Assembly: GCA_030688545.1 (NCBI GenBank)
Contig: JAUYHT010000001.1
Span: forward strand, 1 to 32,000
Reading direction: 5' to 3'
Length of the DNA stretch: 32,000 nt
Source: Candidatus Iainarchaeum sp.
GTDB taxonomy: Archaea > Iainarchaeota > Iainarchaeia > Iainarchaeales > VGJJ01
Part shown: positions 1 through 32,000 of the stretch, piece by piece
Layout of the letters: every line of letters begins with the position of its first letter
How positions within the stretch are numbered: the stretch's first letter is position 1
Notes under the pieces: model-generated
Databases searched by the model: none
Told to the model about the DNA's origin: nothing
Seen by the model: the letters and a program-made list of their open reading frames with translations, nothing else
Made by a program: the position numbers and the translations under genes

Positions 1-76
1 CCTTGACCCGTGGCCCGCAGCCCAATGGTCCTCCCCGGCGAAAATCTTCCGGGGGGAGGCGTTTATCATGTAGGGT

Positions 77-220
77 TTAGAGCTTTTTGATGGGCTTCCG
101 GGGTTTGGAGGGGGGATACATGTCCCGCAGGGCCTCGCGTTCCACTTTTTGACGAATGGAAGATGAGGAACCTTTTTTCTTTTTCTTGGAGGGATCGGGA
201 GAATAGAGGATGTTGGCCAT
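77..220 (-). CDS. possible 47-aa lysine-rich small protein (below the ORF-track cutoff)
   Basis: Hand translation gives ATG at 220-218 and TAA at 79-77: MANILYSPDPSKKKKKGSSSSIRQKVEREALRDMYPPSKPRKPIKKL. The palindromic TATA-like TTAATTAA (243-250) lies ~26 nt upstream. I recognise no family. Confidence 0.3.
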   Translation of the reverse strand: MANILYSPDPSKKKKKGSSSSIRQKVEREALRDMYPPSKPRKPIKKL

Positions 221-297
221 CAAAGAAATAATGCAATAGGAGTTAATTAAGGTGCGGGGCGGTCCTTGTTTTTAACGGTTTGGCGGGGGGATGAGGT

Positions 298-1410
298 ATG
301 CTTACTACTCAAAGCAGGGGGGAAAATACCCTTGCTGTAAAAGCCCCCCAGGTTTCCCCATTATATCAGAAAGAGCTCGAGCGCCAGCAATACCGATTAG
401 TGGGGAATCATTCCGCGGTGAAAGTGTGCGGGTGGACCAAGAACATGCTGCGCGGGGAGGGGGGGTGTTACAAATTCAAGTTCTATGGAATCCGCTCCCA
501 TCAATGCATGCAGATGACCCCTAATATGAGTTGTGCCAATCGGTGTTCCTTCTGCTGGCGGGGATACAAAGCCCCGGTTTCGGATGAATGGAAATGGGAG
601 ATTGACGATCCAGATAAGATCATTGATGAGAGTTTAGCAGCCCACCATAAATTGTTAGCGGGGTTTGGGGGGAATGAGAAAGTGGCTCCGCCGATGTATG
701 CGCAAAGCCACCACGTGGGACACGTGGCATTGAGCTTGACGGGGGAACCCATTGCGTACCCCAGGATTAATGAGTTATGCGAAAAATTTCATCAGAGGAA
801 CATATCCACGTTCATCGTGACGAATGCCCAATACCCGGAAGCCATCCGGCAATTGAAAACAGTGACCCAACTCTATTTGAGTTTGGATGCCCCTAATCCG
901 GATATACTGAAAGTATTAGATGTCCCCTTGTTCCAAAATTATTGGGAGCGATATACCCAAAGCATCCGGAATGCGGGGGAAAAAAAATTTCGGAAATGCG
1001 CACGGTTGACAATGGTGAAAGGAATCAATGATGCGCACCCCGAGAAGTATGCGGAGCTAATTCGTATGGGTGATTTTGATTTTGTGGAAGTGAAAGGGTA
1101 TATGCATGTGGGGGAATCGCGGGAGCGGTTGTCCCGGGATCGCATGCCCACCTTCGAGGAGGTCAAAGCTTTCGGGTTGGGGGTGTTATCCCATCTGGGG
1201 GACACCTATACGTTCGCCAGCGAGCACGTGCCCAGCGATGTCATTTTGTTGGCCAAGACCAAATACCATGGGAAAACGTGGATTGATTTCGATAAATTCT
1301 TCGCGTGCGTGAATGATATTCCATCCCCTCCCAACTTGGAAGCAGATAGGTATTCCAAGGGCGTGGAGGTAGTGAAAGAAAGCCCCCGCGATGTGGGGGT
1401 CGTGCAGTGA
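298..1410 (+). CDS. taw1: tRNA wyosine-derivative biosynthesis radical-SAM enzyme Taw1/TYW1
   Basis: 370-aa ORF. It has the radical-SAM cluster motif CANRCSFCW and an upstream Cys-containing segment (VKVCGWTK..CYK..HQC) typical of the auxiliary cluster in the TYW1 family. The LSLTGEPIAYP and FIVTNAQ motifs are present. A T-rich box at 269-278 lies ~25 nt upstream of the ATG. Confidence 0.88.
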   Translation: MLTTQSRGENTLAVKAPQVSPLYQKELERQQYRLVGNHSAVKVCGWTKNMLRGEGGCYKFKFYGIRSHQCMQMTPNMSCANRCSFCWRGYKAPVSDEWKWEIDDPDKIIDESLAAHHKLLAGFGGNEKVAPPMYAQSHHVGHVALSLTGEPIAYPRINELCEKFHQRNISTFIVTNAQYPEAIRQLKTVTQLYLSLDAPNPDILKVLDVPLFQNYWERYTQSIRNAGEKKFRKCARLTMVKGINDAHPEKYAELIRMGDFDFVEVKGYMHVGESRERLSRDRMPTFEEVKAFGLGVLSHLGDTYTFASEHVPSDVILLAKTKYHGKTWIDFDKFFACVNDIPSPPNLEADRYSKGVEVVKESPRDVGVVQ

Positions 1411-1753
1411 GGAAAAGGGTTCATTTCTTTTTACGCACGGTGGGTGCACGGCGGGTGTTCCACCATTGCCGGGCCTTTTTCCCCCCACCAGGGAGATCAC
1501 CAGCGCATACGAAACAAGGAAAACCAATACCCCCTTTCGCCGGCTCTTGAGAAAGGCCTTCATGCGATCCCCCCGGGAGTATTTGCAATGGATATTGCGG
1601 GGATGGGGGGCGGTATGTGGTAATATGCTCTAATTACTGCACATGCGACGGAGACCCTTTTCCCACACCTCCCGGTAGTGAGAATCAATTTTGCGCGGAA
1701 GAGAACTCATCCGGACCATCGACTAACACAAATCCCCCCAGCGGATAAGGGTT

Positions 1754-2125
1754 TTATTTAGCTAACAAATAGAATCGTTCCCAAACCTTGGCATGGAGGC
1801 CCCCGTGGAAATGGAATTCCCTGGATCGCGTGGTGGCACGAAGACGGGTTCGGCGGGCGGGGTATTGCGTGAGAATTTCCCCAATAGGCTTTTTAGTGTG
1901 CAGGAGAATACGCACGATCCGCGGGTCCGTCTTATCCAGGTCGATGATGGCGCGCCCGCGCAAAATGGTTTTGCCATCGAGATCAAATCGGATTTGGCGG
2001 ATGAGGTTGTTATCTCGAGTGACCCGTTGTTCGAGGAAAAATGTGGTCTTGGGAAAAGAGGTTCTCACGAATCGGGTCGCGCCGAGGGGATTTTTCAATA
2101 GGGGGGCAAACCAGCGAGGGGTCAT
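1754..2125 (-). CDS. hypothetical protein, with weak resemblance to the chorismate-lyase/DUF98-type fold
   Basis: 123-aa ORF with protein-like composition. The segment IRQIRFDLDGKTILRGRAIIDL...KKPIGEILTQ resembles the R-x-V-x-L..DG..L..A...PIG..L pattern of the UbiC/DUF98 family. The overlapping + strand ORFs are Arg-rich junk. Confidence 0.4.
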   Translation of the reverse strand: MTPRWFAPLLKNPLGATRFVRTSFPKTTFFLEQRVTRDNNLIRQIRFDLDGKTILRGRAIIDLDKTDPRIVRILLHTKKPIGEILTQYPARRTRLRATTRSREFHFHGGLHAKVWERFYLLAK

Positions 2126-2148
2126 AGGGATTAACCCGTGAAAAGAGG

Positions 2149-2156
2149 TTATAAAT
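2149..2156 (+). promoter_or_regulatory. TATA-like box (TTATAAAT) for the 2177 gene
   Basis: TTATAAAT is centred ~25 nt upstream of the ATG at 2177. The same spacing recurs before many genes in this window, which suggests leaderless mRNAs. Confidence 0.45.
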
Positions 2157-2176
2157 GCGGGGTGTATTATTTTTCC

Positions 2177-2440
2177 ATGAGTGATGAGAATGCAACCCCC
2201 AAGAAGGGAAAATGGAAAAAGAGAGCGGGGTGGGCCGTCGTGCTATTTGTATTAGGGTTAGTGGTGGGGTCATGGATGTATCCGATGGCTGAACCCTATA
2301 TCAACCCCAACCGAGCCAATATGATTGAGCAGATTCGGACGATGGAAACGCAGAATAGATTGTTGAAAGGCCAAGTGGATTGTCTGGTGGACCATCTCCG
2401 GCAGGGAAAAGCGGATACGGCATTGGAAGTTTGCACCTGA
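2177..2440 (+). CDS. small single-pass membrane protein with a coiled-coil tail
   Basis: This is the 2138..2440 ORF in the track. I prefer the internal ATG at 2177 (MSDENATPKK...) because of the TATA box at 2149-2156. It has a hydrophobic helix (WAVVLFVLGLVVGSWMY) followed by heptad-like IEQIRTMETQNRLLKGQVDCLVDHL. Confidence 0.5.
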   Translation: MSDENATPKKGKWKKRAGWAVVLFVLGLVVGSWMYPMAEPYINPNRANMIEQIRTMETQNRLLKGQVDCLVDHLRQGKADTALEVCT

Positions 2441-2486
2441 AAAATTTTCCGTATGATTTTAAGACGCACGCCTGAAGAAGGCGAGT

Positions 2487-5400
2487 ATGCAAATGGCGTG
2501 GGGGTTACTTTTTGTCATCGTCTTCCTGAGTGGGTGCGTGGACTACCAGCTCACGGGAGCGGAAATAGAATTGTGTTTGGCGAGCACCGAAACACATGTG
2601 ACGCACATCCCATGGTGTGATGATCAGAAGACCTGCACGGCCGCCTGGGAAAAAGCATCGGGGGGAAATGGAACATTTTCCCCAGCCACCTTACGAGCTG
2701 AAAAATCGGTGATTGAATCTTGGATTTTCGCCAATCGCGCGCGGGATGAACTAGAAAAGACCGGACGCGCGTGCGCGGCGGGAAAGGCAGAGGAAGCCTA
2801 TACCCAGGGGGTGGTAGGCGCCCATCACTTGAAGAAAGCATTGTATGAAGTGGAGCAAGCCCAATTGGCCGCATTGGATGCCTTACGAGAAGTGATTGAA
2901 GATGCGCATACATTAGGACTAGAGGAGGTGCGGGATTCGGAAGCCTTCCAGGCGTACGCGGAAGCCCTTACGATGTGGCAGGATATCCAAACCGGCTCAG
3001 CTTCGGGGGAAGTGGGTCGGTTGTGGAAGGAAAACAATGCCTATTTGGAAGATATTGGGGAAGCCATTCAAGGGAGCCGCGTGGAATCCTATGCGGTGAA
3101 TCAGGCCTCCGCCTTTTCATGGTTCGAGACCGCACTTAAAAGGAGTGACGAATCGGCCGCCAAGCAGGTGTTGCGTTTTTCGTCGGTGTGGCAGAGTTTA
3201 TTGAGTGCGGTGGTGCAGGGGTATGACGCCACGCGCCTCTTTTCCCTGGTGGGGAAGTTGGAGGCGGACGAGATGATGGAGCGCGTGGAGAATGGGGTGG
3301 GGTTGGATCGGGGGATTGTACCCCGGATGCTGCATACCGTGGAACGCGTGCGAACGGGAGTGGAGGGGTTGGAAGCGGATGAGATTCAGATGGAAACGAC
3401 AATACGGGAGCGTATCCAATTACTCCAGGGGGAATGGGAAATAGTGAAGGAGGATTGGCGCGCATGGGAAAAAATAGGGGAATCGTTGCGCACGTGGACT
3501 GGGGCCACTTTGGGGGGACGGGATGAGAGCTCATCAGATGGGTTTCCGGGGAGCGCGTTGCTGGAACGCCATGGAATTTTGCGCCTGGAACGAATGGGAA
3601 ACACTCTTCCCCTAGGGAAGAGGGTGGTTCGGTGGCGGACATTTGCGCGCGAGGTGGAGGCGGCAGCGGAAAAAATAGAGGGTGAGAGGGAACGCTTGCA
3701 AGAGGTTGGCCATGCGTGTGTAGCGCTGGCCGATGAGTGGCGGGAAAATGAAATAGTGGGGGTGCAGGAGGCAGCTGAAGAGGTATTGAGCGAGGATTCG
3801 AAACAATTGGTTGATTCTTGCGAAAGATTGCTAGTGGTCCTCGCGGCTGAGGCGAACCAGTTGGTTGATCTAAGGGAAGAGGACCCATTGGTGGAATGTA
3901 ATGAACGGGTCGTGCGCTATGCTAACGCCCTGGGCGATGATACGTCTGCTTTTACGGTTGAGTTATGGTGGCAGGCCTATCCTGAATCCGAGCTCGCGGT
4001 GGCCGCCTGCCAGAGCCGGTTGGCGCATTACATGGGGTTGTATGAGTCGGATGCTGTGGTGCAGGAATGGATGATGATACGAAAGGAATTGAGAACGTAT
4101 GCGGAGATGCTATCTTTCATCGTCATGACGCGACCGGAAGTAGGGGAAGAAGGGAATGCGCGGGAATGGATGGCTAAGATGGCCCAATTTTTGGATGACT
4201 CTCCCCAGGATATTATTTCTCTCGACATCGTGGCGAAGAAAAATAGGGAAGGAAGGGATATGCGTGGTGAGTTAGACTCGGCCATGCAAAAGATGTGGCA
4301 AGCCCACGCGGAACGGTCGCATTGGAAACTTTTATCGGGGGTCCGACTATCCCACCCAAGGGAAAAAGTAGATTGGGAATGGAAAGTAACTAACCCCTTC
4401 GGGGAAATGGTGGTGAAAGAATGGGTGGCGCGAGTGGACAAACCGGGGTTTATCACATTGAACAGCACCGGTTTTTTGGAGGACGGGGGGAAACTTTTGA
4501 TTCCCATCCGGGAGGTGGGAAAAGATGGTATTATCCTGCGGGGTACGAGCGATGGAACATTTATCCGGAGTGAAAAAGAGGAACGCGTGGTCGAAGTGGT
4601 GGGGGAAGATGTGGGGGTGATTCAACACATGACCTGGGATGGATCCTACTTCCCGGTTTCCATCGCTTTGGGGTGGGAGGTTTCTCATCCCAAAGCAGTA
4701 TTCCTGAGTGCGCGGAATGGAAAAGGGAATGTGGAGGCGCTCCTGGAACAAGGGGAGATGGTTCTGCGGATGAATGTGGAGGATGAACAGGACTTTTTGG
4801 AGATATCCTACATCATTCGTGGGGGGTTGCCCCATGAAACTCGACTCGTGGAACAACGCACCCATTTGGGGCAGGTGTTCAGCACATATGAATGGCACGT
4901 CAAGAATACGGCGCATCTCGCGGTGGCCACGGATATTCCCACGAGTATTCAAGCCGAACCCCTGTTCACGAGTGCCGTGCGCGTGGATGAGGGGGGACGC
5001 GAGGTGGCATATATGGTTGATCGGGGAAATCAGGTCATCCTGGAAATGGTCGCATTGGCCCCTGGGGGAGAACGGACGTTTAACATCACGATTGTCGCTC
5101 CGGAAGATTTGGGGGTGTGGAGGGCTAATATCCAATCACTTTTGGATGAATTGGATTTGTTGGAAGGGAAACTAGGTGAGAGAAAGAAGTGGGAGGTGGA
5201 TGCCTTGCGCCAGGATCTTTTGAAATTGTTGGCGGGGGAAGATCGGCAGAAGATCGCCGCGGCCCTCCCAGGTATTCGAAAGCGTTTAGATACCTTGTGG
5301 GCTGACCATCAGGCGGAGGAAAAGGAATTTGAATATGTCTGGCGGGAGTTTGAGGACAAGCCAACCGCGACACTCGAACCTGAACGGTTGGCCGCGTGGC

Positions 5401-6218
5401 GCGCGGCCATGCAAACCGCCATCCGTGAGAGGGATTTGACCCGAGCGAAAGAAATCGTGGAGGAGGTGGATTTGGCGGTAAAGGTTGTTGATTCCCCAAC
5501 CATGGAAGAGGAATCGACGGACAGTGGAATAATCAGAATAGAAGAGTGGACGGCCCGCGCCCAATCTATTTTAGATGCCATCACGGCCTATAAGAAGGAA
5601 TTGGGGATCACGTGCCCCAAATTGGGTGAGGTGGGGTATGTGTGCCCCATGGATGAGAAGCAGATCAAGGAATTGGGAGACGAGATGAAAAGTTTAATGA
5701 AACAATTCAAAGGGGTGGATTCGGTTTCGGATAGGGATGCGGAGGAAATTGAGGCGGTGTTGGATCGGGCGTCTCAACGTGTGGATGAAGCCCGGCAACT
5801 CATTCGGGAGATGGGAGAGCAATCCATGAATCGGGTGATAAACACCGAGTGGGATGAACCACGTGTGGTGGATGCTATCCAGCAGGGGAAAGTGGCCCTG
5901 GCTGCGGGGGAGTGGGGAAAAGCCATCTATATTGGCGAGAATATTCGGCGCTATTTGGAAGAGTGGAACGCCGGATCGGGGTTAGCGACCCTTCCCCCGG
6001 AAAGCCTTCCCGTGATTGGTATTGGAATATTGGCGGGGGGAGGATTAGTGTACCGGTATTGGAAACGGAAACACCCGGAAGTGGTCATCCCTAAGCGGTT
6101 GCCCCGCGCATCGTCAACTGAAAAGGTGGAAGGAAATACTAAAATGGCATTTCCGCGTCCGGTCTCCCGGGAAAGCACGAAAGAAACCCCGGCTGTAGCT
6201 TCCCAAAAGCCGCTATAA
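2487..6218 (+). CDS. 1243-aa exported surface protein: lipobox-like signal peptide, long helical/coiled-coil regions, a central beta-rich region and a C-terminal TM anchor
   Basis: The N-terminus MQMAWGLLFVIVFLSGC has an L-S-G-C lipobox-like motif. The sequence is E/A/R/L-rich and helical, with a beta-rich segment at roughly aa 620-860. The C-terminus LPVIGIGILAGGGLVYRYWKRK is a TM helix with a basic stop-transfer, followed by a ~55-aa tail. TATA-like GATTTTAAG lies ~28 nt upstream. Confidence 0.85.
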   Translation: MQMAWGLLFVIVFLSGCVDYQLTGAEIELCLASTETHVTHIPWCDDQKTCTAAWEKASGGNGTFSPATLRAEKSVIESWIFANRARDELEKTGRACAAGKAEEAYTQGVVGAHHLKKALYEVEQAQLAALDALREVIEDAHTLGLEEVRDSEAFQAYAEALTMWQDIQTGSASGEVGRLWKENNAYLEDIGEAIQGSRVESYAVNQASAFSWFETALKRSDESAAKQVLRFSSVWQSLLSAVVQGYDATRLFSLVGKLEADEMMERVENGVGLDRGIVPRMLHTVERVRTGVEGLEADEIQMETTIRERIQLLQGEWEIVKEDWRAWEKIGESLRTWTGATLGGRDESSSDGFPGSALLERHGILRLERMGNTLPLGKRVVRWRTFAREVEAAAEKIEGERERLQEVGHACVALADEWRENEIVGVQEAAEEVLSEDSKQLVDSCERLLVVLAAEANQLVDLREEDPLVECNERVVRYANALGDDTSAFTVELWWQAYPESELAVAACQSRLAHYMGLYESDAVVQEWMMIRKELRTYAEMLSFIVMTRPEVGEEGNAREWMAKMAQFLDDSPQDIISLDIVAKKNREGRDMRGELDSAMQKMWQAHAERSHWKLLSGVRLSHPREKVDWEWKVTNPFGEMVVKEWVARVDKPGFITLNSTGFLEDGGKLLIPIREVGKDGIILRGTSDGTFIRSEKEERVVEVVGEDVGVIQHMTWDGSYFPVSIALGWEVSHPKAVFLSARNGKGNVEALLEQGEMVLRMNVEDEQDFLEISYIIRGGLPHETRLVEQRTHLGQVFSTYEWHVKNTAHLAVATDIPTSIQAEPLFTSAVRVDEGGREVAYMVDRGNQVILEMVALAPGGERTFNITIVAPEDLGVWRANIQSLLDELDLLEGKLGERKKWEVDALRQDLLKLLAGEDRQKIAAALPGIRKRLDTLWADHQAEEKEFEYVWREFEDKPTATLEPERLAAWRAAMQTAIRERDLTRAKEIVEEVDLAVKVVDSPTMEEESTDSGIIRIEEWTARAQSILDAITAYKKELGITCPKLGEVGYVCPMDEKQIKELGDEMKSLMKQFKGVDSVSDRDAEEIEAVLDRASQRVDEARQLIREMGEQSMNRVINTEWDEPRVVDAIQQGKVALAAGEWGKAIYIGENIRRYLEEWNAGSGLATLPPESLPVIGIGILAGGGLVYRYWKRKHPEVVIPKRLPRASSTEKVEGNTKMAFPRPVSRESTKETPAVASQKPL

Positions 6219-6237
6219 AGAAAAAGTGAAACGATAG

Positions 6238-6687
6238 TTACTCCACATTCACGGGCATGAGATATAATCCATCCGGATATTGGGCCCGCACATAAGGATC
6301 CTCTTTCTCTATTTCTTTAGGTGGAACAAATGTGAATTCGTTCTCCACGAATGTGGGATACTCATTGAAGTGATCCAGTTTGGTGGTGCGTGCGTTGAGG
6401 ATGATGACCACATCCTGATTCGTTGTGCGTGCGTCCCGAGTGAATTGTACAGAATTTCCTCCGGGCAACAGGATGCCGATGCGCCCATCCTGCTCGATGA
6501 TGGATTGGGGTTTGTTTCGGAAGAGATTTTCAATGGTTGTGGTGAGTTTTCCGGAGAACGGATTGGATGAGGTGAAGGGGGCCGACACAAGTCCAGTGGC
6601 ATCCAGGTTTGGATTGAGGAAAAGGAATAGACCTAGTCCTAATAACGCGAGAATCCCCACCCCCAGCATGATGCGATTGAGTTCCAT
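6238..6687 (-). CDS. 149-aa exported or membrane-anchored protein, function unknown
   Basis: N-terminal hydrophobic helix IMLGVGILALLGLGLFLFL. TATA-like TTAAATATT lies ~22 nt upstream on the minus strand. Confidence 0.6.
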   Translation of the reverse strand: MELNRIMLGVGILALLGLGLFLFLNPNLDATGLVSAPFTSSNPFSGKLTTTIENLFRNKPQSIIEQDGRIGILLPGGNSVQFTRDARTTNQDVVIILNARTTKLDHFNEYPTFVENEFTFVPPKEIEKEDPYVRAQYPDGLYLMPVNVE

Positions 6688-6728
6688 GAGGATAGGATAA
6701 AATTCGAATATTTAAGGGTGAGTAAAAT

Positions 6729-6738
6729 AAAAAAAAAA
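6729..6738 (-). terminator. oligo-T (T10 on the minus strand) putative archaeal terminator after the 6757 gene
   Basis: The A10 run on the + strand is T10 on the coding strand of the minus gene. It starts ~19 nt after that gene's stop at 6757 and lies upstream of the next gene's TATA box. Confidence 0.4.
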
Positions 6739-6756
6739 GTTCCAAACAAGCCGCAT

Positions 6757-6912
6757 TTATTTAGCTTGTTCGGCTTGCTCCACCTTAGGCCGACGAAAAT
6801 TGGCATAGGGACGGAACTTTGTTTTGGTCCACGCGGTGGGCTGTTTGGCGCGGAGCTCGAACTCCTCAGCCAAAAGCTTGAGGCGCATCTCTTCTGTGAC
6901 TTCGAACTTCAT
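6757..6912 (-). CDS. small hypothetical protein (51 aa from ATG 6912; the track uses a TTG start at 6951)
   Basis: ORF MKFEVTEEMRLKLLAEEFELRAKQPTAWTKTKFRPYANFRRPKVEQAEQAK. A GAGGGGG SD-like motif lies 7-13 nt upstream of ATG 6912. TATA-like CATATATAGG at 6974-6984. I recognise no family. Confidence 0.4.
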   Translation of the reverse strand: MKFEVTEEMRLKLLAEEFELRAKQPTAWTKTKFRPYANFRRPKVEQAEQAK

Positions 6913-7068
6913 AAGGACCCCCTCGGTGCTCACTCGTGATGCATTCGACAAACGCCAAAAATGCAGCTAGGAACCTATATATGGGTCTTATGTTGTATTT
7001 AAACATTTTCATGAGGAAAGGAGGTAAGGCTGTTTCAGAATGCTTTTTATAGTCACGGGGTAGGTGTA

Positions 7069-7317
7069 ATGGATATGCCATTACGAAAAAGCCATTCAGA
7101 TGGTAAAATAGTGAAGCCGGAAGACAAGATTTGGCGTCAGCAGTTTGACCAGCTCTCCAAGGAGGATCATCTGGAGAAGCTCCATTTATTGGGGTTGGAT
7201 GATGAGGAAGCGGAAGAATTGGTGCAGGATTTTGAGGAAGTCAAACAGGGAAAAAAGGGGAAAGTCCTCCAGGAAATGGAAGCCGAAGCCCAGCCTATTG
7301 AAAACACCCGGGAATGA
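7069..7317 (+). CDS. 82-aa acidic hypothetical protein
   Basis: The ORF has a TTTTATAG box ~22 nt upstream. The C-terminal half is E/D/K-rich. Confidence 0.5.
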   Translation: MDMPLRKSHSDGKIVKPEDKIWRQQFDQLSKEDHLEKLHLLGLDDEEAEELVQDFEEVKQGKKGKVLQEMEAEAQPIENTRE

Positions 7318-7355
7318 CCCATCCCATTTTTATCCCGCAAAATAAATAAGGGGGA

Positions 7356-8237
7356 ATGGACCCTTCTATTTCACCCCAAAAACAAAATTTTTCTCCCACC
7401 TGGGTGGAGGAGCGAGTAACCCGTCTGAGGGACGAACTTGGGGTGGGGGGGTATTCTCCCAGAACCATTCGCATGTATACGCTGTATGTTAGAAAATACT
7501 TGGAAGGATTATTAATATTGGGAAAACCCCCTGAAGAGGCCTCTAAACACGATATTATCACCTTTCTCGCCCGGGCCAGGACTGCCACTACCTCCAATGC
7601 CACCTTGGCGTTGATGCATGCGGCCTTGACCTTTTACTATAAACGGCACCTCAACTTGAACCTCATTGAAGAGATTTCCATTCCTAAGAAGGCTAAGAAG
7701 CTCCCAGTGGTGTTAACTATTCCTGAGATTAGGATTATCTTCAAACACACCCCCCCTGGGAGAAATAGGTTATTACTTCAATTCCTATATTCAACCGGTT
7801 GCCGGGTCAGCGAAGCCGTCGGTATGAAGGTAGACCAGGTGGATTTTGATAATTTAGTGGCCAACGTGCGCGGCGGGAAAGGAAATAAGGATCGAATTCT
7901 CATCCTTTCTCAGAAATGGGTGGGAAAAGCTAAATCCTATGTGAATCGAAAGAAGGTACCCACCCCCTTCTTGTTTTCCAAGAAAAATGGAAAATCGCTG
8001 TCGACGGATACCATTGAACGCATCGTGAGGCAAGCCGCCCAAAAAGGGGGTTTGACTAAACGAGTAACCCCCCATGTCCTACGCCATTCCTTTGCCACTC
8101 ATTTATTAGAAGGTGGTGAAAATATTCGAAAAATTCAAATTCTGTTGGGCCATGCTAACCTGAGTACGACATCCATCTACACCCACGTCTCCAATGAGGA
8201 GCTTAAACGGGTGCAGAGCCCGTTTGATAAGATATAA
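7356..8237 (+). CDS. tyrosine recombinase, XerC/XerD (archaeal XerA-like) family
   Basis: 293 aa. It has an N-terminal SAM-like core-binding domain (YSPRTIRMYTLYVRKYL). The catalytic residues are recognisable: TGCRVSEAV (Arg), HVLRHSFATHLL (His-x-x-Arg) and LGHANLSTTSIYTHV (His...Tyr). Confidence 0.85.
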   Translation: MDPSISPQKQNFSPTWVEERVTRLRDELGVGGYSPRTIRMYTLYVRKYLEGLLILGKPPEEASKHDIITFLARARTATTSNATLALMHAALTFYYKRHLNLNLIEEISIPKKAKKLPVVLTIPEIRIIFKHTPPGRNRLLLQFLYSTGCRVSEAVGMKVDQVDFDNLVANVRGGKGNKDRILILSQKWVGKAKSYVNRKKVPTPFLFSKKNGKSLSTDTIERIVRQAAQKGGLTKRVTPHVLRHSFATHLLEGGENIRKIQILLGHANLSTTSIYTHVSNEELKRVQSPFDKI

Positions 8238-8305
8238 GGAAAGAATGTGTTTCAGGCGTAACCAGGTTCAACATAATACATTAAATAGCCTAATCAAAAT
8301 CCATA

Positions 8306-8328
8306 TTATGTAGTAAATTTATACATAA
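8306..8328. promoter_or_regulatory. inverted repeat TTATGT-N10-TACATAA (copy 1), with an extra TACATAA half-site at 8344-8350
   Basis: The same half-sites with the same 10-nt spacing occur again at 8858-8880. Confidence 0.45.
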
Positions 8329-8503
8329 CTAATTATTTTGGATTACATAACTCAACCTAACCCCCCCACACTTCCACTACTCCCAAATAATCAGAAAAGA
8401 AAAAATAGGGGTCATTCAAGATGAAAACACCCATTTTTTCCTAAAAGCTTAAATATTCGATTACGATTCTATGCATCACTTCAAATGATTCAGGGGGGCT
8501 GTT

Positions 8504-8818
8504 ATGACTGTACGCATTTCAAAGCTATTCGGGATGGATATCTATACTGATAACGCCGAATACAAAGGAAAAATTTTCGATCTCGTAATCAATCTTGAAA
8601 AAGGGAAGATTGAAACCATGACAACCGAACCATTAAAGGTGCGCACCAAACAGGAAGCACGCAAAATCATTTCCGAACGCAGCATCCCCTATCAGAATGT
8701 TTTATCCGCCAAGGATATTTTAATTGTAGGCACCCGATCCAGGCCTCGATCGGAAGAATCGGATGCACAACCCGAACTTCCACGTCGAACACCCTATACG
8801 GCTTATCGACGGCGATGA
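8504..8818 (+). CDS. PRC-barrel domain protein
   Basis: The N-terminal ~75 aa (ISKLFGMDIYTDNAEYKGKIFDLVINLEKGKIETMTTEP...AKDILIVG) match the archaeal PRC-barrel pattern. A GGGGGG SD-like motif lies 7-13 nt upstream. Confidence 0.65.
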   Translation: MTVRISKLFGMDIYTDNAEYKGKIFDLVINLEKGKIETMTTEPLKVRTKQEARKIISERSIPYQNVLSAKDILIVGTRSRPRSEESDAQPELPRRTPYTAYRRR

Positions 8819-8857
8819 TATCCAGCACCAGGATATCACCTATAATTAAAAACTCTA

Positions 8858-8880
8858 TTATGTCTTATCTAACTACATAA
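8858..8880. promoter_or_regulatory. inverted repeat TTATGT-N10-TACATAA (copy 2), between a TATA-like box (8841-8852) and the 8935 start
   Basis: It has the same architecture as 8306-8328. Its position downstream of TATAATTAAAAA fits an operator. Confidence 0.45.
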
Positions 8881-8934
8881 GAGATTACTCTCTACTAATC
8901 TATCATCCATTACCGGAACTACGGGGGGTCTATT

Positions 8935-9531
8935 ATGGCAAAAGGATATTTCATTCAATACAAATTCATCTTACCTGATAATGTAAAACATTCCACATAC
9001 ACCTATCAAAAATTATTCAGAGCCATATATGGATATACTCAAAATGTTACCAAATCTAATGGAAAAACCTACCACTACCACCGTAAAGGGGTTTTATCAG
9101 ACACCCCCTATTATCGCCCTGGGAAAAATACTGTAATTATTCACCCCAACGCTTTTTCAAAATTTAAAAATTTTTTTATGACAGGTCAAAATCCATCTCA
9201 CAATTGGCGTTCAAAGGGAGATTGGAAGGCAGTCTATTACATGGATGAAAAAGAGGTGGATGACACCAAAATCCTGGCTGCTATGGAGGATTTGCTCGAG
9301 AGGACCTATTTATCCCCCACTGGCAAGAATCCATTAAAAATAAATGATGAAATGAGCATATTGTTGGACAAGCACCGCCTCCAAGAAAACATTGATGAAA
9401 CCCGCAAAAAAATCGTTCTTCAAGAGGCTCAAACCATCACATCCCATGAATGGTTCCGGATATCGCACACCAAATCAAAATTATTAACTGAATTCAATGA
9501 CAAAGTTAAGTTATTGAAGGGATTGAGCTGA
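8935..9531 (+). CDS. 198-aa hypothetical protein (low-GC module)
   Basis: Long ORF with a GGGGGG SD-like motif upstream. K/N/Y/I-rich. I recognise no family. Its 3' end overlaps the convergent 9511..9978 gene by 21 nt. Confidence 0.6.
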   Translation: MAKGYFIQYKFILPDNVKHSTYTYQKLFRAIYGYTQNVTKSNGKTYHYHRKGVLSDTPYYRPGKNTVIIHPNAFSKFKNFFMTGQNPSHNWRSKGDWKAVYYMDEKEVDDTKILAAMEDLLERTYLSPTGKNPLKINDEMSILLDKHRLQENIDETRKKIVLQEAQTITSHEWFRISHTKSKLLTEFNDKVKLLKGLS

Positions 9532-9978
9532 AGCGGGAACCACCGCTTCTTCCTCTTCTTCCAGACTGATCATCAACGTTTTTTTTCGCCATCTCATTTT
9601 TCCCCCCGCAACATTTACCTCTAGTAACCCAGAATCAACCAATGTCTTCAAATAAGGGTATAGACTCCTCTCATTCTTATATTCGACTTGAAATAACTCT
9701 TTCACGCGACGAAGTATTTCATCCATGGCGGTCCACTCATCAAAAGATAGCACGTGGCTGATATGGTAGGCTTGGGTATCCTCTCGGAACTTCAAATAGT
9801 CCCATAAATTGACTATCCTAAAACGTGGCGAATGGTTAACATTTTCTTCTGTTATTTGAGTGGTTAAAATAGTGGTCTGGGTTCCTTTTTGTGGTCTCTC
9901 AGTAATAGGTTCCATATCGACCCATTGTTCTATCTTTCGTATGGTTCTGAAAAGGGACCGTAGGACATTTTTTATCAT
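9511..9978 (-). CDS. 155-aa hypothetical protein with a probable C-terminal winged-helix DNA-binding domain and an acidic tail
   Basis: The segment WTAMDEILRRVKELFQVEYKNERSLYPYLKTLVDSGLLEVNVAGGKMRWRK looks like helix-turn-helix plus a beta wing. The gene sits directly behind the GTAATTAC array. Confidence 0.55.
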   Translation of the reverse strand: MIKNVLRSLFRTIRKIEQWVDMEPITERPQKGTQTTILTTQITEENVNHSPRFRIVNLWDYLKFREDTQAYHISHVLSFDEWTAMDEILRRVKELFQVEYKNERSLYPYLKTLVDSGLLEVNVAGGKMRWRKKTLMISLEEEEEAVVPASAQSLQ

Positions 9979-9988
9979 GGTAATGATA

Positions 9989-10077
9989 GTAATTACCGTA
10001 ATTACTTAAAAACTGTATGGTAATTACTAGTAATTACCAAAACATATAAAATAATGAGATATAAAGTTGGTAATTAC
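9989..10077. promoter_or_regulatory. array of five perfect 8-bp palindromes GTAATTAC (operator- or iteron-like)
   Basis: Perfect copies lie at 9989-9996, 9998-10005, 10020-10027, 10030-10037 and 10070-10077. Degenerate copies lie at 9979-9986 and 10159-10172. The motif occurs nowhere else in the window. The first pair lies between a TTTTTAAG box and the ATG at 9978. Confidence 0.65.
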
Positions 10078-10294
10078 CAAATCTGTTAATAAGGGGGTTG
10101 AATTTCATTCAGTGAGTCTGAAATAATCATAAAATATAGTTAATATATTAATAAATTGTAATTAACGTTAATAAAAAAGGTAAAAAATTGAAAACGAGGG
10201 GTCTTTTTTCAGTTATTTTACCCAAAAAAGGAAAGGTGGAAAATATTGAGAGATCTAAAATTCAGTGATCTGGATTATAATCAGAAAAAAGGGA

Positions 10295-10369
10295 TAGCGG
10301 GGGAAGGATTTGAACCTTCGATCTTCGGGTTATGAGCCCGACGGGCACTCCAGGCTGCCCCGCCCCGCT
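10295..10369 (-). tRNA. tRNA-Met (CAU), archaeal initiator type
   Basis: Hand-folded cloverleaf: AGCGGGG / CCCCGCT acceptor stem with A1:U72, anticodon arm TCGGG-CTCATAA-CCCGA with three G:C pairs, T arm GAAGG-TTCAAAT-CCTTC, discriminator A. CCA is not encoded. Confidence 0.88.
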
Positions 10370-10494
10370 ATTAAGTATTAACGTTATTCCGTTAATCGTA
10401 TGTTGAATCTATTAGGCCATTTCAGGGCAATTAATCTTAGGATCATTTGTATTTTAATATTTTGGATTGTCCTAAAATGTGTGTTTTGCAACCC

Positions 10495-11034
10495 TCATAC
10501 ACTCTTTTGCAACGCTCCAAGTTCCCTTTTGAGAAAGGTGATTTGAGTTTGGATATTTTTATTTCTTTTAGCGGAATCAATGGGTTGCATCATATCCCCA
10601 CATTCGGGGCAATGGAATTCATATTGGGCGGCAATCTCAAAAGCCGTCTCCTCACATTCCTTCCCGCAGGCAAAAAATTCATGTGATTTATCGAATCGCG
10701 CTTTCTGTTCCAATTTCTGAAGCTGTTCCGAATGCTGTTCGATAATAAGTTCCACAATCCGTCGTTTCTTGATCTCCCACGTATAGGTATACCACCCTGA
10801 ATTCTTATTTTTGGTTTTATTATAACAGGCGATCCCCCGGTAATGAAGGCGATTCAGGATGCTTCTTATTTCGGTTATCTTGAGTTTTTTCAATTTTTTC
10901 TCGATATCTTCATCCAAACAATCCCCATTCCGGTCCATGCAAATCCGGACCACATCAACAGCTTCGTCGCCCCCCACTGTCTTGAGAAAATCTTGTGTTA
11001 TCTTATACCCTAATATGTCCCCACTCTTTCCCAT
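10495..11034 (-). CDS. tfe: transcription factor E (TFE alpha)
   Basis: 179 aa. It has an N-terminal winged helix (ITEIRSILNRLHYRGIACYNK..WYTYTWEI) and a C-terminal zinc ribbon (CGKEC...CPECG). Confidence 0.85.
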   Translation of the reverse strand: MGKSGDILGYKITQDFLKTVGGDEAVDVVRICMDRNGDCLDEDIEKKLKKLKITEIRSILNRLHYRGIACYNKTKNKNSGWYTYTWEIKKRRIVELIIEQHSEQLQKLEQKARFDKSHEFFACGKECEETAFEIAAQYEFHCPECGDMMQPIDSAKRNKNIQTQITFLKRELGALQKSV

Positions 11035-11052
11035 ATCATCATTAGCCCTAGA

Positions 11053-11601
11053 TTAGGTTTTAAATGGATGGAGCCGCACATCTTTTCCTTTGGGGTTGGG
11101 GAAGATGAAAATATTTTCCCCAGGAAAATCTAATTTCTCTTCTCCCCCATCCATTAAGTAATGTAGAAATACCCCCAGTGCCGCCACTTCCGAATGGGGT
11201 TGCCGCGTGATGCTGGTATTCCGATCGGCTATAGTATACACCTCTGCTGGGACTTTTCCCGACCCAATAACCACCACCACGTTCTTGTTTCTTTTTTTCC
11301 TGATCCATCGCACGGTTTTAGGGGCTTCTTCCCCATACATGGTGAGGTGGATGATGATCCATCCCATTTTTTTTAGCTGGCGGATCCTTTGAATGATATT
11401 TTTTTCATACGCCACTTCGAATGCTCCCCCAAATCTCTTCCTGACTTTTTCCACTGTTTTCCGAATATTCTTATCCAATGAGTCGCTGAGGATGATGCGT
11501 TCAGCCCCGAAGGCCCGGGCCACCAAGGCGCAATGGGTAGTAATTCGAAGGTCTCTATACCCGCGCTCGCTCAGCCGTACAACAATAATATTCGGTTTCA
11601 T
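11053..11601 (-). CDS. trm56: tRNA (cytidine56-2'-O)-methyltransferase aTrm56 (SPOUT family)
   Basis: It shows family-typical motifs: VVRLSERGYRDLRITTHCALVARAFGA, HLTMYG, VVVIGSGKVPAEVY and ITRQPHSEVAALGVFL. Its ATG overlaps the upstream gene's stop (ATGA at 11598-11601). Confidence 0.85.
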   Translation of the reverse strand: MKPNIIVVRLSERGYRDLRITTHCALVARAFGAERIILSDSLDKNIRKTVEKVRKRFGGAFEVAYEKNIIQRIRQLKKMGWIIIHLTMYGEEAPKTVRWIRKKRNKNVVVVIGSGKVPAEVYTIADRNTSITRQPHSEVAALGVFLHYLMDGGEEKLDFPGENIFIFPNPKGKDVRLHPFKT

Positions 11602-12449
11602 GGGTTCACACGGAGGGTGAATGTAGCAATACCCTCTCCCGAGGAAAAGGTTTCAGTCTCCCTAAAATAGGTTTGTCCGCCCCAAGCTTTTTCCAATTCG
11701 GGATCAGGCGCCGTGGGAAACACTCTCACGACATATATTCCAGGGGGGGCGGTAGGTAATACAATCCCTTCTATTTTCACGCGTTGCACCCAATCCGCAT
11801 CGAAGGTGGGAAAATTTTTACCAATCAATAGGTTTTGTGGGGTGAAACGGATACGGACGATTTTCTCCAGATCATTGAGATTGAACCGCGGTACCTCGTC
11901 AGGAGTGGCGGGTTCATAATCCAATTCATACCTCAACCCCATTCCTTGTCGCTGCGTGACCCCCCATGAAGCTCCTATTAGTAAATATCCTTCAGTCTCT
12001 GTTTCTCCCCGGGTGATGGTCGCTTCCTGTTTTCCCGGAGTGCCCATTATCCCAACGCTATAGGGAATGCTCCCATCCCCCCCCACCCAGAATGCTTTTC
12101 CCACTGTCTCGAATGTCGGGTAAAATTCAGGTTGAGTGTATATGGTTTCAGGCACTATTCCCACTACCCCTTTTTCCCCTGAGTAGGCGCGTTCCTTCCA
12201 TTGGTCGAAGTCTTTGGGGACGGGCGGGAGTTTAGCCGTGATATCATTCTCTTCCTCTATCCCATAGACTTGGGCGAAGAAAGCCCGTGCTTCCTCAACC
12301 GTTACCCCCTGTTGGTGGGCATAACCTCTAATCAATCCTCGCTGGTCCTTCCTATTATCATCCACCCCGTCAGGGTTTCCAATTTCCACTATTTGGTCGC
12401 TTACGCACCCGGCTAGGATCATAATCATTAACAACCCCCATCGCCACAT
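11598..12449 (-). CDS. partner protein A: ~283-aa exported lipobox protein, paralog of 20525..21328
   Basis: I prefer the ATG at 12449 (MWRWGLLMIMILAGC, lipobox-like L-A-G-C), 1 nt after the stop of the 923-aa gene. It shares motifs with partner B: QPEFYPTF/QPEFFPSF, GKNFPTFDADWVQRVKI/GPTFPKFHPNWVHPVTI and FTLRVNP/FHLIVSPA. Confidence 0.75.
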   Translation of the reverse strand: MWRWGLLMIMILAGCVSDQIVEIGNPDGVDDNRKDQRGLIRGYAHQQGVTVEEARAFFAQVYGIEEENDITAKLPPVPKDFDQWKERAYSGEKGVVGIVPETIYTQPEFYPTFETVGKAFWVGGDGSIPYSVGIMGTPGKQEATITRGETETEGYLLIGASWGVTQRQGMGLRYELDYEPATPDEVPRFNLNDLEKIVRIRFTPQNLLIGKNFPTFDADWVQRVKIEGIVLPTAPPGIYVVRVFPTAPDPELEKAWGGQTYFRETETFSSGEGIATFTLRVNP

Positions 12450-12450
12450 G

Positions 12451-15222
12451 TCAATTCCTCGTCTCGAAATTCTTATTATGGTCACCCGCATTAACGAAAA
12501 TATTCATATCCCCGCTGAAACACAATTGATTAGTGTCTCCTCCCCCCAGGCCGGTAACCAACCGGGCGGGGGTGATAGCATTACTCTGGTTGTATTGCCG
12601 GCATGTCGTGGCGGTTGGAGGGGTAGTGGTTCCCGTCACGCTGCAGTCCTTTTCCCATCCTCCCAACCCATTATCATCACTCCCGCACCCGCTTCCGGTC
12701 CCCTGCCATACCTTCAGCACAATATTCAAATCCGTTCCGGTGAAGGCGCTGCTGAAATTTCCATCTAAGTCCACGCTGCTCCCCCCCACGTTCGTAATAG
12801 TAAAAGGAGATAGGGTTTCGCTTTGGCAAAAATTGGTGGAAGTGGGGTAATAGGTGAGATTCAGATCGAGGTAGTCGATCGTCATACAGCTTTGTTTATT
12901 CCCGGTGTCAGTCGAGGCCGGCACTCCGGTTACGAGAAGGGTGATATTCCCGTCGGTGGACACGTATTGAGGGATATAGTTGCTTGTGTTTCCACTAATG
13001 CTCCTTCCCCCGGGTGACCCATCTCCTGTTCCGGGTAGGGAAGCGATCGTTTCGTATAGGTTGCGTGTGTAGTTCCAGATGAATATGTTTAGGTCGGCCG
13101 GATTGTATGTCGATGTTCCGCAGATTGAACCCAATGGGCCGGTTCCACTGTTTCCTACGAACATGACATTAATATCCACAATGCGTTGAACGTCGGTGAA
13201 GGTGGGTCGGAATACCGCACGCATCGCGGGGTACACGGTTGTCGTTGTCTCAGACTGAGTCCAGTATGATGTATCATCAGCGGATATATTGGAATAATTG
13301 GTGGTGGTGAATTCCACGGATGGGGTGTCATTCGTAAACGGTGGTTTTTCCGTGACATTGCTCTTATACCCGACGTGCGTTGAGCTTGGTTCCGAAACCC
13401 CGTCAAAATTCTGGTCTTGGGTGAATGTTTGGAAGTCGAACCGGATAGGTCGCGGCTTTATTTTGGCCGCATTCCCATCGGCGTCAGGGTCGAATACCGC
13501 ATCATGTTCATTAAAAAAGAAGGCGCTGGCCGTGCAATTCCCTCCATAAGTAATAGTATGTCCGCTCGTCGACACCACATTGAATATGAATAGGGTTGTT
13601 GCCGTATCTTTCGCCTGCGGAATGGTGGCGGTGGGCCATTCGATAACCTCATATCGATATTCAATTGATTGCCCGGTATCCGATCGCCATAAAGTAATAG
13701 TATTCGTGGCCGTCAAACGCAGGTTGATGTGCCCTCGCGGAAGGGCAAACCCGGTGCCAGTGCTCGTGGAGGTTTCCCCAAACACGGAAGATTGATTCAG
13801 GTCAAATACCGTGTCGATGGTTTCCGTCCAGGTGTCCGGCTCGCTCTGCCCGGTCCCCCGGCTCCCCCCCCGTCTTTGGACACTCATTTTATTTCCATCC
13901 CCCTGCGTATTCTCGATGATCCATACCACTGCATCGTGGGCCACGTTAGCCCCGGATTTCAACTGAAATGATAGCGTACTGGTGTCCTTGAGATAAGCCA
14001 ATTGCCCCAATTCATCTAACCCGCCATTCGATGTTCGCAATTGGGATTCGATAAATGTCTTGTTGATATCCCCTACTGTGGGGGAAAAGGTCTCAGTTTC
14101 TTCAGATCCAGCGGCCGAATACGTATGCGTCACCCGCCGCACATTGGCCCAATGTTGCCCAATGAATTCAACCACCGCGTAACTGACGTGCGCGGTTCCC
14201 GTTGTATCCCCCCGTGTGAAGGTAGGCGTATTAGTCGAATCCGTCCAGGCCGAGGTGAATAATGCCCGATCCCCCGTCCCATTGGCCGTCTGGTCGGCGG
14301 ATTGTCCCGTGATAAATATGGCGACTTTATTATCATCCGCCACCACCCCGACGGCTTCCCCCGTGAGATTACCACTGGCCGCCGTGGCCACGCTGGAATC
14401 CCTCACAATAAACTCATTATCCCCTCCCGGTGGTCCCACGTATTCAATTATTTCCCAAGTAATGGTGGTGTTCAGGGTCCCACTGCTCTGTTCGCGGGCG
14501 AAGGTAATGGCGCTCAACAGGTTTTGGGGATTTGAAACGTATGTAAAGAGATAAGCCGGGTTCTGGGTGGTTTGCCCGATTTGATTCCCGCTCGCCGTGA
14601 GTCGGGTCGCGGTGTGCCGGATGAATGCTTTGTTGATGTCCGCCGGGGCATCATAATTGACGTCGGCGGTAATGGTCACCGTGCCCACATTCACTGGGAT
14701 GACGGCTTCTCCTCTCTGGATATGGAAATCCGCCGTCTGATTGTAGGCATACTCTTTCACTTCCCCGAAGGAAAATTCCAATTGATGCTTTCCCCAGCTT
14801 TCCACCCGGCTCCGTTCATATATGGTTTCGTCGCATTCGAAGTTTGGAATAACCCATTCATCCCCCTCCCATTTTTCCTCCAATTTTTCATCCCCGCAAT
14901 AAACCCCCTCCATTGTCAAATCCCCTCTCAGTCCATCAAACCATTTGGTTTCTCCCGCCGGGGCAATCCGCAGGTCCGCTTTTCCCTCCACCTTCAAACG
15001 CACTTCCCATATTCGGTGGATAATAGGGTTTTCCTGCGGATTCAAAATAGTGAGCGCAGGCGTCGTTTCAGGGGGATAAAAAAAAACGTCTTCCTCCTGG
15101 ATCGGCAAAATTCCTCCATCTCTTTCATCCTCCATTCCCCCCGCCCCGGCCGCGGAGGCCATCCCCATGGCGAGCAGGATGATCCACCCCCCCAATAATC
15201 CCCCTTTAATCCAATAGCGCAT
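12451..15222 (-). CDS. 923-aa exported giant protein with no membrane anchor, many N-x-S/T sequons and an internal four-fold repeat
   Basis: Signal peptide MRYWIKGGLLGGWIILLAMGMASA. There are four ~90-aa repeats, each with a D[IDL]N[KQ] start motif and a hydrophobic-x-[VI][IV]E[YFNW] end motif. The C-terminal domain contains Cys. No TM segment at the C-terminus. Confidence 0.85.
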   Translation of the reverse strand: MRYWIKGGLLGGWIILLAMGMASAAGAGGMEDERDGGILPIQEEDVFFYPPETTPALTILNPQENPIIHRIWEVRLKVEGKADLRIAPAGETKWFDGLRGDLTMEGVYCGDEKLEEKWEGDEWVIPNFECDETIYERSRVESWGKHQLEFSFGEVKEYAYNQTADFHIQRGEAVIPVNVGTVTITADVNYDAPADINKAFIRHTATRLTASGNQIGQTTQNPAYLFTYVSNPQNLLSAITFAREQSSGTLNTTITWEIIEYVGPPGGDNEFIVRDSSVATAASGNLTGEAVGVVADDNKVAIFITGQSADQTANGTGDRALFTSAWTDSTNTPTFTRGDTTGTAHVSYAVVEFIGQHWANVRRVTHTYSAAGSEETETFSPTVGDINKTFIESQLRTSNGGLDELGQLAYLKDTSTLSFQLKSGANVAHDAVVWIIENTQGDGNKMSVQRRGGSRGTGQSEPDTWTETIDTVFDLNQSSVFGETSTSTGTGFALPRGHINLRLTATNTITLWRSDTGQSIEYRYEVIEWPTATIPQAKDTATTLFIFNVVSTSGHTITYGGNCTASAFFFNEHDAVFDPDADGNAAKIKPRPIRFDFQTFTQDQNFDGVSEPSSTHVGYKSNVTEKPPFTNDTPSVEFTTTNYSNISADDTSYWTQSETTTTVYPAMRAVFRPTFTDVQRIVDINVMFVGNSGTGPLGSICGTSTYNPADLNIFIWNYTRNLYETIASLPGTGDGSPGGRSISGNTSNYIPQYVSTDGNITLLVTGVPASTDTGNKQSCMTIDYLDLNLTYYPTSTNFCQSETLSPFTITNVGGSSVDLDGNFSSAFTGTDLNIVLKVWQGTGSGCGSDDNGLGGWEKDCSVTGTTTPPTATTCRQYNQSNAITPARLVTGLGGGDTNQLCFSGDMNIFVNAGDHNKNFETRN

Positions 15223-15301
15223 GGGGGTTCAACGTCCTGGAAATTAATAAAGCTGCCCAGCATGCCCTCATCCATTAAAACCCGGTTCGCGTAGGGGATG
15301 C
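15223..15301. promoter_or_regulatory. 79-bp bidirectional promoter region between the two giant genes
   Basis: TTTATTAA (minus sense, 15243-15250) lies ~24 nt from ATG 15222. CATTAAAA (15273-15280) lies ~26 nt from ATG 15302. There is no room for 5' leaders. Confidence 0.5.
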
Positions 15302-18300
15302 ATGTTCTCTGCGCTCACCCGTCATTCTCTTTGGTTAGGCCTCCTGATACTATTCGTGATGGCTCCTTTTCTCGTGGTGGCGCAGGAGCGGGTGGGTGAT
15401 GTGGCGTCATCTAAAATCCGTCTCGATTTTTCCTTCACCATTGTCGCGCCCTTGGATGGGGAGAAAGTGTCCGGCACTTTTCTTCTCCTGCTCCACTCCG
15501 ATGACCAAATAACCCGCGCCGCCGCCACCATTTCCTCTCCGGGTGAAAAAGTCCCGCTCGTCACCCTTTCCATTGACCCCTCTTCCAGACAAGCGGAATG
15601 GGATACATCTTCCGCCCCCGATGGCCCTTATCAAGTGGTAGTCGAAGCCTGCGAGGCCGATATCTGTCTCTCCCGTTCCAAGATATTCCACATCGCCAAT
15701 GCGACCGCCCCGCCCATACGCGATGATAAACCCCCATCTCCTCCCTCTCCCATTGTACCACCAAGCGAATCGGAATTCGAATCCCTCACCCCCGAACCCA
15801 GCGAGAAACCCATTCCCCCGGTTCCCGGAGACCGCGTGCGCCGACGCCAGGTGGCTATCCCCGCTCCTTCTCCCGCGGATCCCTCTCCGCAAATCCCTCC
15901 CCCTCTCCCGCCGGAGCCGTTGTTCACCATTTTTCCACCTAATGTTTTTTCATTAGTGGAAATCCGCAATCGCGCGGATACAAATACGCTTCTCCGTGGA
16001 AGCGGGGAGCAATTCCAATTGCCCTCAGGCATCTATAACGCGCATGTCACTATCCCCAAACACCCCTTGGTTTCGATCGCTTTGGAGCGCTTCTCCGTGG
16101 ACCAGGACGCGCAACTGTTTCAGATAACCCCATTATCGTCCCCCCCTATCTTGTCCATCAAGGATATCAATTACAACGTCCAGGCCGCTTATTCCCTGTC
16201 ATTCGGTTTTCCTTTCGAGCGGGCGATCCTCGCGTGGGCCAAGCGGGAGAATGGAAATCTCTTTTACTGCTCCTCTCCCGATTCCTTATCTAATTCCTGT
16301 CGCGTCACCTGGCAACCCGTTCCGGTCTCAAAAAACAGATTTGAGCTCATTTCCCTCTCACAGGAGAATTGGATTGTATATGGGATTCCCCAGACCAAAA
16401 TCCAAGACCCATTACCTATTCATTCAATCATCCTCTCCAATGCCCCCGGAGAGTTCTTTCTTCTTCAACCCCCCAAAAAATTAGGTCCGTTTGACGGGAA
16501 TATGGTAGACGTGGAGGAAGGTCGATATACTGCGCGCCTCCATTTCCACGACCTCCCCCTCTCCGTCGTTCGTTTAGAAGATGTGAATATTTCCCATTCC
16601 GGCACCGTGTTCACCTCTCAACCTATCCCCCTCTCCCCGGATGCCATCGATCGCAATATCACTGACATTTTCCATTTCGACGTGGGTTTTAATTTTGATT
16701 CCTGGGATTTCCGTCTCGACAAAATTTTTGAGGAAACCATAAACTATTGCACCCGCTGGTCGACCGACACCCTTTCATGTGGGGGTCAGTGGGTCGCGTC
16801 CCCATCCCCCGTTCTAGAACCCGGGGTAAATGTCTTTGGATTCACTCGTAAGGAGATTAGCGCCACGCCTACTATTCCCGACATTAACGCGTCATCGGAT
16901 GACCTGGATCGGGCCATCGCCTGGTTGCAACGTCTTCATGCGGGCAAGCGTTTCTTTTATGCCGATGATGCTCGCGCTTCCTATTCCTCTTTGGAAACCC
17001 TTTTTTCCCAAGTTGAGATTAATCTCGAATGTCCATCCCCTGCTCCTTTCATTCAGCAGGATGCCACCACCCCGATAGTGGATCCATCACCCCGCGAGGG
17101 TTTCCCATCCCCTCCATCATCCAATCCTCTTTCAACTCCCCCAGATGTTTCTAGTCAAGACCATGTTCCTTCTTCCAACGCGGACGGCGAGGAAAACGGT
17201 TCCTCCAACCCCCCATCAAACCCCTCGTTTCCCCCGCGCGGTTCCCCCCTATTCTATACCAATGATTGGGAAGATCATTTTCCAAACCCTCCGGGCTGGC
17301 GTCAGCGCGAAGACATTCTGTCTTGCGGCGGGATTTCCCTGCGTAACTATTTTGACCCCCAGTTCTCCCCGCGCGATTCCCCCAATTCAATTTTCATCGG
17401 GCGTTCGGATAACGCCCTCAAGCAGCAGTTTGTCTTAGCCAATAATGATAGCGTACCCCGCACCCGCATAATCAGCATCCGTCTCCATGCCCCTTTCCCA
17501 TCGATTCTCTCCGAAACCGAAAATATATTCCCAAGTCCTTTGTATCGTTTGGTGTATCCATCCCCTGACACTTCTCCTTTCTCCCATTCCACTATTCGCT
17601 TTCTCGATGAGGACGTTTCCCAAATTGGTTTCTATGATTTTTCTGATTTGATCACCGGGGGTTTCGACCCATTAGTCGTCGTGCACCGCAAGGCGGAAGA
17701 AACCGTGATAGACACCCTTCTCGAAATAACTCTCCTTCCCGGTCAATCCATTCTCCTGGACCCCCATTATTTCCTTTCCAGTTCCGCTAATTACACCGCT
17801 CGCTGGTCGGGGGGAATCGCCAGCGATCGCCTGGGGGCCCTCAACGCCTTGACGACAGAGAATGTTCCCAATGCCCCCGGCGAAGGCGTCCAACTCCTCA
17901 ACCTCGACAATGGTTCCTATGCCAATGATCTCCTTATCGCCGCTCCTCTCGCGGATACCAATTCCAAGGCCGATGCGGGGGCGCTGTATATGGTATTGAA
18001 TATCGATTCGCGCATGGGAAATTTCGACATGAACACCCCGTCCTCATACGATGCCCGTTTCTCCGGTTCCCGAGCGGGGGATATGCTCACATACCCCACC
18101 CAAGTGGGGAAAGGGTTCCAAGTATTCGATGCGGATGGCGATGGCTCCACGAATGACTTGCTCGTGGTCGCGGGGAGTGCCACCTTCACGGGCGCGAATG
18201 CGGGTTCTCTCTATTTCATCCAGGACATCCATTCCAAATCGGGTTTACTCGATCTGAACAACCTAAACAATTTCACCGCCCGCTGGGACGGGTTATCTAA

Positions 18301-20524
18301 TTCCAGGTTGGGATGGACCGGGTATTCGGGGGATGCCTTCGACGTGTATGATGTGGATGCCGATGGCATCCTGGATGACCTGGTATTATCCCTCCCTTTC
18401 GGGGACACCCAATCCCGCACCGATAACGGGGCGCTTTACCTCATCAACAATGTCACCTCCCGCTCGGGCATCAATCCCCTCTCGTCCTCTTCCTCGTATA
18501 CCGTGGCCTATCACGGCGCGACCGCCTCCGATAAGATTGGGGGCGATTTAAACGGGGGATTAGGCTACCAAATCGTCAACATGGATGGGAATGCCTCCGC
18601 CAACGATGTGGTGCTCGTAGCTCCCTTCGCGGACCTCCTTCAAGGTTTTTTTTTTATCCTCAATGACAATGGGGGGGTCTACATCATTCCCGATTTCAAC
18701 ACGCGAACCGGGGATGTGGATCTTTCCTCGGTGTTTTTCCCATTATTCAATGGCAAGTTGGACAATGACAATGTGGGGTATAGCAATGACAGCAATCTCA
18801 CCGCTCAGATCGTGAATACTGATGGCAATGCCAATGCGAATGATCTCCTCATCACCTGCATCCTCTGCGACAATTCTCGTACCGACAATGGGTCCATCCA
18901 CTTATTCAAGGATGCCCATCTCCGTACCGCGGCCACGGATTTGACCACGAGCGATGTGTATTGGACCCCCATGGTTAATTTGGATCAATTCGGCTACACC
19001 GCGGGCGGGGGTTTGGGGGCCCAGGTCGTAAATCTCGATGGGAATGTGGCCGCCAATGATATGATTGTTACGTGTGCCCGCTGCAACACCGCGAGCATCC
19101 TGGAGAATGGCACCGTCTATATCTTTCGAGACATCAACACCCTCTCCGGGGCCAAAGCCCTGAGTGTTTCCTCCAACTACTATCTCCGTTTCTATGGCGC
19201 TACCAACTACGACCGTATTGGTGACATTGGGAAATCCGGCCAATCTGTTCAGCTCGTGAACACCGATGGCAATGCACTAGCCAACGACCTGGTGTTCGGT
19301 TCCCGTGCCGTTACCACTTCCCCCGGAATAACGGGCGCAGTATATTTTGTGCGCGACCTCCTTTCCTTCTCCGGCTCGCTCACTTTGGCTACATCATCCA
19401 ATTACACCGCCCGCTGGTCCCCTCCTTCGGTCGACGACAATTTCGGTTACACCAACAATTCGGGTCCCGGCATCCAAATAGTGAATCTCGATAATGGTAT
19501 AGCTACCAATGACCTCATTGTTACCGCGGTGCGCGCGGACATTAATTCCAAGACAAACGCCGGGGGGGTATGGGTCATGAAGGACATCAACACCCTCTCC
19601 GGCCAGATTATCTTGGATACGGATGCCAATTACAGCGTGCGTTTCAACGGGGGGAAAACCGAGGACTATCTGGGTTACACCATTCAAGGGGGCCAAGGAA
19701 CCTGGATGGTGAATCTGGACAACAATGCTTACTCCAATGACCTCGTCCTCGCGGCCGCGAGCGCCGACACTACTCTTCAGGATGCGGGTTCCGTTTACAT
19801 CATCCAGGATGTGGATTTCAAATCAGGCAATATCGATTTAGATACGAATACTAATTACCTTAAACGCTATTCCGGGGGCGATGCCAACCTATTTTTGGGC
19901 TCCACCCAATATGGGGGTTCGGGCCTCCGTTTGTTGGATTCGGATGGGGATTCCTTCCTCGATCTTTTTCTCACCTCCGTACAGGCGGACATCAATGGCA
20001 AGCCTCAGAGCGGAGTGCTCTATCGGATTGAAGATGTTTACCGTTTCCTCGACGTGGGGTTGGACTATTCTTTCACTCTCTCTCTCCCTGCTGATGGGTG
20101 TACGGATGGTAAAGGCAATTTCTCCGGGGGCACGAGTTGCCAGCGGGGGTGGGTGGGGGCCACGAGCGACACGCAGACCCAGGTGCAACCCGAAGGACAG
20201 GATGTCGATAATACCATCTCCTTTTTCGTCCTTGACAATCAGAGCACTACTTCCTCCGACTTCAATGTGTTCCTCGATCTCAATGCCGCGCTCCCCGGTA
20301 CCATCGTGTTCAAGGCATCCAATTCAAAAAGCGGGTATCAATCCACTTGCTCCGGCAATCCTGCTAATAATTGCGTGACCCTTTCCACGACCAAGAAATC
20401 CGTCGGCACGGCCATCTATTCCGCGGGGACGCAGGACCTCAACATCTTTTTCTGGGCCGATTTCACCAGCGCCCCCGATGGCAATGTGGATCGAAACGTG
20501 GGGAGTACCGCGCAATCGCCGTGA
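15302..20524 (+). CDS. 1740-aa exported giant protein: signal peptide, Ig-like domain, two proline-rich linkers, at least 10 FG-GAP/integrin-alpha-like repeats and a C-terminal Cys-containing domain
   Basis: Signal LWLGLLILFVMAPFLVVAQE. Pro-rich stretches lie at ~15702-15925 and ~17033-17250. The repeat pattern is NYTARW..[FLI]G....G.G.Q..N.DG....NDL....A..AD......GA.Y...D......G. No C-terminal TM. Confidence 0.9.
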   Translation: MFSALTRHSLWLGLLILFVMAPFLVVAQERVGDVASSKIRLDFSFTIVAPLDGEKVSGTFLLLLHSDDQITRAAATISSPGEKVPLVTLSIDPSSRQAEWDTSSAPDGPYQVVVEACEADICLSRSKIFHIANATAPPIRDDKPPSPPSPIVPPSESEFESLTPEPSEKPIPPVPGDRVRRRQVAIPAPSPADPSPQIPPPLPPEPLFTIFPPNVFSLVEIRNRADTNTLLRGSGEQFQLPSGIYNAHVTIPKHPLVSIALERFSVDQDAQLFQITPLSSPPILSIKDINYNVQAAYSLSFGFPFERAILAWAKRENGNLFYCSSPDSLSNSCRVTWQPVPVSKNRFELISLSQENWIVYGIPQTKIQDPLPIHSIILSNAPGEFFLLQPPKKLGPFDGNMVDVEEGRYTARLHFHDLPLSVVRLEDVNISHSGTVFTSQPIPLSPDAIDRNITDIFHFDVGFNFDSWDFRLDKIFEETINYCTRWSTDTLSCGGQWVASPSPVLEPGVNVFGFTRKEISATPTIPDINASSDDLDRAIAWLQRLHAGKRFFYADDARASYSSLETLFSQVEINLECPSPAPFIQQDATTPIVDPSPREGFPSPPSSNPLSTPPDVSSQDHVPSSNADGEENGSSNPPSNPSFPPRGSPLFYTNDWEDHFPNPPGWRQREDILSCGGISLRNYFDPQFSPRDSPNSIFIGRSDNALKQQFVLANNDSVPRTRIISIRLHAPFPSILSETENIFPSPLYRLVYPSPDTSPFSHSTIRFLDEDVSQIGFYDFSDLITGGFDPLVVVHRKAEETVIDTLLEITLLPGQSILLDPHYFLSSSANYTARWSGGIASDRLGALNALTTENVPNAPGEGVQLLNLDNGSYANDLLIAAPLADTNSKADAGALYMVLNIDSRMGNFDMNTPSSYDARFSGSRAGDMLTYPTQVGKGFQVFDADGDGSTNDLLVVAGSATFTGANAGSLYFIQDIHSKSGLLDLNNLNNFTARWDGLSNSRLGWTGYSGDAFDVYDVDADGILDDLVLSLPFGDTQSRTDNGALYLINNVTSRSGINPLSSSSSYTVAYHGATASDKIGGDLNGGLGYQIVNMDGNASANDVVLVAPFADLLQGFFFILNDNGGVYIIPDFNTRTGDVDLSSVFFPLFNGKLDNDNVGYSNDSNLTAQIVNTDGNANANDLLITCILCDNSRTDNGSIHLFKDAHLRTAATDLTTSDVYWTPMVNLDQFGYTAGGGLGAQVVNLDGNVAANDMIVTCARCNTASILENGTVYIFRDINTLSGAKALSVSSNYYLRFYGATNYDRIGDIGKSGQSVQLVNTDGNALANDLVFGSRAVTTSPGITGAVYFVRDLLSFSGSLTLATSSNYTARWSPPSVDDNFGYTNNSGPGIQIVNLDNGIATNDLIVTAVRADINSKTNAGGVWVMKDINTLSGQIILDTDANYSVRFNGGKTEDYLGYTIQGGQGTWMVNLDNNAYSNDLVLAAASADTTLQDAGSVYIIQDVDFKSGNIDLDTNTNYLKRYSGGDANLFLGSTQYGGSGLRLLDSDGDSFLDLFLTSVQADINGKPQSGVLYRIEDVYRFLDVGLDYSFTLSLPADGCTDGKGNFSGGTSCQRGWVGATSDTQTQVQPEGQDVDNTISFFVLDNQSTTSSDFNVFLDLNAALPGTIVFKASNSKSGYQSTCSGNPANNCVTLSTTKKSVGTAIYSAGTQDLNIFFWADFTSAPDGNVDRNVGSTAQSP
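17780..20046 (+). repeat. at least 10 tandem ~75-aa FG-GAP-like (beta-propeller blade) repeats inside the 1740-aa gene
   Basis: Each unit has a [FLI]G element and a DxDxDG-like Ca-binding loop (for example DADGDGSTNDL, DVDADGILDDL, NTDGNANANDL, NLDGNVAANDM), followed by GA-x-Y. The units are diverged at the DNA level. Confidence 0.75.
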
Positions 20525-21328
20525 ATGATATCTATGCGTCCGTCCTTTCATCCCAAAAAATCCTTTCCCTTCCTCCCAGTAGCTGGCCTTCTCCTCCTCG
20601 GCATATTATTCCTTTTCTTTTTCTTTTCAACAACTTCCCCCCAACCACCAGATTCCAATTCCATTGATGAATCATGCATAGACATCTCCCGCGCATCCTA
20701 CCCTATTCCCCTCTCCGCATTCGAGTATCTCCCCGACATCCCCTCTTGTCTCGGCACGGTCGCGGCTGCCATCAGTTCAAAGGAAATTAACGACTTTCTA
20801 TTCTTCGACGAATCCTACTACCTCCAACCCGAATTCTTTCCCTCATTCACCAAAGAAGGGTTCGCGTATTGGGAAAACATATCCCCAGCCCACTACGGTG
20901 CCATCGGTTTCGGTGCCTTCCCTTCCTCTCAAAAAATTTCGTTATCTCCGGGGGAGACCAAGATGGTTCGCGTCTTCTTCCATGCGGGTTTCGGGGTGCG
21001 CGGTTTCCAGGGAGGTCAGCTTTTTCCCCGTTTTCAGGACCCCACCTCTGCTTCCTTCGTTCAAATCGAATTGGATCCAGCTTCCCGTACCGGCTTCCTC
21101 CTGGGCCCCACCTTTCCCAAATTCCATCCCAATTGGGTGCATCCCGTGACGATCCGCGTAACTGCCACCCAGGCCATTCCAGAAGATCTGGTAATCCAAT
21201 TCCACACCGCTCCTCCCACCACCCAAAATGCTCTCACCTGGTCAGAAGCGTATGCGCCCTACTATTTCCCCCTCACCCAATACGTGGGGTCGCGTCAGGC
21301 TTTCCACCTCATTGTTTCCCCCGCATGA
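20525..21328 (+). CDS. partner protein B: 267-aa N-terminally anchored protein, paralog of 11598..12449
   Basis: The ATG immediately follows the TGA of the 1740-aa gene. N-terminal TM FLPVAGLLLLGILFLFFFF. It shares motifs with partner A (see that feature). Confidence 0.75.
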   Translation: MISMRPSFHPKKSFPFLPVAGLLLLGILFLFFFFSTTSPQPPDSNSIDESCIDISRASYPIPLSAFEYLPDIPSCLGTVAAAISSKEINDFLFFDESYYLQPEFFPSFTKEGFAYWENISPAHYGAIGFGAFPSSQKISLSPGETKMVRVFFHAGFGVRGFQGGQLFPRFQDPTSASFVQIELDPASRTGFLLGPTFPKFHPNWVHPVTIRVTATQAIPEDLVIQFHTAPPTTQNALTWSEAYAPYYFPLTQYVGSRQAFHLIVSPA

Positions 21329-21369
21329 ATGGGCTTTTATAATGCTTTTCGCGTGGATTTCTGTCTAGT

Positions 21370-21443
21370 GGGGCCATAGCTCAGTCTGGTAGAGCAGCGG
21401 GCTTTTAACCCGCGTGTCGAGGGTTCAAATCCCTCTGGCCTCG
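21370..21443 (+). tRNA. tRNA-Lys (UUU)
   Basis: Cloverleaf: GGGGCCA/TGGCCTC acceptor stem with one G:U, D arm GCTC-AGTCTGGTA-GAGC, anticodon arm GCGGG-CTTTTAA-CCCGC, T arm GAGGG-TTCAAAT-CCCTC. TATA-like CTTTTATAAT lies ~27 nt upstream. Confidence 0.9.
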
Positions 21444-21472
21444 TCCATTTCCCATTGGACCAACCGGGGTTA

Positions 21473-21512
21473 GGGGTCCTGTTTTTTTTCAGGACCCCAT
21501 ACTTTTGTTTTT
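21473..21512 (+). terminator. hairpin (GGGGTCCTG-T8-CAGGACCCC) followed by a CTTTTGTTTTT T-rich tract after tRNA-Lys(UUU)
   Basis: A 9-bp stem with an oligo-T loop and downstream oligo-T runs, which is archaeal terminator-like. The identical element follows the second tRNA-Lys at 22687-22727. Confidence 0.5.
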
Positions 21513-21537
21513 CGCGCACCTTTTTCCAAAAGGTGCG

Positions 21538-21618
21538 TTCATATCCCTCTGGCCTCGTTGCACGCTTTCGAGCGTGCGCCCCGAGGGACGAGGGGATTCT
21601 TCGAATCCCCGGCGGCCG
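21538..21618 (+). ncRNA. candidate structured RNA/repeat module X1 (tRNA-Lys 3' fragment plus two hairpins)
   Basis: 21538-21558 repeats the last 21 nt of the tRNA (20/21 identical). Then come hairpin GCACGCT-TTCG-AGCGTGC, an outer CCTCGT/ACGAGG pairing, hairpin GGGGATTC-TTC-GAATCCCC and the tail GGCGGCCG. Related modules lie at 22753-22822 and 22843-22913. Confidence 0.45.
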
Positions 21619-21716
21619 TAATGAACGGGGCTAGGCGTTGCCTATTTTCTCTTATCAAAACCGTTCCATTAATTTGGATTACATCCACTCGCAGGGTTTC
21701 CAACCATTTTTTGGGC

Positions 21717-22520
21717 TCATTTCCCAATTTTCTTTTTCCCAAGCAGGTCTTTCAATCCCTCAATCAAATCCACCGGGAATAATATCACGGTATTTGAGGG
21801 GGTTGGTCCCAATCCATCAATGGTTTGCAATGTGCGTAGCTGAATGGCTCCCGGCGTTCCGTTCATGATGCGCGCGGCCTCCGCGAGGTTTTTCGCTGCA
21901 AGCCTGTCTCCTTCGCTCTTAGTGATGTTCGCCCGCTTCTCGCGTTCGGCACTCGCCTGCCGGGACATGATACGTTTCAGATCTTCCGGCATCTCGATAT
22001 CCTGCATCTTGATATTTTCCACGGCCAATCCCCACTCCCCGGATTCTTTCCCCACAATAATGGCGATTTGTTCTCCTATCTTTTGTCGTTCTGCCAAAAC
22101 GTCATCCAAGTCCATGTTCCCGATCACATCACGCAGTGCCGTTTGGGCGTATTGTGACACAGCATACGTGTAATCCTGCACCTTGATGATGGCTTTTTTC
22201 GGGTCCTCTACCCTGAAATATACGACCCCATTGATAGCCACCGGCACATTGTCCTTCGTGATAGCCTGTTGTCGTGGGATGTCCATTGTCAACACGCGCA
22301 TATCGACAGTAACGCTTCGATCGATGAGGGGGATGATGAAGTTTAATCCCGGTTCCAATGTGCGTTTAAGCCGGCCCAATCGGAATACGATGGCCGTTTC
22401 GTATTGTTGGATGAGGCGCATGCTCGACAACAGCAGGGCGATCGCAGCTACGCCGATAATGATGATTTCCAACAGTGCCATATTCACTTCCTCCCCATAC
22501 CCTACTTCGACCCCCTTCAT
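21717..22520 (-). CDS. SPFH/band-7 (stomatin/prohibitin-like) membrane protein
   Basis: N-terminal TM IIIIGVAAIALLLSS. The SPFH core is recognisable: QQYETAIVFRLGRL..LEPGLNFIIPLIDR...TKDNVPV..NGVVYFRV.DP..A...V.DY..A....AQTALRDVIG. The C-terminus is coiled-coil with AEREKRA. Confidence 0.9.
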   Translation of the reverse strand: MKGVEVGYGEEVNMALLEIIIIGVAAIALLLSSMRLIQQYETAIVFRLGRLKRTLEPGLNFIIPLIDRSVTVDMRVLTMDIPRQQAITKDNVPVAINGVVYFRVEDPKKAIIKVQDYTYAVSQYAQTALRDVIGNMDLDDVLAERQKIGEQIAIIVGKESGEWGLAVENIKMQDIEMPEDLKRIMSRQASAEREKRANITKSEGDRLAAKNLAEAARIMNGTPGAIQLRTLQTIDGLGPTPSNTVILFPVDLIEGLKDLLGKKKIGK

Positions 22521-22583
22521 CTAAAAACCTGTCGAGAATGCGCTGTTTTTTTAACCGTTGTTTGGGGGTTCTTTCTTAGAATT

Positions 22584-22657
22584 GGGGCCATAGCTCAGTC
22601 TGGTAGAGCAGCGGACTCTTAATCCGCGTGTCGAGGGTTCAAATCCCTCTGGCCTCG
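22584..22657 (+). tRNA. tRNA-Lys (CUU)
   Basis: It has the same sequence as the 21370 gene except in the anticodon arm (GCGGA-CTCTTAA-TCCGC). Confidence 0.9.
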
Positions 22658-22799
22658 TCCATTTCCCATTGGACCAACCGGGGTTAGGGGTCCTGTTTTT
22701 TTTTCAGGACCCCATACTTTTGTTTTTCGCGCACCTTTTTCCAAAAGGTGCGTTCATATCCCTCTGGCCTCGTCGCACGCTTTCGAGCGTGCGCCCCGA
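22584..22799 (+). repeat. ~215-bp direct repeat, copy 2 (tRNA-Lys plus 3' flank)
   Basis: See copy 1. The two copies bracket the SPFH gene. Confidence 0.85.
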
Positions 22800-22913
22800 A
22801 CTCGGGGTATCTGCGATACCCCTGAAGAAAAAATATAGTCCGCTTCGTCCTGCTGCACGTTTTCGAGCGTGCGTGCCGAGGGACGAGGGAGGGTTACACC
22901 CTCCCGGCGACCG
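22753..22913 (+). ncRNA. candidate structured RNA/repeat modules X2a (22753-22822) and X2b (22843-22913)
   Basis: X2a has the tRNA 3' fragment, the UUCG hairpin and hairpin GGGGTATC-TGC-GATACCCC. X2b has CTTCGTCC...GGACGAGG, hairpin GCACGTT-TTCG-AGCGTGC (one C-to-T change giving G:U), hairpin GGAGGGT-TAC-ACCCTCC and the tail GGCGACCG. Confidence 0.45.
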
Positions 22914-23001
22914 AAATGTTTGGTTTAATCCCTTCTCCCAATAATTATTTTTTTAAACTCTGGGCGCCGCACGTTAGGTATAAGGATGGAGGTGGTTGAA
23001 T

Positions 23002-23553
23002 ATGCCCAAGCGATTGGCAAGGAAAAAATCATTCGATGATCATTCAAAGGATATCGCCGTTTCAGGGAAACCTTCTCCCATGCTGGATCCTTTCCTGGAA
23101 GAGATGCGTGACATGCAATCCCGCATGGATGACATGTTTTCCCGTTTCTGGAGGTCAGACCCTCTCCTGGATTCCCGTCGCATGCTTTCTCCCGTCTCCC
23201 GTTTCCTTTCCTCCCAATCCCGGATGATGCAACCCTTATCCAACATGTGGGAAACGCCCAAAGAAGTGGGGTTGGATATCGACCTTCCAGGGGTGGACAA
23301 GAAGGATATCGAACTCAATATCCATCCCGATCGCCTCGAGGTGCGCGCGGAGAAGAAGCATGAATCCAAGGAAGAAAAAGAGAGTATGTACCGCATGGAA
23401 CGCAGCTACGCGGGCTTCTTTCGCACGTTCTCCCTTCCCCATGGAATTGATTCCGCGCACGCGGATGCCAAGTATGAAAATGGGGTTCTTCGCATTCGCT
23501 TGCCCAAGCATCCTGACAAGGGAACAGGCATCAAAAAGCTGGACGTGAAGTGA
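23002..23553 (+). CDS. small heat-shock protein (Hsp20/alpha-crystallin family)
   Basis: Alpha-crystallin domain: WETPKEVGLDIDLPGVDKKDIELNIHPDRLEVRAEKK...FFRTFSLPHGIDSAHADAKYENGVLRIRLPK. GGAGGTGG lies 7 nt upstream of ATG 23002; the track uses a TTG start at 22996. Confidence 0.85.
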   Translation: MPKRLARKKSFDDHSKDIAVSGKPSPMLDPFLEEMRDMQSRMDDMFSRFWRSDPLLDSRRMLSPVSRFLSSQSRMMQPLSNMWETPKEVGLDIDLPGVDKKDIELNIHPDRLEVRAEKKHESKEEKESMYRMERSYAGFFRTFSLPHGIDSAHADAKYENGVLRIRLPKHPDKGTGIKKLDVK

Positions 23554-23652
23554 GGAGGATATTTCCCATATCCCTCATTTCCAAAAGAGTGGAAATCCTT
23601 CCCCAAGGTCGATGAGGGTGTCATTAAATACTCCCTTTCTCCTATTCCCGTT

Positions 23653-23841
23653 ATGCACAAAAAACGTTTGTACCGTTCAACCAATCGCATGCTCGGGGGA
23701 GTATGCGCGGGTATCGCCGAATACGTGAACACGGATCCCACGCTCATCCGCTTGCTCTGGGTGGTGTTCACTTTCGTCAGCATGGGGGCGGGCATCCTTC
23801 TCTACTTGGCGGCCTGGATCATCATCCCCGAGAGAGGATAA
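23653..23841 (+). CDS. PspC-domain membrane protein
   Basis: The 62-aa protein has the KRLYRS..R.LGGVCAGIAEY...DPTLIRLLWVV pattern followed by a TM helix, which is the classic PspC domain. Confidence 0.8.
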   Translation: MHKKRLYRSTNRMLGGVCAGIAEYVNTDPTLIRLLWVVFTFVSMGAGILLYLAAWIIIPERG

Positions 23842-23905
23842 TGCATCCCCCCTCGATGGGGAATCACCGGGCTTTCTTTTATACCAATTCCCTGCATATA
23901 CGTGC

Positions 23906-24631
23906 ATGAAAGGGGTTGCCATCATCGAGGCTCGACGCATCACAAAAACTTACCAAATGGGTGACGTTCCCCTGAAAGTGCTTAAGGGAATTGATGCCGC
24001 CATCCTTCAAGGGGAATATGTGGCCATCATTGGGCCCTCCGGCTCAGGGAAAACTACGCTGCTCGACATCCTCTCCGGGTTGCTCCGCCCATCCTCCGGT
24101 GAGGTATTCATCCACCAAAATCCTATTTCGGGTATGGACGACAATGCCCTGGCCCTGGTCCGGGGTCGGACGATAGGGTTTGTTTTCCAGACCTTCAATC
24201 TTATCCCTCGTCTCACGGCCTTGGAAAATGTGATGCTCCCCCTCTGGTTCCAGGGCATGCCTTCCGCCGAGCGGGAGTCCCGAGCCCGAAGCGTATTGGG
24301 GGAGGTGGGGTTGGGAGATCGTTTGTTTCACACTCCCAATCAACTTTCGGGGGGTCAGCGTCAACGGGTGGCTATTGCCCGGGCCCTCGCGGGGAATCCG
24401 GATGTCATTGTCGCTGACGAGCCGACCGGCAATCTGGATTCCCTCTCGGGAGCCAATATTCTTTCCATTTTGGGTGCCCTTCACGCTAAAGGTAAAACCA
24501 TAGTGGTGGTCACCCATGATAAGCAGGTCGCCCAGCGGGCATCCCGCATCATCCATATTAAAGATGGCCTCATCGTACAGCCTGAGACGGTGCGGAATAA
24601 GCTCCGTGCCCCCCGGAGGCCTTCCCGATGA
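23906..24631 (+). CDS. ABC transporter ATP-binding protein, MacB/LolD-like
   Basis: Walker A GPSGSGKTT, Q-loop FQTFNL, signature LSGGQRQRVAIARAL, Walker B VIVADEPTGNLD, H-loop VTHD. TATA-like CTTTTATAC lies ~27 nt upstream. Confidence 0.92.
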   Translation: MKGVAIIEARRITKTYQMGDVPLKVLKGIDAAILQGEYVAIIGPSGSGKTTLLDILSGLLRPSSGEVFIHQNPISGMDDNALALVRGRTIGFVFQTFNLIPRLTALENVMLPLWFQGMPSAERESRARSVLGEVGLGDRLFHTPNQLSGGQRQRVAIARALAGNPDVIVADEPTGNLDSLSGANILSILGALHAKGKTIVVVTHDKQVAQRASRIIHIKDGLIVQPETVRNKLRAPRRPSR

Positions 24632-25860
24632 CCCGCTATCTCCTCGTGATTTTTCTCATCATTGGTTTAGGGGTTAGCGTCCAGGCCCAAGGCCTTACCA
24701 TTTCCTCCTATAATATTGACCCCTCCCCCGTAATCCCTGGTCAGGTGTTCACGCTTTACGCATACGTATACAACAACTCCGGCGTCCCCGTATCAGACGC
24801 GCAGTTCACCCTCCAATTGGGCGAGGATGTTTTCGACACCCCCCACCCGTTTGCAATCGAACCAACTGATTCACTTTCCAAACCCCTGGGCACGCTCGTG
24901 CCCTACCAAACCATCCAGGTTCAATATCGTATCCGCGTGGCCCCGGATGCCCTGGATGGATTCTACACCCTCACCCTCCGCGCCTCATCCGCTTCCAATC
25001 CGGCAGGTGCCATCCTTCCTGTTTCCATACAAATTCTCGCGCGCAAGCCCATCGTAACCATCATTGATAGTATCCCTTCTTCCATCTCCCTCGGGGCGAC
25101 GGCTAGTTTGACGCTCACACTCCGGAACACCGGTTCGTCTCCCGCACGCGATATCCTGGTGAGTCTCAAGGAGGATCGCACCGTCACGTCCGGGGGGGCT
25201 GTGGTGGAGCGCGATATCATCCCGCTGGGGGCGTCAACCACCTATCTGGCGACTCTGGATGTGGGGTCAACGGCCTCGCTTACTATCCCTATCTTGGTGA
25301 ACCCATCCGCTTCCTCCAAACCTTATTTTGTTCCCGTCACGCTAGAATACTACGATGCCAACAAGACCCAATATTCCATTACCGACTACATCGGCCTGAA
25401 GGTCACCGGCGAACCTGATTTGGGGTTGTTGTTCGCGGAGGCCAATCCTCTCCTCTCCCCCGGCAACCCCTCGCGTATCGTATTGGACATCTTTAACAAA
25501 GGGCTTGGTCCCGCCAAATCCCTGACGGCCCAGGTGGACACGAATCTTCTCGAATTATCCACGACGCGTTTTTTCATCGGCACGATCGAATCCGATGATT
25601 TCGATTCCCTGACCCTGGAGGGAACGGTATCTCCATCCCTCGCGCCCGGCACGTATCCTTTGCCCATCACCTTCACCTTCAGGAACGAATTCGGCGACCC
25701 CTCTACGGTGACGGAAACCGTTTTCATTCAAGTATATCATCCCTCTCAAGTTCCTCAGACGAATGGATCAAGTGACTTTTTCGTCTGGCTAGTCCTCCTC
25801 GCTGTCGCGGCCGGGATCATCTGGTGGTTCCGCTTCCGGAAGTCTCCCATCAAAAAGTGA
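24628..25860 (+). CDS. exported CARDB/DUF11-like beta-sandwich repeat protein with a C-terminal TM anchor (COG1361-like ABC-associated surface protein)
   Basis: Signal peptide ending VSVQAQG. Three related modules are visible: ...PGQVFTLYAYVYNNSG.., ..GATASLTLTLRNTGSSPA.., ..GNPSRIVLDIFNKGLGPA... C-terminal TM FFVWLVLLAVAAGIIWWFRFRK. The start overlaps the ATPase stop (ATGA). Confidence 0.7.
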   Translation: MTRYLLVIFLIIGLGVSVQAQGLTISSYNIDPSPVIPGQVFTLYAYVYNNSGVPVSDAQFTLQLGEDVFDTPHPFAIEPTDSLSKPLGTLVPYQTIQVQYRIRVAPDALDGFYTLTLRASSASNPAGAILPVSIQILARKPIVTIIDSIPSSISLGATASLTLTLRNTGSSPARDILVSLKEDRTVTSGGAVVERDIIPLGASTTYLATLDVGSTASLTIPILVNPSASSKPYFVPVTLEYYDANKTQYSITDYIGLKVTGEPDLGLLFAEANPLLSPGNPSRIVLDIFNKGLGPAKSLTAQVDTNLLELSTTRFFIGTIESDDFDSLTLEGTVSPSLAPGTYPLPITFTFRNEFGDPSTVTETVFIQVYHPSQVPQTNGSSDFFVWLVLLAVAAGIIWWFRFRKSPIKK

Positions 25861-25878
25861 TTTTCTTTACGATTTCCC

Positions 25879-27102
25879 ATGAATCCATTCCTGGAGGTTC
25901 CCCATTATGCCTTGCGCAATCTCGCGCAGCAGGGTCTGCGCTCATACCTCACTCTTTTAGGCGTCGTCATAGGTATCGCCGCAATGGTCACGTTATTCTC
26001 TCTTGGCACCGGGTTGAATAAAGCGGCCGAAGAACAATTCGAGACATTGGGTTCCAATACCCTCTTTCTCACCCCCTCGGCTCGCTTCCAGCAGGGAGGA
26101 GGTCCCCTCACCAATTTCAAGACCCTCACACCATCATTCCGTTCCCGCATTGAAACCCTTTCCGAAGTGGAATCAACACTGGCCCCGGTCGCCGCGTCAG
26201 GCACCATTGTTTTTGGCCGCGAGAATATCGAGGGAAGTATCATCGCCACTACTTCCGAAGAAGCGGAGACGTTTGAGGAAACCGGTTTCGTTGAACTCGA
26301 GGCGGGTCGATCCTTCACCACCCGTGATACGTTCTCCGTAATCGTGGGCCATCGCATCGCGCATGACGTGTTCTCACGGGACATCCGCCTAGGTTCACGG
26401 ATAACGATTGAAGGAAAATCATTTTCGGTCATCGGTATTACCAAGGAGAGTGCCCGCTCCTATGGAGGGGGCCCCAACACCAATAACACCCTTTTCATCA
26501 CTAAGCAGGGTTTCTCCCATTTGTTCACGGAGACGGATTCCGTGTTCATGCTCATCAAGACCCACCGCCAGGAGGACGTACCCATCGTACAACGAAAAGT
26601 GGAGCGTCTTCTCGAGGATGAATGGGGAAGGGATCAAGGGTTTTATGTCGTGGCCACCCAGGAACAATTGTTGGGACAGATTTCCCAATTTTTGGGTCTC
26701 ATTCAACTCGTTTTGGTGGGGATTGCCTCCATTTCTTTATTAGTCGGGGGGATAGGTATCATGAACACCATGATCATGGCGGTCTTGGAGCGTACCGCTG
26801 AGATTGGGGTGATGAAAGCCGTGGGGGCTACCAACGCTTTAGTTTTGTCCATCTTTCTCATGGAGGCCGGTTTCATTGGCGCCATCGGGGGCGCGCTCGG
26901 GGTGCTCCTGGGATATGCCCTGGCCTTCCTCGTGGGCCACATCTCCACCTCTTCAGGCCTCGCTCTCAACGTCGTTGCAGATCCATTACTCATGGCGGGG
27001 GCCATTCTTTTTGCCATGCTGGTGGGCATGCTTTCGGGGTTGATTCCCGCCCGACGGGCGGCTATGTTGGATCCAGTGATCGCTTTGCGGGGGGTGGAAT
27101 GA
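25879..27102 (+). CDS. ABC transporter permease, FtsX/MacB-type (paralog 1)
   Basis: TM1, then a large extracytoplasmic domain, then three C-terminal TMs. The FtsX-like motifs LVGGIGIMNTM...ERT.EIGVMKAVGA and PARRAA.LDPV.ALR are present. Confidence 0.88.
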   Translation: MNPFLEVPHYALRNLAQQGLRSYLTLLGVVIGIAAMVTLFSLGTGLNKAAEEQFETLGSNTLFLTPSARFQQGGGPLTNFKTLTPSFRSRIETLSEVESTLAPVAASGTIVFGRENIEGSIIATTSEEAETFEETGFVELEAGRSFTTRDTFSVIVGHRIAHDVFSRDIRLGSRITIEGKSFSVIGITKESARSYGGGPNTNNTLFITKQGFSHLFTETDSVFMLIKTHRQEDVPIVQRKVERLLEDEWGRDQGFYVVATQEQLLGQISQFLGLIQLVLVGIASISLLVGGIGIMNTMIMAVLERTAEIGVMKAVGATNALVLSIFLMEAGFIGAIGGALGVLLGYALAFLVGHISTSSGLALNVVADPLLMAGAILFAMLVGMLSGLIPARRAAMLDPVIALRGVE

Positions 27103-28331
27103 TGAATCCTCTCCGTGAGGTTCCCCATTACGCGTGGCGCAATCTCACGCATCAAGGGTTGCGTTCGTATCTCACTCTTTTGGGGGTGGTCATTGGTATT
27201 GCTTCTATTGTCACCCTGTTTGCCTTGGGGGCGGGGTTGAGCAATGCCGTGAACGAGCAATTTGAGCGCTTGGGGGCCAATACGATTTATGTCACGCCCT
27301 CCTCCCTTTTCCAGGGTTCTTCTCCCACCTCATTCACCAATGTGAAGGTTATCCCGCCTTCTCTCGTTGAAAAAATCCGTTCTCTTCCTGAAGTGTCATA
27401 CGTCTTGCCCAATGTCTACTCCCTCGGCACGTTATCCGTGGGCCGTGAACAGGCGCAGGCCTACGTGCTCGCTATCTCCCCCTCGGATGCCCAGCTCTAT
27501 GTGGATTCCGGTTTCATGGAGCTCCGCGAGGGCCGATTGTTCGATGACCGCGACGTATTTTCAGTGATTATAGGCAACGAGTATGTGGATCAGGATATTT
27601 TTACCAAGTCCATCCGTCTGGGTTCCCGCGTTTACATAGAGGGAAAATCCTTCACCGTCATTGGCATCACCAAACCCACCCAAGCCATCGCCGGTGACCC
27701 TGCGTCCGCCAATAATGCCTTGTTCATCCCCTCGAAAGGGTTTTCCCAACTGTTCGCCAACACGGATCCCCTTTTTCTCATCGTCAAGACCAACACGGTG
27801 GAGGATATTCCTCTTGCCAAGGAACGAATCGACCGTCTATTGGAAAAGGAATTCGGGCGTGACCAGAAAGTGTTCGAGGCCGCCACCTCCGAACAATTGC
27901 AGGCGCAAGTGGGGGATCTCGTGGCGGTGATCCAACTTGTTTTGGTGGGGATTGCCTCTATCTCTTTATTAGTCGGGGGAATAGGCATCGCCAACACCAT
28001 GGTCATGAGTATTATGGAGCGGACAGAAGAAATAGGCGTGATGAAAGCGGTGGGCGCCACCAACACGCTCGTAATGTTTCTCTTCCTCCTCGAAGCCGGC
28101 TTCATCGGCCTCGTGGGGGGCATTATTGGTCTCGTCATTGGCTACACGTTGGCTTTCCTCATCCAGGTTATCGCCACCTCCTCCGGCTTCGCCCTCTTGA
28201 TCCGGATAGATATTTTGGTCATCCTCGGGGCGCTCATTTTCGCAGTCGGCGTGGGAATGCTATCCGGTCTCCTCCCCGCCCGAAGAGCGGCGCTCATGGA
28301 TCCCGTGGAGGCCCTGCGGGGGACGAAATGA
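27099..28331 (+). CDS. ABC transporter permease, FtsX/MacB-type (paralog 2)
   Basis: It has the same architecture as 25879..27102 and is collinear with it. Stretches such as TTGTTTTGGTGGGGATTGCCTC are nearly identical at the DNA level. The start overlaps the previous stop (ATGA). Confidence 0.88.
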   Translation: MMNPLREVPHYAWRNLTHQGLRSYLTLLGVVIGIASIVTLFALGAGLSNAVNEQFERLGANTIYVTPSSLFQGSSPTSFTNVKVIPPSLVEKIRSLPEVSYVLPNVYSLGTLSVGREQAQAYVLAISPSDAQLYVDSGFMELREGRLFDDRDVFSVIIGNEYVDQDIFTKSIRLGSRVYIEGKSFTVIGITKPTQAIAGDPASANNALFIPSKGFSQLFANTDPLFLIVKTNTVEDIPLAKERIDRLLEKEFGRDQKVFEAATSEQLQAQVGDLVAVIQLVLVGIASISLLVGGIGIANTMVMSIMERTEEIGVMKAVGATNTLVMFLFLLEAGFIGLVGGIIGLVIGYTLAFLIQVIATSSGFALLIRIDILVILGALIFAVGVGMLSGLLPARRAALMDPVEALRGTK

Positions 28332-28436
28332 AAAGGTTTTCCGTCCAATGGTTGCTTTATAATCGTTTTAGCCCGTGTTTGGATATCGGATTGTTCGAAA
28401 GGAAACGCTTCTTTCCTGTCAACCATTCCGTATCCC

Positions 28437-28510
28437 GGGGCGGTAGCTCAGCCTGGGAGAGCACCACGCTGAAGACGTGGGTGTCGCGAGTTCAAATCTC
28501 GCCCGCCCCA
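28437..28510 (+). tRNA. tRNA-Phe (GAA)
   Basis: Cloverleaf: GGGGCGG/CCGCCCC acceptor stem, anticodon arm CCACG-CTGAAGA-CGTGG, T arm GCGAG-TTCAAAT-CTCGC, discriminator A. Confidence 0.9.
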
Positions 28511-28543
28511 TAAGATAAAATAGTTAATTGATTTCATTATGTT

Positions 28544-29443
28544 ATGATTGAAATTTTCACAGCCTTGCCCATATCGATGATACTAAGTTTTCTCGCTGGT
28601 TCAATTTTTTTCCACCTAAAAAATGAGAAGGTGAAAGATGGTTTAGCCCGATCCATGTACTCATTAGGATATGGGGCTATATGGTCAATCATAAACTTTA
28701 TTTTTATAATTAGTGTTCTACCAAATTTGTGGGATTCCATCAGCCCAGGAGATTTGTCTTTATTTGCAAGCCTTTTTGGTTTTATAATTTTATTAGGTTT
28801 ACTTGTCACTAAAATTTTATTTGAATATGTAACTAAAATTCAATTTCTATTGGATTATTTCAAAAAAATTAACCAATGGTTTAGTAATAAATTAAAAAAC
28901 TGGGCCAAACTGAATGGGGCAATTTTTAAAAAATATTCGCCTTGGATAAGTATTATACTGGGCGTATTTATTTTTTTTATTATTTTGATTAATTGGCCCA
29001 ATCCAAACAATGTCTTATTATTTTTACCTTACATATTTTATGGAATTATATTAATAATTATATATTTAAAATTGGATTCAGGCTATGGTAAAAAGTGGGC
29101 TCTGTTATTTTTGTTGGTGTGGTTTGCAGCTACCTTGTTCTTATTACCAGGTTACGCAGGCGAACTTAATAAATCATTTTCCCATTTTAAAATAATTAAT
29201 CATTCAGATGAAAAACTCGATTTTTCAGTGATTAACAAGAAAGAGGATACTGTTATTGTTACAAAAATTTTTGTTGAGTGCGCGCAAGATATTAGAAAAG
29301 TTTTAACGATTGAATGCGGTTTACCAGTTGAAATATTGTCCCATCAAGCAAAGAGGATAATCTGTGATGAAAATCAAACACCAAGAGATTGCAATTATAC
29401 GCCATTCATAAATGACATCAATATCAATAAATATATTCCATAA
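28544..29443 (+). CDS. 299-aa multi-pass membrane protein of strongly deviant (AT-rich) composition, function unknown
   Basis: There are about six hydrophobic segments, then a soluble C-terminal ~95 aa with four Cys. Spot G+C counts on 60-nt lines are ~23-32%, against ~60% in the adjacent permease gene. Codons are dominated by AAA/AAT/ATT/TTT. Confidence 0.65.
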   Translation: MIEIFTALPISMILSFLAGSIFFHLKNEKVKDGLARSMYSLGYGAIWSIINFIFIISVLPNLWDSISPGDLSLFASLFGFIILLGLLVTKILFEYVTKIQFLLDYFKKINQWFSNKLKNWAKLNGAIFKKYSPWISIILGVFIFFIILINWPNPNNVLLFLPYIFYGIILIIIYLKLDSGYGKKWALLFLLVWFAATLFLLPGYAGELNKSFSHFKIINHSDEKLDFSVINKKEDTVIVTKIFVECAQDIRKVLTIECGLPVEILSHQAKRIICDENQTPRDCNYTPFINDININKYIP

Positions 29444-29444
29444 C

Positions 29445-30911
29445 TCATTTGTCCCGCATCTGCGGGAAGAAAATGACATCCCGTATCGTGGGTTGGTCGA
29501 GCAGGAGCATGATCATTCGGTCCACTCCAATTCCTAATCCCCCGGCGGGGGGCATGCCATATTCCATGGCGTGGAGGAAATCATCATCCACAGGCATCTC
29601 TTCTCCGCCGGCGCGGCCTTCTTCCGCCTGTTGCTCAAGTAATTCCCTTTGCGCAATGGGGTCATTCAGTTCCGAGTACGCGTTGCCCATTTCCCACCCA
29701 TTGATGAAGCTCTCGAACCGTTCGATATATCCCTTTTCCGTTCGGTGTGGTTTGCATAAGGGGGTTGTCTCGAATGGATAATCAATGAGGTGCGTGGGTT
29801 GGATTAAATGCTTTTCCGCGACCGCCTCGAACAGCTCGTTGATGATCAATCCCCTCAAAGGGGGGTTTTCCATCTTTTTTCCCGTTTTGGCGATTATGGC
29901 AAGCATTTCCGGATCGGATAACGCATCCACATCCACGTCTCCATATTTCTTGATGGCCTTTTTCATGGGTAGCCGTTCCCATTTCCCTTTCAGATCATAT
30001 TCCTTCCCTTGGTACGAAAAAGTGGTTGTTCCGTGTACCGCAATGCAGGCCTCCCTAAAAATATCTTCCGTCAGGGTCATCATCCCCGTATAGTCCCAGT
30101 ACGCCGCATAGCATTCCATAGTCGTAAATTCCGGATTATGCGTTTTGTCGATATCTTCGTTCCTAAAGTTTTTGGTTATGGTATACACCTTTTCCATATT
30201 CCCAATGAGCAATTTTTTCAGTTGCAATTCAGGCGAGATGGACAGATAAAGGTCCTGGTCCAGCGCATTGGAATGCGTGATGAAAGGCTTGGCATTCGCC
30301 CCCCCGTAACTGCTTTGAAGGGTGGGGATTTCCACCTCCACAAACCCATTTTCATCCAGCACGCGCCGCATGGTTTGGATGATCTTGCTCCGCTCCAGGA
30401 ATATTTTTTTCACTTCCGGGTTCATGAACAAATCAATATGGCGTTGCCGATAACGCGTTTCAATATCGCTGATCCCATGCCATTTATCCGGCATGGGAGC
30501 GATGCTCTTGCTCAGCAACGTCAATGATCCCGCCAGCACACTCAATTCCCCCCGCTGGGTGCGCACGATTTCCCCTTCCACCCCGATATAGTCCCCGGCG
30601 TCCAAGAGGGAGAGGATTTCCCAGGCCGTTTTAGGAGTCGTTTCCTGTTTCAGTTGTATCTGTATCTTTCCAGAATCATCATGGACATCCAAGAAGGCCA
30701 GTTTTCCAAATCCCCTGACACTCATGAGCTTTCCGGCCACTTTGGCTTTCTTTCCGGATGCTTCCCCCTCTTTCAAGTAGGCGTAGTCCGTCTGAATGGC
30801 CCGTGCCAGGTGGGTGCGTTCATACGCATACGGATAGGGGTTGATACCCTTCTCCCGCGCGGCCTTCAGCTTAGCTATTTTGCTTGCCCGCAATTCTTCA
30901 TAAGTCGCCAT
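29445..30911 (-). CDS. lysS: lysyl-tRNA synthetase, class II
   Basis: 488 aa. It has an N-terminal OB anticodon-binding domain (VAGKLMSVRGFGKLAFLDVHDDSGKIQIQL) and class II motifs (FRNEDIDKTHNPEFTTMECY; GGLGIGVDRMIMLL). Confidence 0.93.
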   Translation of the reverse strand: MATYEELRASKIAKLKAAREKGINPYPYAYERTHLARAIQTDYAYLKEGEASGKKAKVAGKLMSVRGFGKLAFLDVHDDSGKIQIQLKQETTPKTAWEILSLLDAGDYIGVEGEIVRTQRGELSVLAGSLTLLSKSIAPMPDKWHGISDIETRYRQRHIDLFMNPEVKKIFLERSKIIQTMRRVLDENGFVEVEIPTLQSSYGGANAKPFITHSNALDQDLYLSISPELQLKKLLIGNMEKVYTITKNFRNEDIDKTHNPEFTTMECYAAYWDYTGMMTLTEDIFREACIAVHGTTTFSYQGKEYDLKGKWERLPMKKAIKKYGDVDVDALSDPEMLAIIAKTGKKMENPPLRGLIINELFEAVAEKHLIQPTHLIDYPFETTPLCKPHRTEKGYIERFESFINGWEMGNAYSELNDPIAQRELLEQQAEEGRAGGEEMPVDDDFLHAMEYGMPPAGGLGIGVDRMIMLLLDQPTIRDVIFFPQMRDK

Positions 30912-31002
30912 AGAGATTTCTCCACGCGGGCGGGCTTAAAAAGAGAGGCTTGATTCACCAAAAAAATTTATATTTTGGGTCATGATTTCCTAACCCGTTT
31001 TC

Positions 31003-31740
31003 TCATACGTCCATCAGTTGAGTATCCGAGCCCTTGATTACGATGCCCTTGGGCGTGATCTCGAGCGGGTGCAGTTGTTCCGAGTGGTGGGTCGCTCTTA
31101 GCTTCCTAATATGGAGTGTCCTATTGGATTGCGTTCCCACTCCCAAGTAGTGCATGACAAACACTCCGTCCGCCACGAATTCTTCCACTCCGAATCGCGA
31201 GAACCCGGGTGCTCCTTCGTCCATTTCGCTCACCAATAAACTGGTGACGCCGGTGCGTTCCAGCATGTATGAGATCTTCAATATGGCCTTTCGCACATCG
31301 TTGGCGTTATCATAATTGAAACCCAGCGCCGGCAGGCTATCAATGACCAATCGTTTTGCTCCTATTCGCCGGGTGGTGCGCACGATCTCCAGCAACAGCT
31401 TGTCGAGGTCGAACCCCGTGGGCATGGCGAATTCTTCTTCGCTCGGCAAACCTATTTTGGCCACGGATCCATCAATGATTTCAAGGAGATGATCATCTTC
31501 TAGTTTGCGCAAATCCCATCCGAAGCTCAGCATGTCCTCGCGCAACAAATTAGGTCGCTCATCCAGTGTCACATAAACTCCGGGCTGGCGGAATTGGGTC
31601 GCTCCCGCATACACAAACTGGGTGCAGAAGATGCTCTTTCCTGTTCCCGTAGCCCCACTCACGAGGAAACTCCGCCCTTCCGGCAACCCCCCCTGGATGA
31701 GCGTATCCAACCCTTGGATCCCGGTGGGCACGCGGTTCAT
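31003..31740 (-). CDS. single-domain KaiC-like / RecA-superfamily ATPase
   Basis: PTGIQGLDTLIQGGLPEGRSFLVSGATGTGKS (Walker A). Walker B-like RLVIDSL. The length and layout match archaeal KaiC/ArlH-like proteins. Confidence 0.85.
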   Translation of the reverse strand: MNRVPTGIQGLDTLIQGGLPEGRSFLVSGATGTGKSIFCTQFVYAGATQFRQPGVYVTLDERPNLLREDMLSFGWDLRKLEDDHLLEIIDGSVAKIGLPSEEEFAMPTGFDLDKLLLEIVRTTRRIGAKRLVIDSLPALGFNYDNANDVRKAILKISYMLERTGVTSLLVSEMDEGAPGFSRFGVEEFVADGVFVMHYLGVGTQSNRTLHIRKLRATHHSEQLHPLEITPKGIVIKGSDTQLMDV

Positions 31741-31981
31741 GCGTTATCCACCCTTTTTCGCATTAAAAGCCTGCGTTTTTTTATTGGGCCATGTTAGGGT
31801 GAAAGTGCCATTCATTCTTTGGCAAGCGATCCCCTGACCTGGTTTGTTTTTTTCCTTCCGCGTGGAAATCCCTACTTTCGTCCTCCGGAGGTCGTTATTT
31901 TGACCTGGCGATCTCCATTTATATTTAAACATACAGGTCCATGGTATCGGTATACTTGTTCCATCTATGGAGGTAATCATC

Positions 31982-32000
31982 ATGTCCGAATCCGATACGG
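31982..32000 (+). CDS. possible 5' end of a + strand gene that runs off the window
   Basis: ATG at 31982 is preceded by GGAGGT (31969-31974), and TATA-like ATATTTAAAC lies at 31921-31930. Only 6 codons are visible. Confidence 0.2.

Follow-up and report, generated by a model that had tools for sequence, protein, structure and literature searches.

Dock-domain proteins and adjacently encoded membrane-anchored partners in Candidatus Iainarchaeum and other DPANN archaea

The window, a stretch of 32,000 nucleotides from Candidatus Iainarchaeum sp., a very small DPANN archaeon from groundwater (contig JAUYHT010000001.1, positions 1 to 32,000), was found to contain two divergent gene pairs, each composed of a giant protein carrying a dock domain and a membrane-anchored partner. 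The shared C-terminal dock domain is a feature absent from the initial annotation of this DNA. A dock-domain gene was found on the same strand, at a distance of at most 150 nt, for 62 of the 68 partner genes located at 49 loci. The pairs may be read, with an about even chance of being correct, as a two-part surface-display module in which the partner, tethered to the membrane, keeps hold of its cognate dock-domain protein. No description of a dock/partner module was found in the literature. To our knowledge, the construction of the DPANN envelope and the attachment of these cells to hosts or surfaces are largely unknown, and we know of no recognised anchors in the giant surface proteins of DPANN.

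Layout and anchors of the two gene pairs

The features of both pairs are given in Table 1. The coordinates were re-derived and agreed with the divergence from a 79-bp spacer and with the sizes of the two giants in the initial annotation. The spacing of 0-1 nt between giant and partner was recovered as well, the TGA of giant A being followed after 1 nt by the start of partner A (MWRW, 12449) and the TGA of giant B being followed after 0 nt by the ATG of partner B at 20525. In the mechanical ORF list, the open frame of partner A reaches 12491, upstream of the MWRW start. The spacer was found to contain two A/T-rich TATA-like boxes at about 15241-15251 and 15275-15281, each located about 20-30 nt from one of both ATGs, and these are putative promoters by analogy with archaeal promoter architecture. 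The window further contains a NEW3/CARDB protein beside an ABC transporter.

Table 1. Coordinates of the two gene pairs and their domains in the window
Feature	Position	Strand	Description
Partner A	11598..12449	-	283 aa; lipobox signal (MWRWGLLMIMILAGC), linker, helical region, Ig-like domain
Giant A	12451..15222	-	923 aa; signal peptide, ~540-aa N-terminal extension, C-terminal dock domain with inserted domain
Dock domain of giant A	12454..13596	-	residues 543-923; Cys-rich jelly-roll, DPDADGN calcium-type loop
Second beta domain inside the giant A dock	12838..13452	-	~205 aa, residues ~591-795, inserted in loop
Divergent intergenic region	15223..15301		79 bp; sequence read directly
Giant B	15302..20524	+	1740 aa; signal peptide, N-terminal region with Pro-rich linkers, ~10 FG-GAP-like repeats, C-terminal dock
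FG-GAP-like repeat region of giant B	17792..20056	+	residues ~831-1585; motif scan
Dock domain of giant B	20063..20521	+	residues 1588-1740
Partner B	20525..21328	+	267 aa; TM helix 17-34, helical part 44-117, Ig-like sandwich 125-267

The sole hydrophobic segment found by hydropathy in each giant was the N-terminal one, and no C-terminal TM or hydrophobic segment was present in either of them. No match to a sorting domain (PGF-CTERM, PEF-CTERM and similar) was found for the giants in NCBIfam. The giants had been described as devoid of a C-terminal TM segment or visible anchor, and this description stood; a cryptic anchor or sorting signal, named in the same place as an observation that would speak against a tether, appeared in neither the hydropathy nor the NCBIfam scan. 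The N-terminal anchors first assigned to the partners were also borne out, partner A being found to contain a canonical L-A-G-C lipobox (LLMIMILAGC) and partner B a stretch of high hydrophobicity spanning residues 12-40, with the helix placed by the model at 17-34. An N-terminal hydrophobic anchor was found in 138 of 158 members of the partner family (25 of lipobox type and 113 of TM type), the remaining members being fragments or having truncated starts, and the two anchor types swap with each other across the family. The N-terminal segment of the TM-type members could be cleaved off as a signal peptide, in which case those partners would be soluble. The N-x-S/T sequons, noted earlier as many, numbered 17 in giant A and 20 in giant B against 11.3 and 18.9 expected from composition, so that the statement holds for the absolute count and not as an enrichment, which was rejected after allowing for composition.

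The dock domain and the remainder of the giants

Both giants were found to end in a homologous dock domain, a Cys-rich jelly-roll of about 155-190 aa (hhalign of A3 versus A6: 97.4%, E=1.3e-11, 169 columns; with an independent alignment: 94%, E=1.2e-7). The first comparison of narrow dock profiles was weak (probability 30%, P=5.7e-4), with a score of 31.1 against a block-shuffle mean of 16.2 (SD 3.1, maximum 27.6), and the homology became convincing only once distant members had joined the profiles. No significant local BLASTP match was found between giant A and giant B, and the giants were therefore rejected as overall paralogs, the homology being that of the C-terminal domain. In the relative locus L001, a 405-aa protein was found to share 45% identity with the C-terminal 380 aa of giant A, and the C-terminus of the giant to share 52% identity with the dock of giant B.

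The AF2 model of the giant A dock (residues 547-923; pLDDT 91, pTM 0.84) was found to contain a complete jelly-roll, and its Foldseek matches were jelly-roll or lectin-like, including lectins, CBMs, MAM and Eph ligand-binding domains. Profiles of the A-type and of the B-type dock alignment found nothing meaningful among PDB sequences. Six Cys were found to be invariant among the short-form A-type docks and were kept in the dock region of giant A in the homolog alignments. The DxDxDGN calcium-type loop was conserved across the A-type docks, whereas the B-type docks did not show its conservation in an alignment of 29 giants. Since the fold is lectin-like, the dock could bind surface glycans by itself. 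It is therefore conceivable, though quite improbable, that the dock is itself the anchor, a lectin-like calcium-dependent module binding glycans or another envelope component, and that the partner has a separate role such as folding or disulfide quality control or the regulation of release. The fold matches, the loop of the A-type docks and the LamG_3 and other lectin-type domains added in relatives are consistent with such an anchor, but the B-type docks do without the conserved loop, the partner contains no conserved catalytic-type residues, and the presence of an adjacent, co-diverging, anchored partner at nearly every dock gene is left unexplained.

The alignment of short-form and long-form docks exposes the domain inserted in giant A. 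Precomputed matches to PF27237 (AF_1625_C) were found in most orthologs of at least 400 aa and in no 212-aa forms, and because PF27237 is confined to the long forms, its model would map to the inserted domain. The identity of giant A to the PF27237-bearing orthologs is 45-56%, and on this alignment its residues ~591-795 would correspond to the PF27237 stretch of the longer relatives. No mention of AF_1625 was found in the literature.

Outside the dock, the N-terminal extension of giant A (~540 aa) was found to be common to locus L006 only, and weakly to L002. Giant B gave a Pfam FG-GAP match (E=0.0024, 18.2 bits) under the curated cutoff of 22.1 bits, and a motif scan found nine to ten regularly spaced units of ~75 aa containing xNxDGN loops and conserved flanks; these calcium-loop repeats are probable beta-propeller blades. 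The orthologs of giant B in relatives were 600-2650 aa long, whereas the A-type dock protein was commonly just ~212 aa in most genomes, and the dock proteins overall ranged from 174 aa to more than 2600 aa. An iterative search from the B-type dock retrieved free-standing, secreted dock proteins of 174-212 aa, whose genes immediately precede partner genes in Micrarchaeota, Aenigmatarchaeota and another lineage. The small A-type proteins contained a strongly conserved TTMTWxVPS strand right behind the signal peptide.

The partner family and its pairing with the dock domain

The two partners had been regarded as paralogs outside any characterised family, and both statements were upheld. The pairwise match was significant (BLASTP E=4e-13, 29% identity across 129 aa), and in the family alignment the collinearity extends to the C-terminus. 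The Pfam scan of both partners gave zero matches at E<=1, the NCBIfam scan gave nothing for either, and the profile search of PDB sequences with the partner alignment gave no meaningful match. The family consisted of about 400 unannotated clusters at 50% identity from Iainarchaeota/Diapherotrites, Aenigmatarchaeota and Micrarchaeota, a taxonomic spread biased toward Iainarchaeota because the genome scan used alignment A1. A word-index search with partner A retrieved only itself, and the family surfaced only through partner B and an exhaustive profile search; the ortholog of partner A in L001 matched at E=1e-52.

The partner was found to contain an N-terminal anchor, a linker of variable length and a helical part, followed by a single Ig-like sandwich. 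Aromatic residues and Q, E, P and G occupy the positions conserved in the family alignment; Cys, His and Ser are missing from these positions, which weakens an enzymatic role. The most conserved motifs, LQPEFFPxF and FLLGPTFPKFxxxW, are of aromatic/proline character and were located in the small helical part. The AF2 model of partner B (pLDDT 86) contained one sandwich at residues 125-267 plus the helical part. The best Foldseek match was ASH/PapD-like (E=7.6e-6), with MSP/VAP also among the best and CfaA lower, over a range extending to about 6e-4. These matches were weak, with TM of about 0.5 to small targets and similar scores for generic Fn3/Ig domains, and appear typical of generic Ig-like similarity.

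Of the six exceptions to the close pairing among the 68 partner genes, two lay at contig edges, two involved a split or frameshifted gene, one had a gap of 206 nt and one belonged to a pair located 10.7 kb apart. The clades of the partner tree were found to match the dock type of the neighbour, namely long A-type, short A-type (two clades), B giants and Aenigmatarchaeota; the neighbours in the clade of partner A were long A-type dock proteins, and those in the clade of partner B were all giants with a B-type dock. The partner and dock genes of relatives were separated by gaps of at most 33 nt or overlapped by 4 nt, and together with the spacing of 0-1 nt in the window this would fit stoichiometric co-production. 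The dock gene was found downstream of the partner in five loci, and two further giants, in L002 and L017, also come after their partner B. Both pairs were often co-directional in relatives and not mirror-image. A single partner was found beside two dock proteins in L052, and the gene orders seen in clusters included giant - partner - small dock - partner as well as giant - small dock - one partner.

It had been proposed that a giant gene lies immediately upstream of each partner and is its cognate. The adjacency of a dock-domain gene and the cognate pairing, seen in the 62 genes and in the matching clades, sustain this proposal in part; neither the size nor the order of the genes is fixed, and the giant is not conserved for the A-type. 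The dock domain, and not protein size, is what co-travels with the partner. The paired genes were found in the conserved neighbourhood Trm56/TFE ... Band7/HSP20, and such a conserved chromosomal neighbourhood argues for vertical inheritance and not for a recent inverted duplication or a mobile cassette. The earlier suggestion of an inverted duplication inherited as a cassette was revised accordingly, the duplication of the pair being ancient.

Adjacency could also be present where the two proteins do not interact directly, the pairs being co-regulated envelope genes held together by shared expression needs. Archaeal envelope genes do often cluster, the NEW3/CARDB and ABC transporter genes of the window being an example, but the adjacency outlasts rearrangements of order and orientation in at least three named DPANN phyla (Iainarchaeota/Diapherotrites, Aenigmatarchaeota and Micrarchaeota), the partner clades track the dock type, and overlapping stop and start codons are characteristic of translationally coupled genes, so that this explanation is very improbable.

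Proposed surface display compared with known systems and with possible fibre assembly

In the proposed surface-display module, the dock protein would be exported by Sec and would be, or end in, a Cys-rich jelly-roll bearing a calcium loop, while an N-terminal TM helix or lipid anchor would fix the partner to the external membrane surface. Each partner would bind the dock of its own neighbour, and an otherwise anchorless protein would thereby be kept on the cell. We infer the binding of partner to dock, its stoichiometry and the state of the held protein as a single adhesin or as part of a lattice. The usual presence of one partner per dock protein would be superfluous for a generic anchor and would suit a dedicated chaperone equally well.

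The module, present as two copies in the window, would work in the way that SlaB retains SlaA, although the proteins are unrelated. In Sulfolobales, SlaA is a large anchorless protein exported by Sec, and its gene lies beside that of the smaller membrane-anchored SlaB, whose Ig-like domains touch SlaA and keep it positioned above the membrane (PMC10903991, PMC11607397). SlaB contains three beta-sandwich domains, followed by a coiled-coil helix of 132 aa and a C-terminal TM (PMC10903991). The likeness consists of an anchorless exported protein and an adjacent, smaller, membrane-anchored protein, whereas no sequence or detected fold relation to dock or partner was found. The partner differs from SlaB in its N-terminal anchor, its one Ig-like domain and the absence of a coiled coil or long helix, and the held protein would here be recognised through a small modular domain, which is found as a free-standing protein too.

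The cohesin-dockerin system likewise combines a small calcium-loop module, located at the C-terminal end of large proteins of various kinds, with a beta-sandwich receptor fixed to the cell. Dockerin is, however, an EF-hand-like helical pair of ~70 aa whereas the dock is a beta structure of 155-190 aa, and one receptor per client is found here against the scaffolds of many cohesins. No Pfam match to Cohesin (PF00963) or Dockerin_1 (PF00404) was found in the partners, the giants or the C-terminal parts of the giants. In ArlF/ArlG (FlaF/FlaG), an N-terminal membrane helix is followed by a beta-sandwich, as in the partner, and a passage of PMC11607397 describes FlaF as binding the S-layer protein. 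ArlF/ArlG are far shorter and do not contain the conserved helical part of the partner, they were absent among the 50 partner fold matches listed, and no archaellum genes were found near the partner.

The same gene pairs might instead serve fibre assembly, which is judged unlikely. The dock would then be a polymerising subunit, with small docks forming the shaft and giants the tip adhesins, and the membrane-tethered Ig-like partner would be a chaperone, nucleator or base, like PapD/CfaA or TapA; the absence of an usher would be explained by the absence of an outer membrane. The FimH adhesin carries a pilin domain, and the giant C-terminus was found to bear the same domain as the small dock proteins. 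This twofold occurrence agrees with fibre assembly, as do the two cluster forms, the presence of PapD-like/ASH, MSP and CfaA folds (E of 8e-6 to about 6e-4) among the best matches of the partner sandwich, and the TTMTWxVPS strand of the small A-type proteins.

Several features oppose it. The dock jelly-roll is complete at pLDDT 91 without the N-terminal TTMTWxVPS strand, whereas pilins have an incomplete Ig fold; a donor-strand pilin was weakened as a candidate by the jelly-roll fold, no pilin being found among the dock fold matches listed. The partner contains one Ig domain and is membrane-tethered, whereas PapD-type chaperones contain two and are soluble, and no Pfam match to PapD_N (PF00345) or PapD_C (PF02753) was found in either partner. 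The dock types usually have one partner apiece, in contrast to chaperone-usher systems, in which all subunits share one chaperone. The neighbours in the clusters were dock proteins and housekeeping genes, and neither an usher-like gene nor one for a large beta-barrel was found there.

In the TapA-TasA system of Bacillus and the TasA-like archaeal bundling pili, the gene of a secreted jelly-roll protein also lies beside that of a cell-associated accessory protein with an anchoring or nucleating role. For the dock, no Pfam or PDB sequence match to Peptidase_M73/TasA was found, and TasA, archaeal bundling pili, threads, cannulae and Ena were absent among the 50 Foldseek matches listed. No SipW-type signal peptidase gene was found in the clusters. 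It is doubtful that DPANN possess a hitherto undescribed, lineage-wide surface apparatus other than the type IV pilus, with the jelly-roll module as small subunits and as the foot of giant adhesins, rooted or assembled by the PapD/MSP-like partner. Such an apparatus, if real, would correspond in archaea to the chaperone-assisted assembly of a fibre or canopy, with no usher involved, and could be the means by which ultra-small cells grip hosts or surfaces.

As a surface-display module, the pairing probably shows how DPANN cells retain large adhesin-like proteins at their surface. The module would consist of two widely conserved DPANN families, with the ~400 clusters on the partner side, and the presence of a dock domain adjoining a partner gene would provide a search rule for surface-displayed DPANN proteins. 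It would also give a working role to 'dark matter' families that have no Pfam assignment.

Layout and flanks of the two-pair locus

The gene layout and the divergent spacer of the initial annotation were borne out by the ORF map, and the giant/partner junctions, given there as 0-1 nt, were read from the sequence as TGA-C-ATG in pair A and TGA-ATG in pair B. The 79-bp spacer was found to contain two A/T-rich boxes, each ~20-30 nt from an ATG; by inference, this would suit a divergent pair of archaeal promoters whose transcripts have a short leader or none. NCBI entries from a Candidatus Diapherotrites (Iainarchaeota, DPANN) MAG were found to be 100% identical to partner A and partner B.

Features of the two-pair locus
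Feature	Position	Strand	Source
Partner A	11598-12449	-	ORF map
Giant A, 923 aa	12451-15222	-	ORF map
Spacer between giant A and giant B, 79 bp		divergent	ORF map
Giant B, 1740 aa	15302-20524	+	ORF map
Partner B, 267 aa	20525-21328	+	ORF map

The cluster was flanked by housekeeping genes, aTrm56 and TFE on one side and Band-7, HSP20 and a MacB-type ABC system on the other. Since the same genes flank the orthologous cluster of another Iainarchaeum genome, the locus is inherited vertically, and the cassette proposed earlier is not a mobile one. The closest relative of the cluster was found in locus L006 (JAGVNS010000141.1), with partner B 48% identical and a giant A-like N-terminal extension (E=1e-135); it was deposited as 'Thaumarchaeota archaeon', a bin label that is probably wrong because the gene content looks Iainarchaeal.

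In the stretch 8000-11000, G+C was found to fall to 37-40% against about 52% elsewhere in the window; the stretch contains a tRNA-Met, TFE and two unannotated ORFs, one at 8935-9531 and one, for which there is a weak PadR hint, at 9511-9978. A recent insertion seems unlikely, because the related locus L001 contains counterparts of both ORFs that agree in size and order. In the block 23906-28331 (+), an ABC ATPase gene precedes that of a NEW3/CARDB/DUF11-like protein of 410 aa, which has a signal peptide and a C-terminal TM, and then two MacB/FtsX-type permease paralogs; this block likewise comes after the cluster in L001. ARAGORN calls for tRNA-Lys(ttt) (21369-21447, +) and tRNA-Gln(ttg) (21388-21462, -), beginning 41 nt past the partner B stop, covered almost the same bases, and one of them must be spurious. 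The acidic 1243-aa protein at 2487-6218 (+) was found to start with the lipobox-type signal MQMAWGLLFVIVFLSGC, resembling that of partner A, followed at the C-terminal end by the hydrophobic stretch LPVIGIGILAGGGLVYRYWKRK, which a scan at KD of at least 1.6 had missed. No match was found in its Pfam search, and it is another uncharacterised envelope protein, unrelated to the partner or dock families.

The partner family

The two partners were found to be significant paralogs, as had been proposed (BLASTP E=4e-13, 29% identity over 129 aa). A word-indexed database yielded 13 relatives of partner B at about 40% identity, and the family profile built from these and partner A recovered 400 cluster representatives in an exhaustive search. 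The matches listed were all single-domain proteins, mostly of 230-370 aa, with some shorter fragments. An N-terminal hydrophobic anchor was present in 138 of the 158 members inspected (25 lipobox-type, 113 TM-type), and the other 20 were fragments or contained truncated start calls. A lipobox in some members takes the place of the TM helix in others, so attachment to the membrane is most likely the sole role of the N-terminus. Prolines, glycines, aromatics, Gln and Glu were conserved, in motifs that include LQPEFFPxF and FLLGPTFPKFxxxW. No conserved Cys, His or Ser was found in the family alignment, which speaks against a typical hydrolase or transferase; that candidate was disfavoured.

Profile searches and structure prediction, both suggested by the initial annotation, gave no Pfam or NCBIfam family for the partners and an Ig-like model of partner B. 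The AlphaFold2 model (mean pLDDT 86) contained a TM helix (17-34) and a disordered linker, followed by a helical part (44-117) and a single beta-sandwich (125-267). The top Foldseek matches in the PDB included PapD-like/ASH, MSP/VAP and the fimbrial chaperone CfaA (E 8e-6 to about 6e-4), but the targets were small, TM-scores reached only about 0.5, and similar scores were obtained for generic Fn3 and Ig domains. The partner fold is Ig-like, possibly with PapD/MSP-like topology. PapD chaperones contain two Ig domains and are soluble and usher-dependent, and the partner is not a member.

The giant proteins and the dock domain

Hydropathy placed the hydrophobic segments of the giants at the N-terminus only, confirming that a C-terminal TM is lacking. 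The many N-x-S/T sequons noted earlier were present (17 and 20) but reflect N/S/T-rich composition, which alone predicts 11.3 and 18.9. Pfam and NCBIfam scans of giants and partners, four proteins in all, gave no family above threshold; giant B contained an FG-GAP match below the Pfam threshold and nine to ten evenly spaced ~75-aa units carrying calcium-type loops.

In the related loci, the B-type neighbours of partners were giants that range from 600 to more than 2600 aa and have a common C-terminal domain of ~155 aa, in which the window and L001 are 52% identical. The A-type neighbours contained a common Cys-rich core of ~190 aa, in which six Cys are invariant and a DxDxDGN loop is present, and in most genomes this core was the entire mature protein (210-230 aa). 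In some A-type proteins, of 400-440 aa, one loop of the core is interrupted by a second domain, to which the Pfam PF27237 record corresponds, and some of 620-650 aa contained a LamG_3 domain. Only those of the window, L006 and L004 reached at least 800 aa, so giant size is not a conserved property of pair A.

The first profile comparison of the A-type core with the B-type C-terminus was weak (probability 30%, P=5.7e-4, score 31.1; block-shuffle null mean 16.2, SD 3.1, maximum 27.6 in 60 trials). The B-type profile directly matched free-standing secreted proteins of 174-180 aa, immediately upstream of partner genes, on a Micrarchaeota contig and another DPANN contig (E=3e-7, 1e-9), and after iteration also the proteins of 176-212 aa that are encoded upstream of partners in Aenigmatarchaeota. 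With such intermediates the two profiles aligned over the full domain (94% probability, E=1.2e-7 with one alignment; 97.4%, E=1.3e-11 over 169 columns with a second); both giants in the window therefore end in one domain family, the dock domain. Residues 547-923 of giant A were modelled confidently (AlphaFold2 pLDDT 91, pTM 0.84), and Foldseek matched jelly-roll and lectin-like folds: PNGase F, a baseplate protein of phage phi812 (E=2e-5), MAM, legume lectins, CBMs and Eph ligand-binding domains. Among the 50 matches listed there was no pilin and no S-layer protein.

Gene pairing and the proposed display module

The scan of species-representative genomes yielded 48 loci, nearly all from Iainarchaeum/Diapherotrites MAGs with a few Aenigmatarchaeota; in every locus, ORFs were called and searched with a partner profile and with profiles built on the C-terminal parts of both giants. 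The neighbourhood search upheld the pairing: 62 of the 68 partner genes were found within 150 nt of a same-strand gene with a giant-type C-terminal domain, located upstream in 57 cases and downstream in 5. Of the six exceptions, two lie at contig edges, one involves a split giant and another a frameshifted partner; in one the gap is 206 nt, and in the last the two genes are 10.7 kb apart. Two further giants (L002, L017) sit after their partner B, so the giant does not always come first. Spacing was tight in B-type and long A-type pairs, where genes overlap by 4 nt or are separated by no more than about 33 nt. A and B pairs adjoined each other in about 22 loci with varying order and orientation, commonly as giant, partner, small dock and partner on one strand; the mirror-image layout is real in the window and one of several. 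In L047 (CP064981.1, 7602-8707, a complete Iainarchaeum genome), the partner gene beside a 217-aa dock protein appears split into two overlapping ORFs (237 and 223 aa), which suggests a frameshift or pseudogene. In L052 (7110-8126, a distant DPANN locus) the partner gene overlaps by 4 nt the gene that follows it, whose 338-aa product has a signal peptide, an ectodomain rich in beta structure and several TM helices towards the C-terminus; in that lineage, this protein could serve the module as an additional membrane component.

In a neighbour-joining tree of partner domains, the clades coincided with the type of neighbouring protein: the partner A clade with long A-type neighbours, two clades with short A-type neighbours, the partner B clade with B-type giants only, and a separate clade of Aenigmatarchaeota. 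This congruence makes it less likely that the dock is a lectin-like self-anchor or that the pairs are merely co-regulated. The main rival is a fibre polymerised from the small dock proteins, with the giants as tip adhesins that end in the same domain and the partner as chaperone, nucleator or base. It is suggested by the domain common to small proteins and giants, by the clusters of giant, small dock and partner, and by the PapD/CfaA-like matches; it is weakened by the complete jelly-roll of the dock model and by the absence of pilins from the listed Foldseek matches.

The best-supported reading is that the two-gene pairs form a surface-display module, in which the membrane-tethered partner would bind the dock domain of the neighbouring gene's product and so retain on the cell an exported protein that has no other anchor. 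The nearest parallel in logic is that of Sulfolobales, where SlaB holds SlaA (PMC10903991; PMC11607397). SlaB differs in its three sandwiches, its long coiled coil and the C-terminal position of its TM (PMC10903991), whereas partner B contains one sandwich and an N-terminal TM helix. The topology of ArlF/FlaF is similar to that of the partner. Cohesin, dockerin and TasA models did not match the module proteins, and the partner/dock module belongs to none of the SlaB, PapD, cohesin/dockerin or TasA families. No paper on the partner family, the dock domain or the pairing of the two was found in the library searched. The principle by which an exported protein that lacks an anchor is encoded beside a membrane-anchored one is already known; these protein families and the modular dock were not previously known.

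Follow-up and report, generated by a model that had tools for sequence, protein, structure and literature searches.

Bacterial genomes contain short dispersed repeats of the REP/BIME and ERIC/Correia types, extragenic hairpins that lie just past stop codons and between convergent genes and are thought to stabilise 3' ends or to assist termination. In E. coli, the trailers of tyrT and tyrV carry 178-bp repeat units, historically described as encoding RttR/Tpr, and the trailer repeat is annotated as releasing the small RNA RttR. In Archaea, tRNA fragments left behind by integrating elements are common, and in the published cases repeats of ~44 bp flank 9 to 23 kb of foreign DNA (PMC9897764). Archaeal RNA polymerase terminates at oligo-dT and does not need hairpins to do so (PMC2253867).

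Here we analyzed a stretch of 32,000 nucleotides from an Iainarchaeota contig (JAUYHT010000001.1, positions 1 to 32,000; hereafter the window), in which two tRNA-Lys genes are each followed by a partial copy of the tRNA 3' end and by a hairpin module. The features of the locus are the following.

21370-21443, +, tRNA-Lys(UUU), discriminator G73, encoded CCA absent (ARAGORN and Rfam RF00005, 71 bits)
21443-21500, +, degenerate module X1a: first hairpin GTCCA/TGGAC at 21443-21460, linker CAACCGGGGTTA, second hairpin GGGGTCCTG-T8-CAGGACCCC at 21473-21498
21514-21537, +, first trailer hairpin "a", GCGCACCTTTT-TCC-AAAAGGTGCG
21538-21558, +, first tRNA-Lys 3'-end fragment, from the T-loop to discriminator +1, 20/21 identical to the tRNA
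21559-21618, +, module A: UUCG-capped hairpin (hp1) 21560-21577, linker 21578-21591, variable hairpin (hp2) 21592-21610, tail GGCGGCCG
22584-22657, +, tRNA-Lys(CUU), differing from the UUU gene at 3 anticodon-arm positions (ARAGORN and Rfam)
22657-22715, +, degenerate module X1b with its T-run, a paralogue of X1a (model matches and repeat D1/D2)
22729-22752, +, second trailer hairpin "a" (repeat comparison)
22753-22773, +, second tRNA-Lys 3'-end fragment, 20/21 identical to the tRNA
22774-22824, +, module B: hp1 22775-22792, linker GCCCCGAACTC, hp2 22804-22822
22854-22913, +, module C: hp1 22855-22872 with a G.U pair, duplicated linker, hp2 22887-22905, tail GGCGACCG

The tRNAs of the window have G73, no encoded CCA and TATA-like boxes ~30 nt upstream, which points to an archaeal genome. 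The 21-mer TTCAWATCCCTCTGGCCTCGT occurs four times, in both tRNA-Lys genes and in the two fragments, which are 20/21 identical (shuffles expect 0.00), and the distance from the tRNA end to the fragment is 93 nt at both loci. A reading of this DNA made earlier from its letters and open reading frames (the sequence-only reading) had reported such a copy of the last 21 nt downstream of each tRNA-Lys, and that observation is confirmed. A degenerate third fragment considered before module C was not significant (p=0.95). The two loci share a tract of 227 bp (21358-21584 and 22572-22799) at 94-99% identity, and because this one homogenised tract spans both loci, modules A and B are not independent of each other up to the linker. 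Homogenised flanks combined with three differences in the anticodon arm suggest gene conversion around a selected anticodon difference.

Several other observations concern the setting of the locus. Short-read assemblies of the same organism (L001 and L002, from Logan SRR13727534), compared with window positions 21589-22612 and 22880 onward, are broken exactly at the tRNA-Lys/module repeats; hence the locus is missing or split in fragmented MAGs. A minus-strand tRNA-Gln placed by ARAGORN at 21388-21462, overlapping tRNA-Lys(UUU), is almost certainly spurious (Rfam only 16 bits), and the open reading frame at 22669-22944, which spans the repeats, was dismissed as a protein gene, with no Pfam match. 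The window also holds three very large open reading frames without a Pfam domain, at 2487-6218 (+), 12451-15222 (-) and 15302-20524 (+), of 1243, 923 and 1740 aa; large-ORF homologues occupy the syntenic place in relatives (1525-2612 aa), some with faint FG-GAP matches.

All three modules have the same order of parts, from hp1 through a CCGAG linker to hp2. The hp1 hairpin GCACGYTTTCGAGCGTGC is found three times in the window, at 21560, 22775 and 22855, against 0.02 expected by shuffles, and hp1 and hp2 fold in every window copy with z-scores from -2.4 to -3.9, the latter for module C. The UUCG-loop hairpin in each copy and a second hairpin whose sequence differs from copy to copy and yet always pairs, both described by the sequence-only reading, thus hold up. 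Its ~60-nt module does occur in three copies, but copy B, taken to be truncated, is complete, its linker of ~11 nt being of the family's canonical length. In A and C the linker contains a 7-nt tandem duplication, CGAGGG-A-CGAGGG, which also supplies the partner of a proposed outer pairing CCTCGT/ACGAGG. This pairing is confined to A and, as CTTCGTCC/GGACGAGG, to C; as neither B nor any copy elsewhere (at least 10 relatives) has it, the module has two helices and not three. The tail GGCGRCCG, described as conserved, is common to A and C. Modules A and B begin 1 nt past the fragment's discriminator-equivalent G plus T. The nearest T-run is 33 nt from module A, and the tail of module B is A-rich, so that neither has a close T-run. 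At the other gene ends in the window we found no module.

The module has relatives in other Iainarchaeota. A scan of the genome collection for hp1 gave mostly single chance matches, plus two loci in the complete Ca. Iainarchaeum genome CP064981.1, where the motif lies 0 nt past the FtsZ and thermosome stop codons and is followed by a variable hairpin and T-runs. A simple hairpin scan yielded six copies in ~37 kb of CP064981.1. Among the Iainarchaeum copies, one abuts the 3' end of the SRP RNA, one starts at the discriminator of tRNA-Ser(CGA) and one lies 26 nt past a CDS stop, and two are situated elsewhere than at 3' ends: copy I belongs to the leader of tRNA-Ser(GGA), and copy O lies between divergent genes. 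A covariance model (R1) built only from the six Ca. Iainarchaeum copies, hence from a different genus and without window sequences, detected modules A, B and C with 36.8, 36.5 and 30.7 bits (E = 1.5e-8, 1.7e-8 and 7.5e-7), the rest of the window scoring no more than about 11 bits, and it also gave the seventh Iainarchaeum copy, O. A second model (R2), built from the 10 strong copies (7 from Iainarchaeum plus A, B and C), scores module A at 59.3 bits and, in the relatives of the window, found a copy in L084 (22.9 bits, E = 1e-5) and one in L085 (15.2 bits), which lies 1 nt past an FtsX stop. The L084 copy is identical to module A at 38 of 46 positions (z~11) and sits at a different locus, beside tRNA-Phe. 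Members of the family normally start within 0-2 nt of the 3' end of a same-strand gene or RNA, as do copies X1, D, E, F and G and, relative to the tRNA fragment, A and B; copies C, I and O do not. Most members are in convergent intergenic gaps. Runs of T5 to T8 lie 4-18 nt downstream of copies D, E, H and X1 and of the L085 and L096 copies.

Searched against Rfam 15, including the hammerhead, twister, pistol, hatchet and HDV-like ribozymes, the modules remained unmatched at E<=10, and only tRNA reached the gathering score. The covariance-model check that the sequence-only reading had suggested therefore came out positive for further copies, in Ca. Iainarchaeum, L084 and L085, and blank for Rfam. 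We conclude that the module belongs to a dispersed, duplicating two-hairpin repeat family of Iainarchaeota (DPANN) that has no Rfam counterpart and is apparently undescribed. Scans by pattern were less informative: in genomes and metagenomes they returned mostly chance matches in high-GC coding sequence. A scan of viral contigs gave 6 matches to hp1 only and no module, and 26 viral matches to a 16-mer of the second hp1 type were all one conserved coding motif and are irrelevant.

This second hp1 type, GACCAAATTCCATATGGTC plus GTTCGG, occurs in the same layout at L096 11081-11140 (+) and at L086 6402-6330 (-) and 10865-10760 (-), where copies again mark gene ends, those of ftsZ, FtsX and tRNA-Lys. 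One second-type module of L086 encloses the tRNA-Lys trailer hairpin within its hp2. At the 3' end of the orthologous ftsZ in a relative of 88% identity, a variant module has kept the hp2 apex CTGCGTTGCAG, together with a covarying lower stem and an hp1 of another type. Modules G, I and O are followed by a third conserved hairpin, GAACCCTT-CTC-AAGGGTTC (L046 7020-7050, L083 2330-2350 and L083 4790-4885 (-)), and in copy O its loop holds an insertion of ~70 nt of AT-rich hairpins. DPANN contigs of low GC content (0.30) contain GC-rich multi-hairpin islands of ~150 nt with an hp1-CCGAG core (L059 2120-2320, L068 1990-2130 and L069 10950-11088); two of the islands lie directly against an intron-bearing tRNA encoded on the opposite strand, at its 3' end, and the islands have no Rfam match. 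We tentatively regard these islands as family members, their loci having been chosen by the search pattern itself.

The copies share a layout of ~55 nt: a hairpin of 6-8 bp closed by U-UUCG-R, a single-stranded linker with CCGAG or CGA, a hairpin of 8-10 bp and, often, oligo-T after it. Among copies the stems vary, and there is no variation in the loop UUUCGR or in the CGA of the linker. In alignments fitted to the model, 95.5% (13 copies) and 94.8% (10 copies) of the paired cells can pair, compared with only 29-46% in slid controls. Changes on both sides were seen for 12 of 16 pairs, and the covariation score was reached by 0 of 500 shuffles, again for a model-fitted alignment. A hand count over 14 copies gave 210 Watson-Crick pairs, 11 G.U pairs, at least 7 of them internal, 0 A.C pairs and 1 other. 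With 11 G.U against 0 A.C, the fold belongs to the strand of the module. The C-to-T change in copy C, for which a wobble pair had been noted, gives G.U on the + strand only. The proposal of a structured RNA with covariation and strand-specific wobble is thus supported and extended. The hp1 loop (UUUCG) could pair with CGAGA of the linker to form a pseudoknot; however, the positions involved are all invariant and a connector of 3-4 nt is too short to convince. Cores of C/D-box, H/ACA, K-turn, bulge-helix-bulge and hammerhead elements were sought by eye and not found.

The sequence-only reading missed two degenerate copies of the module, one at the discriminator base of each real tRNA-Lys. X1a begins at that base of tRNA-Lys(UUU), exactly where R1 and R2 score 11.1 and 12 bits, and is identical to Iainarchaeum copy G at 22 of 26 positions over hp1 and linker (alignment z~8). 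It is followed by a T-run (21503-21512) between tRNA and fragment, and oligo-T is also found at the second locus. Hairpins homologous to the trailer hairpin "a" (CTTTTyC..GAAAAGG) are present in the trailers of L080, L084, L085 and L086. Because a degenerate module directly follows each real tRNA-Lys, the locus reads as tRNA end plus module, hairpin, and again tRNA end plus module.

In relatives, the syntenic order is tRNA-Lys(CUU), SPFH gene, tRNA-Lys(UUU). L080, whose SPFH protein is 83% identical, and L084 have the fragment at both tRNAs; L085 has a degenerate fragment with 2 mismatches at the UUU locus and none at the CUU locus; L081 and L086 have no fragment, and L086 keeps the spacer hairpin. 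The fragments of L080, L084 and L085 are not followed by a module, and the module is absent from the syntenic tRNA-Lys sites of the closest relatives. In the relatives, the fragment forms the 3' arm of an acceptor-like hairpin of 7-9 bp, which is followed by a T-run. Each fragment of L080 carries the variant of its own tRNA, CCCACCGG versus CCCTCTGG, and in L084, too, the fragment mirrors its own tRNA (CGT versus CGC; C/T at position 66, T/C after G73). L084 9719-9848 is a tandem repeat (TRF; period 65, 2.0 copies, 80% matches) that comprises the last ~30 nt of tRNA-Lys plus trailer, and L080 has an array of period 50 and 2.2 copies between tRNA and fragment. On the window itself TRF reported no tandem repeat; what recurs there is limited to the 21 nt of the tRNA end and the layout of the module. 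Repeated tRNA ends were also observed elsewhere in the clade. In L080 3170-4022 (-), the 3' part of tRNA-Phe recurs ~745 bp further on as a perfect 31-bp repeat, and the interval holds a Fic/Doc-domain gene and a small ORF, as in a classic small integrated cassette without an integrase. In L057 7228-7441 (+), the 3' end of an Iainarchaeum tRNA-Ile is found again ~115 nt downstream as a stretch of 25 nt (TTCcgAATCCTGCCGGGCCTAATTC), and module H lies between the two on the opposite strand, making this another module-associated tRNA-end repeat.

How did the fragment arise? The sequence-only reading took it as a hallmark of site-specific integration into a tRNA gene, and this stands as far as the direct repeat of the tRNA 3' part goes, but the spacer of 93 nt contains no foreign genes. 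In relatives the form is tandem; the fragment is missing from L081, L086 and the L085 CUU locus, but the spacer hairpin persists in L086. Put as a full scenario, an integrase-borne element would have inserted into the T-loop/3' end of tRNA-Lys, leaving the tRNA as attL and the fragment as attR, and its interior would have been deleted to ~93 nt. We consider this quite unlikely. The repeat does span the classic identity block from T-loop to tRNA 3' end, tRNA fragments from integrating elements are common in Archaea (PMC9897764), and the tRNA-Phe repeat around the Fic cassette of L080 and the tRNA-Ile repeat of Iainarchaeum are cases within the clade. However, the spacer is gene-free and comprises X1, which is a module of the host family, a T-run and a trailer hairpin shared with the fragment-less L086, and the 65-nt tandem repeat of L084 continues for ~30 nt beyond the end of the tRNA. 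If a single element had entered both loci, the tRNA 3' ends on the attL side should be alike, yet the two ends are different, with each fragment agreeing with the tRNA it follows, and an old decaying att site would not match its tRNA at the diagnostic positions. A phage BLAST of the whole region matched only the tRNA itself. The sole recombinase in the window, the tyrosine recombinase at 7356-8237 (+), was rejected as the integrase of such an element, being a XerA-type NCBIfam equivalog (233.8 bits) and chromosomal; its gene adjoins a stretch of low GC content (0.37-0.40, 8000-11000) that ends at tRNA-Met 10295-10369 (-). Local duplication and conversion fit better with fragments that mirror their own tRNAs when the tRNA 3' ends differ. 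Since each real tRNA-Lys is followed by a degenerate module and each fragment by another module, we favor a partial tandem duplication of a unit made of tRNA 3' end and trailer module, which would be ancestral to the clade; that each fragment has stayed the same as its own tRNA would most likely be due to unequal exchange or to gene conversion within the locus. In L084 the tandem repeat is directly visible, and in the window the 21-nt identity and the repeated architecture point to the duplication. On balance, the fragment is more likely a product of local duplication than evidence of a resident mobile element. The reading as a whole, a REP-like gene-end hairpin repeat plus a partial tandem duplication of tRNA 3' end and trailer module, is the one we prefer, with about even confidence.

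What might the module do? The searches and alignments establish its family membership, structure, strand and positions. Most likely it is a co-opted, REP-like gene-end hairpin repeat with a putative 3'-end role. It would be co-transcribed as the extreme 3' flank of the upstream gene, where two stable hairpins would define or protect the transcript 3' end or insulate convergent genes; after tRNA and SRP RNA, it would be a trailer to be cut off. Such a role is suggested by the exact abutment to gene ends, the mostly convergent gaps, the frequent T-runs and the hp2 apex retained at the orthologous ftsZ, and is opposed by the hairpin-independent termination of archaea (PMC2253867), by copies I and O, which are 5' of genes, and by the module-free state of the other gene ends in the window and of the syntenic sites in relatives. 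A hairpin with a close T-run is present for X1, D, E and H and the L085 and L096 copies and absent for A and B, and modules A to C may be poorly transcribed from the tRNA promoter because oligo-T runs lie between each tRNA and fragment. As archaeal termination does not require a hairpin, the conserved loop and linker imply an additional role. Alternatively, the module could be a selfish MITE/REP-like repeat that spreads by some transposase or recombination and is tolerated only in the short gaps between genes of a compact genome, without a host function. Its presence differs at syntenic sites of close relatives, near-identical copies are found at loci unrelated to each other (33 nt are common to D and E, and hp1 to A, B and C), which suits a spreading selfish element no less than a functional one, L084 has an A-like copy at a different locus, and the density varies (7 copies in 37 kb in Iainarchaeum versus 3 strong copies in 32 kb in the window). 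We nevertheless regard a purely selfish repeat as unlikely: the offset of copies from gene ends is just 0-2 nt, the orthologous ftsZ site still has the hp2 apex, and 11 G.U against 0 A.C pairs indicate selection on one folded strand. Inspection of the flanks of D, E, I and O revealed neither terminal inverted repeats nor target-site duplications, which led us to reject a MITE, and a REP/BIME element proper was rejected because the palindrome is not conserved, variable stems with a conserved loop and linker being the opposite of REP elements. Very unlikely, in our opinion, is an active RNA signal or sRNA, be it an endonuclease site or self-cleaving RNA cut at the 5' edge of the module or an sRNA with a single-stranded CCGAGAAC seed, with the tRNA-end fragment supplying an acceptor-stem-like processing site. 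The module's 5' edge does coincide with the mature RNA ends of tRNA-Ser, tRNA-Lys and SRP RNA, the UUUCGR loop and the CGA linker never vary, the fragment in relatives is the 3' arm of an acceptor-like hairpin, and RttR provides a precedent for a small RNA from a tRNA trailer repeat. Yet the modules resemble no Rfam ribozyme or sRNA even at E<=10, a cut directly past the stop codon would be odd for mRNAs, and a loop-linker pairing is sterically tight and shows no covariation at its invariant positions. Its boldest form, to which we likewise assign a small probability, would be a dedicated DPANN 3'-end formation signal whose 5' edge is cleaved, by self-cleavage or by a nuclease specific to the lineage, so that tRNAs, SRP RNA and highly expressed mRNAs obtain their mature ends in organisms whose RNA-processing machinery is reduced, with the units of tRNA end and module processed into small RNAs.

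The RNA biology of DPANN is almost unexplored, as the organisms are uncultured and their genomes reduced. A conserved, covarying element placed precisely where tRNA, SRP RNA, ftsZ and chaperonin genes end offers a handle on how transcripts are finished, protected or insulated in compact genomes, and the family would be an addition to Rfam. The locus also illustrates that a partial tRNA copy alone is not proof of integration, since tandem duplication of a trailer combined with conversion leaves the same signature.

Among known systems, the module is like REP/BIME in being short, dispersed and extragenic, with same-strand hairpins at gene ends and in convergent gaps. It differs from them in its variable stems with conserved loop and linker, in its two unlike hairpins at fixed spacing and in the lack of a GTAG-type head; moreover, it also flanks tRNA and SRP RNA genes and belongs to an archaeal (DPANN) lineage. 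The likeness to archaeal oligo-dT terminators (PMC2253867) consists in the T-runs close past many family members. With archaeal att-site fragments (PMC9897764) the window shares a partial direct copy of the tRNA 3' end near the complete gene, of which tRNA-Phe in L080 is a genuine case, but in place of kilobases of foreign DNA the window has 93 nt of host-type trailer, and the form seen in relatives is tandem-repeat-like, each fragment following its own tRNA. The closest analogue of the window locus is probably the tyrT/tyrV trailer of E. coli. The array at tyrV (L124 905-1463; period 178, 3.1 copies) overlaps the last 19 nt of the tRNA, and like the period-65 repeat of L084 it consists of head-to-tail units that contain the tRNA's own 3' end and trailer. 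Unlike tyrT/tyrV, the window has diverged units, in which repetition is limited to the 21-nt end of the tRNA and the architecture of the module; its host is an archaeon, and its trailer belongs to a hairpin family spread over the genome.
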